In this document: positions 1-64,000 of the stretch, one piece after another
Position numbering within the stretch: position 1 is the first letter of the stretch
How the letters are laid out: every line of letters starts with the position of its first letter
From: an uncultured Clostridia bacterium
GTDB lineage: Bacteria > Bacillota > Clostridia > TANB77 > CAG-508
Reading direction: 5' to 3'
DNA length: 64,000 nt
Assembly (NCBI GenBank): GCA_946529215.1
Contig: CAMMZC010000003.1
Location: forward strand, 3,976 to 67,975
The notes under the pieces: generated by a model
Told to the model about the DNA's origin: nothing
What the model saw: only the letters and a program-made list of their open reading frames with translations
Databases searched by the model: none
Translations under genes and position numbers: made by a program

Positions 1-2888
1 TCTTTTTGATATTTATCTATAACTAAATCATATTGTTTTGCAATCATTAACCCTAATTTATTTGCTGCTGTAAATGTAGAGTATTTACCTGCATCTGTTA
101 ATATTGAAAAATATACTCCATGTTCACTATATGATATTTCATTATATTTTATACCTTCTGGTAAATTCACCTCATAAACAAATTTATGACTTTCACCTTT
201 ATGTAATCTATATTGTCCAAGGTCGATTAAGTATGATTTAATTTCATTCCAATTTGTAATTTCATTTGTTTTTTTCCATTTATTTGCTTCATTTGTTAAA
301 TCATTTGATGGCTTTTCTTCTGTAGAATAATAAATAGTAGCGTATTGTGTTAACTCTTCAGGTATATGAATACCAGTATTTGATATGGTTGTAGAATATG
401 TAGAACCTAATTCATTATCTCCTATAATAAACTTGTTCCCTCTAAATGGTATTACACCTTGTAATACAACATCTGTTATGTCTTGTGAGTAATTATTTGT
501 TATGCTTAATTCTATTTCTGCATTTCTTTGTTGTTTTCTAACTGTTGCAACTCTAGGTGCTATAGTTTCACTATTATTATTGTCATAATTAAATGCTTTT
601 TGGCTTGTTAATAATTCGTTTGAAGATATTAATGAAATTTGAGTAGTTATATAATTGATTTTTTCATTTTGATTCAAATCTCCATCTATATCATATATAT
701 CTTTACTCTTAAATAAGTAATCTGACGCTTCTTCATTTATAGCATATAGTTCAATCTTTCTGGTAACTGTTGTGTTTCTAGGGTCTGGAGTCATATTACA
801 ATCAATTTTCAAATTATATTTTTGTTCTGTATTATTCTCTGTTAAAATATTTATAAAATAACATTCATCTTCTTCGTGTAAATCATATCCTAATATAGAT
901 ACATTTTCATTATCTATTTCTACAGAATTAATTTTCATATCTATTATTTCTTTAGGTATTTTTACTAGGAATATGCCATTTTTCCATTTTTGTGTATTTT
1001 CTCCGTCATTTATATTTATATTTATTATTTGATTTTCTAATGTTTCTTGTGTTGATATCTTATCTTTTTCTATATTAATTTTTGCAACAGAAAGTGGAGC
1101 TTCATAGTATGCATTATTTGTGACTTTACTTAAATCTGTTCCATAATAACCAGACAAGGTAGTCTTTATATATTGCAATTTATTAAAACTATCTCTGTCA
1201 TAATTATAAGTTATATAATTGTCATCTAATTCTTTAATATTATACACATAGAAACTTGTATTTTTATTTACACTGCTAGTTTCTACTCTTATATGTTTTA
1301 CTGAATTCTTATAATTAAATGGACTTGTTGCAGTATATTGATTCCAATTGTTTTGTGTAAAAGTTTCTATTAATTCGTTTGTTTCATCATTATAAATCTT
1401 AATCCAACCATTTTCACCCAAAGCAGAGAAAGCATCTTTAAAATATATTCCTTTATTTGTAGTTAAGTTTTCCATATCTTCCTGTGATGAATCATTCTTT
1501 ATAAAATTGTCTGAAATTTGCTCATTACTATTTTCAGCTTCTTTCATTATAATTTCTTTATTCTCACCTTGTGATCCTCTAGTTATTTTCCATAAAACAG
1601 TATAATAATCATCTTTTTCTTCTTCAGTCATTCCATTATAAATTTTTAATGGTTTTTCTTTTGATATATAATGTCTATAATATGGATATGCTGATTCTTT
1701 TCCTATTTCAGTAAAAAATCTATAGACAAAACCTTCTGTTTTTGTCCATCTTACAACAATTGTTGATTCATCTGTATTTGATACATAAGGATTTTGAAAT
1801 CCACTATTTGTATTATTAAAGCCTTCATAATATGTCTTTAATGGAATCATTAATTCCAAAACATCATCTTTCATATTATCATAAGCTTGTTTTGGATATA
1901 CTACATTAAATTTATATGTATTGCTTCTACATCCACTATCTGCAGATTTTTTTACTACTCCATTTTCATACAATTGTGCTTCTCTTTTAGCAATAAAAAA
2001 TCCTGTTTCCGAATTGTACTCAGATGTAATTCCGTCTCCTGTTATGTTTACAGATATAGGTCTATATCCATTTAGTTCTGATATTACACCTTCAATATTT
2101 GAAGTTTTTAATAATAATTTTTCATCTGTCTCTTTAGTTATAATTTCAAAATCTAATTTAACTTTATCTCCTTTTAAAAGTTGATCCATATTGTCTACAT
2201 TTTGGTTTATTTTATTAGTATATATTTTTGAAGTTACTGTTCCATACCAATCTACTGTAAAATTAATTGTTTTATTTATTGGAGTTTCATGACCATTATC
2301 ATCAATATGTGTTCCTGTAAGTGTTACACTATTTATTTTGCTGTATTTTGTTGTATCATTTCCAATTGCTGCTTTTACAATACCTGTTATTAATTTTTGA
2401 TTACCATTTTGTATATCTTTTAGTTTTATTGTTTTGGTATCTTCAGAAATATAGTTTTGTGCAATAATTTGATCTCTTACAAGTGTTGTTGCTAAGTTAA
2501 AATTGTTTGAATTTATTGTAATTACTCCATCTTTAAAATGACCATTATTTATTACTTTAAGGTCCATATATAATGTATCTTGTTTTCCTATTTCATTACA
2601 TGTTCCTCTTATTGAATCTGCTTTTCCATCTCCATCTAAGTCTTTTAGGAAAAAAGCATCAAAAAGGACATAGTCAGATTCTGTTTTTTCATCTCCAGAT
2701 TTAACTACATCATATTCTCTTGACCTTAAAATTTCTGGTGTGATTTTAAAACTCTCCGTTTTGCTATTTTTTTTAGTTACATAAATAGCTAGAACGACAA
2801 CAATAATAGCAAAAAGAACAGCCAATATCTTTTTGGTATTTACTGTTCTTTTTTTATTTTTTTTACTATTTAATTTACTATTTTTCAT
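1..2888 (-). CDS. Large secreted/surface-anchored protein, 3' end beyond window (partial)
   Basis: Reverse-strand reading from ATG at 2888 (RBS GGAGAAG upstream) gives MKNSKLNSKKNKKRTVNTKKILAVLFAIIVVVLAIYV..., a basic N-terminus followed by a hydrophobic signal/anchor segment. The frame stays open to position 1. It is absent from the ORF track, most likely because it has no in-window stop. Only short plus-strand ORFs occupy this 2.9 kb. The N/T/K/Y-rich composition is typical of surface proteins. Confidence 0.5.
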   Translation of the reverse strand, partial: MKNSKLNSKKNKKRTVNTKKILAVLFAIIVVVLAIYVTKKNSKTESFKITPEILRSREYDVVKSGDEKTESDYVLFDAFFLKDLDGDGKADSIRGTCNEIGKQDTLYMDLKVINNGHFKDGVITINSNNFNLATTLVRDQIIAQNYISEDTKTIKLKDIQNGNQKLITGIVKAAIGNDTTKYSKINSVTLTGTHIDDNGHETPINKTINFTVDWYGTVTSKIYTNKINQNVDNMDQLLKGDKVKLDFEIITKETDEKLLLKTSNIEGVISELNGYRPISVNITGDGITSEYNSETGFFIAKREAQLYENGVVKKSADSGCRSNTYKFNVVYPKQAYDNMKDDVLELMIPLKTYYEGFNNTNSGFQNPYVSNTDESTIVVRWTKTEGFVYRFFTEIGKESAYPYYRHYISKEKPLKIYNGMTEEEKDDYYTVLWKITRGSQGENKEIIMKEAENSNEQISDNFIKNDSSQEDMENLTTNKGIYFKDAFSALGENGWIKIYNDETNELIETFTQNNWNQYTATSPFNYKNSVKHIRVETSSVNKNTSFYVYNIKELDDNYITYNYDRDSFNKLQYIKTTLSGYYGTDLSKVTNNAYYEAPLSVAKINIEKDKISTQETLENQIINININDGENTQKWKNGIFLVKIPKEIIDMKINSVEIDNENVSILGYDLHEEDECYFINILTENNTEQKYNLKIDCNMTPDPRNTTVTRKIELYAINEEASDYLFKSKDIYDIDGDLNQNEKINYITTQISLISSNELLTSQKAFNYDNNNSETIAPRVATVRKQQRNAEIELSITNNYSQDITDVVLQGVIPFRGNKFIIGDNELGSTYSTTISNTGIHIPEELTQYATIYYSTEEKPSNDLTNEANKWKKTNEITNWNEIKSYLIDLGQYRLHKGESHKFVYEVNLPEGIKYNEISYSEHGVYFSILTDAGKYSTFTAANKLGLMIAKQYDLVIDKYQK

Positions 2889-3025
2889 CCCTATCTTCTC
2901 CTTCGAATTATGCAAATTTTTCCTTATTTCTTAAATTGTTTCCTCAATTTTTATTTAATCATACCTGTCGTTATTTGTCAATAATTTTACTAAGATTTTT
3001 TTAGGTATTTTTTACTATTTTGGGT

Positions 3026-4108
3026 TTAAATAAATTTTCTTGGAACCCTATCTGAAATAGTACACATAATTTCATAATTTATAGTATTACATTTATCTGC
3101 AAGTTGCTCAAGAGTAATATTTTCGTTATCCCAGATTATTACATCATCACCTAATTTTACATTATCTATTTCTGTAACATCTGCCATAAAACTGTCCATA
3201 CAAACCTTTCCTATAATAGGTGCTTTTTTGCCATTAATTAAAACTTTCCATCCATTTGAAAAATCTCTTCTAAAGCCATCTGCATAACCAATTGGAATTG
3301 TTGCAACTTTTGTTTCTTTTTCTGTTATAAAGCTTCTTCCATAACCAATACTTGTTCCTTTTTCTACAGTTTTTAGAAATGTAATCTTAGACTTTAAACT
3401 TGCAATTGGTTTTAGATTTATTTTTTCAAAAGTATTTTCTGCACCTGCATATCCATATAGAATTATCCCAGGTCTTACAAGATTAAAATGAGCTTCAGGA
3501 TAATTAAGTAAAGCATTTGATGCTGCTGCATGTATATATTTTATATCTCCTAAAATTTCTTTAGCCTTTTGAACTGCAATTTTAAAAGATTTTAATTGAT
3601 GCATAGAATACTCATCATCTACATCTGCTGCAGAAAAATGTGTGTAAATTCCTTCAACTTTAATATTTGAGCCTAAACTCTTTATGTATTGTTCAATTTT
3701 GTATGGATGAACTCCTGTTCTTCCCATTCCTGTTCCAACTTCAACATGGACTATAACGTTTTTGCCTGTTTCTGCCAATTTCTCCGCAAATTCGTAAGAA
3801 CTTATTCCAACAACTATATTATATTGGATTATTTTTTCTATTTCACTTTCATAAGGTTGATTTAATACGAATATTTCTTTTTCATATCCTATGTTTCTTA
3901 AATTTACAGCTTCATCTACATTTGCAACTGCCACAATATTAAATTTGTTTAATACTTCTAGCCTTTTGTTAATATATGTTCCATATCCATTTGCCTTTAT
4001 AACAGGCATAAGCTGAACATTTTCTCCAACATATTTTTGAATTTGTTCAATATTAAACTCTAAATTTTTTAAATTTACTTCCATATATGTAGGTCTAGTG
4101 ATTTCCAT
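3026..4108 (-). CDS. alr: Alanine racemase
   Basis: 360 aa. N-terminal PLP-binding region (VIKANGYG...) and overall alanine racemase architecture. Confidence 0.88.
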   Translation of the reverse strand: MEITRPTYMEVNLKNLEFNIEQIQKYVGENVQLMPVIKANGYGTYINKRLEVLNKFNIVAVANVDEAVNLRNIGYEKEIFVLNQPYESEIEKIIQYNIVVGISSYEFAEKLAETGKNVIVHVEVGTGMGRTGVHPYKIEQYIKSLGSNIKVEGIYTHFSAADVDDEYSMHQLKSFKIAVQKAKEILGDIKYIHAAASNALLNYPEAHFNLVRPGIILYGYAGAENTFEKINLKPIASLKSKITFLKTVEKGTSIGYGRSFITEKETKVATIPIGYADGFRRDFSNGWKVLINGKKAPIIGKVCMDSFMADVTEIDNVKLGDDVIIWDNENITLEQLADKCNTINYEIMCTISDRVPRKFI

Positions 4109-4150
4109 AAAGTCCTCCTCTTTCTTATATATTAATCAAATGTATGCAGT

Positions 4151-4801
4151 TTAAGCTTCTTCTTCATATTTTTTATGTATCTTCATAATTTCGTTATCCA
4201 TTTTGTTAATTATTCTCGCATATTTAACCATTTTTTTAGAATCTGCACTAGAAAGCTTATTTTTAGCCTTATATTTTAATTTATGTTCTGTACTTGACCA
4301 AAAGTCCATTGCCATTGTTTTTATTTGAATCTCTGTTTTAACATTTGCAAATGCATCCCCTATATTTACAGGTGTTTGAGCTATTATATGATATCCTGAA
4401 TATCCACTTTTTTTAGGCTTTGTAAGATAGTCCTTTCTCTCCAAAATTTCTAATTTTGGATTTTCTTCTATAATTTTAACTACTTTAAATACATCACTTT
4501 TAAAAGGACAAACAACTCTTATTCCTGCAATGTCATCAACATTTTCTATAAGGTTTTTGTAGTTTAAATCATATTGCTTTCTTTTCATCTTCTTTATAAT
4601 ACTATCTGGGGTTTTTACTCTGCAATTAATATTGTTTATAACATCATATTGATAATAATTACTTAAGCTGTTTTTTACATTTTCTAAATCATCTTTTACT
4701 TGAGTCATTGCCATTTCGTAAATATGCATTATTTTTTGAAATTCCTGCTCTTTTACATTAATCGGGACTAATTGATTAGAAGCAAGTGTTGGCACTTCCA
4801 T
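4151..4801 (-). CDS. Small alarmone synthetase (RelA/SpoT-domain GTP pyrophosphokinase, RelQ/RelP-like)
   Basis: 216 aa single-domain synthetase. Motifs DIAGIRVVC, GYSGYH, IQIKTMAMDFWSSTEHKLKYK match the (p)ppGpp synthetase domain. Confidence 0.8.
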   Translation of the reverse strand: MEVPTLASNQLVPINVKEQEFQKIMHIYEMAMTQVKDDLENVKNSLSNYYQYDVINNINCRVKTPDSIIKKMKRKQYDLNYKNLIENVDDIAGIRVVCPFKSDVFKVVKIIEENPKLEILERKDYLTKPKKSGYSGYHIIAQTPVNIGDAFANVKTEIQIKTMAMDFWSSTEHKLKYKAKNKLSSADSKKMVKYARIINKMDNEIMKIHKKYEEEA

Positions 4802-4946
4802 AGCGATCCCTCCTTGACTAAAATTTTATTAATATACTGTAATGTAATGATGATTGTTTTATGTTTTTTGTGTAAAATATTTTCTATTTGGATTATATCA
4901 TATTGCAATTTTTTTTTCAATAATATATAATTATTTTTGAAAGGAA

Positions 4947-5927
4947 ATGATAACAATGATACAAGAAGCGGAAAATCCCCCATATTTAAATGATTTTTTA
5001 GATTACATGATAACAATTCAAAATAAATCAAAAAATACTGTAAAAGAATATAATTATGATTTAGCAACATTTTTAAGATTTTTAAAAATGCATTTCAAAT
5101 TAACAGATGAAGATGATTTAAAAATGATAGAATTTGATGATGTAACAATTGATACATTAAAAAAAGTAAAACTTGAAGATTTGCATGCCTTTTTAGGATA
5201 TCTTACAAAAAACTATAATAGCAAGGCGACTACACGTTCTCGCAAAGTTTCAAGTTTAAGGGTATTTTTTAATTATCTATGTCAAAAAAATTTAATTGAA
5301 ATAAATCCTACACAAAATTTAGAGACTCCAAAAATAGGAAAAAGATTGCCAAGATATTTGACTTTGGAAGATAGTAGAAAACTTTTAAATGTAGCTTCTA
5401 ATGAAGATAATAGAAATAATGAAAGAAATTATGCTATAACTACCCTATTTTTAAATTGTGGAATGCGTTTATCTGAGCTTGTCGGAATAAACTTAACAGA
5501 TATTGTTTGGGACGAATGTCAATTAAATGTAATTGGAAAAGGAAATAAAGAAAGAACAATTTATTTAAATAAAGCTTGTGTTAAGGCATTAGAAGAATAT
5601 ATGAGAGTTAGACCTAAAACACATATAACAGCAGACGCAGAAAAAGCCTTATTTTTAAGTGAAAGAAAACAACGTATCTCTCGCAGAATGGTTCAAGAAA
5701 TCATTTATAGTGAACTAAAACAAGCAGGACTTGATACTTCAAAATTTTCTGTACATAAACTTAGACATACTGCTGCAACTCTTATGTACCAATATGGACA
5801 AGTTGATATTCGTGCTTTGCAAGAACTTTTGGGGCATGAAAGTATTTCTACTACTGAGATTTATACTCATGTAAGTAATAATCAAGTTAGAGATGCAGTT
5901 GAGAGAAATCCTTTGGCAAATATGTAA
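4947..5927 (+). CDS. Tyrosine site-specific recombinase XerC/XerD family
   Basis: 326 aa. C-terminal catalytic motifs HKLRHTAATLMYQYG...LLGHESISTTEIYTHV (R..H..R..Y) are typical of Xer recombinases. Confidence 0.85.
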   Translation: MITMIQEAENPPYLNDFLDYMITIQNKSKNTVKEYNYDLATFLRFLKMHFKLTDEDDLKMIEFDDVTIDTLKKVKLEDLHAFLGYLTKNYNSKATTRSRKVSSLRVFFNYLCQKNLIEINPTQNLETPKIGKRLPRYLTLEDSRKLLNVASNEDNRNNERNYAITTLFLNCGMRLSELVGINLTDIVWDECQLNVIGKGNKERTIYLNKACVKALEEYMRVRPKTHITADAEKALFLSERKQRISRRMVQEIIYSELKQAGLDTSKFSVHKLRHTAATLMYQYGQVDIRALQELLGHESISTTEIYTHVSNNQVRDAVERNPLANM

Positions 5928-5998
5928 ATGTGTAAAAAAACCTGTTGTAAGCTATACAACAACATGTATCAAAAACTTAATAATGATTCAAAAAAAAA

Positions 5999-6029
5999 CG
6001 CCTAAAAAGCCATTTTAGGTGTTTTTTTC
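5999..6029. terminator. Bidirectional rho-independent terminator downstream of xer gene
   Basis: A-run, hairpin cgcctaaaa-agcc-attttaggtg, then TTTTTTT. Confidence 0.6.
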
Positions 6030-6556
6030 TATTTTTCTTTGTTTGCTGTACAATAATTAAATATTTCTTCTGCTATTTCTTCTTCTCTGCCAGCTCTATA
6101 ATAAAATACATTATTAAAAATATTATTATTTCTAAGAATAATTGTAAAAGAATCATTTAGTGGAATGTCTATTATTTTTTCTTTAAATTCTACTCTTCTA
6201 TGTAAAGTATAAGTATTAGGACTTACTTTTACTTTTTGTCTTTTATGTGATAATTTATGAAGAAAAGATTTTAAAGCAAGTTTATCATTTAACAATATTG
6301 ACTTTTGATAATTATCAAATATAATAGTTTTTTCTACACGTGAATAATATTTTTTTGATTCTTCAATATTTGATCTACTATAAAACAATGTGGATTCTCT
6401 ATAGAACGGAGACTCAAAATCTCTATCTCTGTAATTTATTCTTATTTTCTTAGCACTAGATGGAATTACTATTTTTGGAATTAATCCGATATAAATATAT
6501 TTCTTCAACTCCTTCTTGAAATTCAATTCCAGTTGCATTATAGCTAGTAAAAGCAA
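6029..6556 (-). CDS. Hypothetical protein, possibly the C-terminal part of a frameshifted gene together with 6456..8153
   Basis: 175-aa ORF overlapping the upstream 565-aa ORF by about 100 nt in another frame. A T5/A5 homopolymer at 6473..6477 lies inside the overlap. Confidence 0.35.
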   Translation of the reverse strand: MLLLAIMQLELNFKKELKKYIYIGLIPKIVIPSSAKKIRINYRDRDFESPFYRESTLFYSRSNIEESKKYYSRVEKTIIFDNYQKSILLNDKLALKSFLHKLSHKRQKVKVSPNTYTLHRRVEFKEKIIDIPLNDSFTIILRNNNIFNNVFYYRAGREEEIAEEIFNYCTANKEK

Positions 6557-8153
6557 TCGCTTTTAGGCTTTTAGGAAATACTACATATTTACCTTTCATA
6601 TCTCTAACAATTTTTCGAGAAAATTCTTCTGCTTCTGGGCAACCAAATAGAGCTCTGTTATTAGTGTTTATATACTCTATCCCTTCAGGAACATAATATA
6701 CTTCTCTTTTAATTTTAAAAAAATTTTTTTCTTTAAGAAGTTTGTACAAAATTATTAAAGGTAATATTTGTTCATTATCTTCTACAATAGATAATCTATT
6801 ACATATTGTTTCTATAGGTAATTGCTCCTTATAACATATTGATTCCCAAGGTGTGCGTTCTGAATCAAACCAATGTGGCCCCTGATTTCCAAAATATTTA
6901 ACGTTGTTTTCTACACCTAAAAAATCTTTTCTATCAGCAATTCTTTTGAACCAGTTAATCATTTTTTCTTCTGAGTTTAGTGATACTAATAATTGTAACA
7001 AATATATATTATTTAATATATATTTTATGTCAAAATCACCTGAATCATTAGTAAAAATATTCTTTATGTAAGAAACAACATCTTTTGCATTTTCTTCACC
7101 AAATAGTTCTTGTAATGTAGAATTATTACCTCTTATAATATCTTCAATCCTTTTTTCTACTTCTTTACTATATATGTCGTATGCTTCTTCACTGTTTCCT
7201 TTTTCTAATAGCGGGCTTTTAAAAAGATTATAATCATTAGCAACAACATCAAATTTTAATTTATATAATTTAGCTTTTATGTCTTTATCTAGCAATTTTC
7301 CATATTTTTCATAGAAATTTAAATCATTTTCTAATTGATCAATTTCATTTAATAAATCTGTTAAAATGCCTGTACTTCTTTTTAAATCGATGCCTTGTAA
7401 TCTTTCAGATAATATTTCTTTATATTCAGGATGTTTATAAAAATAAGATTCAACTCTTTTTTCTAGTATTGCAATTTTAGTATATAAGTCTGTAGTCATA
7501 ACATCTATATCATCTATATTCAAAATATTTGAAGCATTTACTTTTAAGGTTTGATAATAATTTTCTAACTCATCTCTATTTATATTTTCAATTTTTAAAT
7601 TTTGTAATATTGTTTTATAACTTTCTGTTTCAAAGAGTATTGCTTCTTTTTGATTCATACATATTAAAAAACTTGTTGTTAAATTCTCAATTTCTTGTTC
7701 TATTGTGTTACGTTTCTTTTTTGGTAGACCTATTTTTTTCTTTAACTCTGTAAGTGCAACTAATCTACACAATATATCATTTTGCTTTTTTTGTATATCA
7801 CTTAAATACAGTTCAAATTTTTTTAAAAGAATCATTTTATTCATTTCAGATTTTTCTTTTAATAAATTGTCTTTTTCATTTACAAATGTTTTTGTTGTTA
7901 AAGAAATCAGCATATTTAGTTCTTTATTTAATTCTAAATTATTAAAATCTGCTGTAAAAATAATCTTCTTTTTTAGCAATTGATTAAAATCTTCTATATA
8001 ATTATCTATTCTTTCATACATATCTTTGCAATTTAAAAATGCACTTTTACTAGGTATATTAAGTGTATCTGATAATCGCATTATTGTATAGTCGTGATTA
8101 ATATTTAAATTTATTCCGAATATGCTCTTTATTATTTTAAGGATACTTATCAT
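6456..8153 (-). CDS. Hypothetical protein (no recognisable domain)
   Basis: 565-aa ORF with RBS AGGGGGAA 4 nt upstream of the ATG and a consensus sigma-70 promoter upstream. No motif recognised. Confidence 0.5.
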   Translation of the reverse strand: MISILKIIKSIFGINLNINHDYTIMRLSDTLNIPSKSAFLNCKDMYERIDNYIEDFNQLLKKKIIFTADFNNLELNKELNMLISLTTKTFVNEKDNLLKEKSEMNKMILLKKFELYLSDIQKKQNDILCRLVALTELKKKIGLPKKKRNTIEQEIENLTTSFLICMNQKEAILFETESYKTILQNLKIENINRDELENYYQTLKVNASNILNIDDIDVMTTDLYTKIAILEKRVESYFYKHPEYKEILSERLQGIDLKRSTGILTDLLNEIDQLENDLNFYEKYGKLLDKDIKAKLYKLKFDVVANDYNLFKSPLLEKGNSEEAYDIYSKEVEKRIEDIIRGNNSTLQELFGEENAKDVVSYIKNIFTNDSGDFDIKYILNNIYLLQLLVSLNSEEKMINWFKRIADRKDFLGVENNVKYFGNQGPHWFDSERTPWESICYKEQLPIETICNRLSIVEDNEQILPLIILYKLLKEKNFFKIKREVYYVPEGIEYINTNNRALFGCPEAEEFSRKIVRDMKGKYVVFPKSLKAIAFTSYNATGIEFQEGVEEIYLYRINSKNSNSI

Positions 8154-8181
8154 AATATTCCCCCTATTTTATATCAGGAAT

Positions 8182-8210
8182 ATTATACCATACGTCTGAG
8201 TTTATGTCAA
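8182..8210 (-). promoter_or_regulatory. Consensus sigma-70 promoter for the 565-aa hypothetical gene
   Basis: Minus strand reads TTGACA-17 nt-TATAAT: -35 is the reverse complement of 8205..8210 and -10 is the reverse complement of 8182..8187. Confidence 0.6.
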
Positions 8211-8253
8211 CTAGCACATTTAGGATAGGGCTTTTTGCCCATTCCGACTTGCA

Positions 8254-9993
8254 CTAGTCCAAAAAAAGACCTTTCATCCATTTAATTGCATTCTCATAAG
8301 TTGCAACATCTTCCAAATCTACATCAACCATTTTAAGCAGTTCAACAGACTTTTTTGTACAACCTTGTTTTAGCATATCTATATATTTTTCAACATATCC
8401 AGGCTTTTTTTCTAGAATATTTTTTGCAATTACAATTGCAGCCGATACTCCTGTTGCATATTTATATACATAAAAAGGAGTATAAAAATGAGGGATTCTT
8501 GCCCATTCATATTTTATTTGCTCATCTATTACTACATTTTCTCCAAAATATTCTTTGTTTAAATCATAATAGATTTTATTTAAATCTTCAGCAGTTAACA
8601 TTTCTCCAGCTTCAATTTTAGAATGAACGATTTTTTCAAATTCTGCAAACATTGCTTGTCTAAAAAATGTAGCTCTAAACATTTCCATTAGTTCATATAA
8701 AAGCTCTTTTTTCTTGTTTTCATCTTTTTCATTGTTTATTTGATACATTGCAAGTAATATTTCATTTGTAGTTGATGCAATTTCAGCTACCATAATTGTA
8801 TAATTTGCATCTATTACATTTTGATTTGTATTTGAATAGTATGAATGCATTGCATGTCCTAATTCATGAGCTATTGTACTTACATCTCTTTTTTTATTTA
8901 CAAAATTTGTAAGCACAAATGGATGTACTCCATAAACTCCCATACTATATGCTCCACTTCTCTTGTTTTCTTTTTCATATACATCTATCCAATTATTCTC
9001 AAAAGCTTCTTTTAGTTTAGAAACATATTCTTCACCAATTACAGAAAGCGCATCAAGTACTTGTTTTGAAGCTTCTTCATAAGAAATATTATCATCTTCT
9101 GCTTCTATTGGATTAACATATATATCATATAAATGCATTTCATCTTTTCCAAGTAAATCTTTTTTTATTTTCATAAATTCGTGATTTACATTTAGGTTTC
9201 TATGAACAGCTTCAATCAAAGCATTATACACCTTTATTGTAGCATCATCATTATCTACTGCTCTTTCTAAAGAAGAATTATATTTACGTAATTTACTCGT
9301 AATAGTTGCAGATTTAACTTTTGTAATATATAACTCACCAATTGTATTTAAAAATTCACTATATTTTTTATACATTAAATTAAATGCTTGTTTGCGAACT
9401 TCTTCATTTTTATCTTTTAAATAATATGTGTAATTACTATCTGTTAGCTCTACTTTTTCCCCATCTGCATTTTTTAGTTTTCCAAATTTAAATTCTGTAT
9501 TTGTTAAAATATCAAAAGTATCTTCCATACTAGAAAAAACTTCAGAATAATTTGCTAAAAGCTCTTCTTCTTTTTCAGATAGAATATGTGCCTTTTCTTT
9601 TAAAATTTCTTCTAATTCTCTTCTATATCTTTCAAGTTTTGGTTCATTATTCATAAAAGTTAAAAGCTTCTCATTTTCAATTCTAGTAATTTCTGGAGTA
9701 ATAAATGCAGTAGCTTTTTCAAATTCTGTTCCTACATTTTCTACAATCTTATATAGTTTTATATTGTTTGAATTTGCCATATCTAAATGATAAGTTAACA
9801 TTCCATAACTATAAAATTTTTCATAAACTTCCAAAGTTTCTTCATAAAGTCTATAACAGTTATATAAATTATTTGCGCTTTCTCCTAGTTTTCCTTTATA
9901 TTTCTCTAAATTTTTAAGATTATCTTTTATTTTTTGTTTTGCTTCTTCAAAATCCTCTTTTGTTTTATAAATATCTTTTAAATTCCAATTCAT
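8254..9993 (-). CDS. pepF: Oligoendopeptidase F (M3 family)
   Basis: 579 aa. HELGH zinc motif (IAHELGHAMHS) and M3B PepF-like layout. Confidence 0.88.
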   Translation of the reverse strand: MNWNLKDIYKTKEDFEEAKQKIKDNLKNLEKYKGKLGESANNLYNCYRLYEETLEVYEKFYSYGMLTYHLDMANSNNIKLYKIVENVGTEFEKATAFITPEITRIENEKLLTFMNNEPKLERYRRELEEILKEKAHILSEKEEELLANYSEVFSSMEDTFDILTNTEFKFGKLKNADGEKVELTDSNYTYYLKDKNEEVRKQAFNLMYKKYSEFLNTIGELYITKVKSATITSKLRKYNSSLERAVDNDDATIKVYNALIEAVHRNLNVNHEFMKIKKDLLGKDEMHLYDIYVNPIEAEDDNISYEEASKQVLDALSVIGEEYVSKLKEAFENNWIDVYEKENKRSGAYSMGVYGVHPFVLTNFVNKKRDVSTIAHELGHAMHSYYSNTNQNVIDANYTIMVAEIASTTNEILLAMYQINNEKDENKKKELLYELMEMFRATFFRQAMFAEFEKIVHSKIEAGEMLTAEDLNKIYYDLNKEYFGENVVIDEQIKYEWARIPHFYTPFYVYKYATGVSAAIVIAKNILEKKPGYVEKYIDMLKQGCTKKSVELLKMVDVDLEDVATYENAIKWMKGLFLD

Positions 9994-10022
9994 AATTACT
10001 CCTTTCCGTGTTAATCCCCAAA

Positions 10023-11426
10023 TTAATTCTTCGCAAGCTCATATATTGCTTCTGCATATATTTTACAAGCTAAAACTATTTTTTCTATATCTACAAATTC
10101 ATTTGCCTGATGACACATATCTTGGTCACCTGGAAAATTTGCGCCAAAAGATATACAATTTTCAAAAGCTCTTGCATAAGTACCTCCACCAATTGCAATA
10201 GGTTCAGCATTAGAATTTGTATTTTTGTTGTATATGCCACAAAGTAATTTTACAAGCTCATTATCTTTTGGAATATATAATGGCTCTTGGTTACCTGCAA
10301 CATATGTTTCTAAATCGAATTTTTCACATTTCTTTGCAATATTATCTGTAACCTCTAAAATTGGCGTATTTACAGGAATTCTTAAGTTTATTCCTATTTG
10401 CAAAAAATCTTCATAGAATTTAAAATGTCCAACATTTAAAGTAAGTACTCCTGATTCATCTTGTAATGCCAAATCTAAAAGCCTTCCGTTATATTCCATT
10501 CCAATATATTTTTCAAAAAAATCTAAAATATTAATGTTGTAATTAAAATGCTTATAAATTCTGTTTAATAAAATAATCATTTGAGAAACTGCATTTTTAC
10601 CAAGTTCAGGATGTGCTGCATGTGCTTGAACTCCTTTAGATGTAATATGAATGTCTGTATCATAAGTATCATAAGAAATATTGAAGTTTAGTTCTCTAAT
10701 AACATCACTTAAATAATTAAAACAATCTCCAACATCAATTTTATCTGGGTCAAGTTTTAAAACAACTTTGCAGTATTTTGGCACAACATTTATAGCATTA
10801 TTTTTGCAATCAATTTGTGCTATCTTTATTGGCAAATCTTCATATTTTGAATAATCTTCTTTTATATAAATTGTTGCAATTCCCTTTTCTGCATAAATAC
10901 ATGGAAAATTTGCATCAGGACTAAATCCAATGCTTGGAAGTTCTTCTTTTTCTTTGTAATGTTTAATACATTTCCAAGCTTTTTCTTCATTTACTCCTAA
11001 TATTAAACGTACCCTTGAATTCACTTTTAAATTATCTTTAACAGCTTTCATTGCGTATAGTGAACTTATTACAGGACCTTTATCATCAATTGTACCTCGT
11101 CCATAGATTTTTCCATCTCTTATATTTGCCTCAAATGGTGGTGTATCCCAACCATCTCCACTTGGAACAACATCTAAATGTCCAATTATTCCAACTAATT
11201 TTTCTCCTTCGCCAAATTCTATGTATCCACAATAATTATCTATATTTTTAGTTCTAAATCCTAATCTTTCCCCTAATTTTAAAGTATAGTCTAGAACATT
11301 TTTACATCCTTCTCCAAAAGGCATTTCAGGATCATCTGTCTCTTCAGAAACACTTGAAATATTTACTAAGTTGCATATCTCTTTAACTATTTCATTTTTT
11401 TGGCTTTCTATATATTCATCTAACAC
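10023..11426 (-). CDS. pepV: Dipeptidase PepV (M20 family, Xaa-His dipeptidase-like)
   Basis: 467 aa. M20 motifs GHLDVVP and GRGTIDDKGP. Confidence 0.85.
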   Translation of the reverse strand: MLDEYIESQKNEIVKEICNLVNISSVSEETDDPEMPFGEGCKNVLDYTLKLGERLGFRTKNIDNYCGYIEFGEGEKLVGIIGHLDVVPSGDGWDTPPFEANIRDGKIYGRGTIDDKGPVISSLYAMKAVKDNLKVNSRVRLILGVNEEKAWKCIKHYKEKEELPSIGFSPDANFPCIYAEKGIATIYIKEDYSKYEDLPIKIAQIDCKNNAINVVPKYCKVVLKLDPDKIDVGDCFNYLSDVIRELNFNISYDTYDTDIHITSKGVQAHAAHPELGKNAVSQMIILLNRIYKHFNYNINILDFFEKYIGMEYNGRLLDLALQDESGVLTLNVGHFKFYEDFLQIGINLRIPVNTPILEVTDNIAKKCEKFDLETYVAGNQEPLYIPKDNELVKLLCGIYNKNTNSNAEPIAIGGGTYARAFENCISFGANFPGDQDMCHQANEFVDIEKIVLACKIYAEAIYELAKN

Positions 11427-11709
11427 TAAAAAACACCTCTTTACATTAATTATTCTATATTATAATTTATATGTTATTATATATAAAAATGACCTCGAAC
11501 TCATAGGTTATCCGAGGTACGATTAATATATAATATAGCAATCATTTTTAAACTTGTCAAGTATGATTTTGAAAATAACAATTGATACAATAATAAAATT
11601 ATATCATCATTAAATATTTATTTAATATTTTATTTTTTATCTCAAACCATAGCGTCCAATAAATCATATTATATAATATAATGTAAAATGAAAGGAGGAA
11701 ATGTAGAAT

Positions 11710-12288
11710 TTGGAAGTAAAAGGTAAAAAAATTGGATTTGTATTTACAGGTTCATTTTGTACATTTAAAAAAACAATACCACAAATGAAAAAATTAAAAG
11801 AATATGGGGCTGAAATTTTGCCAATAATGTCATTTAACAGTTATAATTTAGATACTAAATTTGGTAAAGCTAAAGATTTTGTAAAAGAAATTGAAGAAAT
11901 TTGCAAAAAAGAAATAATTCATACAATACAAGGCGCTGAACCAATTGGCCCCAGTCACTTAACTGATATTATGATTGTTGCACCAGCAAGTGGAAATACT
12001 ATGTCCAAACTTGCTAGTGATATTATAGATACACCTGCTACTATGGCAGTAAAATCACATCTAAGGAACAACTTACCTGTTGTTATTGCCCCTTCTACGA
12101 ATAATGGGCTTGGAGCAAATATGGCAAGTATTGCAGCTCTTATAAATAGAAAAAATTATTATTTTGTTCCATTTAGGCAAGACAACCCAATAACTAAACC
12201 TCGCTCCATTGTTTTTGACCCTGAATATATATTGAAGACAACGGAACTTGCATTAGATGGAGAACAAATTGAGCCAATACTTTTGTAA
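11710..12288 (+). CDS. HFCD-family flavoprotein, dipicolinate synthase subunit B-like
   Basis: 192 aa. GFVFTGSFCT flavin-binding loop and VIAPSTNNG motif. TTG start at 11710 after GGAGG (11694..11698). No adjacent subunit A gene. Confidence 0.65.
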   Translation: MEVKGKKIGFVFTGSFCTFKKTIPQMKKLKEYGAEILPIMSFNSYNLDTKFGKAKDFVKEIEEICKKEIIHTIQGAEPIGPSHLTDIMIVAPASGNTMSKLASDIIDTPATMAVKSHLRNNLPVVIAPSTNNGLGANMASIAALINRKNYYFVPFRQDNPITKPRSIVFDPEYILKTTELALDGEQIEPILL

Positions 12289-12353
12289 AAAATAAAACTT
12301 TATTATTTTAAAAGAGGACTCTAAATGAAGTCCTCTATCCTCATACTCAAAAT

Positions 12354-12998
12354 TTATCTTCCATCTGTTTGGATTTGATGTAAATCAAGTTCTTCAAAAA
12401 GTTTTATTAAATCTTGCTCAGGATTTTTTAATAATTCTTCTGCTATTTTATCTATATCTATTTGAGCCATATCTTTCCAAAATTCAAATAAAGAATCTCT
12501 TTCAAATACTTTTAATTCGCCCTCTATCCTTGTCATCACTTTTTTGATATTTTCTGGTAATTTATCAATATAATCTTGTATTTCGTATTTATCTTCAATT
12601 TCGCCTTCGAGAACACTAAAATCATTTCTTTGATTTTTTATCCATTTTTCTAAATTTTGTTTTGCTGATACATCATCAGTTTGATTTTTTATGTATTCTA
12701 ATTCAGGTGCACCAAGAATCTTATCAATATCTATTAATTTATGGTAAAATAAATAATCAGTTACTAAATGTAAAAAATATCCTCTTTTTTGACTATTTTC
12801 TATACTTCTTCCATTTTCCTGTAAATATTTTGCTGGGTTTGACCAAGCTGCATGTAATCCATAATGAGTACGTCCTTTTTCACTTGAAGGAACCAGATCT
12901 GGTTCAAGTGTACCAATAATAAATTTTTCTTCATCTTCTTCTTGATGATTTTTTAAATATAATTTAGCTATTGCTAAATGCATTGCAAAACTTGCCAT
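12354..12998 (-). CDS. Hypothetical protein (possibly zinc-dependent phospholipase C-like family)
   Basis: 214 aa. N-terminus MASFAMHLAIAKLYL with conserved His residues. Weak resemblance only. Confidence 0.35.
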   Translation of the reverse strand: MASFAMHLAIAKLYLKNHQEEDEEKFIIGTLEPDLVPSSEKGRTHYGLHAAWSNPAKYLQENGRSIENSQKRGYFLHLVTDYLFYHKLIDIDKILGAPELEYIKNQTDDVSAKQNLEKWIKNQRNDFSVLEGEIEDKYEIQDYIDKLPENIKKVMTRIEGELKVFERDSLFEFWKDMAQIDIDKIAEELLKNPEQDLIKLFEELDLHQIQTDGR

Positions 12999-13093
12999 AT
13001 TTATCTCCTGTCTTTCTTTAAAAATAATTACATTAAAACAATTTTGTGTTTTTTATTATGCAAACTTATTTACATAACATTATATCATAAATA

Positions 13094-13834
13094 TTACCAC
13101 ATTTCAACAATTGCATGCAATTTGTTTTCGTCTTGGCTTTTAATTGTTACTATATGTTTACCTTCTTCCATAGTATAATATATTTTCACAATTTCACCTA
13201 ATCTAATTTGATGTTTATATGTAATTCTTAAATTATCCTGTTCATCTGCAAAATACACCTCATCTGGTAAAATTTCATTTGCAAGTTTTAAATATACTAA
13301 ATTATTCATATGATTATTTACATCTATATTTGCTCTTCGAACTTCATATTCAATCATTTTTTCATAAGATATAGGCTCTTTTAATTTTGTAACTTTTTCT
13401 TCAGCCTCTTGCAAATTTCCTTCAGGATTAAAGAGTTCAAGTGTTTGTGTATCTAATTTTACAATCTTTCTTTGTTCAAAATTGTAAAATAACCATTTTG
13501 ATGTTGCAGTAGCAATTAACTCATCTTTCTCATCATAAATTTCAAAATTACGGTAACAATTAAAACTTGGCTTATCTGTAGGAAGCGCATAAGTTTTCAC
13601 TTTAATAGTATCATTAAAACAAAGTCTTTTTTTTACTTCCAAACTCCAATCTAAAATTAAAAATGCACCATTATTTTTTTCTATGTCATTTACTCCATAT
13701 CCTACCAAACCAGAATGATATGTTGCTATATCTTCTAAAAATGCCAAAATTCCATAATTTGTTAATTTATTTTTCATTCCAATTTCTCTTAATCCTAATT
13801 TATATGTTTGCTCTATTTTCATTTTTAAAATCAA
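13094..13834 (-). CDS. Acyl-ACP thioesterase
   Basis: 246 aa. Hotdog-type acyl-ACP thioesterase pattern (YGILAFLEDIATYHSG..., LILDWSLEVKKR). Confidence 0.75.
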   Translation of the reverse strand: MILKMKIEQTYKLGLREIGMKNKLTNYGILAFLEDIATYHSGLVGYGVNDIEKNNGAFLILDWSLEVKKRLCFNDTIKVKTYALPTDKPSFNCYRNFEIYDEKDELIATATSKWLFYNFEQRKIVKLDTQTLELFNPEGNLQEAEEKVTKLKEPISYEKMIEYEVRRANIDVNNHMNNLVYLKLANEILPDEVYFADEQDNLRITYKHQIRLGEIVKIYYTMEEGKHIVTIKSQDENKLHAIVEMW

Positions 13835-13880
13835 TTCCTCTCTTTTAAGGTTGCTTTTTGTGACGGAGAAAAAAGTAACT

Positions 13881-15200
13881 TTAATACCCAGGTTTTTCTA
13901 GCAACCTAAACATATTCCTCTTATACTCTTCAACTCCAGGTTGATTAAATGGATTTACACCTAAAATATTTCCAGATATTGCACAAGAAAGTTCAAAGAA
14001 ATATATAAGTTCTCCAATATTTTCTTCATTTAGCTCATCAATTGTTACCATAATATTTGGAACTCCCCCTGAAACATGTGCTTCAATTGTACCTTCCATA
14101 GCTTTTTTATTTACATAGTCTAAATCTTTTCCTGCTAAATAATTTAATCCATCTAAATTATCATCATCTGCATTTAATCTAATATTCAAATTAGGATTTT
14201 TAACATTAACTACGGTTTCAAATAAATTACGTCTTCCATCTTGTACATATTGTCCCATAGAATGTAAATCTGTGGTATAATCAACTCCGGCAGGGAATAT
14301 TCCACTTCTTTCCTTTCCTTCACTTTCTCCATAAAGTTGTTTCCACCATTCTGTAAAGTAGTGTAATTTTGGTTCGTAATTAACCAAAATTTCAATATTT
14401 TTTTCACTTTTATATAAAATATTTCTTGCAATTGCATATCTGTAACATTCATTATATTTTAAGTCACTATCTGAATATTTCTCTTGAGCAACTCTTGCAC
14501 CATTCATTAGTCTGTCTATATCTATTCCTGCTGTAGCTATTGGAAGAAGGCCAACTGCTGACAAAACAGAATATCTACCACCAACATTGTCTGGCACAAC
14601 AAATCTCTCATAACCTTCCATTTCTGATAGAGTTTTTAGAGCTCCTCTTTCTTTATCTGTTGTAACGTAAATTCTACTTCTAGCCTCATCTATTCCATAT
14701 TTATTTTCTAAAATTTCTCTAAATATTCTAAAAGCAATTGCAGGCTCTGTCGTTGTTCCTGATTTTGAAATTACATTTACAGAAAAATCTTTATCTTCCA
14801 AAATTTCTATTAATTCATTAATATAATTTGGGCTTAAATTATTTCCTACATAAAAAATCATAGGATATTTTCTTTTTTCTTCTTTTTGAAGATTTACAAA
14901 AGAACTTGAAAGTGCATCTATAACAGCTCTTGAGCCTAAATATGATCCACCTATTCCAATTACTAATAAAACATCAGATTCTTTTCTAATTTTTTCTGCT
15001 GCTTTTTTTATTCTTTCAAATTCTTCTTTATCATAGTTTGTAGGAAGCTCTAACCATCCAACAAAATCTTCTTCATCTCCTGCTCTTCTGTGTAAATCTT
15101 TGTGAATATTTTCTACTTGAGATTTATATTGCATTATCTCTTTCTCATCAATTTTGGCATTTTCTAAATTTAATTTTAACATTTCTATCATCCTTTCCAT
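13881..15200 (-). CDS. pgi: Glucose-6-phosphate isomerase
   Basis: 439 aa. [13 protein letters not shown] motif and Pgi family layout. Confidence 0.9.
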
Positions 15201-15273
15201 TTGACATATTGTACATAGAATTTATATACAACTTTTTTTTTAATAATATGATTGTATCAAAACATAAAAAAAA

Positions 15274-15310
15274 TAGCAAGTAATTTTTTATTTTCTTGCT
15301 ACTTTTTTTA
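15274..15310 (-). terminator. Rho-independent terminator after rpmA (bidirectional)
   Basis: A8 run, hairpin tagcaag...cttgcta, then T7 run. Confidence 0.6.
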
Positions 15311-15312
15311 TA

Positions 15313-15594
15313 TTATTGAGCATTAGCTACTTTCTTTTCTTCTACAGGATATACACTAACTTGTTTTTTATCTTTACCTTTTCTTTCAAATTTAACTGTA
15401 CCGTCAACTAATGCATAAAGTGTATCATCACTTCCAATATCTACATTAGTACCTGGATGTACCTTTGTTCCTCTTTGCCTTACTAAGATATTTCCTGCTA
15501 GAACAAATTGACCATCAGCTCTTTTTACACCAAGACGCTTAGATTCACTATCTCTACCGTTATGGCTGCTACCTTGACCTTTTTTATGAGCCAT
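15313..15594 (-). CDS. rpmA: 50S ribosomal protein L27
   Basis: 93 aa. [16 protein letters not shown]... is diagnostic for L27. Confidence 0.95.
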
Positions 15595-15655
15595 GTTTTT
15601 TCACTCCTTCCAGTTTTCGAATTTATATACTTTTAATTTAAATTCTAATTTTTAA

Positions 15656-16075
15656 TTAAGCATTAGCAGTTGCTTTTACTTTAGCTTCTGATTTTTTTGT
15701 ACTAGTTGTTTTTGTTTCAGTTTTTTTTGCTTCAGTTGCTTTAGTTTCTGCTTTTTTTGCTGTTGCTAAATTGATTGATGTAATCTCAACCTTTGTGTAT
15801 GGTTGTCTGTGTCCTTGTTTCTTTCTTTCATTCTTTTTAGCTTTCATTTTGAAAACAATGATTTTTTTGTGTTTACCATGAGAAACAACTTTTCCTTCAA
15901 CCTTTACACCTTTAACATAAGGATTTCCAACTTGTACTTTTCCTTCATCTGAAACTAAAACTACATTGTCGAATGTAACTTTTTTTCCTTCTTCAGCTTC
16001 TAATTTTTCGAAAAATACTACATCTCCTTCTGCTACTTTGTATTGTCTTCCACAGCTTTCAATTATTGCGTACAT
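15656..16075 (-). CDS. rplU: 50S ribosomal protein L21 (with lysine/alanine-rich C-terminal extension)
   Basis: 139 aa. [14 protein letters not shown]... is diagnostic for L21. There is no prp gene between rplU and rpmA. Confidence 0.93.
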
Positions 16076-16170
16076 TTAAAATGCACCTCCCTTTTTCGTA
16101 TACTCGCTAATCCTTAAAAAAGGTAGTTAAATGTTTCATAACTTTTGTGTACCTTGACTAAGCGGATTAC
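16076..16170 (-). promoter_or_regulatory. rplU 5' leader (possible L21 leader regulatory RNA)
   Basis: About 95-nt untranslated leader between the predicted promoter and rplU. Ribosomal-protein leader elements are established in Firmicutes. The structure was not verified. Confidence 0.3.
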
Positions 16171-16178
16171 AATTACTT

Positions 16179-16207
16179 ATTATACAATAATTTTTACATC
16201 TTGTCAA
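16179..16207 (-). promoter_or_regulatory. Consensus sigma-70 promoter for rplU-rpmA
   Basis: Minus strand reads TTGACA (reverse complement of 16202..16207), a 17-nt spacer, then TATAAT (reverse complement of 16179..16184). Confidence 0.65.
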
Positions 16208-16258
16208 TGAATTTTTGGTATATTTTTGAAAAAATTTCATAAAATATTAAAAAAGTAC

Positions 16259-16287
16259 TTGACAATTCATATTAAACATATTATAAT
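16259..16287 (+). promoter_or_regulatory. Consensus sigma-70 promoter for tRNA-fMet
   Basis: TTGACA at 16259..16264, 17-nt spacer, TATAAT at 16282..16287, about 35 nt upstream of the tRNA. Confidence 0.7.
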
Positions 16288-16321
16288 TATATTTGTTTAG
16301 CACAAATATCATTTTAAACAT

Positions 16322-16397
<76 letters not shown>

Positions 16398-16402
16398 AAT
16401 AG

Positions 16403-16440
16403 AAACCTTGAAAACTTACGTTTTCAAGGTTTTTTATTTA
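16403..16440 (+). terminator. Rho-independent terminator after tRNA-fMet
   Basis: Hairpin aaaccttgaaaa-cttacg-ttttcaaggttt, then TTTTATTT. Confidence 0.75.
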
Positions 16441-16499
16441 ATAAAATTGTTAATACATTTGCAAATTTTAGTTAAGATATATATTTATTTTCTGATGCT

Positions 16500-18575
16500 T
16501 TATTGATTTTTTAATTTTAATATGTTGATTGTTTCCATAGTTTCTTTAGACTTCTCGTTATCTTTGCCATATACTTTGCATTGTAATTTGTATAATTTTT
16601 CGTATAACTCTAGCGAATTATTATATTTTTTCATTTTTTTATAAATACTAGCTAAATTATTTAAATTCCTTAATGTATTTGGATGAGTTTTCCCTAATGT
16701 TTCTTCACTCTTTTTATATGCTTCTTTTCCAAATTTTATAGCATTATCATAATTTTCTATATCACTATAATAAGTTGCAAGATTGTTTAACGATGTTAAT
16801 GTGTTAGGATGAGAGTCTCCCAATATTTCCTTTAATTTATTATAAACTATTTCACCTAATTTTACAGCTTTATTATAATTTCCCGTATGATTATAATAAT
16901 AAGAAAGATTATTTAAGCTTCTAAATGTATCTGGATGCTCATATCCTAATGTCTCTTTTCTATTTTTGTATACCTTTTCTCCTAACCTTATTGCTTCTTT
17001 ATAATCTTTTTTATAATTATAATAAATTGCAAGTCTGTTTAAACTTGTTAATGTATTTGGATGAGTTTTGCCTAATGTTTCTTTTCTTTTTTTATACACA
17101 TCTTTTCCGAGTTTTATTGCCATATCATAATTTCCTATATTACTGTAACTGACAGCTAGATTATTTAAACTAGTTAATGTATCAATATGAGTTTCTCCTA
17201 AACTTTCTTCTCTTTTTCTATATACTTCTTCTCCAAGTTTTATTGCTATATCATACTTTCCAATATCATCATAACCTCTCGCTATATTATTTAAACTATC
17301 TAATGTATATAAATTATTCTCTCCTAATACTTCTTTTTGGATTTTATAGCATTCATTGTTTACTTCCAATGCTTTGTTATAATCACCTGTATTTCTATAA
17401 GCAACAGCCAATTTAGTTAAACTTATCAATGTATTTAAATGTTTTTCTCCTAATTCTTTTTTATCTTTTTCATATACCTTTTTTTGCCACTCTAAAGCTT
17501 TTTTATAATCTAATTTTGTTCCTTTACCTTCTTCATATATATATACAAGCTCTTTCATTGCTTCTTTACATTCAAGATTTCCTGATTGTTCAAGCAGTTT
17601 TATTCCTTTTTCTTTATTTACTTCAACATCAATGCCATTTAAATATGCTAATCCTATAAAGTATAAGTGTTTTGGATCATCATTTTCCCTCCATGCTTCA
17701 TTTATTAAATACTTTTTTAAAGATTCACTTAAAAGCTCTGTATCATTTACTTTAATCGGAACAGGTATTTCTTTATATTTTTTTTGTAATTCTTCTTTAC
17801 TTGTATCTACCGCTTCAATTGGAACTATATTTTTACATTCTTTTTTAGCATTTGGATATTCTATTTTTTCCACATAGTTTTCTTCATTTACTAGATTTGG
17901 CGTTACAACCATTGCAAATAATTTACTTTTCTTCAAAGCTTCCTCTATTGACTCATTAAAATCTTGCCCTGGCTTTAAAAACTCATCATACCAAATTGCA
18001 ATATCTCTGCAAAATTCATTTTCATGAATTAAATGCATTATGTTTTCAGCATGTTTTTTGTCTTTTTTTCTATAACTTAAAAATATATATGCATCAAAAG
18101 CTTCTTGAACCTGTTTTCTCAATTCATCACTTACTAATACTGATTCTATATATTCTTTTAATTTACTTTTATATTTTTCTTCTCCAACAACTAACTTACT
18201 TAATGCTTGAAGGTTTCCACATTTTTCGTTAAAGTAGCTATCTATATTTGGCTCCATCATTATTGGCAAAATTGGAATATGATTATCCATTGCATATTGA
18301 AATTCTACTACTCTTGCATCACATTCTTCTGATATAAATTTCCATGTTACAGGTATCACAAATAAGTTTATTTGGCTCAAGTCATCTATAATTTCTCTTG
18401 AATTAATATTTTTATCAGCTTTATAATAAATTACACAATTTCTTATATCTAGAATTTCTTCAGTTATCTCTTCAAAATATTTATCAAAATCATTTTGATA
18501 GCAACAAAAATATACTCTTGATTTATCTTTTAGTTCTTTTCCTCTTGTTTTATATTTTAACTTTATTTCTTCCAT
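16500..18575 (-). CDS. Tandem TIR-like domains + TPR (TPR_10/12-type) repeat protein
   Basis: 691 aa. Residues about 160-300 match the TIR pattern (YIFLSYRKKD...IAIWYDEFLKPGQDF...FAMVVTPNLVNE). Residues about 15-150 are a second TIR/DUF4062-like module (RVYFCCYQNDFDKYF...). The C-terminal half holds about 8 TPR repeats ending in SLNNLA..Y/ LGK.HPNTL. Confidence 0.7.
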   Translation of the reverse strand: MEEIKLKYKTRGKELKDKSRVYFCCYQNDFDKYFEEITEEILDIRNCVIYYKADKNINSREIIDDLSQINLFVIPVTWKFISEECDARVVEFQYAMDNHIPILPIMMEPNIDSYFNEKCGNLQALSKLVVGEEKYKSKLKEYIESVLVSDELRKQVQEAFDAYIFLSYRKKDKKHAENIMHLIHENEFCRDIAIWYDEFLKPGQDFNESIEEALKKSKLFAMVVTPNLVNEENYVEKIEYPNAKKECKNIVPIEAVDTSKEELQKKYKEIPVPIKVNDTELLSESLKKYLINEAWRENDDPKHLYFIGLAYLNGIDVEVNKEKGIKLLEQSGNLECKEAMKELVYIYEEGKGTKLDYKKALEWQKKVYEKDKKELGEKHLNTLISLTKLAVAYRNTGDYNKALEVNNECYKIQKEVLGENNLYTLDSLNNIARGYDDIGKYDIAIKLGEEVYRKREESLGETHIDTLTSLNNLAVSYSNIGNYDMAIKLGKDVYKKRKETLGKTHPNTLTSLNRLAIYYNYKKDYKEAIRLGEKVYKNRKETLGYEHPDTFRSLNNLSYYYNHTGNYNKAVKLGEIVYNKLKEILGDSHPNTLTSLNNLATYYSDIENYDNAIKFGKEAYKKSEETLGKTHPNTLRNLNNLASIYKKMKKYNNSLELYEKLYKLQCKVYGKDNEKSKETMETINILKLKNQ

Positions 18576-18647
18576 AACAATACTCCTATCATAAAAATTC
18601 TCTACTATTTTGTAAATGGTAAATTATTTAAAAAAATAACAATGTTA

Positions 18648-19232
18648 TTAATTAGTGATTGATTTACACATATAAATCCAAATATAGCTCCACAAATTCC
18701 ACCGAATTAAATGAGAATCATGTGCTATATTATCTTTCTTTCTTAGATCTTTTATTTCATCTATAATATAAAATATTATTATTAATACTAGAGTTATTGG
18801 TATTTTATTTTCTGTAATATTAACAAATGCACTTAAAACAGTTAGCATAAAAGATATACAGCTTGCACCTTTAAGCCATTCTTTTCCTTTAATAAAATTG
18901 AAAATTCCAACCACAAATGCAGTTATTAATATCATAATTAATAAATTAACAGAACCGTACTTTTCTTCTATAAGAGGTCCGAGTAATAAAATTTTTAGAT
19001 AATTATTTGAAAGATGACTCCAATCAGCATGTCCAAGTATATGTGTAAATAATCTTATATAAGTTAATGGGTTTAGTAAAGACGCTCTTTCTGTCGAAAA
19101 TACACGTCTTGTAGATTTTCCTTTTGTAATTTTGTCTAATAGAAGCACACCAAGAGATATAAAGAACATTGTAAGAGTTACAACAGCATTATATTGAAAA
19201 TAGTCCATTATATTAATTTCTTGTATATTCAA
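18648..19232 (-). CDS. Rhomboid-family intramembrane protease-like membrane protein
   Basis: 194 aa, multi-TM. GHADWSHLSNN, GASCIS (GxSx) and AHDSHL motifs are rhomboid-like. The ORF-track start is TTG; an alternative ATG is at 19208. Confidence 0.5.
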   Translation of the reverse strand: MNIQEINIMDYFQYNAVVTLTMFFISLGVLLLDKITKGKSTRRVFSTERASLLNPLTYIRLFTHILGHADWSHLSNNYLKILLLGPLIEEKYGSVNLLIMILITAFVVGIFNFIKGKEWLKGASCISFMLTVLSAFVNITENKIPITLVLIIIFYIIDEIKDLRKKDNIAHDSHLIRWNLWSYIWIYMCKSITN

Positions 19233-19543
19233 TGTTATCTCTTCCCTTCTTTATTCACCTTTAATATATTTTTGTATATCTTTAACTGCTTTTTTATTTC
19301 TTCTTATTTCTCTTGCTCTATTGATATCTTCCTTATACAACTCTTTGCATCTTATTTATTCTATCTATAATATCTCTTATTTCTTCTTGGTTATATTCTT
19401 TCATAAACTACTCCTACTCATTTTCAAAATACTGACTAAACTGATTTTTTAATTCGTTTAAATCATCAAAATCTATCACATCTTCTTTAATTTTACCATA
19501 CCTTATGCATAAATGGGCCATGTATATTTTATTACTTTTTTTA

Positions 19544-22500
19544 TTATTCATTTATTTTTCTTATAACTATTTCATCTTTCTCTTTAATAACAAATTCATT
19601 CATTTCTTCTTTATCAATAAATTTATAATAATATTCTCCTAAAGGTAAATTTCTTGCACCTGCTTGGCCATTTTCATTGGTAGTTATTGTTATAATCTCA
19701 TCTTTATTGCTATCAAAAATCCTTATTTTTAAACCTACCTTAGGTTTATTATTTTTATCTTTAACTTGTATTGCAAATCTCCCTTTATAACGCTCTACTT
19801 TTATAACTGGATAAAAAGTTCTATTTTCGTCATCAATAGTAACTCTATATGTTGTTTCATCCATTATATAATTTCCTGTAAGACTAATTAACTTAAATAA
19901 ATACACAAATAAATAGCCATGACGCAAAGTAACATATGCTTTACCATCTCCATCTGTTACTACTTCAGTTAAATAATGTCCTTCTTTATCATAAATATAG
20001 AATGTTCCACCTTGAATTGGGTTACTTGCATCATCAACTAATGTAATAACTAGTTGATTTCTAGGATATATCAATTTAAAATTTGTTACATCTGCACCGT
20101 TAACATATACATATTTTGACATAAGTTCTTTATCCTTGTTATATTTGTCAACTAATGCGATTCTATACATTCCAACAGGAACTTTATAGTAGCTAATTTT
20201 GGCATCAGATCCAACAAATGACTGTCCTAATTTATTATCTGCACTATCATAAAGATTTACTGCATATCCTATAAGTGCATCCTCATTTAAATCAACAAAT
20301 TTTGCTTGAATTTCTCCTAAATAGCCCAGGTTCTTATTTGGAACAAATTCGCTAATATTTTGCTTTTTAACATTTAAAGCTTTAGATGTTTCTTCATCTG
20401 TCAATTCTTTGGCTATTTTAATTAATTCATTTGAAGCAAGATTTTCTGAAATTTCAATTCCAATATCTTTTAAAATTTTTTTTCTTAATTCTATAGCATC
20501 TTTCAATTGTTTTGCTTTAATCATTTCTTGTAAGATTTTGAATTGAAATAACTCATAATCTCCGACATTGTATTTTTCAAACTTTATTTTCTTAAATATT
20601 GCTTGATATTCCACACATTTTTCGTAGTTTTTAATTGCGTCCTTTGGTTTATTATTTTTGCTTTCAACTTCAGCTAATTTAGCATATATTTCGCTTAAAA
20701 AATAATCTCGTATAGCTCTACCATAAATATTATTTTCACTTATAAATTCATTATTATTTTTCACATAAGAAATAGCGTTTTTATATGCACTTGTTGCTTT
20801 TTTAAAATTAGTTTCCTTTAAACTATTTTCAGCTACTTCGTAATATTTAGTTTTCAAATCTTCTATTAATTCGTTATATTTTTCTGTTTGTTTTTTGTAG
20901 TTTTCTATTGCTTGATTTTTTTTATTTATTAAATTTTCAATTTCTTTTTTTGAACTTGTATTGTCTGGTAAAATCACAACTTTATTATTAATAACATCTA
21001 TTTCATCATCATAAAGCAAAATTAAATTTTTATACAAACCATATGTCTTATATATTTCTTCTAATTTATTAAAAGAATCAAACATAACCAAATTATAAAA
21101 TATAGGTTTTTCAAAAAGATTCTCTTTAACATAACATAGAATTTCATTATAAATACCAACAATTTCACTATAATCTTTTTCTACAAAACCAATTTTGTTG
21201 AATTTGTAATTAGCATACTTATAATAAAGGTCTATCTTGATTTCTTGTAAATCATCAAATTTTATAGAAAATTGATGATATTTAAACCATGATTTAATTG
21301 CCTTAAAATAATTATCTACAATTTTATTAAATAAACCAATATTTGTAAAATACTTAAATATTCCATATGAACTTCTAATAATAGAATATACAGCCACATC
21401 ATTTTGATTATATTTATTATTGTTTAAAGTTTTGATTATATCCGAATATATAAATATTGCTTTGTTTAAATTCTTTTTTCCCTCTTTTGTTTTTTCATCA
21501 TCAAAAAATTTTTCAGCTTCACTACAAAGTAAGTCAGCTTTAGCTAAATCTATTTCGGATTTAATAACTGTTAAATCTCTATGATTTTCAATATTTAATT
21601 CTATCTCATAAATATTATATAAAGATTTAATAGTATTTTTTGCTTTTTCAAAGTCACCACTTAATTCATAAAACTTTGATAGCTTTATTGCTAAATTCAT
21701 TGAGTAATCTATATGATTATATTCAGCCCAATCTAAATATTTTTGTATTAATTCTGCAGCTTTGCAATAATCTTCTTGTTTATTACAAAATTCTGCAAAT
21801 ATTAAAAAGGTATCTCTTTGTAAATTGTTATCTTCTTCGACTTTTATTGCTCTTTCATATGAGGCATAGATTTCTTTAACTCTATCTGGATTATTAATAT
21901 CTAAATTATATGTTTCAGCTCTTGATATTAATTCTTGTACAAATTCAGATAATTTCTTTCTTCCACTCTCCTGCTCTACTTCTATATGTACAATATCATC
22001 ATTAATTTCTTCAATATTAAGTATTTCTTTAGCAGATTCTAAGTCACCTCTTTCTAAGCATTTATACGCAGCAATTTGTTTCTTTGTAAGATTATTTTTC
22101 CCCGCTTCTTTAGAAAACTTTTTACTAAAATCAAATATTTGATTTTCTAAATTTTGAATATCTCTTTTATATTTATAATATTTCTCTGTAATTTCATCTA
22201 ATTTATTTGCTTCTTCTTTTGTATATTTTGTTTTATCAGATGATTTTAATTCCAAATATTCATCTTCAATTTTTTCAAATTTTTCTTTTAATTCAATTAA
22301 CTGCTCATTCTTAAAAAACATCGGAATTTTATCTAATACTAATATTTCCTCGCCATCTATACAAATGCTTCCATCAATTATTTCAATTGTTACATTTGAT
22401 GTTTTCATGTCATCGATTTTATTATTAATTTCATATTTAATACGATAAATATCAATATATTCACCATAGTAATGTTGCAAATTATCTCCAACATATTTAA

Positions 22501-23341
22501 TAAACTCATCTGCTTTTTTAGTTCTCTCTTTTACATCTTTTCTAACAAATGGTCTTAAATCAAGACTCTCATTTTCAATAAAATATTTATATGCATTATC
22601 AAAGTCTTTATATATTTTTTCGTCAATGTCTTTACCAACTATTAAAAATAATCCTGAACAATCTTTCAGTTGTTTTTCTGTTAGAGAAGTTATATCTTCA
22701 TTAGTAATAAAATTAAAATATACACGATGCTTTTTATATTTATCATTTATGTTCCTAATAAAATTACTAATTGCATATTTATCATTTTCTATATCTTTAT
22801 TTCCTTCAAGAAAAATAAAGTTATATTTTTTTAATTCTTCTTTTTCTAAATCTTCTTCATCAATTTTTTCAATACTATTATTTATTATTTCTTTAACCTT
22901 ATTATATAATTCTTCTTCTTCATCATATTCTTTTATTTTATTTTTAAATCCACCATTTAATACATCATTACCAAGTTTTTCTCTAAATTTAGCTACTGAA
23001 TCATCAGCATCACATTTTTTAAAGAATATAAACCTTCTTATACCTTTAACTTCTTTAGATACATCATATTCTTCAACAGTATATTCTCCTGCTCTTTTCC
23101 CAATTAGCAATATCATAACATCAGATTCTCTTAATTTTTGATTATATTGCTCTTGTTTTCTGCCTTTTACCATAGAATTATCTTCAAATTCACATTCAAA
23201 CAAATTAATCCTAATACCTTTTTCTAATAAGTCATCTTGCATTCTTCTTACTAAGTCGCCAATTTTATTTCTTTCAGTTTCAAATTCATTAATAGAAGAA
23301 GCTAAAAATATTTTTATTTCATTTTTATTATAACTTGGCAT
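19544..23341 (-). CDS. Large cytoplasmic multi-domain protein: two DUF4062/TIR-like modules + coiled-coil/TPR + C-terminal Cna-B/carboxypeptidase-regulatory-like beta-sandwich repeats
   Basis: The N-terminus IKIFLASSINEFETERNKIGDL...SDVMILLIGKRAGE fits the DUF4062 pattern. A second similar module follows (YNFIFLEGNKD...CSGLFLIVGKDIDE). The middle has TPR-like helical repeats. The C-terminal about 250 aa has repeats like TLVDDASNPIQGGTFYIYDKEGHY and GLKIRIFDSNKDE. No signal peptide. Likely start is ATG at 23341 (RBS GAGGA); the ORF-track start at 23356 is GTG. Confidence 0.6.
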   Translation of the reverse strand: MPSYNKNEIKIFLASSINEFETERNKIGDLVRRMQDDLLEKGIRINLFECEFEDNSMVKGRKQEQYNQKLRESDVMILLIGKRAGEYTVEEYDVSKEVKGIRRFIFFKKCDADDSVAKFREKLGNDVLNGGFKNKIKEYDEEEELYNKVKEIINNSIEKIDEEDLEKEELKKYNFIFLEGNKDIENDKYAISNFIRNINDKYKKHRVYFNFITNEDITSLTEKQLKDCSGLFLIVGKDIDEKIYKDFDNAYKYFIENESLDLRPFVRKDVKERTKKADEFIKYVGDNLQHYYGEYIDIYRIKYEINNKIDDMKTSNVTIEIIDGSICIDGEEILVLDKIPMFFKNEQLIELKEKFEKIEDEYLELKSSDKTKYTKEEANKLDEITEKYYKYKRDIQNLENQIFDFSKKFSKEAGKNNLTKKQIAAYKCLERGDLESAKEILNIEEINDDIVHIEVEQESGRKKLSEFVQELISRAETYNLDINNPDRVKEIYASYERAIKVEEDNNLQRDTFLIFAEFCNKQEDYCKAAELIQKYLDWAEYNHIDYSMNLAIKLSKFYELSGDFEKAKNTIKSLYNIYEIELNIENHRDLTVIKSEIDLAKADLLCSEAEKFFDDEKTKEGKKNLNKAIFIYSDIIKTLNNNKYNQNDVAVYSIIRSSYGIFKYFTNIGLFNKIVDNYFKAIKSWFKYHQFSIKFDDLQEIKIDLYYKYANYKFNKIGFVEKDYSEIVGIYNEILCYVKENLFEKPIFYNLVMFDSFNKLEEIYKTYGLYKNLILLYDDEIDVINNKVVILPDNTSSKKEIENLINKKNQAIENYKKQTEKYNELIEDLKTKYYEVAENSLKETNFKKATSAYKNAISYVKNNNEFISENNIYGRAIRDYFLSEIYAKLAEVESKNNKPKDAIKNYEKCVEYQAIFKKIKFEKYNVGDYELFQFKILQEMIKAKQLKDAIELRKKILKDIGIEISENLASNELIKIAKELTDEETSKALNVKKQNISEFVPNKNLGYLGEIQAKFVDLNEDALIGYAVNLYDSADNKLGQSFVGSDAKISYYKVPVGMYRIALVDKYNKDKELMSKYVYVNGADVTNFKLIYPRNQLVITLVDDASNPIQGGTFYIYDKEGHYLTEVVTDGDGKAYVTLRHGYLFVYLFKLISLTGNYIMDETTYRVTIDDENRTFYPVIKVERYKGRFAIQVKDKNNKPKVGLKIRIFDSNKDEIITITTNENGQAGARNLPLGEYYYKFIDKEEMNEFVIKEKDEIVIRKINE

Positions 23342-23383
23342 TCTTATTTTCCTCACTTATCTTATTACTTTTTATATATTACC

Positions 23384-25288
23384 CTATTCTGTAAAATCAT
23401 TTAACATCATTTTTACTATATCGTAATCACTTGATTTTAAATCTTTATTAATTCCCATACTTTGTAATTGATAAGAAACATTATCTAATTCTTCAAAAGG
23501 CACAAGAGCTGGGTGTCTTCTTCCTAAATAATCTCTGTGATCATTTAATATAGGATAATATCTTCTTACATCATCAATATTGGCTTTTATATACCCTATT
23601 GTTCTCATGTAGGCATTCCATCTATCATGTTCATTTTTTGCAAGCATTTCTTTTAATTCTTCTGTATAAATTTCTCTAAACATTTTCAAATTTTCTTTTA
23701 GATTTTTAGAATATTTTTCTCCTAATACAGAATACAATTTATATTTTACATGAAGTGCACTTGCTCTTGATGAACGTTTATTATATTCATTTAAATAATA
23801 ATCTGCAGAACTTCCACGATATGCTTTATGTATTTTTTCTCCAATTTTCTCAATTTCAGAATCAACTATTTTATTATCAAAATACATATCTTTTACACTG
23901 CCAAAAGCATTTATATCATATGTTGTTTCTTTTTCATTAATAAGCTTGTTTACTTGTTCTTTTTTATATTCATTTTGAATCCAAATATTTATTATTGGCT
24001 TTCTCTCATAATTTCTAATAAATAATCTTCTTAAATCTATTGCTGTATCTAAATTTTTACTATCTGTCTCCATTGATACTAATATATAATTTATGTCATT
24101 TACCTGTTCTATAGCCTCTATTGCTTTTGGAGATTTTATATCTGCATTAACAAATGTAATATCATAATTATTTAAAATGTCAGGTGTTTCAATTTCAAAA
24201 TTTTTCTTAATTTCGTCTGCTTTTATATCAATTACTAATGCTTTAAATCTATAACCTATCATCATTCCACACCATAAAGCATCTTTTAAAAATTCTTTTC
24301 CTACTTGTCCACAACCAACAATAAGCAATGATATAACATTATCAATTGCTCCTTCATAAATTGGCTTTTTATCTAATAAATTGAAAATTGCTCTTTCTTT
24401 TTCATTTACAATTTCTACATTAACAAACTCTTTATCAGATAAATCTAATTTTATAAGTTCTTGTTCGATTTTATCTTCAACTTCTGCATCTACAACATCT
24501 TTATCTGATAATCCTAATTTTGTCAGTATTTTTTTTCTTTCTTCTAATTTTATTTTATTAATAATATCTCTATTTGCCGAGTCTAAAACTATTGGCGCTT
24601 CTTCAGTATTGTTTATAACATATACTTTAATCTTTTGGTTTTTGTATTTTTCCATAATTTCTAACGCATCATTAAGATTTTGTTCTTCATTTTCAGAAAT
24701 CATATATATAGTTATATTATTATCATAATTATTTAAATTAATTTCGCTCATTTTTTCGGAAAGCTTTATAGATTTAAAAGAATCTGTTTTACCATTTCTT
24801 TTATATTCTACATTAGTAAATATAACTGCATTATTATTGTTCACATAACCTTCTGCAATCATAACAGATTTCTCATTCATTTCTGAAAAAAAGTATAAAT
24901 TTTTATTTTTTAATCTCTTAATTTTAATACCTTTAAATAAATCGTTTAAAATAGCAATTAAAGTACTTACAGTAAAAAAAGGCAAAGCAATTAAAAAGAT
25001 ATTTATCCAAATAAAATATCCAATTCCAAAAGCACTATGTGTATTAATTTTTGATAAAACATCTATATCTTCGTTTAGTGTTATACTTTTTAATGCATAA
25101 TAAAATGTATTAGTTACTTTGATGGCGATATTACTATAATCTAAAAGTGGAAACACCAAAATTCCCAAACAAATAAGTCCTATTCCCATTATTATAAAAA
25201 ATCTATATTTAGTGTCTATTTTGTAATTTTTTAATAATACAAATCCAATTATTGTTACCACAATACTTAAACTAAAAGTTATTACCAT
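23384..25288 (-). CDS. Membrane protein with 2-3 N-terminal TM helices, Rossmann (TrkA_N/RCK-like) domain and C-terminal RyR domain
   Basis: 634 aa. N-terminal hydrophobic helices. VGCGQVGKEF is a GxGxxG motif. C-terminal ...HDRWNAYMRTIGY...RRHPALVPFEELD resembles the RyR (PF02026) pattern. The start codon abuts the stop of the upstream RyR gene. Confidence 0.55.
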   Translation of the reverse strand: MVITFSLSIVVTIIGFVLLKNYKIDTKYRFFIIMGIGLICLGILVFPLLDYSNIAIKVTNTFYYALKSITLNEDIDVLSKINTHSAFGIGYFIWINIFLIALPFFTVSTLIAILNDLFKGIKIKRLKNKNLYFFSEMNEKSVMIAEGYVNNNNAVIFTNVEYKRNGKTDSFKSIKLSEKMSEINLNNYDNNITIYMISENEEQNLNDALEIMEKYKNQKIKVYVINNTEEAPIVLDSANRDIINKIKLEERKKILTKLGLSDKDVVDAEVEDKIEQELIKLDLSDKEFVNVEIVNEKERAIFNLLDKKPIYEGAIDNVISLLIVGCGQVGKEFLKDALWCGMMIGYRFKALVIDIKADEIKKNFEIETPDILNNYDITFVNADIKSPKAIEAIEQVNDINYILVSMETDSKNLDTAIDLRRLFIRNYERKPIINIWIQNEYKKEQVNKLINEKETTYDINAFGSVKDMYFDNKIVDSEIEKIGEKIHKAYRGSSADYYLNEYNKRSSRASALHVKYKLYSVLGEKYSKNLKENLKMFREIYTEELKEMLAKNEHDRWNAYMRTIGYIKANIDDVRRYYPILNDHRDYLGRRHPALVPFEELDNVSYQLQSMGINKDLKSSDYDIVKMMLNDFTE

Positions 25289-25579
25289 TTATAGTTCCTC
25301 CTTAATTATTTTAAATCCAAGTTTTTGTATTAATTTCAATGTTTCAATAGCTGTATTTCTATCATATTCTTTTTCGCTTTCTGGCAAACTTTCATAAGAT
25401 ACTAAACAAGGTGTAGTTTTCAATTTATCATCTCGTACTATTCCATATTTCCAACCTTCATTTATTCTTCCTATAGCCCATACTTCATGTGTATTCTTAG
25501 CTAGTTTCTCCGCTAGTTTTAAAATTTCCTCACTTAAAATAACATCCTTTGTATCTACAGGTTTTGGTTGATAGTTCAT
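25289..25579 (-). CDS. RyR (ryanodine-receptor repeat) domain protein
   Basis: 96 aa. LAKNTHEVWAIGRINEGWKYGIVRDDKLKTTPCLVSYESLPESEKEYDRNTAIETLKLI matches the RyR-domain consensus (W...GW.YG..RD......P.LVPYE.L.E.EKE.DR). Confidence 0.7.
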   Translation of the reverse strand: MNYQPKPVDTKDVILSEEILKLAEKLAKNTHEVWAIGRINEGWKYGIVRDDKLKTTPCLVSYESLPESEKEYDRNTAIETLKLIQKLGFKIIKEEL

Positions 25580-25904
25580 ATTTTTCCTCCTTTTTTAACT
25601 TTCTTCATAAAACTTAAATTCTTCTTCATATGTGTGTAAAAAAAATTATATATGTAAGTGGATTTAAAAGTAATTCTTCATCGTCTGTTACATCTTCATC
25701 ATATTTTTGTCTATTATATCATAAAATTTCATATTTGTCTTGTTTTAAAGTCAAAAAATAAGTTTTTTATCTTATACTTTCACAAACTCTCTCACAACTA
25801 TTTGGCTAAAAAAAGGGCAAAATGTTTACATTCACACACCATTTATAAAAAATATATTGATATTTCAGTAAATTTTGGGTTATTTGTCTTGTCCTCATCA
25901 ACCA

Positions 25905-25948
25905 AATAAAAGCCCTGAAAATATTAATTTTTCAAGGCTTATTTTTTT
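25905..25948. terminator. Bidirectional terminator hairpin overlapping stop of DUF1189-like gene
   Basis: agccctgaaaa-tattaatt-ttttcaaggct followed by T7 on the plus strand and a U-rich stretch on the minus strand. Confidence 0.5.
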
Positions 25949-26819
25949 CATTTCTTTTTTGTTTCCACAAGATTAAATACAAATAAACAAATATTATTCC
26001 AATACTTATTATATCCATAATAGAAATTCTAAATTTTGTAAAATAACTCATTATCATATATGTAACAAAAACTATCATAGACAAGGTAGAAGCGTAAATT
26101 GTATTCATTAATGATTCTTTATAAGTCCATTTGCTTTTTAAGATTTTAGTAACAAGCCACAAACCTACAGAAATTAATGAAATATATATAACATACATCA
26201 GAGCTATACTTCCGAAATATACAACAAAATATTGTGCTATATAATATGAAAATGAAGTTCTTTTTCTTAAATATTCTAAAACATCTTTTTTGCCATATTC
26301 ATAGTTTAAATCTTTTATAAAATTTGAAGAAATCTCAGAATATTTTTGTGATACAAGTCCTTCTTCATTTTTGTTTTCATGATTGTATTTATTTGAGATT
26401 AAAACATATTCTTCTTTTAGAAATATAATAACATTATTCCTATCTGTTGCTAGATCTTTATATTGTTCTATCGCTTCTTGTTTTTCAAGAAGCGGATTTA
26501 TAACAATTACATTCCTAAAAAATTCAATTATTTTTTCATCATCTAATATAGTTGCCTCTTCGTTTTCAAGTGATAAAATATTTTCTTTAAATTTAATTTC
26601 AGGTAATTTTTCATCTAAATAATTAATTGAATTTTTTACAACATCTAATTGTAAAAAAGTTGCGATTATAGCTACAATTAAAGCTAATATACATACTACA
26701 TAGAAGAAATACTTTATTGCCTTGCTAATACCTTGTTTTCTGAGTTCCTTATATTTGCTTGGTTTTGCAATTGAATACCATATTTTCTTAAAAAAATTTA
26801 TTTTTATATTTTCTTCCAA
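25932..26819 (-). CDS. DUF1189-like membrane protein
   Basis: 295 aa. N-terminus FFKKIWYSIAKPSKYKELRKQGISKAIKYFFYVV plus multiple TM helices resembles the DUF1189 family. Confidence 0.45.
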   Translation of the reverse strand: MEENIKINFFKKIWYSIAKPSKYKELRKQGISKAIKYFFYVVCILALIVAIIATFLQLDVVKNSINYLDEKLPEIKFKENILSLENEEATILDDEKIIEFFRNVIVINPLLEKQEAIEQYKDLATDRNNVIIFLKEEYVLISNKYNHENKNEEGLVSQKYSEISSNFIKDLNYEYGKKDVLEYLRKRTSFSYYIAQYFVVYFGSIALMYVIYISLISVGLWLVTKILKSKWTYKESLMNTIYASTLSMIVFVTYMIMSYFTKFRISIMDIISIGIIFVYLYLILWKQKRNEKNKP

Positions 26820-26984
26820 ATCAGATCATTCCTCTCTTAAATACTTATAGTTGTTTAATTCTTCTTTTCTTAAACTAAATCATTATTTTAAATACACATA
26901 TATAATAGCACTTGAATAAAAAAAATGCAATCAAAACTTTAAAAATAAAAAGATTTTTATGTAATCAAATTTTTAAGCGCAAAA

Positions 26985-27195
26985 AATCCCCGCTGTAGCC
27001 GTAACTTGTGCCAAAATTTTTAACAACCTGCTCTCACAAACAGGTGGGTGCCTACCTAAATACTCATGGGCTTCTTACTACTATTATATTGCAAAAAGTG
27101 TAAGCTTGCACGCCATATTCAGAGTTCAGCCCCTCTTTAAACTTGTAGGTTCTAAAAATTCTGCAATACGCACTATGCAGGGGTTTTGTTTAATT
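26985..27195 (+). ncRNA. Candidate structured small RNA of unknown class (6S-like or other)
   Basis: About 210-bp non-coding segment with clearly higher GC than its flanks, lying between two minus-strand genes. The 5' end CCCCGCTGTAG can pair with the 3' end CTATGCAGGGG, followed by TTTT. Internal hairpins include GGTGGG-TG-CCTACC and CCTAC...GTAGG. GU pairs favour the plus strand. Confidence 0.3.
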
Positions 27196-27427
27196 ATTTT
27201 ATTGTTATATTTATATTATCATATAATAGCATTTTTTTCAAATAATTTAAGGTGCTAAATTGCTTTATTAATGTTTTTTATTATGGATTAATCTTATTCT
27301 TATTAATTTATTCTCTTTTAATCTTCATTTTTTGCCACTTTATATTTTTAATTTTTCACTAGTATTATAGCTAAGAATCTTTTATTTTGCTTGAGTTGAA
27401 AATTAAAGCATTATATGAAAATATATC

Positions 27428-29746
27428 TTAAATTCTACTAGAATTGCAAGAAAAATATATAACTTGATATTTTTTCGTAAATTCTTGTAAAATTTCAAGT
27501 GCTTTTGAGGTTTTTGATTCATCTAAATTTACAAATGGGTCATCAAGCACAACAAATGGTGTTTCGCCACTAAACAAAGCATCTATTAAACTAAATCTCA
27601 TACAGATATAAATTAAGTCTTTGTATCCAGTGCTAAAAGTTTTTATTTCTTTTTGAGAACCATTTACTTCTATTTTTACATCTAAATTTGTATCAACAGA
27701 AGTTTTTAATTCTTTGGTATCAATCAAAGATAAATATTTATTAAATCCAATAACCATACTTTTTAGATAATTTGATGAAAAGTTTTCTTTTGATGTTTTT
27801 AAAAGTTCTTCTGTTTTGTTTAAAATTTTATATTTTTCTTCTAAATTGCTTATTTCTCCTTTTAAATTTTCTATATCACTTTCTAAATATTCACTTTCAT
27901 CAATTCTATTTTCTAAAACCTCTATTTGATTTTTTATTTGATTTTTTTCGTCATTTAGCATATCAATTTTGTTATTTAAAACATCTATTTTATGCTTGAT
28001 TTCTTCTTCAGAAGCGGATATTTCTTCTATATTTTTAAATTCCTCAACATTATTTTCTTTTTCATATTTTTCTTTTTTGTCAATTATATCTTTTAGTTGA
28101 TTTTTAGATTCTTCAAATTGATTTATTTTTATTTTCAAATCTTGTATTAGGTCTGTATATGATTTGTCTATACTTATATAATATGTTTTAAAGTCATCTT
28201 CTATTTCATTTTTTAATTTTTCAAGATTAATTTTTAAATTTTGTAAAGACACATCTTTTGATATTTTGTTTTTTAATAGTGTTTTATAATTACTGTATTC
28301 TGTTTTTAAACTAGTTAAATCTAAAATCTTATTTGAACTTTCTGCTGAATAATATTGTTTTAAGAAATTTTCTACATTATGGTTTATTTCTTCTTTTTTA
28401 TTTTGCATATCTTCTATTTCTTTTTGAAGATTTAAAATTTCTTTGCTCAAGCTAGAAATTTTACGTCTTTTGTTTTTAGATAAAAAACTGAATAAACCAA
28501 AAAGTATACCTGTAGAAATTAGACTTATTCCTGCTATTTTTTGTATATTTGTAATTATCAAACCACTGCCTATTATTATTAATAATAAAGATAATATTAT
28601 TGTAATTAACACCTTTTTACGTTTTTTATTAACTATGTCTAAATCATTTTGTTTTTGTTCTTTCTCTTTTTTCTTTGTATTGACTTTTTCTTCTATATCT
28701 TGTATTTGCGAATATTCAAAAATATTTTTATCTATTTCTTCTATTGAAATATTTCCATTTTTATATTTATTTTGCAGTACTTCTAATTCTTTTGCTTCTT
28801 CATCTGTTATTTTGCAATTTGATATTTCTAATTTTGTTTTTTCTATTTCATAATTTTTATTAGCTAGATTTTCTAAAAATGAATTTGTAGGAATCCCATT
28901 TGAGAAAAATTTTTCAAAATTTTTATATTCTTCTTGGTAAGAAGAATATTTAGTTAGTATTGAGTCATAAACTTCTTTTTTGGCTTTAACTCTATCTTGT
29001 TCAATCTTTTTTTTAAGTAGTTTTTGTTCCTCAATTCTTTGATTTTCTAAGGTATGTATTTCATTTATTTTTTCTTCTAATTGATTTTTTCTTGTTTCAA
29101 AATTTTCAATATCTATTTTGCTATTTTCAAATTTTCTTTGTAAATCATATAATTTAGTCTTTTTTTCGTCTATTAGTCCACCTTGTCCTCTATCTTTTTT
29201 ATATATTTTTTTTGCTTCATTGAGTTTCTTTAATGCTTCTTCTGATGTGTTTATATCATTATCACTTTCTAACATATTTGTAAGTTTAGCATTAATGCTG
29301 TCTTCCATCTCAATCTGTATTTGCCCTTGTGGTATGTATGTACTTCTTTCATAAGCACTTTTGTTTATTTTAAATATTTCTTCTCCGATATTTTCTGAAT
29401 AATCTTTGCTCTCCAAATTTGTTTCTAAATTATATAATTTAAATGTATCATCAGTAGCTTTTTTTCCAAATGTTCTTTCTATTCTATATTTTTTGCTATT
29501 TATTTCAAATTCAATACTTCCGCCATATATTCCTCCTTGCCATGGAATATATCTTTTTCTATCTGATTTTTCAAATCTTGCATTTGCTTGAGTATCTAAC
29601 CCATAAAACATAGATTTAATAAATGTTGCAAAAGTTGTTTTTCCAAATCCATTATCTTGTTTTATTGTATTTAATCCATCTTGAAAATCATAACTAAAAT
29701 CTTGCAATTTACCAAAATTTTGTATATGGCATTTTAATAATTTCAT
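27428..29746 (-). CDS. YhaN/SbcC-like AAA ATPase with long coiled coils and central TM segment
   Basis: 772 aa. N-terminal Walker A GFGKTTF. Extensive coiled coil. Internal hydrophobic stretch VLITIILSLLLIIIGSGLII. C-terminal VVLDDPFVNLDE Walker B/D-loop. Confidence 0.7.
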   Translation of the reverse strand: MKLLKCHIQNFGKLQDFSYDFQDGLNTIKQDNGFGKTTFATFIKSMFYGLDTQANARFEKSDRKRYIPWQGGIYGGSIEFEINSKKYRIERTFGKKATDDTFKLYNLETNLESKDYSENIGEEIFKINKSAYERSTYIPQGQIQIEMEDSINAKLTNMLESDNDINTSEEALKKLNEAKKIYKKDRGQGGLIDEKKTKLYDLQRKFENSKIDIENFETRKNQLEEKINEIHTLENQRIEEQKLLKKKIEQDRVKAKKEVYDSILTKYSSYQEEYKNFEKFFSNGIPTNSFLENLANKNYEIEKTKLEISNCKITDEEAKELEVLQNKYKNGNISIEEIDKNIFEYSQIQDIEEKVNTKKKEKEQKQNDLDIVNKKRKKVLITIILSLLLIIIGSGLIITNIQKIAGISLISTGILFGLFSFLSKNKRRKISSLSKEILNLQKEIEDMQNKKEEINHNVENFLKQYYSAESSNKILDLTSLKTEYSNYKTLLKNKISKDVSLQNLKINLEKLKNEIEDDFKTYYISIDKSYTDLIQDLKIKINQFEESKNQLKDIIDKKEKYEKENNVEEFKNIEEISASEEEIKHKIDVLNNKIDMLNDEKNQIKNQIEVLENRIDESEYLESDIENLKGEISNLEEKYKILNKTEELLKTSKENFSSNYLKSMVIGFNKYLSLIDTKELKTSVDTNLDVKIEVNGSQKEIKTFSTGYKDLIYICMRFSLIDALFSGETPFVVLDDPFVNLDESKTSKALEILQEFTKKYQVIYFSCNSSRI

Positions 29747-29764
29747 GTTAATCCTCCATTTGTA

Positions 29765-30850
29765 TTATAATAAATCTTCTCCTGAAAGTGCTTTAATTCC
29801 AGTGCTTATAACTTTATTTTTTTCTTCCTCTGTTAAATCTTTTTGATCTAATACAAGCCTTATAAATTCACCTTTTAAAGAAATATCATTTTGAAATTTC
29901 ATATAATCTATTTTGATATTTGGCTTATCTTCGATTTTTAGAAAAAAGAAATCTGATTCAAATTTTTTTGTTAAATAATCTATATCTCTTTCTTCTCCTA
30001 TCTCAATATCTCCGCCTAAAACTAATTTTACTAAGCTTGTTCCAGGAATACCCTTTAATTTTTCTGCTATGGATTGTTCAATTTCGTTATTTTCCTTTAA
30101 TCCTGTTAAGTCTGCATGAACTTCATATAATGTTCTATACGAAAAAGGTATAAACTCAGTTTTTATCTTATTATCTTCTATATTTAGTAGCACGAATCCC
30201 TTTTCTCCACATTCATCAAATCCTCTTCCTTCTAGACAACCAGAATAACAATATACTCCCCTATTGTCTAATTTTTCTTTTTTGTATGAATGAATATGTC
30301 CTAATGCAAGATAATCTATATTTTTGTTTTTAAGCTCTTTTAAATTTATTATCTCAGCTTTATCTTTTATAGATGTTTCTGACTCTTGACCATGCATAAC
30401 AACTATGTTTAACTTATTTTTTTCTAGAAATAAAGAATTATATATTTCATAATTTGGAGTATTTCCAAACTCTATTCCAGAAATTGTTATATTGCCATAT
30501 TCATAAGTTTGCCAATTATTTCTGTTAAATGTTTTTAAATTTGATGGTAATTCTTCATCTTCATCTATAAATCCGGCTTCATCATGATTTCCTTTTAAAT
30601 AGACAAAATCTATTTCAGGATTAGATATAATAGCATTTTTAACAGTCTTTTTAGCTTTAACAGTAACTGCTTTTTTATCAAATAAATCTCCTGCAATTAT
30701 TATTATTTTAACATCATTTTCTTTTGCATATTGTACCATTCTATCGAATGTAAGCAAAATTTCATTTTTTCTTTCTCTTGCTTTTTCTTTATCTAAGTTT
30801 GTTTCCATTTTAGAATCAAGATGTAAATCACTACAATGAATTATTTTCAT
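29765..30850 (-). CDS. Metallophosphoesterase, SbcD/YhaO-like DNA repair exonuclease
   Basis: MKIIHCSDLHLD... calcineurin-like phosphoesterase motifs (GDLFD, GNHD, GHIH). Start taken at ATG 30850; the ORF-track N-terminal extension was rejected. Confidence 0.78.
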   Translation of the reverse strand: MKIIHCSDLHLDSKMETNLDKEKARERKNEILLTFDRMVQYAKENDVKIIIIAGDLFDKKAVTVKAKKTVKNAIISNPEIDFVYLKGNHDEAGFIDEDEELPSNLKTFNRNNWQTYEYGNITISGIEFGNTPNYEIYNSLFLEKNKLNIVVMHGQESETSIKDKAEIINLKELKNKNIDYLALGHIHSYKKEKLDNRGVYCYSGCLEGRGFDECGEKGFVLLNIEDNKIKTEFIPFSYRTLYEVHADLTGLKENNEIEQSIAEKLKGIPGTSLVKLVLGGDIEIGEERDIDYLTKKFESDFFFLKIEDKPNIKIDYMKFQNDISLKGEFIRLVLDQKDLTEEEKNKVISTGIKALSGEDLL

Positions 30851-31047
30851 ATTTACTGACATTCCTTTCCTGCAAGGCACAAAATTTGATTAAAATAACT
30901 GCTTTTTCAGTTATTTTCAAACTTGCCTTGCTTTTCTAGAAGTTGACTAAAAGAAATTCTGCCCAATTTCTTTTTCAAAATATATCCTAACAAAAAAACA
31001 AAAAAATGTCAATAGTTTTTCGAACATTTTTTTGTTTTCTTTTTTTA

Positions 31048-31123
31048 TGGTGCCACCAAGCAGAATCGAACTGCTGGCCTACGGGTTACGAATCCGTCGC
31101 TCTACCAACTGAGCTATAGTGGC
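31048..31123 (-). tRNA. tRNA-Thr (CGU)
   Basis: Reverse complement reads GCCACTATAGCTCAGTTGGTAGAGCGACGGATTCGTAACCCGTAGGCCAGCAGTTCGATTCTGCTTGGTGGCACCA: cloverleaf with anticodon CGT and encoded CCA. Confidence 0.88.
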
Positions 31124-31300
31124 AAATACAATTTATATTATAGTAGTTAACTTTCAAAATGTCAATAAATATTTTAAATTTAATACCACTTCCTATTTAC
31201 AATAAACTAAATGCACTCTACATTAACATTTACATTTTCACTTAGGTTTTATTATTTAAAAGGAAGTACTACTGAAAAAATTTAGTACTTCCTTAAAACA

Positions 31301-33427
31301 TTACAAATGCAAAACCCTTGCCTTTATCTCTTTAGTCTTCCCTACATTCCAAAAATTCTCTCCCAAGTATCCACAAGTGCGACGTACAACTGTAAGTTTG
31401 CTATGGTCTTTGTTTCCGCAATTTGGGCATTCCCATTCTAAGTCTTTATTTATTTTAATTTCTCCATCAAATCCACATACATGACAATAATCAGATTTTG
31501 TATTTACTTCTGCATATTGAATATTCTCATATATGTATTTAATTAATGTTTCTAGTGCTGGAATGTTGTTTTTCATATTTGGAATTTCTACATAAGAAAT
31601 TGCTCCACCACCAGATAATTGTTGAAATTCTGATTCAAATTTAAGCTTTTCAAATGCGTCTATTTTTTCTCTAACATCTACGTGATAAGAATTTGTGTAA
31701 TATCCTTTATCTGTTACATCTTCTATAGTTCCAAATCTTTCTTTATCTATTTTTGCAAATCTATAGCACAAGCTTTCTGCAGGTGTGCCATACAAAGAAA
31801 ATCCTATATTTGTTTCTTTTCTCCATTTTAAAGTTTTATCTTTCATGTATTGCATTACTTTTATTGCAAAATCGTGTCCTTCAGGTGCTGTGTGTGGAAC
31901 TCCTTTCATTAATTTTGTCATTTCATATATTCCTATATATCCAAGAGAAATTGTTGAATATCCTCCATAAAGTAATTTATCTATTTTTTCTCCTTGCTCT
32001 AATCTTGCAATTGCTCCATATCTCCAATGAATTGGGCTAATATCTGCAGATGTTCCAACTAATGCATAATGTCTACACATTAATGCTTCTTTACATAGTT
32101 CTAATCTTTCATCTAGTAGCTCCCAAAATTTCTTTTCGTCTCCTTCTGCAACAATTGCAACTTGTGGCAAATTAATGCTTACTACCCCTTGATTAAATCT
32201 ACCTTCAAATTTGTAGTTTCCATTTTCATCTTTCCATGGAATAAGGAAACTTCTACATCCCATTGGGCTAAATACATTTCCTTCATAATTTTCTCTCATT
32301 TTTTTAGCAGAAATATAATCCGGATACATTCTTTTTGCAGAGCATTCTACAGCAAGTTTTGTTAAATAATCATATTTTCCACCTGTTAAATTATTACATT
32401 CATCTAAAACATAAACTAATTTCGGAAATGCTGGTGTAACATAAACTCCTGCACTATTTTTAATTCCTTGTAACCTTTGACGTAATACTTCTTCTATTAT
32501 CATTGCATTTTCTTCGATGTATTCGTCATTAGGGTCAATGTGCAAAAATAGTGTAACAAATGGAGCTTGACCATTTGTAGTCATTAATGTGTTTATTTGA
32601 TATTGAATTGTTTGCACTCCCGCTGCTAATTCTGTTTTTAGCCTTTTTGAGACTAATTTTTCTATTATTTTTTTATCAAAATTTTCACCTAGTTCTTCTA
32701 TTACTTCTTTTTTAAATTTTTCCTTACTTTTTCTTAAATATTTGCCAAGGTGAATCATATCTATAGATTGTCCGCCATATTGATTACTTGCAACTGTTGC
32801 TATAATTTGAGAAGTTACAATGCATGCAACTTGAAAGCTCTTTGGAGAATCTATCATTTTGCCATTCATAACAGTTCCATTGTCTAACATATCACCTATA
32901 TTTATTAAACAACAATTAAATATTGGTTGTATAAAATAATCTGCATCATGAAAATGCAAAATTCCGTCTTCCCATGCTTTTATTATTTTTTCTGGAAGTA
33001 AAATTCTTTTTGATAAATCCTTTGAAACTTCTCCTGCAATTAAATCTCTTTGTGTAGAAGCAATTAATGCATTTTTGTTTGAATTTTCTTCCATTACATC
33101 TTTATTATTTCTTCTTATTAAACCTAAAATTGATTCATCTGTAGTATTACTTTTTCTAACCAATGCTCTTGTATATCTATATACTATGTATTTTTTTGCA
33201 AGCTCATATTTTCCAAGTTCCATCAATTTTGCTTCTATTATATCTTGAATATCTTCAACTAAAATTCTCTTTTTGCCTAATTCTTCTATATATTCTGTTA
33301 TTGTTTTTATATCTTCTGTTGATGCCTTTTCTTTTTTGGTAACTTCTGTATTTGCCTTTTCTATGGCAATTTTTATTTTACTTTTGTCGTAATCTACGAC
33401 TCTTCCATCTCTTTTTATTACTTTCAT
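31301..33427 (-). CDS. nrdD: Anaerobic ribonucleoside-triphosphate reductase
   Basis: N-terminal ATP-cone (MKVIKRDGRVVDYD). C-terminal glycyl-radical motif RRTCGYLG and Zn-ribbon CxxC..CxxC. Start taken at ATG 33427; the 39-aa upstream extension in the track overlaps a repeat element and was rejected. Confidence 0.9.
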   Translation of the reverse strand: MKVIKRDGRVVDYDKSKIKIAIEKANTEVTKKEKASTEDIKTITEYIEELGKKRILVEDIQDIIEAKLMELGKYELAKKYIVYRYTRALVRKSNTTDESILGLIRRNNKDVMEENSNKNALIASTQRDLIAGEVSKDLSKRILLPEKIIKAWEDGILHFHDADYFIQPIFNCCLINIGDMLDNGTVMNGKMIDSPKSFQVACIVTSQIIATVASNQYGGQSIDMIHLGKYLRKSKEKFKKEVIEELGENFDKKIIEKLVSKRLKTELAAGVQTIQYQINTLMTTNGQAPFVTLFLHIDPNDEYIEENAMIIEEVLRQRLQGIKNSAGVYVTPAFPKLVYVLDECNNLTGGKYDYLTKLAVECSAKRMYPDYISAKKMRENYEGNVFSPMGCRSFLIPWKDENGNYKFEGRFNQGVVSINLPQVAIVAEGDEKKFWELLDERLELCKEALMCRHYALVGTSADISPIHWRYGAIARLEQGEKIDKLLYGGYSTISLGYIGIYEMTKLMKGVPHTAPEGHDFAIKVMQYMKDKTLKWRKETNIGFSLYGTPAESLCYRFAKIDKERFGTIEDVTDKGYYTNSYHVDVREKIDAFEKLKFESEFQQLSGGGAISYVEIPNMKNNIPALETLIKYIYENIQYAEVNTKSDYCHVCGFDGEIKINKDLEWECPNCGNKDHSKLTVVRRTCGYLGENFWNVGKTKEIKARVLHL

Positions 33428-33455
33428 TTCTTTCCCTTTCTCACTAGTATTTTCG

Positions 33456-33644
33456 TTACAATTCACAACCGAAAATATTTTTTTATAAAAGTTAATATAT
33501 AAATTATTTGTAATTAAATGTGGGGACCGTTCAATGATTTCCAAAAGTTTGAAAAACTTTTGATGAAATCATTAGAATGGGGATAATGTAAAATAATTTA
33601 TATATTAACTTTAACCCGTACAACAATTAGCTGAAAATTGTAAC
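33456..33644. repeat. Repeat family B copy 1 (ttacaattcaca...core) with internal 20-bp near-perfect palindrome, in nrdD 5' region
   Basis: 33456..33483 ttacaattcacaaccgaaaatatttttt and 33599..33644 tatatattaactttaacccgtacaacaattagctgaaaattgtaa match 43776..43866 at about 90% identity. The central insert holds the palindrome ttcaatgatttccaaaagttt-g-aaacttttgatgaaatcattagaa. Confidence 0.55.
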
Positions 33645-33780
33645 GTATTTTTTAAAATTATATCAATAATTATTAAAAAATCTGTTGCTATTGCAACAAA
33701 TATATGCTATAGTTATATATATCAAAATAAGAAAAATTTTAAAATATATCCAACAAAAAAATTAATAGAGGTGTAACAAA

Positions 33781-34413
33781 ATGCAATCTGAAGAAGAAAT
33801 TTCAAATTTTCTAAAATCCATTGAAACTAGATGCTATAAGACAACTAAGCACTCATTTTTAAAAGGAGAAACAATAACAACATATCTTGAAAAACGTAAT
33901 CAACTATGCATTCTTCTAAATGGAGAGGCAGATTTAATTAGATATGATTTTAATGGTAATAAAACAATAATTGGACAATTTTCTAATAATAGTATTTTCG
34001 GAGAAGCCCTTTATCCCGCAAATACAAATAACGAACTTTTTGTGCTTGCAAAAACAAATTGTGAAGTATTATTTTTTTCTTATGATAATCTTTGGACTAA
34101 ATGCAGGCAAAATTGCTCATTTCATAAAGAATTTTCCGAGCAAATAAATAAACTAATTATTAGCCAAGTAGTTGAACTTAACACTAGAATTGAGCTTCTT
34201 ACTAAAAAAAATATAAGAGACAAACTTTTATCATATTTTGATATTTTGTCTAGTAAAAAATTAAGTAAAACTATATCTATTCCTTTTACTTTTACAGATT
34301 TAGCAGATTATTTGAGTGTAGATAGAAGTGCTATGACTCGTGAGCTTTCTCATCTTATTGAAGAAGGCTTTATAGAGAAAAAGGGAAAGAAAATTAAATT
34401 ACTATATAATTAA
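33781..34413 (+). CDS. Crp/Fnr family transcriptional regulator
   Basis: 210 aa. cNMP-binding-like N-domain and C-terminal HTH (FTFTDLADYLSVDRSAMTRELSHLIEEGFI). Confidence 0.8.
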   Translation: MQSEEEISNFLKSIETRCYKTTKHSFLKGETITTYLEKRNQLCILLNGEADLIRYDFNGNKTIIGQFSNNSIFGEALYPANTNNELFVLAKTNCEVLFFSYDNLWTKCRQNCSFHKEFSEQINKLIISQVVELNTRIELLTKKNIRDKLLSYFDILSSKKLSKTISIPFTFTDLADYLSVDRSAMTRELSHLIEEGFIEKKGKKIKLLYN

Positions 34414-34423
34414 AAAGCAGACA

Positions 34424-35401
34424 TTATACATCTGCTTTTTTACTTTCTTCTATTTCTTTTTGAAAATTATTATAAGCTTCATTCCAAGCCTCAAAACTTT
34501 TGTCTTCTCTATGATCTGGAAGATCATTGTTATTTTTCAAATACTCACCAAGATAACTTGTTACTTTTAAAGCACCTGTGTAATTTAAATGCTCTCCCCT
34601 TTTTTCTTGACAATCTTTTTTCCAATTAATTTTTAATTCATCAACCTTTAAATTTAAGTCAATATATTCTATTCCTAATTTTTTTGCGATTTTTTCTATT
34701 CCATTGTGTTTATCATAATTCCAATTTGCAGGTGATGGTGAATTATACAGCATAAATTTTGCATCATTTTTTTTACATAAATCTTTAATTTCTTTTAAAT
34801 GTTTTATATTATCACTAGGTACTTTTTTAGAAACTTCATTTTCCTTCATGAAGTTATCTCTTTTGCTCTTCTTTACTTTATTGGTCTTAGTGCTAAATCT
34901 ATATCCTTTATCATTTACTATTTCTGTATATTCAGGTGTTTTATAAAAATCCTCTTTGGTTAAATTTTTCCATCTATCATGAAATTCCAAAACTGGAAAA
35001 TATTTATCAACATATTCTTTTAAATGGCGCACATATCCATTTTTAGTATATAAAGCATTTGCTTCTAAAATAACAATTTTAGGCTTTTGTCTTTTAAAAG
35101 CTACATTTAAATAATAGTAACTATTAGAAATACGCTGTGCAGGTGTCCCACAAACATAAGAAGTAAATCCATATTGATTCCATAGTTCTAGAGGTATATA
35201 TGAATTATATGATTCACTATCTCCAAGTACTATAACATCTATAGTATTTTCTGGCTCAGTATAAATTCCTGTTACAAGTTGTTTTCTTTTTCCTATTCCA
35301 GCTTCTAAAGTATTGTTTTTTGGTACAAATATTTTTGAAAGTAAAGCTAAAATTATAAAAAATATGCCTACAAAAACAATACATTTTATTGTCCTTTTCA
35401 T
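34424..35401 (-). CDS. DltD-like protein (membrane-anchored SGNH-type)
   Basis: 325 aa. N-terminal signal/anchor. Sits last in an operon with DltA/DltC/DltB-like genes. Family assignment rests on context and general similarity. Confidence 0.5.
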   Translation of the reverse strand: MKRTIKCIVFVGIFFIILALLSKIFVPKNNTLEAGIGKRKQLVTGIYTEPENTIDVIVLGDSESYNSYIPLELWNQYGFTSYVCGTPAQRISNSYYYLNVAFKRQKPKIVILEANALYTKNGYVRHLKEYVDKYFPVLEFHDRWKNLTKEDFYKTPEYTEIVNDKGYRFSTKTNKVKKSKRDNFMKENEVSKKVPSDNIKHLKEIKDLCKKNDAKFMLYNSPSPANWNYDKHNGIEKIAKKLGIEYIDLNLKVDELKINWKKDCQEKRGEHLNYTGALKVTSYLGEYLKNNNDLPDHREDKSFEAWNEAYNNFQKEIEESKKADV

Positions 35402-35578
35402 TTTACATCTCTCTTTCTATTAAAATACTTTTTATTATTGGCATTTTAGTGTATATTTTAATAATGCGCGTAAGCAACCAAACGAGCATAGCGGGTGCGA
35501 TTGGATCAACTTACAAACAAGTCATTTAGAATATGGAAGTTGCGACACACAATCATTATAAAAATATACACAAAAAAA

Positions 35579-37168
35579 CTAAAAATTAGCATACATTGGC
35601 TGTACTGCCTCATAGTTGATTCCATAAGCTCCAAATAAAAGTATTGCAAAAATTATTAAATAGTAAATAGTCCATCTAATAACTATATTTTTCTTAGAAA
35701 TTTTTTCTCTAACACTTATATCTTTTTCATGCATTATGCTAATTACAAACACTAAAATTGTAAATATAGCAATAATTATAAAATCTTGCACATCCATTCC
35801 AAGTTTTAGAATTGTTCCATCTTTAAATGAATTTAATGAGAAATTTGTAAACATCTTACCAAGCATCTCAAATCCTGATGTAACTGTTGTTGCTCTGAAG
35901 AATAACTCTCCAACAAAAACAAGTAATGTAGTTTTTATTATTTGCAATCCTTTATACCACGCTTTTTCTCTATTTATGTGTAATTTCGCACTAATCCACA
36001 AAACTGCAGGCTCAAATATTTTGCCTGATAAAATAAGTACAAAATGATACATTCCAAAAAATATAAAAGTCCAAGCTGCTCCATGCCAAAGTCCATTACA
36101 GAACCATACACAAAATAGTGCAATAGCACTTGCAATTAATGGTCCATAATATTTTCCAATTTTCTTTCTAGCATTTGTTGTTAATTTTTTTAATGGCTCA
36201 GAAAGTGATAATGGATAAAATATGTAATCTCTGAAAAATGCCCCTAAAGTTATATGCCATCTTGTCCAAAATTCTGATATGTTTTTTGAGAAAAATGGTT
36301 GTTTGAAATTTTCTGGTAATTTTATTCCAAAAATTTCTGATGTTCCAATTACCATATCCATTGTTCCTGAAAAATCCATATAAAGCTGTAATGTATAAAG
36401 AACCATACCAGCTACCATAATTCCGCCATCATATTTTGCATAATTTCGATATATTTCACCTATAAATCTGTTTAGCCTATCTGCAATAATCATTTTCTTA
36501 ATCATACCATAGCTAATTCTTAATAATCCGCTTTTTAAGTTAGCATAAGTAATCTTGTTTCCTTCCCATAATTGCATTGCAGTTTCTGAATATCTGCAAA
36601 TTGGGCCTTCCATAATTTGTGGGAAGAATGTTAAATATAAACTAAGTCTTGCAATATTTTTGTCTGCCTTAATTTTTTCGTGATATATGTCAACCAAATA
36701 CGAAACTGCTTGTAAAGTATAGAATGATATACCTATTGGCATTAATATTTTTGGTATTTGTAGCTTGAATGGTATTTTTAAAGTTTGTAATAAAGAATTT
36801 ACATTTCCACCAATAAATCCTATATATTTTACTACTAACAAAATACCAATATTTACTAAAACTCCAAATGTTAGTACTCTTCTTTGTTTTTTTAAATACT
36901 CTGCTCTTATTTTCTTTTTTTGTTCTTTTTCTGCTTCTTTTAAAATTCCATTTCTTTCATTTTGTAATAGTTCGAGCCAAATTCCTATATAATGTATTAA
37001 AAATGTAGAGCCTATTACATACACAATTAATTTTTTGCTTATAGACCAAAAAAATGCATAGCTAGCAAGCAATAGCACTTTCCATCTGTGTTTTTGTGGA
37101 ACTATGCTATAAGCAATTAATGTTAAAGGAAGAAACATAAAAAGATATGCTACTCCAAAATATGTCAT
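35579..37168 (-). CDS. MBOAT family O-acyltransferase (DltB/AlgI-like)
   Basis: 529 aa polytopic membrane protein. FWTRWHITLGAFFRDYIFYPL contains the MBOAT catalytic His motif. Confidence 0.85.
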   Translation of the reverse strand: MTYFGVAYLFMFLPLTLIAYSIVPQKHRWKVLLLASYAFFWSISKKLIVYVIGSTFLIHYIGIWLELLQNERNGILKEAEKEQKKKIRAEYLKKQRRVLTFGVLVNIGILLVVKYIGFIGGNVNSLLQTLKIPFKLQIPKILMPIGISFYTLQAVSYLVDIYHEKIKADKNIARLSLYLTFFPQIMEGPICRYSETAMQLWEGNKITYANLKSGLLRISYGMIKKMIIADRLNRFIGEIYRNYAKYDGGIMVAGMVLYTLQLYMDFSGTMDMVIGTSEIFGIKLPENFKQPFFSKNISEFWTRWHITLGAFFRDYIFYPLSLSEPLKKLTTNARKKIGKYYGPLIASAIALFCVWFCNGLWHGAAWTFIFFGMYHFVLILSGKIFEPAVLWISAKLHINREKAWYKGLQIIKTTLLVFVGELFFRATTVTSGFEMLGKMFTNFSLNSFKDGTILKLGMDVQDFIIIAIFTILVFVISIMHEKDISVREKISKKNIVIRWTIYYLIIFAILLFGAYGINYEAVQPMYANF

Positions 37169-37238
37169 TTTTATCTTTCCCTTCTCTTACTTCATAATTT
37201 TGTTTTTTTATATCTCAAATTAAAAAGATTTTTGTTTT

Positions 37239-37469
37239 CTACCCTTCTTCTTGCAAACGTGTAATCATTTCCCACATAGCTTTTGCAGAATTAAAGTTAT
37301 CTGGTATTATTTCTACTGTTGGTATTACAATGTCAAATTCATCTTCTAGCTCTGCAACAAGTGAAATGATTGCAAGTGAATCTAAATAATGCTCATCTAT
37401 TAAAGTTGTGCAATTTTCGTAATCTACTCCATCTTCTATTTCTTCTAAAATTTCAATTAATCTTTCCAT
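37239..37469 (-). CDS. D-alanyl carrier protein-like (DltC-type acyl carrier protein)
   Basis: 76 aa, acidic. Phosphopantetheine attachment motif LDSLAIISLV. Confidence 0.75.
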   Translation of the reverse strand: MERLIEILEEIEDGVDYENCTTLIDEHYLDSLAIISLVAELEDEFDIVIPTVEIIPDNFNSAKAMWEMITRLQEEG

Positions 37470-37600
37470 TTTTAACTTCCTTTCTAGGGACAGATTTCAG
37501 TTCCCATTTTACTTTAATATTTATTAACCTTTATTTATGAACTTTAGTTTATTATATATTTTATCAATAGCCAATTTCTCTTGGGGAAATACGTTCTTTT

Positions 37601-37804
37601 TTTTAAAAAATTTCGACGCACCCCCTTTTTTGGCACAAGCATAAGGATTAGCGGTAATCAATTTTTAGCGTTATTTTTGTTTAAAATCTCGCATTTTTTT
37701 ATAAAAGTCGTTATTTTTTAATCTCATTAATTTTAGCGATATTATTATATTAGGTATGATGCGTCTTGTTTGATTACAATTTTTGCGTCCAAATTTTTTA
37801 AAAA
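37601..37804. repeat. Repeat family A copy 1: about 205-bp element bounded by about 20-bp inverted repeats (MITE-like or structured RNA)
   Basis: Arms ttttaaaaaatttcgacgca (37601..37620) and tgcgtccaaattttttaaaaa (37784..37804) are reverse complements with 1 mismatch. The 5' about 60 bp (cgacgcaccccctttttttggc...aggattagcggtaatc) is shared with copy 2 at 51464..51669. Confidence 0.6.
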
Positions 37805-37915
37805 TTTTATATATTATCTATATGTTTTTAAAAATTTAAGCTTATTTAACATAATAGTTTTTCTTATTTAATGATTGAATTTTAAAGATATTTTTATTAA
37901 TGAAAGTTCAGCCTG

Positions 37916-39160
37916 TTAAAAATAATAACTTGCCTTGTTTAAAGTATATGTTTCAAATGCCTCTCTTACTAATTTGAGTTTTCCACCTTTAAGTAAAGCA
38001 ACTTCTGGCAATTCTCTACTTAAAAATAGTGAAATTCCTTCTGTCATACAATAAGCTCCTGTGTTTTTAAATATAAACACATCTCCTACTTGTAAATTAC
38101 TTACAGGATATTGTTTTATAATTATATCATTTATTGTACAAAGTGAACCCATAAGATTCCAAGCTTCTGTATTGTTGTTATCTTGCTCTGTTTTTTTGTT
38201 TTCACGCTCTTCTTTATTATCGTCTTGCTCAATATTAGTGTTATCTCGCAATTGATATATTTCAAGATGTGGAAACTTCATTGCCATTGTTTGTCCATAA
38301 TAAACTAAGTGATGAATTCCTCCATCTAGTATAGCATAATTTTGACACTTATTTGTCTTTTTGTCAACTACTTTTGTTAAATAATATCCACAAGAAGCCG
38401 CAATGCTTCTGCCAAGCTCAATTACAATTTTTCCTTTATATTTCATATTGTCAATTCCGTTAGAGAATTCTTTTAAAAATTCTACTTCATCAAATTCTTC
38501 TCCTTGGAAATAATGCACAGGAAAACCTGTTCCAAATTCAAGCTCTTCTACTATGTAGTTATATTTTTCTTCTAGTCTTGCTAAAAACTCATCTAAATAA
38601 TCTATTTCTTTTTGAAGCCTTTTGTTTGTTCTTTTTTGAGTTCCTGAAAAATATTGAATTCCTTCAAAATTCAAGTTTGTATAAGAATCTTTTTTAGATA
38701 TTATTTCTTCTATATCTTCTTCATTTATTCCAAATTGATTTCCACTTGTAAGTCTAAGTAAAACATTTAGTTTTACATTATGTTTTTTTGAAAGTTCATC
38801 TAAAAGCTTTAACTGTTCTTGCGACTCAACTGTGTATCTTCCAATTTTTTTGTTTGATGTGATCATATATTCTATTACACTTGGAGTTTTATACACTCCA
38901 GAAATAACTATTTTTTCAGGTGTAATACTTGATTCTTCACATATGCTGTATTCCCCTGGAGAACATACTTCAAATCTGTCTACATCATCATTTATTTCTT
39001 TTACAATAAATGTATTTGCTTTTATTGCATAACATAGTTCAAGCCTATTTGTTAAATTTTCTCTTAAAAATCTAATTCTTTGTTTTAGCTTGTCAATGTC
39101 AAATACATAAATTGGTGTTTCATATTTTTTTAAGATTTTTTCTATAATTTCTTGTTTCAT
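37916..39160 (-). CDS. PLP-dependent decarboxylase, Orn/DAP/Arg decarboxylase family 2 (fold type III)
   Basis: 414 aa. YAIKAN PLP-lysine motif near the N-terminus. DAP-decarboxylase-like length and layout. Confidence 0.72.
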   Translation of the reverse strand: MKQEIIEKILKKYETPIYVFDIDKLKQRIRFLRENLTNRLELCYAIKANTFIVKEINDDVDRFEVCSPGEYSICEESSITPEKIVISGVYKTPSVIEYMITSNKKIGRYTVESQEQLKLLDELSKKHNVKLNVLLRLTSGNQFGINEEDIEEIISKKDSYTNLNFEGIQYFSGTQKRTNKRLQKEIDYLDEFLARLEEKYNYIVEELEFGTGFPVHYFQGEEFDEVEFLKEFSNGIDNMKYKGKIVIELGRSIAASCGYYLTKVVDKKTNKCQNYAILDGGIHHLVYYGQTMAMKFPHLEIYQLRDNTNIEQDDNKEERENKKTEQDNNNTEAWNLMGSLCTINDIIIKQYPVSNLQVGDVFIFKNTGAYCMTEGISLFLSRELPEVALLKGGKLKLVREAFETYTLNKASYYF

Positions 39161-39221
39161 TTTTTCTCCTTCATTATTATATTTGATTAAAAAATCTACG
39201 CACTGAAAAAAGTAATTTTTA

Positions 39222-40727
39222 TTATTTTTTTAAGATTAGTGCCAACTCTTTCCTATCAATCTTCCCATTTTTAGTAATTGGAAATTTCTCTATTTGAGTA
39301 ATTTTATTAGGGACCATAAATACCGGTAAATTTTCTTTCAAATATTTAACAACTTCATCTTTTTCTATATTTCCAACATAAAAGCCATAAAGTTTTCCTT
39401 TTTGCTCATTAAATAAGCAGCAACTTCTTTCAACTCCAGTTACTTTTTCCATTGCTCTTTCTATTTCTTCAAGCTCAATTCTATGTCCCATGTGTTTTAT
39501 TTGAAAATCTTTCCTTCCCATAAAAACAATTTCGCCATCTTTGTTATATGTACCTAAATCTCCTGTTTTATATATCATATCTATATATTTGTCATTTAAA
39601 GGATTTTGCACAAAATGTGATGAAGTTTGTTCTTTGTTGTTAAAATACCCTAATGCTAAACAAGTTCCTTTTACACAAATTTCACCCTGTGTGTCTGCAT
39701 CTGTAATTAGTTTATCATCTTCATCTAATAAAAGCACTTGCTCATTTGGAAATGGCTTTCCTGCTGGGATTTTTTCGTAATTTAAATTTTTGTCTACTAT
39801 ATGATATGTGCAATTACATGTAATTTCTGTTGGTCCATATAAATTAACATACATTGCATTTGGCAAATGTTCTATCCATTGTTTTAAATGCTTAATTGGC
39901 ATTACTTCTCCACTAAACATAACTTTATTTACTGTTTCTGGTGTTTTGTAATCTAATGCATGGAAAGTTGTAATTAAGCAAAGTGCAGATACTGCCCAAA
40001 TAAGAGTTGTAACTTTGTTGTTGCAAATATAGTCAAGTAATTCTGCAGGTAGAGAAAATAGCCTTTTAGGAATTATGACTAGAGTTGCACCTTGCGAAAT
40101 ACTTGAATATATATCTTTTACAGATACATCAAAATCAAATGGTGCTTGATTTCCTATAATATCGTTTTCTGTTATATTAAAAATCTCAGTAAAATTATCT
40201 ATAAAGTCAATTACAGACCTATTTCCAACCAATACTCCTTTTGGCACACCTGTTGAACCTGAGGTAAAATTCGCATATAGTGGGTCTAAGTCAAGTGCAG
40301 CGTTTCTTATTTCTTTTAGCTTAGTTTCTCCTATTTCTGTGTTTTTTAAATCTTCTAATAATAAAATGTCTTCTTTATTTATTAACTCTGCTGCTATTTC
40401 TTCATGTGCTTTATCTGTAACAATATTTTTCGCACCTAAAACATTTATTATATGTTCTAGTCTTACTTTGGGTAAATCTGGATTTAGCAAAACATAAAAA
40501 CAACCTGCATATACTGCTCCAAAAAACGTTGCTAATGTATCTTTTCCTTTTTCCATTAAAACTGGCACAGGATTTCTTGGCTCATAATATTTGCTTAATC
40601 CTGTTCCTATTTTTTTGCTTAAATTTGTTAATTCTTTGTATGTATATTTTCCTTTTTCATCTATTACTGCTATTTTCTCACTATTTTTTTGAGTACTATT
40701 TTCTAAGTATTCTAATACTGTTTTCAT
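39222..40727 (-). CDS. AMP-binding adenylation enzyme, D-alanine--D-alanyl carrier protein ligase (DltA)-like
   Basis: 501 aa. FTSGSTGVPKGV adenylation core. Length and context with the DltC/DltB-like genes. Confidence 0.8.
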   Translation of the reverse strand: MKTVLEYLENSTQKNSEKIAVIDEKGKYTYKELTNLSKKIGTGLSKYYEPRNPVPVLMEKGKDTLATFFGAVYAGCFYVLLNPDLPKVRLEHIINVLGAKNIVTDKAHEEIAAELINKEDILLLEDLKNTEIGETKLKEIRNAALDLDPLYANFTSGSTGVPKGVLVGNRSVIDFIDNFTEIFNITENDIIGNQAPFDFDVSVKDIYSSISQGATLVIIPKRLFSLPAELLDYICNNKVTTLIWAVSALCLITTFHALDYKTPETVNKVMFSGEVMPIKHLKQWIEHLPNAMYVNLYGPTEITCNCTYHIVDKNLNYEKIPAGKPFPNEQVLLLDEDDKLITDADTQGEICVKGTCLALGYFNNKEQTSSHFVQNPLNDKYIDMIYKTGDLGTYNKDGEIVFMGRKDFQIKHMGHRIELEEIERAMEKVTGVERSCCLFNEQKGKLYGFYVGNIEKDEVVKYLKENLPVFMVPNKITQIEKFPITKNGKIDRKELALILKK

Positions 40728-40851
40728 TTATTTTATATCCCCTTTTATCTATCTGCTAAATTTTTTTTAACTTGTTTTTATTTATGATAATACATTATTT
40801 AGATTAAATAGTTTTGTATTTGGTTCATTTATTTTAAAATAATCTTTTAAT

Positions 40852-41559
40852 CTATCTGATTAAATCTTTTATAACTTCTCCAGCTAAAATAAGTCCTGCA
40901 ACTGAAGGAACAAAAGAAATGCTTCCTGGAATTTGTTTATTTGTTTCTTCATCAAAAATATTTGTTTTTATAGGTTCTTCTTTTGAATAGACTACTTTTA
41001 AACTTTCTACTCCTCTTTGCTTTAATTCTTTTCTCATAACTTTAGCTAAAGGACATATACTTGTTTTGTAAATATCTTCTACTTCAAATTTTGTAGGATC
41101 TAATTTATTCCCTGTTCCCATACATGAAATAACAGGAATATTATGACTTTTTGCTCTTACTATAATCTCTATTTTAGCTGTTACTGTATCTACACAATCT
41201 ATAATATAATCTATTTTTTCGTTAAAAAAGTCTATGCTCTCTGGCATAAAAAAATCTTTATGAATTTCAATTTTTGCATTTGGATTTATATCTAAAATTC
41301 TTTGTTTAGCTACTTCTACTTTTGACATTCCTATCGTTTGGTGAGTTGCAATTATTTGTCTATTTATATTGGTTTCATCAACCACATCTTTATCTATTAA
41401 AATAAAACTTCCAACTCCTGCTCTTACTAATCCTTCCACAACATAAGAACCGACTCCACCTATCCCAAATACTGCAACTTTTGAGTTTTGGAGTTTTTTT
41501 ATAGATTCTTTTCCAATTAAAACTTCAGTTCTTGAAAATTGACTTGTCAATATTCTCAC
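40852..41559 (-). CDS. tcdA: tRNA threonylcarbamoyladenosine dehydratase (ThiF/MoeB-type E1-like, TcdA/CsdL)
   Basis: 235 aa. GIGGVGSYVVEGLVRAGVGSFILIDKDVVDETNINRQ Rossmann/E1-like motif. Confidence 0.75.
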   Translation of the reverse strand: MRILTSQFSRTEVLIGKESIKKLQNSKVAVFGIGGVGSYVVEGLVRAGVGSFILIDKDVVDETNINRQIIATHQTIGMSKVEVAKQRILDINPNAKIEIHKDFFMPESIDFFNEKIDYIIDCVDTVTAKIEIIVRAKSHNIPVISCMGTGNKLDPTKFEVEDIYKTSICPLAKVMRKELKQRGVESLKVVYSKEEPIKTNIFDEETNKQIPGSISFVPSVAGLILAGEVIKDLIR

Positions 41560-41653
41560 TTCTTTCTTTTATGTTATTATTCTACTACATTTACGTTATA
41601 AATGCAAGTGATTTTAATTATTCTTTTACTAGTCATAAACACTTTAATGTAAA

Positions 41654-41693
41654 CAAAAAAATCCTCTAAGCAAATCAAAATTAATGCTTAGAG
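41654..41693 (-). terminator. Rho-independent terminator after rpsR
   Basis: Stem ctctaagc / gcttagag (8 bp), followed on the minus strand by GATTTTTTT. Confidence 0.65.
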
Positions 41694-41701
41694 AATAAAC
41701 A

Positions 41702-41986
41702 TTATTCAGCTGTATATGGTAATACAGCGATTTGTCTAGCTCTTTTTATAGCTAGAGTAATATCTCTTTGATGTTTTGCACATGCCCCTGTTGTTCTTCT
41801 AGGTAATATTTTACCTTTATCATTAACGAACTTTTTCATACAATCGAAGTTTTTATAATCTAAAACAAAGTTTGCATCTCCACAAAGTGGGCACACTTTT
41901 TTTCTTTGTTTTCTTAATCTTGGATTGTAATCTTCATCATAATTTTTATTGTTTCTGTTATTTCTCTTATTTTTCTTATCTGCCAT
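41702..41986 (-). CDS. rpsR: 30S ribosomal protein S18
   Basis: 94 aa. [49 protein letters not shown] matches S18. Confidence 0.92.
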
Positions 41987-42011
41987 TTATTTCACCCCTT
42001 ATACTAATTTT

Positions 42012-42455
42012 TTAGAATGGTAAATCATCAGTGCTAGATACTTCAAAATCCGAACCTGCTCCTGAATCTCCTTCCATTCCACCTGGCATTGTTGAACCAA
42101 AAGCATTATCAAAAGCTGCACTAACGCCTTCTCCATCTCTCTTGCTGTCTGCAAAGTATGTTTCCTCAGCTACAACTTCTGTTATATAATGTCTTCCTTT
42201 ATCATCATCCCAAGTTCTTGTTTGAAGTCTTCCAATAACTCCTACTTGTTGACCTTTTTTAAAGTATTTACTGCAAAACTCTCCATTTTTTCCCCATGCT
42301 ACAATATTGAAAAAATCTGCTTGTCTTTCCTCTCCCTGTCTTACAAATCTTCTATTTACTGCTAGTGCAAATGAAGCTACTAATGTATTTGAAGTTTGAG
42401 TATATCTAACTTCTGGATCCTTTGTTAATCTTCCCATTAAAATTACTTTGTTCAT
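42012..42455 (-). CDS. ssb: Single-stranded DNA-binding protein
   Basis: 147 aa OB-fold with an acidic C-terminal tail ending DDLPF. Confidence 0.92.
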   Translation of the reverse strand: MNKVILMGRLTKDPEVRYTQTSNTLVASFALAVNRRFVRQGEERQADFFNIVAWGKNGEFCSKYFKKGQQVGVIGRLQTRTWDDDKGRHYITEVVAEETYFADSKRDGEGVSAAFDNAFGSTMPGGMEGDSGAGSDFEVSSTDDLPF

Positions 42456-42539
42456 TTTTTATCACATACCTTTCTACTTTAAAAAAGCCCCTATTCTTTT
42501 TCTTTATTCTTTAATATTTTTAATTATCTTGTGCATTTT

Positions 42540-42824
42540 TTATTTGTCTTTTCTTACAACGATGAATTTTAAAACTTCATCTGTGATTCTGTAATTTCTT
42601 TCTAATTCGGCAATTGAATCAGGTTTAGCTTCGAAATTAATTAGCATATATGTAGCTTCTTTATTCTTTTTGATCTCATATGCTAATTTTTTCTTACCCA
42701 TATTCTCTACAGATTCTACTTTTCCGTTTTCATTAATTAACCCTGTAAATTTACTTTCTAAAGCTTTTATAGCTTCTTCAGTACAATTTGGATTAATAAT
42801 GATTACACTCTCGTATTTATTCAT
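42540..42824 (-). CDS. rpsF: 30S ribosomal protein S6
   Basis: 94 aa. MNKYESVIIINP... is S6-like. Gene order rpsF-ssb-rpsR is conserved. Confidence 0.92.
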   Translation of the reverse strand: MNKYESVIIINPNCTEEAIKALESKFTGLINENGKVESVENMGKKKLAYEIKKNKEATYMLINFEAKPDSIAELERNYRITDEVLKFIVVRKDK

Positions 42825-42965
42825 TATTTACACCTCCTTTTGGATTTATAACCCACAATCATAATTGTGAGTAAGGATGTTAATCATCGTTAACATTTAA
42901 CAAATACTATTCTATCACAAAAATTCTCTCTTTGCAAGTTTTTTTTAATTATTGTTTGAAATTTT

Positions 42966-43382
42966 TTAGTTTGCTATAGCTAATTTAAGTTCTTTTATTT
43001 CATTTTCATTTGAAATAATTCTAGCTTCTAACTTAGCATCGCGTTCATAGGTTATAGAGGATACTACATTTATTGCATTAACTACATCTTCTACTATTTC
43101 TTCTTTTTGTTTCTTTAAATCTTCTTTAAATTCTGCTCTTAATTCTTTTAAATCTTCTTTAAATTCTGCTCTTAATTCTTTTAAATCTTCTTTAGTTGCA
43201 AATTTCTTTAAGTCTTCTTTAGTTGCAAATTTCTTTAAGTCTTCTTTAGTTGCAAATTTCTTTGCTTCTTCTTTTGTAACCATATTTTTCAACTCACTTC
43301 TTATTTCGTCTAAAGCTGTTTGAAAATTATTAAATCCTTTTAATAATGTAATAAGTATATCATCTCTTTCTTTATTAGTCAT
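42966..43382 (-). CDS. Coiled-coil tandem-repeat protein (hypothetical)
   Basis: 138 aa with peptide repeats (KKFATKEDL)x3 and (KELRAEFKEDL)x2, encoded by perfect DNA tandem repeats. Confidence 0.5.
   Translation of the reverse strand: MTNKERDDILITLLKGFNNFQTALDEIRSELKNMVTKEEAKKFATKEDLKKFATKEDLKKFATKEDLKELRAEFKEDLKELRAEFKEDLKKQKEEIVEDVVNAINVVSSITYERDAKLEARIISNENEIKELKLAIAN
43120..43275. repeat. Intragenic perfect tandem DNA repeats (2 x about 42 bp and 3 x 30 bp)
   Basis: aattcttttaaatcttctttaaattctgctctt repeated twice, then aagtcttctttagttgcaaatttcttt repeated three times. A potential length-variable locus. Confidence 0.85.
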
Positions 43383-43687
43383 TTATTTCCTCCTTTCCTT
43401 GCTTCTAAATAATTTCTAGAAAACATTTTAATTGTATTTTTAAATATCCTCATATATAGTTAAATCATTTTTTATAAATTTTAGCATCTTCACACCTCCT
43501 AGTCTAAAATAATTTAGTATATTTAGCAAATAGCCTATCCAACCATTAATTAGTATTATATTTTATTTTTTTTATTTTTCTCTTTTTTTCTTTGATTTTT
43601 ATAAGAATCAAATTATTTGAAATAATTATCAATAATAAAAAAATATGTCTTACTGAAAAAGAAATTATTTTATCTTGTATAAGCAAT

Positions 43688-43746
43688 AAAAACTATTGCA
43701 ATTAATATATTATCACAAAATATATAATAATGCAATAGTTTTTTAA
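43688..43746. terminator. Long bidirectional terminator hairpin
   Basis: aaaaactattgcaatta...taatgcaatagtttttt: stem of about 15 bp, A-run upstream and T-run downstream. Confidence 0.55.
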
Positions 43747-43775
43747 AAAAATTACCAAATTTTTACATTTAATTA

Positions 43776-43866
43776 TTACAATTCACATCCGAAAATATTT
43801 TTTTAGTAAATGTAAATATTTATATATTAACTTTAAACAGTACAACAATAAGCTGTGAATTATATC
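43776..43866. repeat. Repeat family B copy 2 (short form)
   Basis: ttacaattcacatccgaaaatattttttt...tatatattaactttaaacagtacaacaataagctgtgaatta matches both halves of copy 1 (33456..33644). It lies 7 bp downstream of the MBL hydrolase stop. Confidence 0.55.
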
Positions 43867-43872
43867 ATTTAG

Positions 43873-44520
43873 CTAATATCCTCTTGGTTTTAGTTCCAAA
43901 TAAATAGGTTTTTCTTCTCTAATCATAGTAGATTTTCCATGACCTGGATATACAATTGTTTCATCAGGTAATTTCATAAGTTTATTTGTAATAGAATCTA
44001 TTATATCTACAAAACTAGATGTTGGTAAATCTGTTCTTCCCCAAGCACCTCTAAATAAAGTATCTCCAGATATTAATAATTTTTCAGATTCACAATAAAG
44101 TGAAGATGAACCTATTGTATGTCCAGGTGTGTGGATTACTTTAAACTCTAAATTTCCAAGATGAATTAAATCTCCGTCATCAATTCGAGAATCTGCTTCT
44201 AATTCAATCTCAGGCATATCTATTATTTGGGTTAAATTTATACTCATATCATTAAGCCCCTCCGCATCAAACCTGTGAATTAAAACTTTTCCGCCTTTTC
44301 TATTTTTTAGTTCTGTAATCCCACTAATATGATCACCATGACAATGTGTAATATAAATATATTTAAGGTTTGAATTCAAAATTTCAAGCACTTCAACTAT
44401 CCTATCTACATCACCTGCAGGGTCTACTACCATAGTCTCTTTTGTTTCTTCATCACAAATCACATAACAATTCGTAGGATCTCCAATCCAAGTTTTAATT
44501 TTTAATCTTTTAAGTATCAT
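43873..44520 (-). CDS. MBL-fold metallo-hydrolase (hydroxyacylglutathione hydrolase-like)
   Basis: 215 aa. THCHGDHISG metallo-beta-lactamase motif. Confidence 0.8.
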   Translation of the reverse strand: MILKRLKIKTWIGDPTNCYVICDEETKETMVVDPAGDVDRIVEVLEILNSNLKYIYITHCHGDHISGITELKNRKGGKVLIHRFDAEGLNDMSINLTQIIDMPEIELEADSRIDDGDLIHLGNLEFKVIHTPGHTIGSSSLYCESEKLLISGDTLFRGAWGRTDLPTSSFVDIIDSITNKLMKLPDETIVYPGHGKSTMIREEKPIYLELKPRGY

Positions 44521-44631
44521 TTATAATTTATCCTCCAATATTTTATTTAAATTAAACAATAAATTTTAAAGCGAAAAAGTTTTAACGAAACGAATTACAA
44601 TTTCTATTAAGTATGAGGTGGAGGTGCTTTA

Positions 44632-46836
44632 CTAAACTTTTTTCCTCTTTACCTCATACACACTATCAATTTTTCTTAAAGCTTTTAGCACATTATTTAA
44701 GTCATCAACTCCTTGTGTTTCAAGGGTTGCCTCAATAATTGCAATTCTATCTTTATTTGCTTTTGCACTAACTGCGTCTAATTTTGCTTTAGCATTATTT
44801 AAAGCCATAATTACATCGGAAAGAAGATTATTCCTATCATTTGCATAAATTTCAATTTCTGCTTTATAAGAAATCGTTTCTTCTTCTACCCATGAAACAT
44901 CAATCATTCTGTTTTCTTCTTTTATAAGTTCTTTAACATTTATGCAATCTTTTCTATGTATAGAAACTCCTCTGCCCTTTGTAATATAACCTACAATTTC
45001 ATCACCAGGAAGTGGATTACAACATCTTGAAAGTTTAACTAAGCAATTATCTATTCCTTTTACAATTATACCATTACTTGATTGTTTAGATTTATTTGAT
45101 TGCTTTTCTGTTGAAAGTTGTTTTATTTCTTCCTCTAAATTATTTTCTTGATGATATTTTCTATATTCAATAAGCATTCTAGCAATGACCTTATTTGCAG
45201 TATTTGCTCCAAATCCAACTGCAGCATACATTTGTTCCAAATTTTCGTATTTATATCTATCAAGCATTGGTTTAATATATTCTGGCTTGAATAGTTCTAC
45301 ATAATCTATACTAATTCTTTTAACTTCTTTTTCAATTAAGTCTTTTCCTTTTTCTATGTTCTCTTCTTTATTTTCTTTTCTAAACCAAGCATTAATTTTG
45401 TTTCTTGCAGATGAACTTTTTACAAATTTAAGCCAATCCATACTTGGTCCTTTAGAATTATCTGAAGTAATTATTTCTACAATATCTCCACTTTTTAACG
45501 GTGTTAAAATAGGCATCATCTTGCTGTTTATTTTGCAACCTACCATATGGTGTCCAATTTCAGCATGGATATTGTACGCAAAGTCTATAGCATTTGCTCC
45601 TTTAGGTAAAACCTTTATTTTTCCTTTTGGAGTAAACACATATACCTCATCTTCAAAAAGTTCTGTTTTTAATGTTTCTAAAAATTCTTGTGGATCTTGC
45701 ATATCTTTTTGCCATTCTATTGTTTCTCTAAGCCAAGCCAAATCATCTTGTTTAACTTTAACATTTTGTTTTCCAATTCCTAGAAAATTTGCTTCTTTAT
45801 ATGCCCAATGTGCAGCTATACCAAATTCTGCGACTTTGTGCATATCCCATGTACGAATTTGCACCTCAAATGGAGTTCCTTTTTCCCCTAAAAGAGTTGT
45901 ATGAATAGATTGATACATATTAGGTTTTGGAACAGCAATATAATCTTTAAACCTGCCTGGCATTGGATTATACATCTCATGTACAACCCCAAGTGAAGCA
46001 TAACAATCTTTTACTGAATTTACAATTATTCTTATAGCAAAAAGGTCATAAATTTGGTCAAGTGTTGAGTTATCTCTTTTCATTTTTTTGTAAATACTAT
46101 ATAAATGTTTTGCTCTTCCTGTAACTTCTGCATCTATCCTTTGTTTTTTTAGAGCAACTCTTATATCTTCCATTATTTTATCAAGAAATTGTAATCTTTC
46201 ATCTCTTTTTTTGTTTATGCCTTCTACAATTTCTCTATATTCTTCAGGATAAAGATATTTAAACGCCAAATCATCAAGCTCTGCTTTAATAGAATAAAGA
46301 CCCAACCTATTTGCAAGAGGGGAATATAAATCCATAGTTTCCTTTGAATTTACAATTTGTCTTTCTCTTTTTAAATATTTTAAAGTTCTCATATTATGAA
46401 GTCGATCTGCAAGTTTAATTAAAATTACTCTTATATCTTTACCCATTGCTAAAAACATTTTTCTGTAATTTTCAACTTGATTTTCTTCAATTGAGGCAAA
46501 TTGAATATTACTTAATTTTGTAACACCATCAACCATTTCAGCAACTTCTTCTCCAAATTCTTTTGCAATATCTTCATGTGTTGCATCTGTATCTTCAATT
46601 ACATCATGCAAAAGAGCTGCTGCTATAGTTTGCTCATCAAGTCCCATATCTGCCAAAGTATAAGCAACTTGTAAAGGATGAACTATATATGGTTCTCCTG
46701 AATTTCTTTTTTGTTCACCATGTTTTTGCAAAGCATAATTATATGCTTTTAATATAAACTTTGTATCAACTCTACGCGAATTCTGTTTCTTTTTTGAAAT
46801 TATATCTTGTATTGTTACTTCTTTTAATTCTGACAT
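44632..46836 (-). CDS. relA: Bifunctional (p)ppGpp synthetase/hydrolase Rel
   Basis: 734 aa. N-terminal HD hydrolase (HDVIEDT), synthetase domain, TGS and C-terminal ACT region. Confidence 0.92.
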   Translation of the reverse strand: MSELKEVTIQDIISKKKQNSRRVDTKFILKAYNYALQKHGEQKRNSGEPYIVHPLQVAYTLADMGLDEQTIAAALLHDVIEDTDATHEDIAKEFGEEVAEMVDGVTKLSNIQFASIEENQVENYRKMFLAMGKDIRVILIKLADRLHNMRTLKYLKRERQIVNSKETMDLYSPLANRLGLYSIKAELDDLAFKYLYPEEYREIVEGINKKRDERLQFLDKIMEDIRVALKKQRIDAEVTGRAKHLYSIYKKMKRDNSTLDQIYDLFAIRIIVNSVKDCYASLGVVHEMYNPMPGRFKDYIAVPKPNMYQSIHTTLLGEKGTPFEVQIRTWDMHKVAEFGIAAHWAYKEANFLGIGKQNVKVKQDDLAWLRETIEWQKDMQDPQEFLETLKTELFEDEVYVFTPKGKIKVLPKGANAIDFAYNIHAEIGHHMVGCKINSKMMPILTPLKSGDIVEIITSDNSKGPSMDWLKFVKSSSARNKINAWFRKENKEENIEKGKDLIEKEVKRISIDYVELFKPEYIKPMLDRYKYENLEQMYAAVGFGANTANKVIARMLIEYRKYHQENNLEEEIKQLSTEKQSNKSKQSSNGIIVKGIDNCLVKLSRCCNPLPGDEIVGYITKGRGVSIHRKDCINVKELIKEENRMIDVSWVEEETISYKAEIEIYANDRNNLLSDVIMALNNAKAKLDAVSAKANKDRIAIIEATLETQGVDDLNNVLKALRKIDSVYEVKRKKV

Positions 46837-46947
46837 TTTTTATTCCCTCCTAAAGTTTCTTTTTGGGACGGAGGTAAAAAGTAACCTCATTACCCTAATC
46901 TACCTTTTTATCCATTTATATATTCAATAAATTATTACAAATACAAA

Positions 46948-48651
46948 TCAAATCGCCTTCATCACATCTTTTAAATTTATCTGCACACTATCTGTGCCGT
47001 TAAATGAATTTATTTCTAAACAACCTGCAATATCTACTTTATCTCCTATAATAAATTCATTTGCCATATACCCTAAATTAAATCCAATTGCATTAATATA
47101 AGTGTTATTATTACTTTTTAAAACAAGTTTAAGATGTTTTCCTTCTGTTAAAGACCTTATAGAATCTATCTTTAAATTCTTAAAAGCAAATATCGGTGTT
47201 TTATTTCCTTCACCTAACGGTTCAAGTAAATTCAAGCTTTCTACCATTTCTTTATCTATTTTATCTATATTTATTATGCAATCTATATTTATTGTTGGAT
47301 ATATATCTTCTATATTTGCTTCTTTTACAATTTTTTCAAATTTCTCTTTTAATTTAGGCAAATTTTCTTTTTTTATACTTAATCCAACAGCCATACTGTG
47401 GCCACCAAAGCCTTCTAATAATTCTTTACATTTTGTTAAAGATTCATGTAAATCAAATCCTGATATACTTCTTCCTGAACCTTTCCCTATATTTTCTCCA
47501 TTTTCAAAACATATAAGAAGACATGGTTTATAATATAAATCTGTTATCTTTGAAGCAACAATCCCTACAACTCCATGATGCCAATCATCTCCACCTAAAA
47601 CTATGCTATTTTCGTTTTCTAAATTGTTAGCTTCAATTTGTTTAATCGCATCATCATAAATTATTTTTTCATATTCTTGTCTATCATTATTGTATTTTGC
47701 AATATTTCTAGCTTTTTCTGAAGCTTCTCTCATATTACTGCATAAAAGTAAATCTAAAGCTTCATTTGCATGTCCCATTCTACCACAGGCATTAATTCTT
47801 GGAGCAATTCCAAATGAAATTGCAGTAGAATCTATTTTTCTGTAACCCGCTAAATTAAGAAGTGAAACAAGTCCACAATTTTTGGTTTGCTTAATAAGCA
47901 TCAAGCCAAGTTTTGTAATAACCCTATTTTCATCCTTTAAAGGCACTATGTCTGAAATCGTTCCCAGAGCCACTATATCTAAAAATTTCAAATATTCTTT
48001 TTCATCTAAATTAAGTTTTTGAGAAATTGCTTGGCATAATTTAAAAGCTACTCCAACTCCTGCAAGCTCTCTAAAAGGATATTTATTATCCTTTCTTTTA
48101 CAATCTACAACAGCAATAGCATTTGGAAGTTCTTCACCTGGCTCATGATGATCTGTTACAATTGTTTCTATTCCTAAACTTTTGGCATATTCAATTTCTT
48201 CTATCCCTGTTATTCCACAATCAACTGTTATCATAAGATTATAACCCTGCTCTGCTATTTTTTTTATTGCTTCTTTATTTAAGCCATATCCTTCATATAA
48301 TCTATTTGGAATATATTCATTTACTTCAATACCCAAATCCTTGAAAAAGCTTTTTAAAACAGTAATACTTGTAATTCCATCTACATCATAATCTCCAAAA
48401 ACTATAATTTTTTCTTTATTATCTATTGCCTCTAAAATTCTTTTTACAGCTTTTTCCATATCTGGCATTTCATAAGGATTATGAAAATCATATCTTGTTG
48501 GCTCTAAATATGTTTTTATATCTTTTATTTCTCTGTTTGCTAAAATAGTCGCAAGTAAACTATTTACATTATATTTTTCTTGTATATTTTTTATTTTTTC
48601 TTCGTTTATTTTATAATATTCCCATTTTGTTTTCATACTTTTTCCTTTCAT
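46948..48651 (-). CDS. recJ: Single-stranded-DNA-specific exonuclease RecJ
   Basis: 567 aa. DHH motifs (GDYDVDGITS, TVDCGIT, VTDHH) and DHHA1 domain. Confidence 0.9.
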   Translation of the reverse strand: MKGKSMKTKWEYYKINEEKIKNIQEKYNVNSLLATILANREIKDIKTYLEPTRYDFHNPYEMPDMEKAVKRILEAIDNKEKIIVFGDYDVDGITSITVLKSFFKDLGIEVNEYIPNRLYEGYGLNKEAIKKIAEQGYNLMITVDCGITGIEEIEYAKSLGIETIVTDHHEPGEELPNAIAVVDCKRKDNKYPFRELAGVGVAFKLCQAISQKLNLDEKEYLKFLDIVALGTISDIVPLKDENRVITKLGLMLIKQTKNCGLVSLLNLAGYRKIDSTAISFGIAPRINACGRMGHANEALDLLLCSNMREASEKARNIAKYNNDRQEYEKIIYDDAIKQIEANNLENENSIVLGGDDWHHGVVGIVASKITDLYYKPCLLICFENGENIGKGSGRSISGFDLHESLTKCKELLEGFGGHSMAVGLSIKKENLPKLKEKFEKIVKEANIEDIYPTINIDCIINIDKIDKEMVESLNLLEPLGEGNKTPIFAFKNLKIDSIRSLTEGKHLKLVLKSNNNTYINAIGFNLGYMANEFIIGDKVDIAGCLEINSFNGTDSVQINLKDVMKAI

Positions 48652-48786
48652 TATAACTACTTATCTGTATTTTACTACACACATAATAAAAATGCAAGGA
48701 GAATAAAAAAAAGTTGCAAATTTCTTTGCAACTTGTTTAAATATAACAGAAAAGCCATACTCACTTTTCTGTTACGTAAAATACGA

Positions 48787-50328
48787 TTATTTAGCATAAT
48801 CAACTATTCTTTTTTCTCTAATAACATTAACCTTAATTTGTCCTGGATATTCCATTTCATCTTCAATTCTCTTTGAAACATCTCTTGCTAAAACAGTCAT
48901 TTGGTCATCATTTATTTTATCAGGTTTAACTATGATTCTAACTTCACGACCTGCTTGAATAGCAAATGATTTTTCAACTCCTTCAAATGAATCAGCAATT
49001 GCTTCTAAGCTTTCTAATCTTTTTATGTAAGCTTCTAATGTTTCGCGTCTTGCTCCAGGTCTTGATGCTGAAATTGCATCTGCAGCTTGAACTAAAACAG
49101 CTTCCATTGTTTGTGGCTCCACATCACCATGATGTGCTTCAACTGCATTTATAATAAGTGGATTTTCTTTATATTTTTTTAGAACATCTACACCTATCTG
49201 TACATGAGTTCCTTCCATATCGTGATCTAGAGCTTTTCCAATGTCATGAAGTAATCCTGCTCTTCTTGCTCTTTTGGCATCTAAGCCAAGTTCTTCTGCC
49301 ATAATTCTTGCTAAATTTGATACCTCTATAGAATGGCTTAAAACATTTTGCCCATAACTTGTCCTATATTTAAGTTTACCTAGTAATTTTATAATATCTG
49401 GATGTAAGTTATTAACTCCTGTCTCTAAAGCTGCTCTTTCACCCTCATCTTTTATAATTTGACTTAGTTCTTCTTTTGCTTTTTCTACCATCTCTTCAAT
49501 TTTTGCTGGATGAATTCTTCCATCATCAATTAATTTTTGAAGAGCAATTCTTGCAACTTCTCTTCTTAGTGGATCAAATCCTGATAAGATAACTGCTTCA
49601 GGTGTATCATCTATTATTAAATCTATTCCTGTAAGAGTTTCTAATGCTTTAATATTTCTTCCTTCTCTACCAATTATTCTTCCTTTCATATCATCACTTG
49701 GAAGGTTAACAATTGAAACTGTAGTTTCTGAAGTATGATCTGCAGCACATTTTTGTACGGCATAAGTTATAATCTCCTTAGCATTTTTATTAGATTCTTC
49801 TTTTGCTTTTTGATTTAAGTCTCTAATAATTTTAGCTTTTTCCGTGCTGATTTCCTTTTCTACTTGTGCTAATAAGAAGTTTTTAGCTTCTTCTTTACTT
49901 AAACTAGCAATTCTCTGTAATTCTTGGGATTGCTTCTCAATTAATTCATTTGCTTCCTTTTTTTGAAGTTCAATGTTTTCATACTCTTTGTCTAAGTCTT
50001 TTTCTTTTTTTTCTAAGTTGTCTGAACGTCTGTCCAAATTTTCTTCTTTTTGAATCATTCTTGATTCTTGTTTTTGTACTTCGCTTCTTCTTTCTTTAAT
50101 CTCTTTATCTAATTCATTTCTATCTTTCATTATTTCTTCTTTTGCTTTAATGATTTCTTCTTTTTTCATATTTTCTGCTTCAATTTTAGCTAAATCAACT
50201 AGTCTCTTTGCTTCTTGTTCAGCTCCTTGAATTTTAGATTCAGCAATTTTCTTTCTTAAGAACATTCCTATAAAAATTCCAATTGCTATTGAGATTAAGA
50301 AAGTTGCGATTATGACTATTGGATTCAT
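48787..50328 (-). CDS. rny: Ribonuclease Y
   Basis: N-terminal TM helix, coiled coil, KH and HD domains (GLLHDIGK). Start at ATG 50328 with RBS AGAGGTG 7 nt upstream; the track's upstream extension was rejected. Confidence 0.9.
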
Positions 50329-50616
50329 AATCATACACCTCTTTCTTATTAAATTTTCAATGTGCAAATAAATATATATATAAGATTTCGGAACATAGTT
50401 TAAATTTTGAAGAATAAATTTTAATTATGTTCCAATTTATTCTTTTATTAAATATATTTCTCTACCCTTATAGTATATAAAAATTTTGGTGAACTGTCAA
50501 GAGAAAAATGTAAAAAAATACTGCAACATTTAAATTGCAGTACTTTTATTTTGTTTAAGTGCATAAATTTCTGCACATTGGTTTTTATACTAACATTACA
50601 TTTATACTTTAGTCTG

Positions 50617-51318
50617 TTACTTTGCTTCTTTTTCTTTATTTAAAAATTTATATGTAAATGCTGCTAATGCAGAACCTACAAATGGAGCCACTATAAATAC
50701 CCAAACTTGCTTAATAGCTTCAGTTTTACCTACTATAGCCATTACTGCTGCTGGTGCTAAACTTCTTGCTGGATTAACAGATGTTCCTGTTAAAGCAATT
50801 CCAAGAATATGTACAAATGCTAACGTAAGTCCAATTACAATTCCAGCAACTGATGACTTTTTCTCATCTGAAGTAACTCCAATTATTGTATAAATGAATA
50901 CAAATGTTAAAACTACTTCAACAGCAAGTGCTGCCCACATTGAAATTCCAAGTGATGAATTTGTTCCAAATCCATTTGTTCCAAGTCCTATAGCTTGAAT
51001 TCCTCCAGCTTGTGCAACTGCTTCAGATTGACTTAAGATAAAGAAAAGGATTCCTGTTCCTATAAATGCACCTACTACTTGTGCTAAAACATAAAATAAA
51101 AATTCTGTAACAGTAATTTTTTTGTTAATTAGCATAGCAAGTGATACAGCTGGGTTTACATGACATCCTGATACATTACCTATTACATAAGCCATTGCAA
51201 CAATTGAAAGTCCAAATGCTAAAGCTATAGCTACTGTGTTTCCTGTAATTACAGCTGTTCCACATCCAAACAATACTAATACGGCTGTTCCGATTGCCTC
51301 ACAAAAATACTTTTTCAT
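50617..51318 (-). CDS. MIP-family aquaporin / glycerol facilitator
   Basis: 233 aa, six TM helices with two NPA motifs (HVNPAVS, SVNPARS). Confidence 0.85.
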   Translation of the reverse strand: MKKYFCEAIGTAVLVLFGCGTAVITGNTVAIALAFGLSIVAMAYVIGNVSGCHVNPAVSLAMLINKKITVTEFLFYVLAQVVGAFIGTGILFFILSQSEAVAQAGGIQAIGLGTNGFGTNSSLGISMWAALAVEVVLTFVFIYTIIGVTSDEKKSSVAGIVIGLTLAFVHILGIALTGTSVNPARSLAPAAVMAIVGKTEAIKQVWVFIVAPFVGSALAAFTYKFLNKEKEAK

Positions 51319-51463
51319 AAATTTTTCCTCCTTTAAAAAATCTGAATTTATTATATTATTTTTTTCATTTTAAGTCAATACATTTTTTTAGTTTTTTATT
51401 TATTGTAGTTACTGGTTAACGATTTTAAAAAAAAATTAAAGTAATTCGATTTTAGTATATATT

Positions 51464-51669
51464 TTTTTGAAAAAATTTCGACGCACCCCTTTTTTTGGCT
51501 ATAACGTGAGGATTAGCTGTAATCCATTTTAAGCACATTGCAAGTCTTTAAAAAGCAGTTTCTTAATAAAATAAGTTTATTTTTAATCTTCGTAAGATAT
51601 AAATACACATTTATAGTATGTTTCATATTCTTAATTTAGTCGAGATTTTTGCGTACAAATTTTTCAAAA
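51464..51669. repeat. Repeat family A copy 2 (about 206 bp with terminal inverted repeats)
   Basis: Arms tttttgaaaaaatttcgacgca (51464..51485) and tgcgtacaaatttttcaaaa (51650..51669). 5' core cgacgcacccctttttttggc...gaggattagctgtaatcc is shared with copy 1. Confidence 0.6.
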
Positions 51670-51717
51670 TCAATATAATATAATCACAAAATATTACTTT
51701 CTAATCTATTAATAAAT

Positions 51718-52377
51718 TTATAACTTTAATTCGTCAATTATTTGCCTATAATCTTTCGCCATAATAATCGCAGTACCTGCAACTAAAACATTTGCACCTG
51801 CGTTTTTTACAGCTTCACAAGTTTTTAAATTTATTCCCCCATCTGCTTCTATATCTATTTCCAAATTATTTTCATCAACATATTTTTTTAAAGTCGCTAT
51901 TTTATCAACCATATCAGAAAGCAAAGTTTGCCCACCTTTTCCAGGCTCAACAGTCATAACCAAACATGTATGAATATATGGCAAATATTTATAAACTTCT
52001 TCTATTGGAGTAGCTGGTTTTACAGATATTCCTACTTTACTATTATTCTGTTTTATTAAATTTATGCATTCAAAAACTTCTTTTTCATTTTTGCATGCCT
52101 CTAAATGAAATGTTATAATATTTGGCTCAACACTTGAAAAATCATCTATTCCTTTTTTTACATCTTCAACCATTAAATGCACATCTATTGGTAAATTTGA
52201 AATTCTTTTTATATATGAACTCACTTCTAACATATCATTATATGTATTATTTTTTACAAACTTTCCATCCATCACATCTATATGAAAATAATCTGTTTTT
52301 GCTTTTTCAAGCGCAAATATTGTTTCAGATTCTTTTCCTTTTATCATATTTAAAATTGAAGTTGATATTTCTGTCAT
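51718..52377 (-). CDS. rpe: Ribulose-phosphate 3-epimerase
   Basis: ILNMIKG..HIDVMDGKFVKN..DVHLMV motifs. Start taken at ATG 52377 (219 aa); the longer track ORF starts upstream. Confidence 0.8.
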   Translation of the reverse strand: MTEISTSILNMIKGKESETIFALEKAKTDYFHIDVMDGKFVKNNTYNDMLEVSSYIKRISNLPIDVHLMVEDVKKGIDDFSSVEPNIITFHLEACKNEKEVFECINLIKQNNSKVGISVKPATPIEEVYKYLPYIHTCLVMTVEPGKGGQTLLSDMVDKIATLKKYVDENNLEIDIEADGGINLKTCEAVKNAGANVLVAGTAIIMAKDYRQIIDELKL

Positions 52378-52605
52378 TTTTATTAACATCCTTTCAAACA
52401 AGACACCACACTTATTGAAAAAATAAAATATACATTTATTTTTCAACTTTGTCTCCTCTTTTTTGTATTATATATCTTTTTACTTGTTTATGCAAGTAAA
52501 AATTATTAATTCTTTGAATCCTTGAAATTTCGCAATACAAAGTGAAAACAAATATTTTATTTTCACAAGAAAAACAGCCTTGCAAAGCAAAGCCATTTTT
52601 ATATA

Positions 52606-53937
<1,332 letters not shown>

Positions 53938-53945
53938 TTATATAG

Positions 53946-54043
53946 GAAAAATCGTCAGATTTTTGTGTATATAAAAAGACAAAGTTTCCTATATTTGCGC
54001 GATTGCTTTGCAATCTGCGCAGTGGCGAAGCCACTTTTCTTAT
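53946..54043. repeat. Repeat family C copy 1: conserved promoter-proximal module upstream of eno
   Basis: aaaaatcgtcagatttttgtgtatataaaaagacaaagtttcctatatttgcgcgattgctttgcaatctgcgc...ccacttttcttat matches 61066..61162 upstream of gap at about 85% identity. Contains the palindromes AAAAATC-n4-GATTTTT and gattgc-ttt-gcaatc. Confidence 0.6.
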
Positions 54044-54249
54044 ATTTTAATGAATATATAAGTATTTTAAGAAGTAATCTTAGTTAACTAAATAGCTTAA
54101 AAATTCTTAATAATTTTGCAAGGGAATCTAAAAACAAATTTTTTTAGGGTGCTTGTAAAATTAATTAGAATTTTTAGCGTTAAATGAAAGTTACCTAAGA
54201 TTATTCGAAAAATACATATATATTCATTTAATTCACAAAATTAAATACA

Positions 54250-55008
54250 TTAATTATCTAAAATCTGATTTTTAGACGTTTTCTCTTTTTCTACCTCTTC
54301 ATGCATTTCCTCTTTTGTATGTTTATTTTTATCTTTGTTATAAACTACATTGCTAAAAATTTTACTTTTTATAGTACTTGCTTTACTAATAAGTTCATCT
54401 TTTTCATACATAACAAAATCACGAGCAGCAATATCTTCTTTACCAAACCCTATATTATGATTTTCTGTTTTAACATATAATCCTGTTTCATATAATTCTT
54501 TTTTTTGCTCATCATTACTGTTAAAATAGCTTTCAAGAATTTTTCTTTCTTCTTTGCTGTCTCCCCCTATTTTTAGATATTTATATTTCCAAATAATATT
54601 TCTTTCAAATACATCTTGTTCTGTATTAGGTAAAGTATCATATCTATATTCTATTCTAAATTTTAAATTTGCAATAGAAATGCTTAAATTTGTCCAAACT
54701 TCTTGGTCTGTATCTATAAAATCTTGTCTTAAACTCTTTATACATTTAAATAGTTCTTCTACAATTTTCAAGTATTGTTCTTCGTTTATATTAAACCTTC
54801 TAGGAACTTCATAAACATTAATATATTTTTTCTTTAAAATTCCTTTTGGCAAATAATAGAAAAACATTTCTCCTGACCCAGAGTTTTCCTCTTCTTTATA
54901 AACAGATGCATACAAATATATTTCTTCCCATTTTTCAGGTATAAGAGTAAATATATAATTTTGAATTTGTTCATATTTTTCTTTCATTGTTTTCGTAGTT
55001 CTTAACAT
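54250..55008 (-). CDS. YezG/DUF600-family immunity protein homolog with C-terminal extension
   Basis: Residues about 10-165 match the YezG pattern (LIPEKWEEIYLYASV...MFFYYLP...WKYKYLKIGGDSKEERKILESYF). RBS AAAAGGAA lies inside the gpmI 3' end; the start is 4 nt after the gpmI stop. Confidence 0.6.
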   Translation of the reverse strand: MLRTTKTMKEKYEQIQNYIFTLIPEKWEEIYLYASVYKEEENSGSGEMFFYYLPKGILKKKYINVYEVPRRFNINEEQYLKIVEELFKCIKSLRQDFIDTDQEVWTNLSISIANLKFRIEYRYDTLPNTEQDVFERNIIWKYKYLKIGGDSKEERKILESYFNSNDEQKKELYETGLYVKTENHNIGFGKEDIAARDFVMYEKDELISKASTIKSKIFSNVVYNKDKNKHTKEEMHEEVEKEKTSKNQILDN

Positions 55009-55012
55009 TTAT

Positions 55013-56560
55013 TTATTCCTTTTCTAATAGAGTTTCGCCTGTCATTTCCTTAGGCTGATCAATATTCATCAAATCTAATATAGTAGGTGCTAAATCCGCA
55101 AGTTTTCCTTCAGATTTTAGCTTTATATTTTGATTTTCAGATACTACAATCATTGGAACCAGATTTGTTGTATGTGCAGTATGTGGTTCTCCTGTTGCAT
55201 AATCTATCATTTGTTCACAATTTCCATGGTCTGCTGTAATTATTAAATTACCATGCATTTCATTTATTGCCTTTACAACTTTTCCAAGACATTCGTCTAC
55301 CGCTTCTACAGCTTTTATAGCTGCTTCTAAGCTTCCTGTATGACCTACCATATCTGGATTTGCATAATTTAAAATTATACAATCATATTTTCCACTTAAA
55401 ATTGCTTCTACAACTTTTTCTGTAACTTCATATGCACTCATTTCTGGTTGTAAATCATAAGTTTCTACTTTAGGAGATGGAATCAAAATTCTATCTTCTC
55501 CTTTGTATTGCTTTTCCTCGCCACCATTAAAGAAAAATGTAACATGAGCATATTTTTCTGTTTCTGCGATTCGAAGTTGTGTTAATCCTCTATTACTAAG
55601 TACTTCTCCTAATGTATTTTTGATTTGCTCCTTTTTAAATGCTATATGAACATTTGGCATAGTTTCATCATAAGATGTAAAACATACAAAATATGTGTTT
55701 ATTTTTTTTGTTTCAAATTCGTTAAAATCTTTATCAACAATTGCTCTTGTTATTTCTCTTGCTCTATCAGGTCTAAAGTTAAAGAATATAACAGAATCAT
55801 TTTCCTCTATTTTAGCAATTGGAGTTTCCCCATCTGCTGAAGTAATTACAGTTGGTTCAACAAATTCATCAAAAACTTCTTTTTGATAAGAATTTTCGAT
55901 TGCATTTATAACATTAGCAGATTTTATACCTTCACCATTAACTAGTGCATCATAAGCTTTTTTTACTCTTTCCCATCTTTTGTCTCTATCCATACTATAA
56001 AATCTTCCAGAAATTGAAGCTATTTTTCCAATTTCTTTTTCTTTCATTTTCTCTTGTAATTCTATAATATAGTTTTCTGCAGAAGCAGGTGGTGTATCTC
56101 TTCCATCTAAAAAGCAATGTACATAAACATTTTCAAAATCTCTTCTTTTAGCCATTTCTAAAAGACCATATAAATGTCTATTATGGCTATGAACTCCTCC
56201 GTCTGAAAGAAGTCCTAAAATATGTAATTTTGAATTATGTTTTTTACAATTCTCTATAGCATTGATAAATTCTTCATTTGAGAAAAAATCCCCATCTTCT
56301 ATAGATTTTGTTATTCTTGTTAATTCTTGATATACAATTCTTCCTGCACCTATATTTGTATGACCAACTTCAGAATTACCCATTTGTCCTTCTGGCAAAC
56401 CAACAGCTAACCCACTTGGCTTTATTTTTGTTGTTGGATACTTTTTCATAAGTGAATCAATATTAGGTGTATTCGATAATTTAACCGCATTTCCTTCTTC
56501 TTGCTCATTTATACCAAATCCATCTAATATCATTAGCATTGTTACTTTTTTTGGTTCCAT
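55013..56560 (-). CDS. gpmI: 2,3-bisphosphoglycerate-independent phosphoglycerate mutase
   Basis: MEPKKVTMLMILDGFGI... is iPGM. Start at ATG 56560 with RBS GGAGG; the track's N-terminal extension was rejected. Confidence 0.9.
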   Translation of the reverse strand: MEPKKVTMLMILDGFGINEQEEGNAVKLSNTPNIDSLMKKYPTTKIKPSGLAVGLPEGQMGNSEVGHTNIGAGRIVYQELTRITKSIEDGDFFSNEEFINAIENCKKHNSKLHILGLLSDGGVHSHNRHLYGLLEMAKRRDFENVYVHCFLDGRDTPPASAENYIIELQEKMKEKEIGKIASISGRFYSMDRDKRWERVKKAYDALVNGEGIKSANVINAIENSYQKEVFDEFVEPTVITSADGETPIAKIEENDSVIFFNFRPDRAREITRAIVDKDFNEFETKKINTYFVCFTSYDETMPNVHIAFKKEQIKNTLGEVLSNRGLTQLRIAETEKYAHVTFFFNGGEEKQYKGEDRILIPSPKVETYDLQPEMSAYEVTEKVVEAILSGKYDCIILNYANPDMVGHTGSLEAAIKAVEAVDECLGKVVKAINEMHGNLIITADHGNCEQMIDYATGEPHTAHTTNLVPMIVVSENQNIKLKSEGKLADLAPTILDLMNIDQPKEMTGETLLEKE

Positions 56561-56697
56561 TTTTTTTCCTCCATTTGTTTCTTTTTTTGGAAAAGAATTG
56601 GTCTTTTGGCTAGAAAAATTTATTTTCAAAAGAGAATGACGCATATATTTTGTATGTAACCGCGTTTTAAATAAATTTAAAAGACACCAAAAATCAA

Positions 56698-57450
56698 TTA
56701 TTTTTCAAAATTTACTATAGCAGAAAAATCATCAGCTTTAAGACTTGCTCCTCCAATAAGTCCTCCATCTATATCTGACATTTCAAGTAATTCTTTTGCA
56801 TTACTTGGCTTCATACTTCCGCCGTATTGTATTATAACTCTTTCTGACACATTTTGTCCATAGATTTCGCAAATTTTTTCACGAATTTTTTTAATTGCTT
56901 CATTTGCATCTTCTTTAGTTGCTGTTTTTCCTGTTCCAATTGCCCATATTGGCTCATATGCAATTATAGTATTTGCAACCTGTTCGTTACTTAGTCCATC
57001 TAAAGCTTTTTGAGTCTGAGAAGTAATTACTTCAAAAGCACTTCCTGCTTCTCTTTGCTCTAAAGTTTCTCCAACACATACAATTGGTTTTAATTCATTT
57101 GCAAATGCAGCTTTTATCTTTTTATTTACTGTTTCATCTGTCTCATTAAAATATTGTCTTCTTTCAGAGTGACCTATTATCACATATTCTACTCCAATAG
57201 ATTTTAGCATTTTTCCAGAAACCTCTCCAGTAAAAGCTCCTTTTTCTTCAAAATGCATATTTTGTGCACCAATTTTTATATTAGTTCCTTGAGCTATGTT
57301 TAAACAATAAAATAAATCAGTATACGGAACGCATAAAATGACTTCATTTTCAGTATCTTTTACTAATGGCTCTAGTTCTGTTATCATTGCCATTGCTTCA
57401 TTTGGAAGCATATTCATTTTCCAATTTCCAGCTATCACTTTTCTTCTCAT
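56698..57450 (-). CDS. tpiA: Triosephosphate isomerase
   Basis: MRRKVIAGNWKMN... Start at ATG 57450 with RBS AAAGGAGG 9 nt upstream. Confidence 0.9.
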   Translation of the reverse strand: MRRKVIAGNWKMNMLPNEAMAMITELEPLVKDTENEVILCVPYTDLFYCLNIAQGTNIKIGAQNMHFEEKGAFTGEVSGKMLKSIGVEYVIIGHSERRQYFNETDETVNKKIKAAFANELKPIVCVGETLEQREAGSAFEVITSQTQKALDGLSNEQVANTIIAYEPIWAIGTGKTATKEDANEAIKKIREKICEIYGQNVSERVIIQYGGSMKPSNAKELLEMSDIDGGLIGGASLKADDFSAIVNFEK

Positions 57451-57467
57451 TATTATAAACCTCCTTT

Positions 57468-57803
57468 TTAACATTTTTTATTATGTTTATATTCTCTATG
57501 CCTATTATATTGCATTTTCTCTTCAATTATTTTATCTAAATCAATATTATATGCTCCGCAAAAATCACATATTCTAATTATAACATCTGCAAATACTGAA
57601 GGTATACCACAAGGCTTATCTCCATTTTCATAATATGTTTCATTAAAGTCCTTTCCATGTCTATATTCTTCAAATGCTTCAGATAATTCTGTGTGCATTA
57701 ATGCAATTACTTCTCCAAAATCTCTTTCTTTTTCCCAAAAACCATGTTTCTTTGAATTTTCGAAAGCTTCTTTAGATATATCATTTAATGATTTCATAAT
57801 CAC
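57468..57803 (-). CDS. MazG-like nucleotide pyrophosphohydrolase (small, all-alpha)
   Basis: 111 aa. KHGFWE...ALMHTELSEAFEEYR...FADVIIRICDF matches the small MazG/NTP-PPase family. Confidence 0.65.
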   Translation of the reverse strand: MIMKSLNDISKEAFENSKKHGFWEKERDFGEVIALMHTELSEAFEEYRHGKDFNETYYENGDKPCGIPSVFADVIIRICDFCGAYNIDLDKIIEEKMQYNRHREYKHNKKC

Positions 57804-58645
57804 ACCTCTTCTAATTTATTTTTTACCCTTATAATATCTTCTTTTGGAGTTGATGCTCCTGCCATTATTCCAATTGTTTTTATATCTTTCATTTTTTTTA
57901 TATCTAATTCATTTTCATCAGCTATAAATAAAACTTTATCACAATATTTACATGATATTTCATATAATTTATTTGTATTTGAGCTTCTCTTGTCACCTAT
58001 TATTACCATCATTTCAACTTTTTTTGCTATTTCTTTAGTTTCTTTTTGTCTAATTTCAGTTGATGGACAAATTGTTTTTTTAATTTCTAAATGAACATTA
58101 TTTTTTAACTGTCTTTTTAATTCCTCTGCAATTTCATCAAATTTTATTGAACTATGTGTTGTTTGAGAAATTAATAAAATATTTTTTTCATTTTGAATTT
58201 TTTTTAATACTTTATTTATTTCCTCTTTATTAGCTATAACTGCATATTTAGTCCCCGCTCTACTTTTTATTCCTATTATTTCCGGATGTTTATTATCACC
58301 AACTATAATTATAAAAAAGTCTTTTTTTGAATAATCTTCTACCATCTGTTGAATTTTTAAAACACTTGGACAAGTTAAGTCTATAAGTGCAATATTGCTT
58401 TTTCTTGCTTTTTCATATACATCTTTTGGTACGCCATGAGCCCTTATTATTGTTTTGCCTTTTGCTTGTTCTATATTATTAATAAATATTACTCCTGCTT
58501 TTTCTAACTTTTCTATCACATTTTGATTATGAACTATTTCACCTAAGCAATATGTTACACCAATTCTAGCTTCTTTTATTGCATTATCTACTGCTCTTTT
58601 AACTCCGTAGCAAAAACCTGCATTTTCACCTATTATTATCTCCAT
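57800..58645 (-). CDS. ispH: 4-hydroxy-3-methylbut-2-enyl diphosphate reductase
   Basis: 281 aa. NAGFCYGVKRAV, VHN, and the three-Cys layout of IspH/LytB. A 4-nt overlap with the downstream mazG-like gene. Confidence 0.82.
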   Translation of the reverse strand: MEIIIGENAGFCYGVKRAVDNAIKEARIGVTYCLGEIVHNQNVIEKLEKAGVIFINNIEQAKGKTIIRAHGVPKDVYEKARKSNIALIDLTCPSVLKIQQMVEDYSKKDFFIIIVGDNKHPEIIGIKSRAGTKYAVIANKEEINKVLKKIQNEKNILLISQTTHSSIKFDEIAEELKRQLKNNVHLEIKKTICPSTEIRQKETKEIAKKVEMMVIIGDKRSSNTNKLYEISCKYCDKVLFIADENELDIKKMKDIKTIGIMAGASTPKEDIIRVKNKLEEV

Positions 58646-58751
58646 TTTCTATCATTCCTTATTATAGCATTTTCATTGCTTCTTCTTCTAGAAAATCTAC
58701 TATGCCTTCTTGCGGATTTTTTTATTTTGCTATTTAAACAATATTAATTCG

Positions 58752-59939
58752 TTACTTATCTAATAAAGCTTCAATTCCTGGTAATTTCTTACCCTCTAAA
58801 AATTCTAATGAAGCTCCTCCACCTGTAGAAACATGTGAAATTTTATCTGCAAGACCTGCTTTTTCTACAGCTGCGGCTGAATCTCCTCCACCTACAATTG
58901 TAATTGCATCATTTAAGTTTGCTAGTTTATGAGCTATAGCATCTGTTCCAACTGCGAATTGATCAAACTCAAATAATCCTAAAGGTCCATTCCATACTAT
59001 AGTTTTAGCTCCATTTAATTCTTTCCTAAACATTTCTATAGTTTTTTCTCCTATATCAAAACCTTGCCATCCATCTGGAATATCTGTCCAAGCTACAGTT
59101 TTGCTTTCTGTATCTGGCTTATATTCTTTTCCTATTTTTGTATCTATAGGAAGCACCATTTTTACACCTTTTTCTTTAGCTTTTGCCATTAATTCTAAAG
59201 CTAAGTCGCATTTATCCTCTTCACATAAAGAATCTCCAACACTATATCCTTGTGCTTTGAAAAATGTATATGCCATTGCTCCACCAATCATTAATGTATC
59301 TACTTTTTCTAATAAACTATCTATTACACCAATTTTATCAGAAACTTTAGCTCCACCTAAAATTGCAACATAAGGTCTTTTTGGATTTTCTAATGCATTT
59401 CCTAAAAATGTTAATTCTTTTTCTATCAAAAATCCTGATACAGCAGGTAAATATTTTGTTACTCCTTCTGTAGAAGCATGTGCTCTATGTGCTGTTCCAA
59501 ATGCATCATTTACAAATACTTCTCCAAATTCGGCTAATTTTTTAGCAAATTCAGGATCATTATCTGTTTCTTCTCTATGAAATCTAAGATTTTCTAATAA
59601 TAATATTTCTCCATTTTTTAATTTATTTGCTTTTTTAGTTGCATCTTCACCAATTACATCTTTTGCCATAACTACATCTGTTTTTAATTGTTTTGAAAGC
59701 TCTTTTGCAACAGGTGCTAAAGAAAATTCAGGTTTAAACTCTCCTTTTGGTCTTCCTAAATGTGAACATAAAACTATTTTGCAATTTTGTTCTAATAAGT
59801 ATTTTATAGTTGGAAGTGCAGCTACAATTCTTCTGTTATCTGTTATATTTCTATTTTCATCCATTGGAACATTAAAGTCACATCTAACTAAAACTTTTTT
59901 ATCTTTTAAATCTATATCTTTCACTGTTTTTTTATTCAT
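58752..59939 (-). CDS. pgk: Phosphoglycerate kinase
   Basis: [25 protein letters not shown]... Start at ATG 59939 with RBS AAAGGATGG. Confidence 0.93.
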
Positions 59940-60002
59940 AAATATCCATCCTTTCATAAATAAATGGGTAGAAAAGTTCCCCCTCCACCCATATTTTTCA
60001 AC

Positions 60003-61019
60003 CTAATTTAATTCTGCAAAATACTTAATAGTTCTAACCATCTGACTAGTATATGAATTTTCATTATCATACCAAGCAACTACTTGTACTTGATATAAAT
60101 CATCTGCAAGCTTCATACACATTGTTTGTGTACTATCAAATAATGAACCACATGTAATTCCAATAATATCTGAAGATACTAATGGCTCATCTGTATATCC
60201 AAATGAAGCACTTTCTTGAGCTTTCATTGCTGCATTTATAGAATCTGGTGTAATATCTGTTCCTTTAACAACTGCTGTTAAAATTGTTGTTGATCCTGTA
60301 GGAACTGGAACTCTTTGTGCTGATCCAATTAATTTCCCATTTAATTCAGGTATAACTAGTCCAATTGCTTTAGCAGCTCCTGTTGAGTTTGGTACAATAT
60401 TTACTGCTGCAGCTCTTGCTCTTCTTAAATCACCTTTTCTGTGTGGACCATCTAATAACATTTGGTCTCCAGTATATGCATGAACTGTTGTCATTATTCC
60501 TGATTGGATTGGTGCATAATCATTTAATGCTTTTGCCATTGGTGCTAAGCAGTTTGTTGTACAAGAAGCAGCTGAAATAACTGTATCTTCTTTCTTTAAT
60601 ATGTTTTCATTAACTCCAAATACTACTGTTGGTAAATCACTTCCTGCAGGTGCTGATATAACAACTTTTTTAGCACCAGCTCTTATATGAGCTTCTGCTT
60701 TTTCTTTTGTTGTATAAAATCCTGTACATTCTAATACAACGTCTACATCTAATTCTCCCCATGGTAATTGAGACGCATCTGCCATTGCATATATTTTTAT
60801 TGTTTTTCCATCTACTGTTATAGAGTCTTCTCCTGCTACTACTGTATCTGCCTTATCATATCTTTTTTGACATGAATCATATTTTAATAAATGAGCTAAC
60901 ATTTTTGGACTTGTTAAGTCGTTTATTGCAACAACCTCATATCCTTCTGCTCCAAACATTTGTCTAAATGCTAGACGTCCTATTCTTCCAAAACCATTAA
61001 TGGCTACTTTTACTGCCAT
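60003..61019 (-). CDS. gap: Glyceraldehyde-3-phosphate dehydrogenase
   Basis: 338 aa. INGFGRIGR and [10 protein letters not shown] motifs. Confidence 0.95.
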
Positions 61020-61065
61020 AAAAATTCCTCCTTTTTATTTAGCTTCATATATTTTATTATAAAGC

Positions 61066-61162
61066 AAAAATCGTTAGATTTTTGTGAATATAAAAAGACA
61101 AAGTTTCTTATATTCGTGCGATTGCAAAGCAATCTGTACATATGCGAAGCTACTTTTCTTAT
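61066..61162. repeat. Repeat family C copy 2 upstream of gap
   Basis: See copy 1. Here the hairpin loop reads aaa rather than ttt. Similarity continues weakly for about 100 bp further upstream (ttttgcaag...atttttttt). Confidence 0.6.
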
Positions 61163-61298
61163 TTTGCCTTTTTAAGACAATTTTATTCTATACTATTAAT
61201 AGTTTTTTTGCAAGTGTTTTTCAAAAATTTTTTTTAAATATTTAGACTCTTCATCAAAAAAAAATATACTAACACTATTAACTAGTAATCAGTATATT

Positions 61299-61574
61299 TT
61301 AGTTGTTATAATGACCTTTACAAGAAATAATTTTCACGCAATCATTATCTATTGTATAAACTATTCTATTTACATCATCTATTCTTCTACTCCAAAATCC
61401 CAACAAGTTATCTTTTAGAGGTTCAGGTTTTCCAATGCCTTCATAAAAATTTCTATTTATGTCTTTTATTAATAAATTGATTCTTTTTAAAGTCTTTTTG
61501 TCCTGTTTTTGCCAATAGCAATAATCTTGCCACGCTCTTTCTTCCCATAAAATTTTCATATTATTTATCATCAT
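61299..61574 (-). CDS. yoeB: YoeB/Txe-family type II toxin
   Basis: KILWEERAWQDYCYWQKQDKK...GKPEPLKDNLLGFWSRRIDDVNRIVY...KGHY. Start ambiguous (ATG at 61574, 61571 or 61559), overlapping the antitoxin stop. Confidence 0.8.
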   Translation of the reverse strand: MMINNMKILWEERAWQDYCYWQKQDKKTLKRINLLIKDINRNFYEGIGKPEPLKDNLLGFWSRRIDDVNRIVYTIDNDCVKIISCKGHYNN

Positions 61575-61839
61575 CCTCTATTAAATCATGCTCTTCAAAT
61601 TTTGCTTTTCCTGTTTTAATATCAGATACAATTTTTTCAAGATATTCTATATTACTTTTAGAATAAAATGGGTCTATTTTTATTTCAAATGGTAATCTTC
61701 TTTCTCTTAGTACTGTTTTTATAAACATATTTATTGCTACTGATACATTCATACCTGCTTCATTACAAAATAATTCAAAATTCTTTTTATCTAATTCATT
61801 AACTCTTACACTTAAATTTGTTTGAGCCATAAAAATCAC
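61561..61839 (-). CDS. RelB/DinJ-type (RHH) antitoxin paired with YoeB
   Basis: 92 aa. MAQTNLSVRVNELDKKNFELFCNEAGMNVSVAINMFIKTVLRERRLPFEI is a DinJ/RelB N-domain. Acidic C-terminus. Confidence 0.7.
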   Translation of the reverse strand: MIFMAQTNLSVRVNELDKKNFELFCNEAGMNVSVAINMFIKTVLRERRLPFEIKIDPFYSKSNIEYLEKIVSDIKTGKAKFEEHDLIEDDDK

Positions 61840-61952
61840 TTCCTTTTAGTATATTATATTACAAATATATTATTTTGTCAATACATTGTATTATTTTGCA
61901 CTCTATAGCTCCATTTTATACTATATATAATTAAAATTATTTATTATCTATT

Positions 61953-62483
61953 TTACGCTACCTCTGTCACATACTCATATTCTTCATAACTTGGCATATA
62001 TTTTTCTATCATATCCCAAAATTTTTTAGTATTTGCTCTATATTTTAGATGGCAAAATTCATATAAAACTACATATCTTAAAACTTCTTTATTATATTTA
62101 ACTATTTCAGGATTTATAACTATAGTTTTGTCTTTTAATGTTTTTGCAAGTTTATTTGGAATTCTTTTTATGACATAGTTTTCTGGTGCAATACCTTTTA
62201 GCTTAATTCTTGTTTCTTCCATAATATTTTCTATTTCAACTCTTGCAATTTCATCATACATTTTTTCTAATGCTAATTTTAAAATATTTACATCACTATT
62301 TCTTTTATATTTAAGTGGTAAATTAATTTCTATATTTTTTCCATTTAAATCTAGTTCAGGATTTTTTATTTTTTTATATATTATTTTTATCTCATAACTT
62401 TCTCCAAATATTTTTGCGTCTTTTCCTAATACTTTTTCTAAATTTGTTTTTCTATTTAATAATTTTAACATAATACAATCCAT
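61953..62483 (-). CDS. DUF45/YgjP-like (M48-type) putative metallohydrolase, possibly inactive
   Basis: 176 aa. C-terminal VVLYEFCHLKYRANTKKFWDMI resembles the YgjP HELxH...FW motif, but with Tyr where the first His normally sits. Confidence 0.5.
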   Translation of the reverse strand: MDCIMLKLLNRKTNLEKVLGKDAKIFGESYEIKIIYKKIKNPELDLNGKNIEINLPLKYKRNSDVNILKLALEKMYDEIARVEIENIMEETRIKLKGIAPENYVIKRIPNKLAKTLKDKTIVINPEIVKYNKEVLRYVVLYEFCHLKYRANTKKFWDMIEKYMPSYEEYEYVTEVA

Positions 62484-62731
62484 CCCTTTCTTTTTTGCTT
62501 TCTAGGACACATACCATGTAAATCGCTTTGCATTCTTGCTTTTTATATATCTAAATTCTAAATTTATGCCCTAAATATTTATTGTGAACTCTTGTTCGCT
62601 TTGCTGATTGTATTATATATCGTATTTTTTATTTTGTCAATACTTTTTTTAAAAGTTTTTCAAATTTCTGTTCGTATTCTTGTAAATCCTTATTAAACCT
62701 ATTATTGGTCATTATTTAATTATCTACGCAT

Positions 62732-63616
62732 CTATAAATTGGTTAATAAATTATTTAATTTATTACTTAAATCACATTTAATTACCAACTCTTTTGAAGT
62801 TACTGGATGTAAAAATTTTAGTTTATAGCAATGTAGAGCCTGCCCTTCTATTAAATCACTTTTTTTACCATATAATGAATCTCCTAAAAGTGGATGACCA
62901 ATATATGCAAAATGTACACGTATTTGATGTGTTCTTCCTGTTAATAATCTGCATTTTACTAAATTATTATTACTAAATTCGCTTATAACTTCATATTCTG
63001 TTATTGCCCTTTGTCCTGTTTCAGATACACATCTTTCTATAATGCTTCCTTCTTTCCTTTCAATAGGTTTATCTATTATTCCTTTTTTATATTCTAAAAC
63101 TCCTGTTACAATTGCTAAATACTCTTTTGTAAAAGTTTTTGTTTGCATTTGTTTAATTAGATTTTCCTGAATATATTCATTTTTTGCAAAAATAACTAGA
63201 CCTGATGTATTTAAATCTAGTCGATTTACAGGTCTAATTTTTTTATGAATTCCAATAGTTTCAAAATAGTATTTTACTCCACTTGCAATAGAATCTTCAT
63301 AATGCCTAATTGAAGGATGAATTGCAATTCCTGAAGGTTTATTTATTATTAACATTGCTTCATCTTCATATACTATATCTAAATTCATTTGTTTTGAAAC
63401 TATGTTTGAATTATCTTCTTCATAGTTTAGGTCTATTGTTATTACATCATTTTCAGTAACTTTAAGTCTCGTATCTATATTTACACCATTTACAAAAATT
63501 CTTTTGTCTCTTATAAGTTTTGTAAATAGCCTATTTGACAAATCAAATTTTTGATTAATTATTTCATTTATTATTTTATTTGTATCATTTTTATTTACAA
63601 TATATTTAAGTATCAT
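62732..63616 (-). CDS. RluA-family 23S rRNA pseudouridine synthase (RluD-like, S4 domain)
   Basis: 294 aa. HRLDLNTSGLVIFAKN catalytic Asp motif and N-terminal S4-like region. Confidence 0.85.
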   Translation of the reverse strand: MILKYIVNKNDTNKIINEIINQKFDLSNRLFTKLIRDKRIFVNGVNIDTRLKVTENDVITIDLNYEEDNSNIVSKQMNLDIVYEDEAMLIINKPSGIAIHPSIRHYEDSIASGVKYYFETIGIHKKIRPVNRLDLNTSGLVIFAKNEYIQENLIKQMQTKTFTKEYLAIVTGVLEYKKGIIDKPIERKEGSIIERCVSETGQRAITEYEVISEFSNNNLVKCRLLTGRTHQIRVHFAYIGHPLLGDSLYGKKSDLIEGQALHCYKLKFLHPVTSKELVIKCDLSNKLNNLLTNL

Positions 63617-63628
63617 AAAACTCCTTTT

Positions 63629-64000
63629 TCAGATATTTTCACATATAAAATCTATTACACCAAAATCATTTTCTGGCAAATTTGCTTTTTCTTCGTCTGT
63701 TATTTCGGTACAGTATTTATTAAGGTTTTTATTAATTGAAATTGCACCTAAAGGGTATCCTGGATTAATTTTAGTAGATATTTTATCCACCATATAAAGA
63801 TCATCTTCACTCCATATATATGTTTTTTCTTCTCCATTTTTTATTAAAGCTATTCCATATATCCATCTACAGGGTAATTTACCATCAACTCCATAATCTC
63901 TTACTAATTTAGTATAATGTTCAATCATCTCTTCGTCAGTTAATCTCTTATCATTTACTCTTCTAACATACATTCCAGGTTGTTTATCATCTGGAACTTT
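63629..64000 (-). CDS. Hypothetical protein, 5' end possibly beyond window
   Basis: ORF open to the window edge. An internal ATG at 63973 is a possible start. No motif recognised. Confidence 0.35.
   Translation of the reverse strand, partial: KVPDDKQPGMYVRRVNDKRLTDEEMIEHYTKLVRDYGVDGKLPCRWIYGIALIKNGEEKTYIWSEDDLYMVDKISTKINPGYPLGAISINKNLNKYCTEITDEEKANLPENDFGVIDFICENI

Follow-up and report, generated by a model that had tools for sequence, protein, structure and literature searches.

A predicted 6S (SsrS) RNA gene between yhaN-like and DUF1189 genes of an uncultured low-GC Clostridia bacterium

6S RNA and promoters compete for the RNA polymerase holoenzyme that carries the housekeeping sigma factor. 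The RNA also serves this enzyme as a template, and synthesis of the resulting product RNA refolds 6S RNA and frees the polymerase (PMC9670815, PMC8876501, PMC8414754). In Escherichia coli, product-RNA synthesis starts at U44 (PMC9670815). The product RNA of Bacillus subtilis 6S-1 RNA (BsrA) is GUUCGGUCAAAACUA (PMC12005410). Two hallmarks of the product-RNA region have been described, namely GG at product-RNA positions 4/5 or 5/6 and an adenine 3'-adjacent to the template start (PMC8414754). The RNA is processed in both species. E. coli 6S RNA is matured by RNase E/G, and B. subtilis pre-6S-1 RNA has an A-rich single-stranded leader, which is trimmed by RNase J1 without effect on function (PMC10578484). 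The genomic position of the gene is kept only at the level of families and does not define a 6S RNA; in lactic acid bacteria, for example, the order is rarA–6S–uspA (PMC8414754).

The window in this study is the whole stretch of 64,000 nt that was analysed, from an uncultured Clostridia bacterium, on a metagenome scaffold (ENA ERZ28612970, SHIW14-1 scaffold_248). A first-pass annotation had singled out a GC-richer element at 26985-27195 between a DUF1189-like gene and yhaN and had proposed a 6S-like RNA, a novel small RNA, or a mobile-element remnant, with a preference for the plus strand. The 6S-like proposal is the one that held. A search of the whole window against Rfam 15, the check that had been suggested, returned RF00013 (6S/SsrS) on the minus strand at 76.2 bits, where the gathering score is 46.4. 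The match spans model positions 1-187 of 187 (E value of 3e-13 for the 64 kb and 3.7e-15 for 801 nt), and RF00013 is the sole non-tRNA match in the window. On this sequence evidence, the locus is very probably the ssrS gene for the 6S RNA of this low-GC bacterium. The reading as a novel small RNA was rejected because the element belongs to a known family. It is an ordinary and already known member of a well-known RNA family, recovered by a standard Rfam scan. Since the gene lies on the same strand as its neighbours and is not antisense to them, the result is routine annotation and not a discovery. The coordinates of all features are listed in Table 1.

Table 1. Features of the predicted 6S RNA locus, in window coordinates
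Feature	Coordinates	Strand	Basis or remark
yhaO-like gene, calcineurin-like phosphoesterase	29765-30880	-	precedes the yhaN-like gene
yhaN-like gene, 772-aa AAA/SbcC-like ATPase	27428-29746	-	ahead of 6S
-35 box TTGAAA of the putative 6S promoter	27236..27241	-	promoter scan
Extended -10 box TGaTAATAT, 17-nt spacer from the -35 box	27213..27221	-	promoter scan
A-rich 5' leader predicted for the primary transcript	27187..27206	-	start at about 27206 inferred, 7 nt after the -10 box
Predicted 6S/SsrS RNA gene, mature-RNA-sized core, 204 nt	26983..27186	-	RF00013 match (27186..26983); conservation drops outside these limits
Closing stem P1, 5' strand (RNA nt 2-19)	27168..27185	-	Rfam consensus structure
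Helix P2 ('downstream helix'), 5' strand (RNA nt 29-39)	27148..27158	-	Rfam structure; invariant in 14 homologs
Central bubble, 5' side (RNA nt 40-53, 14 nt, UACAAGUUUAAAGA)	27134..27147	-	Rfam model register
Apical (terminal) arm (RNA nt 54-141)	27046..27133	-	Rfam structure
Central bubble, 3' side (RNA nt 142-158, 17 nt)	27029..27045	-	Rfam structure, MFE and alignment folds
Helix P2, 3' strand (RNA nt 159-169)	27018..27028	-	Rfam structure
Closing stem P1, 3' strand (RNA nt 185-202)	26985..27002	-	Rfam consensus structure
U6 run right after the closing stem; probable 3' end or termination site	26981..26986	-	sequence; terminator role inferred
DUF1189 gene, 295 aa	25932-26819	-	after 6S

The comparison with the family model revealed no difference in any defining feature. 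In the model register, the RNA has the rod shape of the family, with the closing stem, helix P2, a large central bubble, and the apical arm, and the conserved blocks GUGCAAGC, GAAGC, CACCCACCUG, and ACGGC were matched. When the RF00013 consensus structure was mapped onto the RNA, 46 of its 51 pairs were standard. The RNA is 204 nt long, compared with about 180-200 nt for the family. The features particular to this RNA are its AU-rich helices and an apical loop of 21 nt (nt 88-108; 27079-27099). The loop varies in length, and large indels among homologs are confined to it. E. coli ssrS (a 100% match in 5426 genomes, annotated as 6S RNA) was aligned to RF00013 for reference and scored 139.8 bits against the 76.2 bits obtained here; a gap of this kind is expected for a distant lineage. 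The GC content is 55% in E. coli 6S RNA and 41% here. The genomic context differs as well, since E. coli ssrS is flanked by zapA and the 5-formyltetrahydrofolate cyclo-ligase gene. The rarA neighbourhood of lactic acid bacteria is also absent, the neighbours here being yhaN-like and DUF1189 genes.

The strand had been judged differently before. The first-pass annotation had argued that G-U pairing favours the plus strand and had placed the RNA antisense to the neighbouring genes. Such a plus-strand small RNA of about 200 nt is extremely unlikely. A closing stem can form on that strand, with TTTT after it, and the plus-strand fold reaches -47.7 kcal/mol (z -1.6), but the minus-strand fold is stronger, with a minimum free energy (MFE) of -59.2 kcal/mol (z -2.5). 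When placed on the Rfam structure, the RNA of the minus strand gives 40 Watson-Crick pairs, 6 G-U pairs, and 5 mismatches, whereas the mirrored plus-strand RNA gives 40, 1, and 10, respectively, which turns the G-U argument around. One-sided helix substitutions in the homologs (A-U to G-U; U-G to C-G or U-A) pair on the minus strand only and would break the pairs on the plus strand. In a permissive scan of both strands of 26700-27500, no Rfam family was found across the element on the plus strand at E ≤ 1. The promoter scan found no plus-strand promoter-like site upstream of 26985, while a conserved promoter-like site exists on the minus strand. The Rfam match, this site, the U-run, and the G-U pairs all point to the minus strand, co-oriented with yhaN and DUF1189, and the antisense orientation was abandoned. 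The element does lie between these two genes as annotated, both neighbours being minus-strand genes, and the minus strand carries nearly all genes of the window.

The earlier description of the element is for the most part borne out by the sequence. The closing stem between CCCCGCTGTAG and CTATGCAGGGG is real and corresponds to helix P1 of the predicted 6S RNA. The two internal hairpins described for the plus strand (GGTGGGTGCCTACC; CCTAC...GTAGG) are absent from the Rfam consensus structure and from the minus-strand fold. The bases in question take part in other helices or lie in the central bubble.

The GC content of the element stands out from its flanks, as had been noticed. It is 0.412 for 26983-27186, compared with a mean of 0.268 (sd 0.043) for all 204-nt windows (z = 3.3), and only 0.04% of these windows reach this value. 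The adjacent spacers have a GC content of 0.17 (27187-27427) and 0.20 (26820-26982). A GC-richer segment of this kind might be a decayed protein-coding fragment, an outcome that the first-pass annotation had named as fatal to an RNA gene, or it might hold a small unannotated ORF. In the window, a plus-strand frame is open over all 204 nt of the element (68 codons), and a listed 50-aa ORF with a TTG start (27106-27258, +) sits in this frame. The frame is stop-free in the window sequence only, and the corresponding frame of the homologs has 2-5 stops. In all six frames, each of the 11 homologs compared (8 distinct) has at least two stops. Homologs also differ by single-base indels, and conservation tracks the RNA helices and the bubble, not codon positions. 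A coding origin is hardly credible on these grounds. The earlier statement that the element lacks an ORF stands insofar as no ORF is conserved, and it fails for the one plus-strand frame that is open in the window. A gene caller could misannotate a small protein in this 68-codon frame, antisense to the 6S gene.

Homologous loci were collected by scanning genomes and metagenomes with a DUF1189 alignment and by five contig look-ups. The collection holds 14 distinct sequences, namely the window and 13 further loci (L003-L006, L085-L087, L090, L164, L166, L168, L169, and L171). The relatives are metagenome-assembled genomes (MAGs) of uncultured Clostridia, mostly from rumen or gut, with several ruminant digestive-tract samples among them. 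In each of the 13 further loci, RF00013 was matched with 68.5-85.6 bits directly upstream of DUF1189 and on the same strand. A yhaN-like gene lies upstream in every 6S-bearing locus, as seen by tblastn or, in the five looked-up contigs, from upstream gene calls of 672-780 residues. The identity of the RNA to that of the window was 83.9-97.5% in the eleven homologs measured. For the same loci, the protein-level identity was 39-74% for DUF1189 (78% in L084, a locus without upstream DNA) and 44-85% for YhaN. Conservation starts and stops abruptly at the RNA limits. No 6S RNA was found near DUF1189 loci of 35% identity or less (L007-L022, L094, and others); hence, the yhaN–6S–DUF1189 linkage is confined to a closer clade.

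These data also bear on the proposed mobile-element remnant or repeat. Such an origin would suit an island of higher GC content in AT-rich intergenic DNA whose ends are complementary in inverted orientation, but the apparent inverted repeat is the closing stem of the 6S RNA. A blastn comparison against the 64 kb gave chance matches only, of at most 24 nt with E ≥ 0.46. The element is single-copy in the window and occupies one syntenic position in the 14 distinct loci, with no adjoining transposase or integrase. The mobile-element reading was rejected because the element is single-copy and syntenic in these loci, and we regard it as having next to no chance of being correct.

The 14 sequences were used to examine the pairs of the mapped structure. 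In total, 33 of the 51 pairs never vary and two change on both sides, in a clade that is too conserved for a strong test (14 distinct sequences, 84-97.5% identical). Of the two pairs changed on both sides, one lies at the base of the closing stem (AU/CG/UA/GU/UG), the other in the apical arm (AU/GU/GC). The first belongs to P1, in which 13 of the 17 model pairs are invariant. Across the alignment, 89.6% of the cells were paired, compared with 32-50% when the 3' partners were slid by 1-3 columns. The MAFFT alignment shifts L006 and L164 by one base near helix P2, which inflates the counts of unpaired cells there. In comparison with 500 shuffles, the observed values were reached by 1 shuffle for cells paired, 10 for cells changed on both sides, and 5 for the covariation score. 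The numbers of pairs changed on both sides (189/500) and of further pair types (47/500) were not exceptional. The test has low power because the homologs are 84-97.5% identical. The first-pass annotation had taken a lack of covariation in homologs as grounds for dismissal. This objection is neither borne out nor strongly overturned within the clade. The case for the structure depends chiefly on the family model, in which covariation across bacteria is already encoded. A concerted but non-compensatory change was seen in the apical arm. In L005, L169, and L171, a G-C pair (nt 57/136, about 27130/27051; alignment columns 63/155) becomes A·A. The pair at nt 59/134 (about 27128/27053; columns 65/153) is C-G in these three sequences and four more, and it is U-G in the window and six other sequences.

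The central bubble deserves separate consideration. RNA nt 40-47, including C42 and A43, are invariant in the 14 sequences, and nt 48, 49, and 53 vary in one or two of them. The 3' side of the bubble, together with nt 159-161, can form an 8-bp hairpin (A142-U161), as seen in the MFE and alignment folds. For this hairpin, 92.8% of the cells were paired in the 14 sequences, compared with 39-67% when the partner was slid. In the MFE fold, two small hairpins fill the central bubble and the AU-rich helix is extended. The Rfam structure evaluates to -28.7 kcal/mol on the minus strand, against -59.2 kcal/mol for the MFE fold. Because the MFE fold fills the bubble with hairpins, the openness of the bubble comes from the family model and not from the energy minimum.

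The predicted 6S gene appears to have its own extended -10 promoter of the sigma-A type (27241-27213), as does B. subtilis 6S-1. The motif TTGAnA-N14-TGnTAnTAT was present in all nine homologous loci examined, with the -35 box as TTGA[A/T]A and the same spacing, while the spacer sequence varies. Among the 128,000 positions of both strands of the window, the motif occurs once, at the 6S gene only. Between the -10 box and the closing stem lie 22-31 nt, an A-rich segment in every locus. The primary transcript would therefore carry a leader of about 12-20 nt and begin near 27206. An A-rich single-stranded 5' leader before the closing stem is found in B. subtilis 6S-1 (PMC10578484) and is likewise predicted here. 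This leader would probably be trimmed, as in B. subtilis 6S-1. The AT-rich promoter region also gave a match to CRISPR-DR61 at 27223-27261 (+), with 21 bits against a gathering score of 38 and an E value of 0.91. It was taken as a chance match because no repeat array is present.

At the other end, all 14 sequences have 4-8 U after GCGGGG and one base (A in 13 of the 14). The closing stem and the U-run probably set the 3' end. No hairpin-type terminator was found in 26700-27500, upstream or downstream of the element, by a scan that is blind to a stem looping the whole RNA. Termination at the U-run stays a supposition because the terminator scan is blind to such a long-range stem. Read-through from yhaN into 6S may occur. 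Like other 6S RNAs, this one may be a stable, abundant, and independently transcribed small RNA; the sequence signs of this are the conserved putative promoter and the U-run.

The element could instead be part of a longer transcript, either as the 5' leader of DUF1189 or as the 3' UTR or processed tail of a yhaO-yhaN operon, and its likeness to 6S RNA would then be incidental. Both neighbours share its strand, the terminator scan gave no hairpin-type terminator on either side of the element, towards yhaN or towards DUF1189, and the order yhaN–element–DUF1189 is kept in 14 of 14 distinct loci. The conserved extended -10 promoter of the element itself, the conserved U-run after the closing stem, and a second promoter-like sequence between 6S and DUF1189 (TTGATT...TGcTATTAT) argue against this view, as does the full-length 6S match, 30 bits over the threshold. 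In addition, the locus L091 (Ga0247611_10008805, 1-1500) has a DUF1189 homolog of 55% identity with no yhaN or 6S within 1500 nt upstream. DUF1189 therefore needs no such leader. A leader or 3' UTR with an incidental likeness to 6S RNA is accordingly very unlikely. L091 keeps the downstream tRNA-Met and L21, and its arrangement represents a local rearrangement in one lineage.

The product RNA of the predicted 6S RNA was deduced from the alignment of E. coli ssrS to RF00013. In this register, E. coli U44 falls on model position 45, occupied here by C42 (27145), and the conserved E. coli A45 falls on A43. A product RNA 5'-GUAGGUUCUAAAAA is predicted, with its start at template C42; in plus-strand letters from 27145, it would read GUAGGUUC... 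The template base is C42, and a GTP-initiated product RNA is therefore predicted. Past its first bases, the template would be the 5' strand of helix P2. GG occupies positions 4/5 of the predicted product RNA, and the template A43 is adjacent to the start, as described for known product RNAs. The template stretch (nt 29-42) is invariant in 14 of 14 sequences.

The predicted start was compared with those of E. coli SsrS and B. subtilis 6S-1 RNA. The start position aligns with that of E. coli SsrS, and GG is at product-RNA positions 4/5 in both. E. coli SsrS starts with ATP on a U template, whereas a GTP start on a C template is predicted here. B. subtilis 6S-1 product RNA likewise starts with G, and the predicted GUAGGUUCUAAAAA resembles GUUCGGUCAAAACUA; its GG is at positions 5/6, in contrast to the predicted 4/5 here. 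The 3'-side bubble hairpin is pre-formed in free B. subtilis 6S-1 RNA (PMC8876501), and the same is predicted here. In E. coli SsrS, the unwound 3' strand of P2 can join the 3'-side bubble hairpin (PMC8876501), as is also predicted for this RNA. Two traits of the Firmicutes 6S-1 type were found, as judged from the shared Rfam model and the predicted folds: the template C42, and a predicted pre-formed 3'-side hairpin that is kept in the homologs.

By analogy with these systems, the predicted 6S RNA would bind the holoenzyme and template a product RNA. The folded RNA would mimic an open promoter and occupy the active-site channel of the RNA polymerase that carries the housekeeping sigma factor. 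When growth slows, the occupied polymerase would leave housekeeping transcription damped. When nucleotides return, the polymerase would copy the RNA from C42 into the short, GTP-initiated product. This synthesis would unwind P2 and liberate G159/G160. These two residues have alternative partners, C39/C38 in P2 and C144/C143 in the 3'-side bubble hairpin. Because the hairpin A142-U161 shares G159/G160 with P2, it would compete with P2 and be favoured once P2 is unwound. The freed residues could then remain in the 8-bp hairpin, and the polymerase would be released; such a role would match the hairpins that have been described for release in E. coli and the pre-formed hairpin of B. subtilis 6S-1 (PMC8876501). 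When nt 29-42 were blocked in silico, a small hairpin formed from the freed 3' strand of P2. This result comes from the energy model only and was given no weight.

A normal 6S RNA could still have unusual features in this clade of rumen and gut Clostridia. The RNA may be under unusually tight sequence constraint, being 84-97.5% identical where the proteins beside it reach 39-85%, with no variation in the 5' side of the bubble up to the predicted product-RNA start or in the 5' strand of P2. It may also be in fixed linkage behind yhaO/yhaN (an SbcCD-like nuclease/ATPase), with no hairpin-type terminator found between. This could mean co-transcription, a regulatory tie to the DNA-repair operon, or a second function beyond polymerase sequestration. 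We consider this improbable.

Several observations were made elsewhere in the window. A region of about 9.5 kb with minus-strand genes (16398-25931) is absent from the relatives L003, L088-L091, and, in part, L004. In those relatives, DUF1189 is followed directly by tRNA-Met, rplU (L21), and pgi. The region adjoins tRNA-Met (16322-16397, +) and holds five ORFs. Two of the encoded proteins relate to RyR: one of 96 aa has a RyR domain, and one of 634 aa gives a faint RyR match. Another, of 1270 aa, has DUF4062, TPR, and SpaA/Ig-like domains. The remaining two are a rhomboid protein and a TIR_2+TPR protein of 691 aa, the latter weakly matched by the ThsB-like and SAVED-TIR models of PADLOC. The region has the appearance of a strain-specific island next to a tRNA gene, possibly of the conflict or defence type. 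A GC peak at 15392-15595 was considered as a second structured RNA and was found to be the L27 gene. In this part of the window (15313-16075, -), rplU (L21, 139 aa) is followed directly by rpmA (L27, 93 aa). L21 has a lysine/alanine-rich C-terminal tail of about 36 aa past the part that matches relatives and Pfam. L27 begins with MAHKKG and lacks an N-terminal propeptide, and rplU and rpmA have no Prp protease gene between them.

For the biology of 6S RNA, this locus raises no new question. Its value is in annotation, as it supplies the predicted 6S gene, its strand, its promoter, and the likely start of its product RNA in an uncultured low-GC Clostridia lineage without RNA annotation, and it removes a false candidate for a novel antisense small RNA. 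In related metagenome-assembled genomes, the yhaN–6S–DUF1189 order is a simple synteny anchor with which ssrS may be found.

Follow-up and report, generated by a model that had tools for sequence, protein, structure and literature searches.

Repeat family B, one copy of which lies in the 5' leader of the ribonucleotide reductase gene nrdD, is very probably a non-autonomous transposable element of the MITE type that comes in two size forms; it would be mobile DNA, and not a conserved control site of nrdD. The original prediction had left two readings side by side, a small mobile element or an operator, with NrdR-type control in mind. The first is borne out by terminal inverted repeats, by 8-bp flanking repeats, by presence in some close relatives and absence from others, and by insertions elsewhere that arose independently and share these ends, and the second is not supported. 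The conspicuous palindrome upstream of nrdD would thus be hitch-hiking mobile DNA, and the candidate control site is a far less striking palindrome of 14 bp, 40 bp farther upstream and beside a gene of the Crp/Fnr family.

By their published definition, prokaryotic MITEs are typically shorter than 500 bp, with inverted repeats at the termini and direct repeats on the flanks that degrade over time; they insert into AT-rich DNA between genes, and their transcripts fold into stable stem-loops (PMC10969869). The two copies of family B, 190 and 92 bp long and lacking a transposase gene, fall within this size range; the element is non-coding, and it has terminal inverted repeats, a flanking duplication of fixed length (8 bp) at AT-rich targets, and an insertion polymorphism at nrdD.

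Structure of the two copies

The window, as we call the whole 64-kb stretch of DNA analysed, has a G+C content of 27%, and the closest named proteins are from 'Clostridia bacterium' MAGs, including one from goat omasum. The gene nrdD (31301..33427, minus strand) encodes a class III ribonucleotide reductase of 708 aa, whose ATP-cone, NRDD, and Gly_radical domains bear out the identity given to it originally and, with it, the location of the element in the nrdD 5' region. It starts at the ATG at 33427, preceded by the Shine-Dalgarno sequence AAAGGGA (33439-33433). A 747-aa ORF that opens at a TTG and runs into the element was rejected as a mechanical artefact, the relatives beginning at the ATG of 33427.

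With boundaries as refined here, the long-form copy in the nrdD leader occupies 33455-33644 (190 bp; its minus strand reads GTTACAATTTTCAGC ... GGTTGTGAATTGTAAC) and the short-form copy 43775-43866 (92 bp), both on the minus strand and about 10 kb apart. The short copy lies 6 nt 3' of the stop codon of a gene for an MBL-fold hydrolase and approximately 390 bp upstream of a 138-aa ORF, which is followed by rpsF-ssb-rpsR. Pairwise alignment of the two loci yields a common left block of about 30 bp, a common right block of about 45 bp, and some 97-100 bp found in the nrdD copy only, with nothing else duplicated between or around the copies. The left block, TTACAATTCACANCCGAAAATATTTTTTTA, has exactly two matches in the 64-kb window (33456 and 43776), as does the right block, TATATATTAACTTTAANCNGTACAACAATNAGCTG (33599 and 43821), and neither had a match in 100 shuffles. 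The repeat therefore does occur twice, at the places originally given, and the nrdD copy does carry about 100 extra bp with a near-perfect palindrome.

At the outer ends of the nrdD copy, the last 10 bases, CGTTACAATT and AATTGTAACG, are perfectly complementary (10/10), so that the short inverted repeats noted earlier are real and longer than had been claimed. The terminal inverted repeat, GTTACAATTCACA / TGTGAATTGTAAC, is found on the nrdD-proximal side at 33455..33467 (plus strand GTTACAATTCACA, minus strand TGTGAATTGTAAC), with the conserved subterminal sequence CCGAAAATATTTT next inward, and on the promoter-proximal side at 33632..33644, where the minus strand reads GTTACAATTTTCA and has two mismatches to the family consensus GTTACAATTCACA. 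The two ends pair at 11 of 13 positions in this copy, at 12 of 13 in L011 (a member from another MAG, described below), and at all 13 in L002, a relative whose NrdD is 97% identical to that of the window. The ends of the short copy, GATATAATTCACAGC and GATGTGAATTGTAAT, have two mismatches each.

The long form contains a further inverted repeat that is missing from the earlier description. Its 29-nt arms, at 33488..33516 (block B', AAAGTTAATATATAAATTATTTGTAATTA, missing from the short copy) and 33584..33612 (block B, common to the short copy), are 90% complementary, with a 22-nt core that is 100% complementary. Between the arms lies the central near-perfect palindrome, TTCAATGATTTCCAAAAGTTT-GAA-AAACTTTTGATGAAATCATTAGAA (33530..33577), with about 20 pairs and two small bulges, bordered by direct TGGGGA motifs at 33521 and 33578. 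The long form may consist of the short form plus an inverted duplicate of the internal block and the central palindrome, or, just as well, the short form may have arisen from the long one by internal deletion. The longest ORFs inside the copies are of 21-31 aa. A possible internal promoter in the shared block (TTGTTG/TTGTAC ... TATATA/TAAATT) is speculative; it fell below the scan threshold in copy 1 and gave only a weak match in copy 2.

Several other features of the window were recorded. A perfect 13-nt inverted repeat, AAAAACTATTGCA / TGCAATAGTTTTT (43688-43700 / 43731-43743), with 30 nt between its arms, lies between the short copy and the 138-aa ORF. There is a 6S RNA gene at 26983-27186 (minus strand, 76 bits), and tRNA genes are found at 16322-16394 (plus) and 31051-31123 (minus), one of them about 180 bp downstream of nrdD. 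A 691-aa protein (16500-18575, minus) in which many TPR repeats follow a TIR domain is possibly a defence or signalling protein. Two conserved ORFs, that of 138 aa upstream of rpsF (42966-43382, minus) and one of 325 aa by the Crp/Fnr-family gene (34424-35401, minus), matched no Pfam or NCBIfam family.

Flanking repeats and distribution

Direct repeats of 8 bp adjoin the element on either side, and we interpret them as a putative target-site duplication. At the nrdD copy these are GTATTTTC at 33447..33454 on the nrdD-proximal side (minus strand GAAAATAC) and GTATTTTT at 33645..33652 on the promoter-proximal side (minus strand AAAAATAC), which agree at seven of eight positions; at the orthologous site of L002, AAAAAATA stands on both flanks (8/8). 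Two members from other MAGs, L011 and L014, likewise have 8/8 flanks, and the flanks of the short copy, AGCTAAAT and AATTAAAT, agree at six of eight positions. An 8/8 match is expected with a chance of approximately 1-3e-4 per arbitrary site of like composition, so three independent perfect cases are not attributable to chance.

The spacer between nrdD and the divergent regulator gene (crp) was compared in strains whose NrdD is 97, 96, 95, 91, 86, 83, and 82% identical to that of the window. The element is present in the nrdD leader of the window, L001, L002, L003, L004, and L012 (NrdD 97-100%), the orthologous copy, 96.8% identical and at the same position, being confined to the 97% group (L002, L003, L004, L012). 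It is missing upstream of nrdD in L030-L039 (96%), L040 (95%), L005 and L006 (91%), L007 and L008 (86%), L044-L053 (83%), and L041-L043 (82%). The promoter and the regulator gene are kept in these element-free lineages, with operator and -10 conserved, and the divergent crp-nrdD pair is kept in every relative, over a spacer that varies from 116 to 353 bp. L040 offers an approximate single-copy empty site, TATAAT..AATTATAC-AAGTGAAAAGGAG, against AAAAATAC-[element]-GAAAATAC-TAGTGAGAAAGGG in the window: a single A-rich 8-mer ending in ATAC is followed directly by AAGTGAAAAGGAG. The nrdD leader thus shows an insertion polymorphism, occupied at NrdD identities of 97-100% and empty at 96% and below.

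Copy 2 was not found in the relatives L023-L029, and a clean empty site for it was not recovered among the relatives retrieved; the spacer between the MBL-fold gene and rpsF is rearranged in each of them, with lengths from 162 to about 1,050 bp, and is therefore not alignable. In four independent assemblies (L026-L029) the MBL-fold gene has an extra C near its 3' end (L026, near 3080; CACCGGAAAATC versus CACGGAAAATC), which shifts the frame and replaces the last 20 or so residues; the allele may be truly frameshifted, or the assemblies may share an error. Almost all strains fetched also differ from one another downstream of nrdD, and in some of the 96%-identity strains (L030 and L036, 3038-3527, minus) a 412-aa ORF with a weak HTH_28 match lies directly downstream of nrdD and may encode a transposase.

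Members of the family in other genomes were sought as exact matches to a 19-base conserved-end pattern, TTTTCGGNTGTGAATTGTAA, in genome representatives (one per species), JGI metagenomes, and viral contigs; such collection scans, which take exact patterns with gaps of up to 30 bp, are blind to full-length IS copies. Six stretches were retrieved from the genome representatives: three full members (L011, L012, L014), a lone end (L009), and two that were set aside as chance matches in high-GC or coding DNA. The L011 element (214 bp) is flanked by TATAAATA / TATAAATA and lies between a serine recombinase gene and cmk; that of L014 (about 170 bp) is flanked by TTTTTATA / TTTTTATA and lies between recN and lysS. 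Both insertions are intergenic and in MAGs of uncultured Clostridia. Their ends match the window element, with the 13-bp repeat plus CCGAAAAtATTTT on one side, and their interiors differ from it, each having a long inverted repeat of its own, so that between species only some 25-30 bp at each end are in common. The nrdD-proximal end is found in L011 and L014 and also in L017 and L019, the only two of six JGI metagenome stretches that look genuine, both of them partial ends at contig breaks.

The viral contigs had no match to TTTTCGGNTGTGAATTGTAA, and paired-end patterns with three gap ranges gave 33 loci there (35 rows; L072 and L073 appeared in two scans), all of which were rejected as chance because the extended repeat and the subterminal block are missing from every one. 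Against annotated plasmids and phages, BLAST with the element as query returned short AT-rich chance matches only (E of at least 4e-3). A lone repeat-like 15-mer at L025 4547 is not part of any element. Copy number appears to be low: the 64-kb window has two copies, and each GTDB representative MAG with the conserved end has a single exact match to the 19-mer, the MAG counts being limited by possible collapse of repeats and by the use of exact matches. The 97% relative RGIG2666 is among these MAGs, and from it copy 2 is apparently missing. No parent transposase or IS with GTTACAATTCACA ends was found in the window ORFs scanned, in the fetched loci, or near L009, L011, and L014.

The nrdD leader and its control

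The conserved -10 hexamer of nrdD, TATAAT, lies at 33657..33662 on the minus strand and would place the transcription start near 33650. Since the element begins at 33644, about 6 nt past this predicted start, it lies a few bases into the transcribed leader and would be transcribed as a long 5' hairpin. The leader RNA is predicted to fold into one long hairpin of -55.2 kcal/mol, compared with -33.3 +/- 3.5 for shuffled sequences (z -6.35), with the Shine-Dalgarno sequence and AUG unpaired outside it; the short copy is not unusually stable (z -0.65). Six positions of the element differ between the window and L002; two of them, located in the left terminal repeat, disrupt pairs, and there is no compensatory change among the six. 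A search of Rfam 15 gave no relevant match in the whole window at gathering score or in the spacer at E up to 10; the best permissive matches, to miRNA or CRISPR models, reached 15-24 bits where the cut-offs are 37-92, and the nrdD leaders of the relatives likewise gave nothing relevant.

We propose the following history. Family B would be mobilized in trans by a transposase of the DDE type whose staggered cuts are 8 bp apart. Before the window strain and its 97%-identical relatives diverged, one copy would have entered the nrdD leader about 6 nt past the predicted start, and hence with the conserved promoter of the Crp/Fnr type on one side and the ribosome-binding site on the other; it would now form the first 190 or so nt of the nrdD mRNA and fold into one long hairpin. 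Because pairs have been broken with no compensatory change, and neither the Shine-Dalgarno sequence nor the start codon is predicted to be caught up in the hairpin, the insertion is probably tolerated and near-neutral; it might at most modulate mRNA stability or processing, and would be unneeded for nrdD control. A 5'-terminal hairpin could alter decay of the nrdD mRNA or its processing by RNase III.

Other palindromes occur in the nrdD leaders of sister lineages. Strains of the L030 type have a perfect 27-bp stem at the start of the leader (L030 615-684, -48.5 kcal/mol), and L005 has a 28-bp stem there (4805-4904, -47.8 kcal/mol). L032 and L034 (650-681), whose NrdD protein is identical to that of L030, have one arm only of the L030 palindrome, which is consistent with deletion between TTTTCC repeats. 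The leaders of L040, L007, and L044 are unstructured. In L041, an 82% relative, the 226-nt leader (about 470-700) contains a terminator-like hairpin, GCCTGAAG...CTTCAGG followed by TTTTTT, which has no Rfam match and may be an attenuator.

The arms of the L030- and L005-type palindromes contain GGGAC(G/C)G, which recurs at other intergenic sites of the same genomes. The GC-richer motif (A)AAGGGAC(G/C)G(A/T) is intergenic, just after stop codons or before genes, with sites at L026 2245-2274, L023 about 2430-2470 (in tandem), L005 7039-7052 and 12268-12285, and window 46865-46874; it has the look of a dispersed, REP-like repeat family in this clade and resembles the centre of the long element. 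In the window element, the module at the centre (GGGACCGTTC..TTTCCAAAA) is similar to the L030 arm through the left arm of the palindrome plus GGGACCGTTC, with a score that 7 of 2,000 shuffles equalled. This is suggestive, but no more, of the extra 100 bp of the long form being a captured or inserted copy of the REP-like repeat, and of the nrdD leader being a preferred landing or retention site for hairpin-forming DNA.

An element of mobile origin might since have been co-opted, such that selection favours a 5' stem-loop that changes the stability, RNase III processing, or translation of the nrdD mRNA. We consider this unlikely. The Shine-Dalgarno sequence does stay accessible, the central module does resemble the L030 arm, and three different palindromic inserts begin about 2-8 nt from the predicted start in sister lineages; however, compensatory changes are absent between the window and L002 and the outer stem has decayed in the window, several lineages fare well without any hairpin, and L032 and L034 do without one arm of the L030 palindrome despite their identical NrdD. 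The hairpin motifs also occur at unrelated intergenic sites, as would be expected of dispersed repeats and not of a device specific to the leader. A broader version, which we hold to be distinctly unlikely, makes the nrdD transcript start a recurrent landing and retention site for the unrelated palindromic mobile modules of the window, L030, and L005, the element with its terminal repeats a carrier with a swappable GGGAC(C/G)G core, and the 5' hairpins objects of selection; were it true, selection would repeatedly recruit 5' hairpins that tune the stability or processing of the mRNA for an oxygen-sensitive reductase.

It is very unlikely that the two copies are instead remnants of a local duplication, or a palindromic repeat moved by a recombinase or in the manner of REP/RAYT, and not transposon copies. 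Only two copies are present, on the same strand and about 10 kb apart, and the central module resembles the REP-like GGGACGG motifs scattered in relatives, but nothing around or between the copies is duplicated, and the same termini with perfect 8-bp flanks are found in unrelated contexts of other MAGs. Moreover, we know of no REP/RAYT elements with terminal inverted repeats of the family B kind or with target duplications.

That the element or its central palindrome is an nrdD operator, bound by NrdR or by the neighbouring Crp/Fnr-family regulator, is extremely improbable: it does occupy the 5' region of nrdD, beside a gene of the Crp/Fnr family, and includes a near-perfect palindrome of about 20 bp, but it is missing upstream of nrdD at 95-96, 91, 86, 83, and 82% NrdD identity despite the retained promoter and regulator, it sits downstream of the -10 within the transcribed leader, its second copy adjoins no nrd gene, nothing like an NrdR box is found near nrdD, and a different palindrome is the universally conserved site at fixed spacing. 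The NrdR box is reportedly a 16-bp palindrome with the consensus acaCwAtATaTwGtgt, occurring in pairs upstream of nrd operons (as Rodionov and Gelfand are said to have described in 2005); with up to three mismatches allowed there is none in 33428-33780, and the window as a whole has 5 where 2.6 are expected. The palindrome, then, is not conserved upstream of nrdD at identities of 96% and below and the spacer holds no NrdR box, and the originally suggested NrdR-type control fails on both counts. Nor does the 64-kb window contain an nrdR-like ORF (tblastn with an approximate E. coli NrdR query and the NrdD ATP-cone), the rest of the genome lying outside it.

The conserved site is GTTGC-N4-GCAAC (33684..33697), outside the element and present in the crp-nrdD spacer of every relative. 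It is separated from the downstream TATAAT by exactly 21 bp in each of the nine lineages compared, and its centre would be at about -40.5 if transcription starts 7 nt after the -10, as we infer. It is the sole intergenic exact match in the window; three others (52739, 53540, 53573) fall within the coding sequence of a 435-aa protein and were set aside. In the 83% group a second site is found nearer the regulator gene (L044 436-449 and 548-561). A 'terminator-like' match at 33701-33680 is this same palindrome. The divergent gene (33781..34413, plus strand, 210 aa) encodes a regulator with a generic match to the Crp/Fnr family, and the divergent layout is kept in all relatives. Class II sites of Crp/Fnr-type activators are palindromes centred near -41.5 from the transcription start. 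Control of class III reductase genes by FNR is established in E. coli (PMC4009431), and the passage of that article concerned with FNR/Anr-type class II activation of nrdDG cites Boston and Atlung 2003 and Roca et al. 2008. Given a conserved site at what would be the class II position and the FNR precedent in E. coli, nrdD has a plausible operator other than the element; judging from the sequence, nrdD control most likely works through GTTGC-N4-GCAAC, bound by the divergent Crp/Fnr-family protein in a class II position.

If family B is a MITE, it gives the gut and rumen bacteria a small family whose ends are defined and whose target duplication is 8 bp long; to our knowledge, almost no mobile elements have been described in this bacterial group. 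The 5' leader of an essential anaerobic gene would then tolerate hairpin insertions of 60-190 nt, and such elements could otherwise mislead regulon annotation or riboswitch prediction in AT-rich uncultured Clostridia. The more useful by-product is the conserved GTTGC-N4-GCAAC, a likely control element of nrdD in the clade.

Comparison with known systems

Correia elements (CREE) of Neisseria come in two size classes that differ by an internal segment, and they often lie between promoter and coding sequence, where they are co-transcribed and form a 5' UTR hairpin; they have inverted repeats of about 26 bp, a TA duplication, and hundreds of copies. Family B is like them in its size forms, leader position, and 5' hairpin, but has 13-bp repeats, an 8-bp duplication, few copies, and no sequence similarity to them. 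The ERIC/IRU elements of enterobacteria are imperfect palindromes of approximately 100-200 bp in transcribed intergenic regions, ERIC having size variants that arise through internal insertions or deletions, and the Firmicutes have MITE-like repeats in RUP (Streptococcus pneumoniae) and bcr1 (Bacillus cereus group), with target duplications of TA and TTTAT, respectively; ERIC, RUP, and bcr1 are abundant. Family B shares with this set imperfect palindromes of about 100-200 bp at transcribed intergenic sites, and with ERIC the size variants, whereas its sequence is not similar, its target duplication is another, and its copies are few.

ISL3, IS256, and IS1595 make 8-bp duplications. So does the long clostridial 'IS6-like' group (ISCpe7, ISCbo1, ISTps1), whose terminal repeats mostly do not start with GG (PMC6807381). 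This group resembles family B in the 8-bp duplication, the Clostridia hosts, and terminal repeats that mostly do not begin with GG, but no IS with GTTACAATTCACA ends was retrieved, and the likeness is one of description, the text of PMC6807381 being without repeat sequences; as a source of the family B transposase the group is only a lead.

The upstream site of nrdD is comparable to FNR/Anr-type activation of nrdDG in E. coli in being a 5-N4-5 palindrome at about -40.5 in the promoter of a class III reductase gene that adjoins a Crp/Fnr-family gene; the half-site is GTTGC here and TTGAT there, and the regulator here has a generic Crp/Fnr-family match. The element itself differs from prokaryotic MITEs (PMC10969869) in its very low copy number in the data at hand, in having no partner IS found, and in interiors that differ strongly between hosts, and it is like them in its size, its lack of coding sequence, its terminal inverted repeats and decaying flanks, its AT-rich intergenic targets, its stem-loops, and its presence or absence from strain to strain.

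Follow-up and report, generated by a model that had tools for sequence, protein, structure and literature searches.

A conserved dlt-like gene cassette with a PLP decarboxylase that may attach a decarboxylated amino acid to an envelope polymer

What does a dlt-like operon attach, and to what, when a gene for a PLP-dependent decarboxylase sits among its genes? The question is raised by a 64,000-nt stretch of a contig from an uncultured Clostridia bacterium, the whole of which is referred to here as the window. An initial annotation had described a dlt-like operon with an extra PLP decarboxylase and an inserted repeat, and an ORF check of the window bore this out: all five ORFs lie on the minus strand in the order first noted, and the repeat is present (Table 1).

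Table 1 Features of the cassette and of the associated repeat (positions within the window).
Feature	Coordinates	Strand	Remarks
Adenylation enzyme	39222..40727	-	501 aa; PF00501 + PF13193; stand-alone
PLP decarboxylase, fold-type III (Orn/DAP/Arg family)	37916..39160	-	414 aa; PF02784 + PF00278
Repeat, MITE-like, non-coding, 205 bp	37600..37804	.	21-nt terminal inverted repeats; between decarboxylase and carrier genes
Small carrier protein	37239..37469	-	76 aa; PF00550; Ser31 in DSL motif
MBOAT-family membrane acyltransferase	35579..37168	-	529 aa; PF03062; DltB-like core
MBOAT C-terminal hexapeptide P-M-Y-A-N-F, predicted acyl-shuttle tyrosine motif	35582..35599	-	Orthologue conservation
Membrane-anchored SGNH-fold protein	34424..35401	-	325 aa; AlphaFold2 model + Foldseek
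Second repeat copy, outside operon	51458..51677	.	28-nt terminal inverted repeats

Conservation was evaluated across the 80 best-matching genome loci, each from a different species. The five-gene order was kept in ~78 of these 80 loci, with median intergenic gaps of −4, 10, 1 and 12 bp, and because the same five genes recur in the same order with such tiny gaps, the arrangement is not due to chance. In orthologous loci, the decarboxylase gene often overlaps the carrier gene, and the two are mostly overlapping or <30 bp apart. Constant and often translationally coupled across ~80 species, the decarboxylase thus appears to be a real part of the dlt-like system, as had been proposed from the window alone. 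Carriers of the cassette include Clostridia, Erysipelotrichales, Acetobacterium and Ruminococcus bromii, with many gut Firmicutes among them, and as far as our search found, the cassette is undescribed in the literature. Its flanks vary between loci, regulators and ABC exporters being the sole conserved exceptions. A histidine kinase and an OmpR-type regulator were found upstream in 42/80 loci and were co-directional and ≤600 bp away in 24 of the 65 loci that had sufficient upstream DNA, a hint at regulation of the cassette; the window's own copy has no such upstream two-component system.

The cassette shares with DltA/DltC/DltB/DltD (+DltX) a stand-alone adenylation enzyme, a carrier, an MBOAT and an anchored SGNH protein encoded in one operon, whereas canonical dltABCD has no decarboxylase gene between those for the A-domain and the carrier. 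Judged by profile scores, the four Dlt-like proteins are not Dlt orthologues, all falling under the NCBIfam Dlt cut-offs. Specifically, the adenylation enzyme (PF00501 at 4e-61, along with PF13193; TIGR01733 at 321 bits vs a cut-off of 317) reached 277–290 with DltA models whose cut-offs are 560 and 476, and the MBOAT reached 170 with TIGR04091 (DltB; cut-off 375). The carrier matched PF00550 at 23 bits (cut-off 20.8) and scored under the DltC equivalog cut-offs, while the 325-aa protein had no match in Pfam or NCBIfam, the DltD Pfam family included. DltC and DltB are nevertheless the nearest solved structures to the carrier and to the MBOAT core, respectively: the closest relatives of the carrier are the DltC chains of the DltB–DltC complexes 8jf2 and 6bug (E 5e-7), and the sole PDB sequence relatives of the MBOAT are DltB chains (8jem, 6bug; E 1e-23), covering residues 141–415 only. 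Ser31 of the carrier, the phosphopantetheine-attachment serine, was kept in 80/80 orthologues.

The adenylation pocket bears on which amino acid is loaded. With pocket numbering references checked against PDB 1AMU and 3E7W, the window enzyme has the Stachelhaus code DVKIMSLC(N/C)K vs DLMTMCTV(A/V)K in Bacillus subtilis DltA. The specificity residues do not match those for D-Ala, in line with the earlier suggestion that something other than plain alanine is loaded, and the enzyme appears DltA-like in architecture rather than in specificity. D235 and K517 are retained, and Lys239 was invariant in 80/80 orthologues. Glu-activating adenylation domains typically have a cationic residue at position 239, and the invariant Lys239 suggests an acidic substrate: a lysine there would make sense only if the substrate keeps a second carboxylate at loading. 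Four of the five D-Ala-contact positions of PMC11253843 are changed between DltA and the window enzyme (L→V, M→K, C→S and V→C). Bulkier residues at positions 236 and 301 have been tied to beta-amino-acid binding (VinN F231/S299; TycA A236V; PMC11253843), and V236 and S301 of the window enzyme are of this kind. The VinN hallmark, a beta13–beta14 loop shortened by one residue relative to GrsA, is missing, however, as are K330/R331, and by the length of this loop the enzyme looks to be of the alpha-amino-acid type.

In the decarboxylase, the CYAIKAN lysine motif is present and K47, E248, R251, D279, C341 and Y370 were invariant in 81/81 orthologues. The initial annotation had left room for a true lysA; with TIGR01048 (lysA) the protein scored 168 bits vs a cut-off of 298, which indicates that it is not LysA. 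In sequence, the nearest PDB relative is BtrK (E 3e-31, 112 bits; best DAP decarboxylase 78 bits), annotated as an L-glutamyl-[BtrI ACP] decarboxylase. BtrK was also the nearest fold match (TM 0.79–0.83) of a moderately confident structure model (pLDDT 77.5), with SbnH, another enzyme whose amino-acid substrate is conjugated, in second place. The margin over DAP decarboxylases, clear by sequence, is small by fold (1.6e-28 for BtrK vs 1.8e-26 for DAP decarboxylases). The specificity-helix segment reads DGG[IM]HH, the same as in BtrK, while the Aquifex DAP decarboxylase 2p3e has AGMND, and the C-terminal domain aligns poorly with DAP decarboxylases. Overall, the enzyme most resembles those acting on carrier-tethered amino acids, and we predict that its substrate is a carrier-bound amino acid.

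Such load-then-decarboxylate chemistry has been shown experimentally for BtrJ/I/K, CtaD/E/F and FlvN/L/O (PMC11350588), and decarboxylation by VinN/L/O requires prior thioester formation (PMC11284099). As in the cassette, these thiotemplated modules for butirosin (BtrJ/BtrI/BtrK), closthioamide (CtaD/CtaE/CtaF) and macrolactams (VinN/VinL/VinO, FlvN/FlvL/FlvO) unite genes for a loader that uses ATP, a small carrier and a PLP decarboxylase of the Orn/DAP family; VinN and FlvN are A-domain loaders, like the window enzyme, whereas BtrJ and CtaD are ATP-grasp enzymes. A ligase and PLP-decarboxylase pairing also recurs, by HMM-score comparison, in the exosortase-A (PEP-CTERM) pair TIGR03098/TIGR03099. 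TIGR03099 (exosortase-A-associated decarboxylase) is the top NCBIfam match of the decarboxylase, yet its 170 bits and the 195 bits of the adenylation enzyme with TIGR03098 are far under the cut-offs (478, 592), and that pair is Gram-negative and uncharacterised, with an acyl-CoA-ligase-type enzyme.

Two other roles for the PLP enzyme were weighed. Decarboxylation might come first, which is the simplest way to read an operon providing its own substrate: free Asp would give beta-Ala, Glu would give GABA, or meso-DAP would give Lys, and the adenylation enzyme would afterwards charge the carrier with this product for the MBOAT/SGNH step. This order fits the alpha-type loop length of the adenylation enzyme, the near-equal fold scores and the DAP decarboxylases within the decarboxylase's clade (PMC7857480), but we regard it as unlikely. 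Lys239 is hard to reconcile with loading of beta-Ala, GABA or Lys, the nearest characterised relative uses a carrier-bound substrate, the lysA score and the poorly aligned C-terminal domain point away from a DAP decarboxylase, and the gene is mostly overlapping or adjacent to that for the carrier. In addition, free Asp is not a substrate of the clostridial homologue CtaF (PMC7183216). Quite improbable, too, is other PLP chemistry, e.g., racemisation or epimerisation of the amino acid, whether free or on the carrier, or beta-decarboxylation of alpha-linked Asp-S-carrier to Ala-S-carrier, by which a D-amino acid or alanine would be delivered. PF01168 (alanine racemase N-terminal domain) does match at 44 bits, some orthologues are named 'alanine racemase' in RefSeq, and Dlt systems use a D-amino acid; however, the enzyme has the C-terminal sheet domain PF00278 specific to decarboxylases, its decarboxylase residues (E-x-G-R, DGG, Cys341 and Tyr370) are invariant, and the top sequence and fold matches are all decarboxylases.

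The last two proteins indicate where the aminoacyl group would go. The MBOAT, ~100 aa longer than DltB and with His305 invariant among orthologues, comprises a DltB-like core and two extra C-terminal transmembrane helices, with hydrophobic segments at 453–484 and 493–522. In each of the 76 full-length orthologues, the stop codon comes directly after P-[IML]-Y-A-x-F, with Tyr526, Ala527 and Phe529 kept in 76/76. The known acyl-shuttle motif FXYXXF lies on DltX or at the C-terminus of PatA-type MBOATs (PMC12148441), whereas the motif here opens with Pro instead of Phe. With no DltX gene in the cassette, the MBOAT is predicted to carry a fused acyl-shuttle tyrosine motif itself. The two extra helices, the tyrosine hexapeptide and a separate SGNH transferase are shared with the acetyl-CoA-dependent O-acetylation systems PatA/PatB, AlgI/AlgJ/AlgX and WssH/WssI, which use acyl-CoA without a carrier protein (PMC12148441); since genes for an adenylation enzyme and a carrier belong to the cassette, an aminoacyl-S-carrier is the expected donor. 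For the 325-aa protein, an AlphaFold2 model showed an SGNH fold (pLDDT 93.6) with an N-terminal helix at residues 2–25, and Foldseek against the PDB returned TesA (3e-6), sialate O-acetylesterase, PatB 7tlv (2e-4) and DltD 6pfx (4.5e-4). G60 and S62 of the GDS block and H271 were kept in 72/72 orthologues, and this protein is predicted to be the final transferase to the acceptor polymer, a functional analogue of DltD or PatB.

A plain dltABCD D-alanylation operon into which a lysine-biosynthesis lysA was inserted would resemble the locus in gene order, dltA-(x)-dltC-dltB-dltD, and for three of the proteins the top-scoring families with a name, or the top solved structures, include DltA, DltC and DltB. 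Largely ruled out by the HMM scores, far under every Dlt equivalog cut-off and below that for lysA, by the replaced D-Ala pocket, by the synteny of the decarboxylase in ~80 species and by the longer MBOAT with its fused motif and no DltX, as well as by a last protein outside the DltD Pfam family, this explanation retains only a very slim chance.

With somewhat better than even confidence, we favour a carrier-dependent MBOAT–SGNH pathway, not D-alanylation, in which a decarboxylated amino acid is attached as an acyl group to an extracytoplasmic envelope polymer; the added group would probably be beta-alanine or GABA on a surface polymer. Specifically, the adenylation enzyme would activate an acidic amino acid, most likely L-Asp, else L-Glu, and join it by its side-chain carboxyl, as a thioester, to the carrier's phosphopantetheine arm. 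On the carrier, the PLP decarboxylase would then strip the free alpha-carboxyl to leave beta-alanyl-S-carrier (or gamma-aminobutyryl-S-carrier). On the cytoplasmic side, the MBOAT (catalytic His305) would accept the aminoacyl group from the carrier, and on the outer side it would load this group onto Tyr526 in its C-terminal tail. From there the group would move to Ser62 of the SGNH protein and on to a teichoic acid, lipoteichoic acid or polysaccharide hydroxyl, a relay via Tyr and then Ser like that of Dlt. GABA thioesters and esters readily cyclise to the lactam, whereas beta-alanyl esters do not, and butirosin biosynthesis protects the amine. Because the cassette, unlike the thiotemplated modules, has no amine-protecting second ligase, conversion of Asp to beta-Ala is favoured over that of Glu to GABA; on-carrier decarboxylation of meso-diaminopimelate to lysine is also possible. 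The transfer would add positive charge to the polymer, and the physiological role is probably charge modulation or cationic-peptide resistance. If true, modification of a surface polymer by a decarboxylated amino acid has not yet been described.

The product might instead be a small secreted or lipid-linked molecule, such as an aminoacylated glycolipid or a natural product, a prospect we consider decidedly doubtful. All the thiotemplated precedents (butirosin, closthioamide, vicenistatin) come from natural-product pathways and feed assembly lines, whereas the output of the cassette is an MBOAT and an SGNH protein, with no condensation, thioesterase, PKS or ATP-grasp gene in or beside it and mostly unconserved flanks. 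In Vibrio cholerae, AlmE/AlmF/AlmG put a repurposed, non-D-Ala DltA-like and DltC-like pair to envelope lipid A modification (PMC11253843), but AlmG is a lipid A acyltransferase rather than an MBOAT or SGNH protein, the substrate is glycine and there is no decarboxylase. The combination of MBOAT, anchored SGNH protein and Tyr shuttle is a signature of extracytoplasmic polymer O-acylation (PMC12148441).

Several observations count against the favoured pathway: BtrJ and CtaD, which load through the side chain, are ATP-grasp enzymes and not A-domains; the loop is of the alpha type and K330/R331 are missing; the BtrK fold margin is small, from a model at pLDDT 77.5; the tail motif is Pro-led; and the window copy has no two-component system and carries a 446-bp insertion.

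That insertion, the gap between the decarboxylase and carrier genes, houses the repeat that had been reported there, now seen to be bounded by inverted arms (37600–37620 and 37784–37804, 95% complementary) and to have a second copy in the window. The element was unmatched in Rfam. Of the 80 species loci, only that of the closest named relative (L003) has it, at the same site and with 79% identity; the element is a later, tolerated, lineage-specific MITE-like insertion and not part of the system, although the 446-bp insertion might be polar in the window operon. The second copy, with 164 nt between its arms, sits between the ribulose-phosphate 3-epimerase gene and a MIP-channel gene, and the two copies are 71% identical over their full length (209–212 nt) and 85% in the core.

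All five genes of the dlt-like cassette are intact in the window and lie on the minus strand within 34424-40727, in the order described in the initial annotation: an adenylation enzyme, a PLP-dependent decarboxylase, a carrier protein, an MBOAT and an SGNH-fold protein (see table). The window has a G+C content of ~27% and is matched exactly by a 123-kb metagenome scaffold, while its closest named relative, a goat-omasum Clostridia MAG (L003), encodes proteins with ~87-91% amino-acid identity. The genes surrounding the cassette are housekeeping genes, i.e., glycolysis, RNase Y, RecJ, RelA, S6/SSB/S18, a TcdA-like ThiF protein and NrdD.

Coordinates of the cassette genes, repeat copies and other features of the window
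Feature	Position	Strand	Remarks
Adenylation enzyme	39222-40727	minus	AMP-binding, 501 aa
Orn/DAP/Arg-family PLP enzyme (decarboxylase)	37916-39160	minus	414 aa, CYAIKAN lysine motif
Insertion in decarboxylase	38170-38235		residues ~309-330
Repeat copy 1	37600-37804		205 bp, 21-nt inverted repeats, 163 nt between arms; decarboxylase-carrier gap
Carrier	37239-37469	minus	phosphopantetheine-binding, 76 aa
MBOAT	35579-37168	minus	529 aa
SGNH-fold protein	34424-35401	minus	325 aa, AlphaFold2 model
Repeat copy 2	51458-51677		28-nt arms, 164 nt between; interval between ribulose-phosphate 3-epimerase and MIP-channel genes
126-nt tandem unit	16587-17390		five copies
691-aa ORF	16500-18575		
6S RNA gene	26983-27186	minus	Rfam RF00013, 76 bits
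Two-part direct repeat	33456-33495 + 33596-33642		
Two-part direct repeat	43776-43815 + 43818-43864		
138-aa coiled-coil gene	42966-43382		
27- and 33-nt tandem repeats	43083-43281		
Enolase gene	52606-53913	minus	
GAPDH gene	60003-61019	minus	
Shared leader	53933-54046		
Shared leader	61052-61165		
RelB/YoeB-type toxin-antitoxin pair	~61299-61830	minus	converted from the matching scaffold (L090 2084-2615)

To evaluate the conservation of the cassette, an alignment of decarboxylase orthologues was used to scan one genome per species, which gave 210 relatives, and the best 80 of the 210 loci were kept. By tblastn, all five genes occurred in the same order in ~78 of these best 80 loci, the exceptions being contig ends and one rearrangement, and the median intergenic gaps were -4, 10, 1 and 12 bp. 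Hosts include uncultured Clostridia, Oscillospiraceae, Lachnospiraceae, Erysipelotrichales, Traorella massiliensis, Catenibacillus scindens, Thomasclavelia spiroformis, Acetobacterium species and Ruminococcus bromii. RefSeq labels for the cassette are generic (“amino acid adenylation domain-containing protein”, “phosphopantetheine-binding protein”, “MBOAT family O-acyltransferase”, “hypothetical protein”), and the decarboxylase orthologues are labeled either “diaminopimelate decarboxylase family protein” or “alanine racemase”. In a full-text literature search that covered a minority of subscription journals, neither the cassette nor beta-alanylation of a bacterial envelope was described.

The decarboxylase-carrier gap, where genes often overlap and the median across 80 orthologous loci is 10 bp, spans 446 bp in the window, and the repeat previously noticed between these two genes is indeed located there. 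The arms of copy 1 are 95% complementary, and the inverted-repeat motif was commoner than in any of 100 shuffles. We found no credible ORF within the element and no Rfam match for it at E up to 1; at gathering thresholds, a scan of the whole window yielded only the 6S RNA and two tRNAs. Its flanks are A/T-rich, obscuring any target-site duplication. No further full-length copies were detected in public metagenomes (0 matches for an exact 30-mer), and a 19-mer scan recovered six contigs that matched only a 19-30 nt end of the repeat. An operon promoter/terminator scan, which found no minus-strand terminator in the insertion, gave counts equal to the shuffled expectation and was uninformative. 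Since the repeat is shared with L003 at the same site (79% identity) and absent from 79 other species loci, and since the five genes remain intact around it, it appears to be a MITE-like insertion, specific to this lineage, inherited within it and tolerated by the operon, not part of the design of the system.

A canonical dlt operon accompanied by lysA was rejected, given the HMM cut-offs, pocket code and synteny. The adenylation enzyme scored 277 bits against DltA model TIGR01734 (cut-off 560) and 290 against NF003417 (cut-off 476), and the sole model it passed was the generic amino-acid adenylation model TIGR01733 (321, cut-off 317). To read its pocket code, 80 orthologues were aligned with GrsA-PheA and Bacillus subtilis DltA; the GrsA reference agreed exactly with PDB 1AMU, with a numbering that reproduces DAWTIAAICK, and the DltA reference showed three mismatches to 3E7W, none at code positions. 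For the window enzyme the code reads D-V-K-I-M-S-L-C-(N/C)-K (family-wide DVK[ITV][LM]SLCCK), whereas B. subtilis DltA has D-L-M-T-M-C-T-V-(A/V)-K, and the two share only D235, M299 and K517. Retention of D235, the amino-group residue, and of K517 argues for an amino acid as the substrate. Lys239 is invariant across orthologues, and a cationic residue at this position is typical for the activation of acidic amino acids, e.g., the Glu code DAKDLGVVDK. The D-Ala-contacting residues of DltA, described in B. cereus as L198, M200, C269 and V301 (PMC11253843), correspond to V236, K239, S301 and C330 in the window enzyme. The initial annotation had suggested that the carrier receives a non-alanine or modified amino acid, and had named a D-Ala-type pocket as evidence that would speak against this; with V, K, S and C in the contact positions, the window enzyme does not have such a pocket. 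Overall, the proposal is supported and sharpened. Bulkier residues at 236 and 301 have been tied to the binding of beta-amino acids, as with F231/S299 in VinN and the engineered A236V of TycA, and V236 and S301 of the window enzyme fit that description (PMC11253843). The VinN-type hallmark, a beta13-beta14 loop that lacks one residue relative to GrsA and carries K330/R331 (PMC11253843), is absent from the window enzyme when judged by the review's description: the loop has the GrsA length, and positions 330 and 331 are C and N/C.

The decarboxylase reached 168.3 bits, in two stretches, against LysA model TIGR01048 (cut-off 297.9), which argues against a true lysA, the second outcome that would have weakened the non-alanine proposal. 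Without exception, the 81 orthologues keep the residues expected of a fold-type III decarboxylase, K47, E248-x-G-R251, D279-G-G, C341 and Y370. By sequence, BtrK ranks first among solved relatives (E 3e-31, 112 bits, full-length match); its entry is titled “L-glutamyl-[BtrI acyl-carrier protein] decarboxylase”. SbnH comes next at 99 bits, and the highest-scoring DAP decarboxylase reaches 78 bits, mainly over the N-terminal domain. Foldseek searches with the AlphaFold2 model (pLDDT 77.5) returned the same order, i.e., BtrK, SbnH and DAP decarboxylases, by small margins. Both BtrK and SbnH act on amino acids whose far end is conjugated, as an ACP thioester and a citryl amide, respectively (PMC7857480). 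The top NCBIfam match is TIGR03099, an uncharacterized “exosortase A system-associated” decarboxylase (170 bits, cut-off 478). For the adenylation enzyme there is a match to TIGR03098 (195 bits, cut-off 592), the model of an AMP-forming ligase also named for the exosortase A system.

In a set of characterized pathways, the side-chain carboxyl of Asp or Glu is joined to a carrier (BtrJ/BtrI, CtaD/CtaE, FlvN/FlvL and VinN/VinL), and the alpha-carboxyl is then removed by BtrK, CtaF, FlvO or VinO, all PLP enzymes of the Orn/DAP family, which leaves the carrier loaded with GABA, beta-alanine or 3-aminoisobutyrate (PMC11350588; PMC11284099). Free aspartate is not accepted by the clostridial CtaF (PMC7183216). 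Like this set, the window enzyme is a PLP decarboxylase of fold-type III, its catalytic residues are intact, and its gene lies beside those of a carrier and an ATP-dependent loader; by analogy it would act on the aminoacyl-S-carrier, not on the free amino acid. Alternatively, it may convert carrier-bound diaminopimelate to lysine instead of decarboxylating Asp or Glu. For the DAP decarboxylases in the PDB, good alignment is confined to residues 7-286. The specificity-helix segment DGG(I/M)HH is common to the window protein and BtrK, in contrast to AGMND in the Aquifex DAP decarboxylase 2p3e. Separately, compared to orthologues of 391-397 aa, the decarboxylase of this lineage carries a ~21-residue low-complexity insertion rich in Asn, Asp, Glu and Lys, where AlphaFold2 pLDDT falls below 50.

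None of the three remaining proteins reaches a Dlt HMM cut-off either. The carrier scored 32.6 against DltC model NF003464 (cut-off 68) and 18 against TIGR01688 (cut-off 52), its best solved relatives being DltC chains of DltB-DltC complexes (E 5e-7), and its phosphopantetheine-attachment serine is present in 80 of 80 orthologues. The MBOAT scored 169.7 bits against DltB model TIGR04091 (cut-off 375), and DltB proteins are its only solved sequence relatives, aligned at residues 141-415 only. While DltB is an MBOAT of ~400 aa with a separate DltX microprotein, the cassette MBOAT is longer. Its C-terminal part adds two helices, both hydrophobic (453-484 and 493-522), and the Tyr motif is fused to it: in 76 of 76 full-length orthologues the stop codon comes directly after P-[IML]-Y-A-x-F. 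The catalytic His305 is invariant, as are Tyr526 and Phe529. In Dlt systems the shuttle hexapeptide FXYXXF sits on DltX, in PatA-type acetyl-CoA systems it sits on two extra C-terminal transmembrane helices of the MBOAT, and the motif Tyr passes the acyl group from MBOAT to the SGNH serine; non-Dlt MBOAT-SGNH systems have no carrier protein (PMC12148441). The cassette thus mixes designs, with an adenylation enzyme and carrier as in Dlt, and, as in PatA/PatB, the Tyr hexapeptide on two extra helices together with an SGNH partner, although the first motif position is Pro instead of Phe. A search of the two largest gaps, decarboxylase-carrier and MBOAT-SGNH, found no DltX-like ORF with a C-terminal Tyr motif.

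Neither Pfam nor NCBIfam has a model, DltD included, that matches the last cassette protein at E up to 1. Its AlphaFold2 model (pLDDT 93.6) has an SGNH fold with an N-terminal helix and matches TesA, sialate O-acetylesterase, PatB and DltD, with DltD 6pfx at rank 45, and both the GDS serine S62 and H271 are invariant. It is a putative DltD analogue, not a demonstrable member of the DltD family. At L003:9948-10764, the top match to the MBOAT is limited to its C-terminal half, and ~800 bp separate the carrier gene from that match; the L003 MBOAT may be disrupted, or the assembly faulty.

Given these components, an acidic amino acid would be loaded through its side-chain carboxyl and decarboxylated while on the carrier, and the resulting omega-aminoacyl group would pass via MBOAT His305 to Tyr526, then to SGNH Ser62 and on to a hydroxyl of an envelope glycopolymer. 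Substrate, loading regiochemistry, decarboxylation timing, acceptor and physiological role are all parts that we infer, and we lean modestly toward this model of on-carrier decarboxylation and envelope aminoacylation as a whole. For the donor, we favor Asp to beta-alanine over Glu to GABA on general chemical grounds, because GABA thioesters and esters lactamize easily, butirosin biosynthesis protects the amine, and the cassette has no protecting enzyme. More tentatively, we propose that many gut and rumen Firmicutes, among them Ruminococcus bromii, Acetobacterium, Thomasclavelia and uncultured Clostridia, esterify a surface glycopolymer with beta-alanyl (or gamma-aminobutyryl) groups through a hybrid pathway, in which decarboxylation on the carrier makes the acyl group and an MBOAT with its own Tyr shuttle exports it. 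If true, this ester would be a modification without earlier description, and Dlt would no longer be the sole known MBOAT-SGNH system that depends on a carrier protein. The cassette would also contradict the current view that fused-motif MBOATs take acyl-CoA donors.

Each module has a known counterpart, i.e., Dlt, BtrK/CtaF/VinO-type decarboxylation and the PatA-type shuttle, and the cassette is therefore not a new category. D-alanylation by Dlt is the paradigm for surface-charge tuning, cationic-peptide resistance and interaction with host immunity in Gram-positive bacteria, and the cassette would be another carrier-fed MBOAT-SGNH pathway with a different donor chemistry, carried by dozens to hundreds of dominant gut and rumen species. 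To our knowledge, thiotemplated amino-acid decarboxylation is restricted to natural-product pathways; the cassette would join it with the MBOAT/SGNH acyl-tyrosine relay of envelope biology. Chemically, a beta-alanyl-type omega-aminoacyl ester should outlast the alpha-aminoacyl D-alanyl ester, which could prolong surface charge in the gut.

The flanking genes give a hint on regulation. A histidine kinase (HisKA + HATPase_c) and an OmpR-type response regulator were found upstream in 42 of 80 loci, both strands counted. Upstream DNA was long enough at 65 loci, and at 24 of these the pair was on the same strand as the adenylation gene and ended within 600 bp of it, e.g., at L006:4200-6483. This arrangement resembles that of dlt operons, which are known to be under two-component control, and suggests that the cassette is a regulated envelope-stress output. 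ABC exporters were near the cassette in 27 loci; across the 80 loci, no other flanking gene was conserved, and no glycosyltransferase or LTA synthase was kept beside the cassette. The two-component pair is absent from the window's lineage, and the window cassette has only a convergent Crp-family regulator, common to the two closest relatives.

Several other features of the window were recorded. A ~115-nt leader (84% identical over its core) is shared by the enolase and GAPDH genes, lying directly upstream of each; it had no Rfam match at the gathering threshold and may be a common promoter/operator or leader RNA of glycolytic genes. Two copies of a two-part direct repeat, 87-88% identical, were noted, one upstream of nrdD and the other upstream of the 138-aa coiled-coil gene; they may represent a shared regulatory region. 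Tandem repeats within this 138-aa ORF encode reiterated KEDLKKFAT/KEDLKELRAEF heptad-like units, and the 126-nt tandem copies (64-71% identical) fall within the 691-aa ORF, whose product is a protein of repeated 42-residue modules. The toxin-antitoxin pair, identified by Pfam on the matching scaffold, lies amid housekeeping genes.

Follow-up and report, generated by a model that had tools for sequence, protein, structure and literature searches.

The window analysed here, a stretch of 64,000 nucleotides with a GC content of 26.8% (identical in sequence to the ENA metagenome scaffold SHIW14-1_SAMN02144230 scaffold_248), carries in two unrelated intergenic spacers the same AT-rich sequence of about 205 bp bounded by inverted repeats, and this raises the question of what kind of element the repeat, here called family A, belongs to. 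The initial annotation had offered three answers, namely a MITE, an attC-like site and a structured RNA leader. Of these, the MITE reading is the best, because the element is small, non-coding, bounded by inverted repeats, dispersed, polymorphic among relatives and conserved at its ends. The most probable reading (about 0.6) is that family A is an old, low-copy MITE-like family, which was spread by a transposase and is now fixed. It is most likely a previously unrecorded family and, apart from its fixed length, an ordinary kind of element.

The two copies with shared inverted-repeat arms and one conserved end, as described in the initial annotation, were both recovered in place. Copy 1 occupies 37600..37804 (205 bp, nhmmer E=2.5e-55) between a PLP decarboxylase gene and a dltC-like gene (site 1), and copy 2 occupies 51465..51669 (205 bp, nhmmer E=3.5e-53) between rpe and glpF (site 2). 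Over their full length they give a blastn alignment of 226 nt with 70.8% identity (E=2.6e-28). The arms of copy 1 are TTTTTAAAAAATTTCGACGCA at 37600..37620, which is the 3' arm in the sense in which the flanking genes are transcribed, and TGCGTCCAAATTTTTTAAAAA at 37784..37804, which is the 5' arm in gene orientation, and the two are mutually complementary save for one G.G / C.C position. The arms of copy 2 are TTTTGAAAAAATTTCGACGCA (51465..51485) and TGCGTACAAATTTTTCAAAA (51650..51669). In the family, the inverted-repeat arms are 16-21 nt long and consist of a GC core, TGCGT(C/A)G, adjoining A/T runs; the ends read AAAAAATTTSKACGCA / TGCGTMSAAATTTTTT, and the shared end motif of the arms is TGCGT(C/A)GAAATTTTTT. 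The window contains the 18-mer AAAATTTCGACGCACCCC exactly twice, whereas 0.01 occurrences are expected, and the arm motif AAAAATTTNNACGCA has four exact matches in the 64 kb, which are precisely the four arms. With one mismatch allowed, a fifth match appears at 61326-61340; chance alone would give 0.75 matches.

At one end of the element, about 50 more nucleotides are conserved beside the arm. This end block lies at 37597..37669 in copy 1 and at 51462..51534 in copy 2, and the two blocks, the first 73 nt of the copies, are 85% identical. In copy 1, the block comprises the arm, a CCCCC/TTTTTTGG segment and a small hairpin, and it forms the low-coordinate end, proximal to the downstream minus-strand gene. 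The small hairpin that had been reported for both copies is indeed present in both, as GGATTAGCGGTAATC at 37645..37659 and as GGATTAGCTGTAATCC at 51510..51525. The homology between paralogues ends no more than about 20 nt from the arms. Palindromy of the whole element was considered and ruled out, since outside the arms the self-alignment of the element is at background level, as estimated from the match of a copy to itself.

The genes that flank both copies are all located on the minus strand. At site 1, the upstream gene (37916..39160, minus strand) encodes a PLP-dependent decarboxylase of the Orn/DAP/Arg decarboxylase fold with 414 aa, and the downstream gene (37239..37469, minus strand) encodes a DltC-like acyl/peptidyl carrier protein of 76 aa, which starts about 130 nt from the end of copy 1; these are the neighbours that had been proposed from the open reading frames. 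At site 2, the ribulose-phosphate 3-epimerase gene rpe (51718..52446, minus strand) lies upstream and the gene of a MIP/GlpF-type channel (50617..51318, minus strand) lies downstream. Seen in gene orientation, the element has its conserved block at the 3' end, with about 130-150 nt between the block and the following start codon. The placement of copy 1 inside a dlt-like operon, also claimed at the outset, is borne out by relatives without the element, in which the two genes are only 21-48 nt apart. The surroundings of copy 1 are a cluster of an adenylation enzyme, the decarboxylase, the carrier protein, an MBOAT protein and a 325-aa protein.

This cluster (34424-40727, minus strand) differs from a standard dltABCD operon and consists, in this order, of a DltA-like adenylation enzyme, the PLP-dependent decarboxylase, the DltC-like carrier, a DltB-like MBOAT protein and the 325-aa protein, which has no family. 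The best NCBIfam matches of the decarboxylase are the exosortase-A-associated decarboxylase and LysA, both under the cut-off, and its position in the dlt-like cluster suggests that the transferred group is other than D-alanine.

The relatives used for comparison are loci from metagenome assemblies, whose study labels seem to point to work on the rumen or gut. Among GlpF homologues, the closest share 92-96% identity, and for one of them NCBI gives a 'Clostridia bacterium' MAG as the source. The fetched lineages are about equidistant from the window, with a 4-fold-site divergence of 0.13-0.26, and in all of them the order of the flanking genes, which are conserved housekeeping genes, is fixed. 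Site 1 is filled in L070 by a copy with 95.9% identity, and in L071/72/73, which lie on a 425-kb scaffold, by an orthologue with 77% identity. The same site consists of just 48 nt between the genes in L018/19/21/22/25/26/27 and L074, of 21 nt in L024 and of 279 nt of unrelated sequence in L023. Site 2 is filled in L056/L058, on the same 425-kb scaffold as L071, by an orthologue with 87.8% identity. In L065, the spacer measures 138 nt, and L053/54, L060/63 and L061-68 have three further inserts in it, all with inverted repeats of their own. Insertion polymorphism is seen among the relatives at both sites, where filled and empty alleles differ across the whole spacer, which makes base-exact junctions unreadable. 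Copies 1 and 2 are old and occur in two or more lineages each, and the two spacers are both hot spots of small insertions.

The last 95 nt or so of the rpe-glpF spacer are common to all alleles and contain TTGACT-17-TATAAT and a ribosome-binding site. This promoter-like site of glpF (11/12) is located at 51350..51378 on the minus strand, on the downstream side of copy 2, and strains without copy 2 have kept it as well. As every strain retains this site of glpF's own, glpF does not require the element for its expression.

Several other changes were observed in the two variable regions. The rpe-glpF spacer holds at least four different small elements across strains; in L060/L063 and L061/62/64/66/67/68 it carries an inverted-repeat insert, TTGGAAAGTTCC...GGAATGTTCCAA, and a hairpin, GTTACAGTTCAGT...ACTGAACTGTAAC. 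The variable spacer of site 1 starts inside the last codons of the decarboxylase gene in all lineages, and in L070, the closest of the relatives with copy 1 (L070:2740-2830), the last 22 nt or so of this gene are tandemly duplicated (TTTTAAACAAGGCAAGTTATTA twice), with the position of the stop altered. In L071 (L071:9556-10000), the spacer between the adenylation enzyme gene and the decarboxylase gene is 445 nt long against 61 nt in the window; it contains an apparent small reverse-strand ORF with a hydrophobic product and would be another lineage-specific insertion in the same operon.

On the same scaffold, about 10 kb beyond the right end of the window (L085) were covered, on that one side. 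Here, 8 kb past the end of the window, a third and degraded copy of family A was found (L085:~1330-1535) between a glycogen-debranching-type gene and ruvC. Its end block (nhmmer E=3.6e-6) terminates GGGGGTGCGTAGAAATTTTTT, and a decayed partner arm is present at the right distance. About 100 nt upstream of it, there is a second arm-like fragment and then a strong hairpin. Within about 74 kb of one genome, the family occupies three dispersed loci, besides which there is one arm fragment. All three copies have one common orientation relative to their flanking genes, and the genes downstream of them (dltC-like, glpF and ruvC) are functionally unrelated. The strong hairpin adjoining the third copy, GAACAAAGACGGAGCGTG...CACGCTCCTTTTGTTC at L085:1245-1310, may be a terminator-like repeat, and a related half, TTAATCACGCCCCTTTTATTC, recurs about 70 nt downstream of the same copy.

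A profile of five sequences (nhmmer, all filters off) found no other copy in the window or in about 307 kb of the relatives' loci, and neither copy had a blastn match among plasmids and phages. When species-representative genomes, JGI metagenomes and IMG/VR were scanned for exact patterns, only chance matches in unrelated high-GC DNA came up. The genome and metagenome scans are weak evidence, because their patterns demanded CGACGCACCCC and would miss the variants of L056 and L071, which read CTACGCACCC. The 20-mer AAAAATTTCTACGCAAAAAT, identical to the 5' arm of L071, was matched in ten related viral contigs of IMG/VR (L075-L084). In the two contigs inspected (L075 and L077), the match lies in the 3' coding end of an ORF, which in L075 appears to encode an integrase-like protein, and the matches were judged a coincidence.

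The pattern of conservation, which is typical of transposon subfamilies, differs between paralogues and orthologues. Between paralogues, identity is 0.83-0.91 in the 5' arm (gene orientation), 0.75-0.80 in the end block and 0.46-0.51 in the middle; the value of about 48% for the middle is near that of an optimised alignment of AT-rich sequence, yet above a chance level roughly estimated at 0.32. Between orthologues, the three parts differ little: the window copies compared with L071 and L056 give 0.83/0.91 in the 5' arm, 0.80/0.89 in the end block and 0.76/0.85 in the middle, so that all diverge at roughly the synonymous-site rate (pooled 4-fold-site identity about 0.79). At site 2, the element is 88.7% identical against 91% for the flanks and so is no better conserved. 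The copy of L070 is 96% identical to copy 1 of the window, with differences at 8 of 201 aligned columns, and the remainder of the spacer looks likewise by eye. Ends that stayed constant during the diversification of the family, together with resident copies that change at the background rate, are the pattern to be expected if the ends mattered for the spread and not for a job at the resident site.

MITEs are AT-rich, intergenic and TIR-bounded, their target duplications fade with age, and their transcripts form stem-loops (PMC10969869). Much of this description agrees with family A, which is small, non-coding and bounded by inverted repeats, lies in three unrelated spacers, shows presence and absence among relatives and is better conserved at its ends than in its middle. 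The ORFs inside it are of just 21-46 aa and unconserved, with in-frame stops in L056; a conserved small protein across the end block could be ruled out, as its frame is interrupted in L056. Traces of the transposition itself were looked for as well. In a scan of all boundary offsets with k=4-9, no target-site duplication gave a signal above mismatched-flank controls. No transposase or IS with matching ends was found in the window or in any fetched locus, and the Pfam tables of the fetched loci list no transposase. A short target duplication could have eroded, because the copies are old (the 4-fold divergence of the carriers is about 0.21-0.26) and the ends of family A are A/T runs. The reading is also weakened by the small number of known loci, only three, by the lack of any sign of recent movement and by the occupation of the same sites in two or three lineages.

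Furthermore, two properties of the family are unexpected of decaying junk, namely an invariant core spacing of 173-174 nt and arm changes that preserve pairing. The arms can form a stem of 16-17 bp that would close a loop of 163 nt; the dG of their RNA duplex ranges from -18 to -24 kcal/mol among the five intact copies, against only -7.7 kcal/mol in the third copy. Among five sequences, 92.6% of the cells are paired, and sliding one arm by 1-3 columns reduces this to 34-62%. Measured from the 5' core ACGCA to the 3' core TGCGT, the spacing in six sequences, the degraded third copy among them, is 173, 173, 173, 174, 173 and 173 nt, while other spacers in the same gene tables vary by tens to hundreds of nucleotides between these lineages. 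At site 1, there are no indels within the element against 102 gap columns in the flanks. The fixed spacing possibly reflects a helical phasing needed to join the ends in transposition, or else a structural role at the resident site.

Several changes in the arm sequences tend to preserve the pairing or make it better. The pair beside the core is G-C in copy 1 of the window and in L070, U-A in L071 and L056, and U.C in copy 2 of the window. The next pair of the stem is G.G in four sequences and C-G in L071, where a perfect 17-bp stem results. Two of the 8 differences between L070 and copy 1 make up a swap of U-A to A-U at paired positions. Two A-to-G changes in the arms give G.U on the gene strand and C.A on the opposite strand. 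Such compensatory changes are suggestive at most. The covariation among the five sequences, with two pairs doubly changed, is not significant, since 41 of 500 shuffles reach the observed score. The matched T-to-G difference in both arms of copy 2, which the initial annotation had taken as a hint of selection for pairing, does exist, but the match needs an offset of 1 nt (A6 on one side and T5 on the other), and the hint drawn from it is lost, because the orthologue of copy 2 in L056 keeps the G and not the C partner.

These observations bear on a rival explanation, in which family A is a structural module selected by the host, possibly a domesticated MITE, whose arm stem of fixed spacing acts in cis and is kept by selection at the resident loci. 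Such a module could work in mRNA, through processing, stability or a barrier to read-through, or in DNA, as a cruciform or a protein-bridged loop. The stem changes between orthologues agree with it, as they keep or improve pairing (G-C <-> U-A, G.G -> C-G in L071, U.C -> U-A in L056 and U-A -> A-U in L070), and so do the G.U pairs confined to the gene strand, the core spacing kept in six of six sequences despite middles that are about 48% identical, the absence of indels from the element at site 1 and the single orientation of the three copies relative to their flanking genes. Against these stand, besides the lack of significance of the covariation, the substitution rates of the element, which are those of the neighbouring spacer and of 4-fold sites, and the equally distant relatives that do without the element and have their genes 21-48 nt apart. 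The arm of the third copy has decayed, the downstream genes share nothing, and hairpin-templated repair could keep the arms complementary without any selection. On balance, selection for such a module is unlikely. Its more specific form, in which family A would be a domesticated, length-locked MITE in operons that serves either as a hairpin for RNA processing or insulation or as a DNA loop bridged by protein and requiring the spacing of 173-174 nt, is quite doubtful.

An RNA function independent of the arms finds little in the folding data. The interior of family A (162-165 nt, arms removed) has folding z values of +1.25 to -2.2 against dinucleotide shuffles on both strands and shows no excess, and the z of -2.2 to -3.9 for the whole element comes from the closing stem. 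The internal helices that RNAalifold suggests are disrupted in two of the five sequences. The small hairpin has not been conserved as a structure: in L071 one of its pairs is lost, and the third copy has no such hairpin. In neither spacer did Rfam yield a credible match, even at E<=10. With an interior that folds like shuffled sequence and downstream genes that are unrelated, the proposal of a structured RNA leader finds no support. A separately transcribed small RNA gene on either strand, with the conserved 70-nt block as its functional part, is a different matter, for it would fit the conservation of one end across paralogues and the stability that the closing stem lends to the whole element, and MITE-derived sRNAs are known in Coxiella (PMC10969869). 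Nevertheless, the scan found no promoter-like or terminator-like site inside either element, and the poor folding of the interior, the lack of an Rfam match and the loss of the small hairpin from L071 and the third copy count against this gene as well, which makes it very improbable. A site-specific recombination site, attC-like or other, is hardly credible. The attC sites are bounded by the core sites RYYYAAC ... GTTRRRY and are about 57-141 bp long. The sole point in favour of such a site is the imperfect inverted-repeat architecture with a variable centre; at 205 bp, family A is too long, and neither RYYYAAC nor GTTRRRY is present at its ends. The only tyrosine recombinase of the window (4947-5927) is best classified as XerC/XerD (240.8 and 228.4 bits) and reaches 101 bits on the integron-integrase model, far under the cut-off of 265. 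A cassette array is likewise missing from the conserved housekeeping surroundings, the order of which is fixed in all relatives, and this part of the initial annotation was dismissed.

Candidate signals at the edges of the element were also followed. The nearest promoter-like matches overlap only the terminal base of the element, or straddle one arm and the flank. An outward promoter across the 3' arm, T(A/C)GAAA followed after 15-18 nt by TATACT / TATATT, was rejected, as its hexamers are weak and matches of this kind are frequent in AT-rich sequence; the counts of the outward-promoter scan are not clearly above those of shuffles. An intrinsic terminator was not recognised, the sole GC stem being the long-range one that closes the 163-nt loop. 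Look-alikes of T-box and sigma-54 motifs (GGGTGCG in the conserved block and TGGCAC in copy 1) were set aside, as they are unconserved between the copies, have no Rfam match and do not fit the downstream genes. In the gathering scan of the whole window with Rfam 15, the only matches were 6S RNA (RF00013, 76.2 bits) at 26983-27186 on the minus strand and two tRNAs, at 16322-16394 on the plus strand and at 31051-31123 on the minus strand.

If family A is an old MITE-like family, its history may have run as follows. In the ancestor of several lineages, the element would have entered AT-rich spacers between co-directional genes, and after this entry its copies would have been inherited in place. 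The ends, that is, the arm and the 50 or so nucleotides conserved at one end, would have been the recognition site of a trans-acting transposase, and such recognition would explain why the ends of the paralogues are alike while the middle is near saturation. The resident copies would now drift at about the neutral rate. Read-through mRNA of both window copies would hold both arms and with them the closing stem of 16-17 bp, because the window copies lie inside transcription units and, in relatives lacking copy 1, the two genes of site 1 nearly adjoin (21-48 nt). By analogy with the Correia and ERIC repeats, the stem in the mRNA could be a site for a double-strand RNase of the RNase III type, or it could hinder read-through. 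Both the spread by transposition and any consequence for the mRNA are inferred from the sequence.

Several known families of small repeats resemble family A. The Correia elements of Neisseria (CREE/NEMIS) are about 100-160 bp long, against 205 bp for family A, and both are non-coding, intergenic and TIR-bounded, with TIRs of about 20-26 nt in Correia. Correia elements exist in hundreds of near-identical copies with a TA duplication, whereas for family A three copies are known, which have diverged strongly, and a duplication is not detectable. In both families the arms pair in RNA, and there is no sequence similarity between them. The Correia elements are often co-transcribed with their neighbours, RNase III cleaves their transcripts at the TIRs, and promoters are present in some subtypes (PMC10969869).

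The ERIC/IRU repeats of enterobacteria and family A are both imperfect palindromic intergenic repeats in transcribed spacers, and both are old, diverged and often at positions that related species have conserved. ERIC is about 127 bp long and palindromic along its entire length, whereas family A is self-complementary at its terminal 16-21 nt only. For ERIC/IRU, an orientation-dependent effect on mRNA stability has been described (PMC10969869). The pneumococcal repeats RUP, BOX and SPRITE are small intergenic repeats residing together in a low-GC Firmicute, where they cluster in the same spacers and insert beside or into each other (PMC10969869). This clustering matches the hot spot between rpe and glpF with its four different inserts across strains. 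None of these pneumococcal repeats has sequence similarity to family A. RUP has an IS630-type partner, whereas family A has no known IS partner.

The same genome carries a second repeat of this size class, family B, for which transposition can be demonstrated. Family B, at 54051-54226, is 176 bp long, with TIRs of 18 nt (TGAATATATATGTATTTT / AAAATACTTATATATTCA) and target duplications TTAAA at 54046-54050 and 54227-54231. A homologue is found in the rpe-glpF spacer of L053/L054 with the duplication ATAAT, and the yezG-eno spacer of L053/L054 lacks family B and has 19 nt at the insertion site of the window. With its clean 5-bp duplications and different sites in different strains, family B is a demonstrable MITE, and its occurrence with duplications at differing sites means that small transposons move in this lineage. 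Families A and B occur in the same host, fall into one size class, have AT-rich TIRs and lie between genes; however, they share no sequence, and family A is without clean duplications or strain-variable sites.

Taken together, the intergenic spacers of this lineage have been colonised by several families of miniature inverted-repeat elements, and the differences in spacer length between strains, including those inside the dlt-like cell-envelope operon, are largely due to such elements. This is relevant to annotation and operon prediction in these very AT-rich Clostridia, which are represented by metagenome-only MAGs. Should the fixed spacing and the pairing changes hold in more copies, this would speak for a MITE recruited to a structural role.

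Two further groups of intergenic repeats were noticed. A third repeat family of about 114 nt and 84% identity occurs at 53933-54046, at 61052-61165 and in L085:3602-3909. It contains the palindrome GATTGCAAAGCAATC within the motif AAGAAAAGTGGCTTCGCC...GCAGATTGCAAAGCAATCGCGC, has no Rfam match and lies upstream of the genes for enolase, GAPDH and a peptidoglycan-binding hydrolase; it is absent upstream of the enolase gene of L053. This family may be mobile, or it may be a shared operator or leader. A pair of intergenic repeats at 33456-33642 and 43776-43864, with 87-88% identity over 40-58 nt, lies near the divergent crp-like/nrdD spacer and upstream of a gene for a lactamase_B-fold protein, and the spacer 33545-33780 shows weak self-complementarity over 180 nt.

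Follow-up and report, generated by a model that had tools for sequence, protein, structure and literature searches.

The gene found directly behind gpmI in the glycolytic operon of an uncultured Clostridia bacterium encodes a YezG/EsaG-like (DUF600) protein, whose immunity fold may have been recruited for a conserved role in the cell, with expression alongside the phosphoglycerate mutase iPGM. We give this reading a probability of roughly one half. So far, DUF600/EsaG proteins have been known only as accessory, fast-changing, toxin-linked antidotes to T7SS nuclease toxins, and to our knowledge no non-immunity role is known for the family. Here, in contrast, a whole DUF600 branch behaves like a core gene, being present in one copy at a fixed site of the glycolytic operon, kept under purifying selection and equipped with a conserved tail of its own. 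In context, copy number, evolutionary rate and architecture, the gpmI-linked protein lacks the defining features of the EsaG/YezG-type immunity class. Annotation pipelines will call such genes immunity or antitoxin genes, a label which probably describes them badly.

The gene behind gpmI and its protein

The window analysed, that is, the whole stretch of DNA under study, comprises 64,000 nt of an uncultured Clostridia bacterium (assembly GCA_946529215.1, contig CAMMZC010000003.1). The genes of interest lie on its minus strand in the order gap, pgk, ispH, a 111-aa ORF, tpiA, gpmI, the DUF600 gene, eno and rpe. The gene and its junctions are laid out as follows:

55013..56560, minus strand: gpmI (2,3-bisphosphoglycerate-independent phosphoglycerate mutase), the invariant upstream neighbour; open reading frame, Metalloenzyme/iPGM_N in L001
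55017..55021, minus strand: Shine-Dalgarno sequence AAGGA of the DUF600 gene, within the final Lys-Glu codons of gpmI
54250..55008, minus strand: coding sequence of the gpmI-linked YezG/EsaG-like protein; open reading frame of 252 aa with an ATG start, stop codon at 54250-54252
53914..54249, minus strand: spacer of 336 nt between the gene and eno, found in this genome only, with a palindrome and two GC-rich hairpins
52606..53913, minus strand: eno (enolase), which follows the gene only here and in close relatives; open reading frame, Pfam Enolase_N/C in L001

The Pfam domains of gpmI (Metalloenzyme/iPGM_N) were assigned on the called gene of locus L001, and the probable start of gpmI is Met29 of the listed ORF. 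Its TAA stop codon occupies 55013-55015 and the ATG of the DUF600 gene stands at 55008, which leaves a gap of 4 nt (55009-55012). At the other end the gene is not flush with eno, from which the 336-nt structured spacer separates it. Since the 252-aa protein has 779 homologue clusters and the gene evolves with a dN/dS of about 0.1, the ORF is a real gene and not a chance one; its GC and GC3 equal those of the neighbouring genes. The gene is most likely transcribed with the gap-pgk-tpiA-gpmI operon and, in this genome, its translation appears to be coupled to that of gpmI.

The protein can be divided into four parts:

54535..54987, minus strand: DUF600/YezG-like globular domain, aa 8-158 (confident model from about aa 1 to 165)
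54475..54501, minus strand: extra beta-strand after the domain, ELYETGLY, aa 170-178 (AF2 strand E170-176)
54274..54471, minus strand: K/E/N-rich low-complexity linker, aa 180-245, predicted to be disordered and of variable length among relatives
54259..54273, minus strand: KNQIL motif, aa 246-250; family consensus [KR][NS][QP][IL]L

The domain matches PF04634 (YezG-like, formerly DUF600) with E=4.3e-30 and 105.2 bits against a cutoff of 21.7, over residues 8-158 and profile positions 1-145 of 146. The score for NCBIfam TIGR01741 (the staph_tand_hypo subfamily of DUF600) was 70.2 bits, below the cutoff of 82.05, and PADLOC gave no match on the protein. An AlphaFold model built on a 98-sequence alignment reached a mean pLDDT of 81, with values above 90 across most of residues 1-170, and the modelled fold covers about aa 1-165. 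It is the fold of EsaG and BH3703, a four-stranded sheet sandwiched by helices, and sequence profiles recovered the same two structures as the fold comparison did (E=1e-10 and 6e-08). Structural similarity to the SUKH superfamily (Syd, Smi1 and 2PRV-type domains) was not found. The residues Y11, L110, V112 and F114 of the EsaG docking patch align with conserved Y12, F117, I/V119 and Y/F121 here. More broadly, the most conserved blocks (Y12, F117-Y121 and N64-E76) align with EsaG Y11, L110-F114 and the alphaB' segment, the parts of EsaG which grip both halves of EsaD. This conservation is compatible with a conserved binding surface and suits recruitment or immunity alike.

The extension beyond the domain (residues 166-252) is 87 aa long and contains 15 K and 13 E (32% K+E, 40% charged). 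It is not junk, as alignments show both a conserved strand motif and a conserved motif near the C-terminus. The strand block is modelled with a pLDDT of about 87-91; its motif, Y/F-x-x-G-[LIMV]-Y, occurs in only part of the wider subfamily, and G176 and Y178 are invariant in all 18 orthologues compared. In the linker the pLDDT drops to about 47-56, the model being of low confidence beyond about residue 180, and this region is probably disordered. Protein length varies between 199 and 364 aa within the subfamily, a variation which is located in the linker and adds no Pfam domain. A Pfam scan of the longest members (300-364 aa) revealed no fused domain which could hint at a partner.

Of the 120 closest homologues, 114 have the motif near the C-terminus, the exceptions being mostly truncated sequences; it also occurs in many representatives at 33-47% identity. 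It reads KNQIL here, while other branches have NNQILF, KNPILK[FY], RNQLL or KSQIL. As synonymous changes are seen in its codons but the residues stay the same, it is the peptide that is under selection. We rejected the idea that the tail is conserved as DNA or RNA, in view of this synonymous codon variation and of a downstream context which differs between lineages. A beta-clamp-binding motif has the form QL[SD]LF; since most tails, such as QILDN, QILNF and PILKF, do not have what it requires at positions 4 and 5, this explanation of the tail was rejected.

Much of what the initial annotation described for this gene was borne out by these measurements: an N-terminal YezG-family match of about 165 residues, which it had proposed to verify with the PF04634 profile, a Lys/Glu-rich extension put at about 85 aa, and a start 4 nt past the gpmI stop with the ribosome-binding site inside gpmI. 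Its remark that no toxin gene is nearby also holds: all ORFs of the 64-kb window were read, with Pfam searches of the unassigned ones, and no LXG, WXG100, EssC or Endonuclea_NS_2 gene was present.

Linkage, copy number and selection across lineages

A scan of one genome per bacterial species yielded 19 loci, all from uncultured Clostridia MAGs of animal and human guts with a GC content of 26-32%. The DUF600 gene stands directly after gpmI in every one of them (19/19), with gpmI identities of 71-97% and DUF600 protein identities from 89% down to 35%. Together with five metagenome lineages the linkage to gpmI was found in 24/24 lineages examined, at 33-90% identity. Distant representatives from the all-protein search (P0127, P0129, P0124, P0182 and P0150; 33-41% identity) have the gene directly behind gpmI as well, and in P0129 eno is also downstream. 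The upstream neighbour is thus constant while the downstream neighbour varies: eno follows in L004-L009 and L104 and does not follow in L010-L022, L024 or L105, where its place is taken by an Hsp20-like gene, a membrane protein gene, a NifU-like gene with GGGtGRT, or others. The gap between gpmI and the DUF600 gene is 4-5 nt in L004-L007 and L105 and 9-120 nt elsewhere, being 9-20 nt with an own GGAGG in most lineages and 62-120 nt in a few. A hairpin lies inside this spacer in L103 (166-244) and in L116 (829-892). In L103 it is followed by a T-run and is terminator-like, so the coupling to gpmI may be attenuated there.

As a control, we collected 80 metagenome loci by gpmI alone. One in-clade locus (L024) carries the gene directly after gpmI and another (L023) ends before the site can be judged. 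In 66 loci the sequence extends for 700 nt or more beyond gpmI, and no DUF600 gene was detected in any of them by tblastn or by an HMM built from A3; in 65 of these the gpmI identity is 66% or lower, and the remaining one is L025. Direct succession of gpmI and eno, within 45-262 nt, was seen in 7 of the 66, and this order is the ancestral, classical one. L025 is an in-clade locus (gpmI 74% and eno 84% identical) without a DUF600 gene at gpmI, therefore the gene is dispensable at least in this lineage. Between gpmI and eno, L025 carries a NifU-like gene (236 aa) and a GGGtGRT-family gene (332 aa; 2973-4890); in L014-L022 and L105 this pair lies downstream of the DUF600 gene. From the comparison of junctions it can be concluded that the DUF600 gene was inserted between gpmI and eno in the ancestor of the lineage; where eno has moved, the gene is still found at gpmI.

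Each locus and each window gave one HMM match, so that the gene is single-copy; a second DUF600 copy is absent from the 64-kb window, and neither tandem paralogues nor the variable copy number of EsaG/YezG-type genes were observed. The reading frame is intact in every lineage. By the pairwise Nei-Gojobori method, in which several pairs were near synonymous saturation (dS about 1), the dN/dS of the DUF600 gene was 0.06-0.24 in nine pairs drawn from three subclades (globular domain: 0.06-0.10), in comparison to 0.03-0.075 for gpmI and eno in the same pairs. The gene is thus under strong purifying selection, and the pairwise values do not show the fast or diversifying evolution typical of toxin-immunity interfaces. 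A simple neighbour-joining tree of the domain only (about 158 columns) separates the long gpmI-linked proteins from the canonical DUF600 proteins of 150-173 aa. The former apparently constitute a distinct DUF600 branch of single origin, and the gpmI-linked gene is vertically inherited.

In EsaG/YezG-type systems the immunity gene lies immediately downstream of its toxin gene. Here, the upstream gene is gpmI in 24/24 lineages, and the loci do not resemble an immunity island or array of the rAID or orphan esaG type, as neighbouring immunity or recombinase genes are missing. A tblastn search with two PF13930 toxins found no such nuclease in the window; across the roughly 840 kb of loci examined, only two control loci contained one. 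These controls are the loci of canonical relatives (P0193 and P0195), which are 36-38% identical to the domain, are encoded directly behind Endonuclea_NS_2 (PF13930) toxins and begin within a few nt of the toxin stop codon. P0195 belongs to a four-gene tandem array, and integrases lie near P0193. Such a toxin-adjacent layout is the textbook one for EsaG and YezG (PMC9616950, PMC7033585, PMC10765036, bioRxiv 10.1101/2022.01.07.475358). These short, toxin-adjacent DUF600 proteins (loci L109-L114) belong to the same Pfam family, yet they are only 158-162 aa long and placed on the other side of the family tree.

These comparisons bear on the central proposal of the initial annotation, namely that an orphan immunity gene had been inserted into the glycolytic operon. 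The insertion point itself stands when set against outgroups in which gpmI is followed by eno, whereas the gene is neither a stray nor a recent arrival. The picture of an orphan immunity gene dropped into an operon is not supported, given the pairing with gpmI throughout a separate DUF600 branch, and likewise purifying selection, single copy and conserved additions absent from canonical immunity proteins. The proposal was also said to fall if every relative had the gene at this gpmI-eno junction and if it belonged to some conserved family of another kind. Half of this holds: the gene is conserved there in nearly all relatives, but its family is DUF600 and not an unrelated one.

Two further toxin-like loci were noticed. 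In L105, a membrane-anchored PT-HINT (pretoxin Hint) protein is encoded at 7807-9996, 3.5 kb downstream of the DUF600 gene and preceded by two unannotated ORFs; it has no recognisable toxin or nuclease domain and is absent from the other lineages. In the window, a YoeB/Txe toxin and a RelB/DinJ antitoxin (type II TA) are encoded at 61299-61839, immediately upstream of gap; this is the sole toxin-antitoxin module of the window and is unrelated to DUF600.

Comparison with known systems and possible roles

EsaG, the T7SSb immunity protein of S. aureus (PDB 8GUO/8GUP), is a single-domain protein of 162 aa without a disordered region (PMC9616950), and its gene lies directly after esaD and forms tandem, recombining arrays of variable copy number (PMC9616950; bioRxiv 10.1101/2022.01.07.475358). 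In contrast, the protein described here has 252 aa, with an added strand, a linker and a C-terminal motif, and its gene is single-copy, stands behind gpmI and is under strong purifying selection. With YezG, the Bacillus subtilis antitoxin of the LXG nuclease toxin YeeF and the eponymous member of PF04634, our protein shares the full-profile match to this family. However, yezG is paired with yeeF (PMC7033585, PMC8321402), whereas neither the window nor the surroundings of any orthologue contain an LXG or Endonuclea_NS_2 gene. BH3703 of Bacillus halodurans (PDB 2IA1/3I0T), a DUF600 protein whose function is unassigned, has 178 aa and lacks both linker and tail.

In that an immunity-type gene occurs in a gut bacterium with no toxin next to it, the present case resembles orphan esaG copies and the rAID arrays of Bacteroidales. 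The orphan immunity genes known so far, however, are found in arrays or in islands associated with a recombinase, and they change rapidly and show positive selection at the interface (PMC12247911; bioRxiv 10.1101/2022.01.07.475358), while the gene studied here is a fixed and slowly evolving member of a core operon. A precedent is offered by toxin-immunity scaffolds re-used on cellular proteins, such as Syd, which binds SecY, and the eukaryotic and viral SUKH proteins (PMC3113570), although this is an analogy of working principle only. Positive functional evidence for DUF600 proteins concerns nuclease-toxin immunity only (PMC9616950, PMC7033585). In the literature searched, no paper was found to name DUF600 together with gpmI or phosphoglycerate mutase, and none dealt with exaptation of a DUF600 protein.

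The recruitment reading can be put as the following scenario. A DUF600 branch would have inserted behind gpmI, at the gpmI/eno junction, in the ancestor of a low-GC lineage of uncultured gut Clostridia and would have been inherited vertically ever since. It would be expressed from the glycolytic operon transcript and, in this genome, coupled to translation of gpmI. The four parts of the protein, i.e., an EsaG-like protein-binding domain, an extra beta-strand, a flexible K/E-rich linker and a short peptide near the C-terminus, would form a binding module with a tethering peptide, the tail probably serving for tethering or docking. Having left the toxin-immunity arms race, the domain would now bind a conserved cellular protein and not a polymorphic toxin, and the immunity role appears to have been lost. 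The obvious candidate for this partner is iPGM, given that the position next to gpmI is the only constant. It is nevertheless doubtful, and we propose it tentatively, that the partner is iPGM or another component of glycolysis or the degradosome, with the protein acting as an inhibitor, chaperone or tether co-translated in stoichiometric amounts whose C-terminal peptide docks a second partner. Should this be true, a glycolysis regulator would have been derived from a toxin antidote. Recruitment in general would be a clear case, in bacteria, of an immunity scaffold that has become a housekeeping factor, and might reveal a protein-level control of iPGM and glycolysis in abundant uncultured gut Clostridia.

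Several considerations weigh against recruitment, among them the absence of the gene from this site in L025 and the restriction of the functional evidence on DUF600 proteins to nuclease-toxin immunity. The adjacency to gpmI could be explained equally well by dependence on the operon promoter, without any physical interaction, and a T7SS or nuclease toxin may be encoded elsewhere in the genome, as the coverage comprised the 64-kb window and flanks of 5-10 kb. It is quite possible that the protein still serves as a constitutive orphan immunity factor which neutralises EsaD/YeeF-type nucleases of competing gut Firmicutes, with the operon keeping this protection on and the tail being an accessory. 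The fold is bona fide DUF600/EsaG, the hydrophobic patch with which EsaG docks its toxin is conserved, PF13930 toxins with DUF600 partners do occur in metagenomes and no cognate toxin lies nearby; moreover, EsaG and YezG confer nuclease immunity, and orphan esaG genes are found in esaD-less strains (PMC9616950, PMC10765036, bioRxiv 10.1101/2022.01.07.475358). Such a role, supported by homology only, fits less well with a single copy at one core site in 24/24 lineages, evolving with a dN/dS of about 0.1 in a branch separate from toxin-linked proteins. The orphan and cognate immunity genes described to date occupy arrays or islands, differ in copy number, undergo recombination and change quickly (bioRxiv 10.1101/2022.01.07.475358; PMC12247911). 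It also leaves the linker and the motif without a role, as the EsaG mechanism needs no disordered region (PMC9616950). If the protein does still confer immunity, defence against interbacterial nucleases can turn into a constitutive core trait of a lineage.

We consider it improbable that the protein is the cognate immunity partner of an unlinked toxin encoded elsewhere in the same genome, its gene having moved into the glycolytic operon. Inspection covered a 64-kb part of this genome and, in relatives, the 5-10 kb surrounding the gene, which leaves room for such a toxin, and the PT-HINT protein 3.5 kb downstream in one subclade (L105) might be cited in favour; however, this protein has no recognisable nuclease domain and is missing from the other lineages, and the loci of the 24 lineages contain no PF13930 nuclease. 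Only a few nt lie between the toxin stop and the start of the DUF600 gene in both canonical relatives examined, and a polymorphic toxin is not expected to last across a clade in which gpmI identity falls to 71%. A recent mobile insertion, or a decaying hitch-hiker without function, is scarcely credible. It is true that this operon accepts guests, as seen from ispH and the 111-aa ORF between pgk and tpiA and from the palindromic insert in the spacer, but the frame is intact in every lineage with a dN/dS of 0.06-0.24, GC and GC3 are like those of the neighbours, orthologues occupy the same site down to 33-40% identity, and neither flanking repeats nor mobility genes are present.

The spacer, operon guests and other loci in the window

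The spacer before eno contains, as revealed by inverted repeats, an imperfect palindrome of about 190 nt (54046-54231) and two adjacent GC-rich hairpins (53997-54035). Its RNA fold has an energy of -90.7 kcal/mol (z=-8.7). The equivalent spacer is 64 nt long in L004 and 20 nt in L005, and the structured element is absent from these closest relatives. The spacer gave no Rfam match and no plasmid match by blastn, and the pair of GC hairpins occurs just once in the window. The element may have arisen as a MITE-like insertion, or it may act in RNA processing or stability and uncouple eno.

Other parts of the operon are variable too. Between pgk and tpiA (57468-58645), this genome carries ispH (281 aa) and an overlapping 111-aa ORF, the latter with no Pfam or NCBIfam match; the same interval differs in relatives, where ispH is present twice (L004) or missing (L005), or where other inserts of about 0.7-1.2 kb are found. 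In this clade, guest genes repeatedly occur within the glycolytic operon. A terminator-like hairpin of 13 bp is located at 59964-59992, on the coding strand of the short gap-pgk interval, and may mark a site of differential expression or processing inside the operon.

Further away, three adjacent large genes at 16500-25288 may constitute a defence-type island. They encode a TIR and TPR protein of 691 aa with weak ThsB/SAVED-TIR PADLOC matches, a protein of 1270 aa with DUF4062, TPR and SpaA domains, and a membrane protein of 634 aa which weakly matches a RyR domain. An ORF of 138 aa at 42966-43382, with no Pfam match, contains tandem KKFATKEDL / ELRAEFKEDLK peptide repeats. The window also contains a 6S RNA on the minus strand at 26983-27186 (Rfam RF00013, 76 bits).
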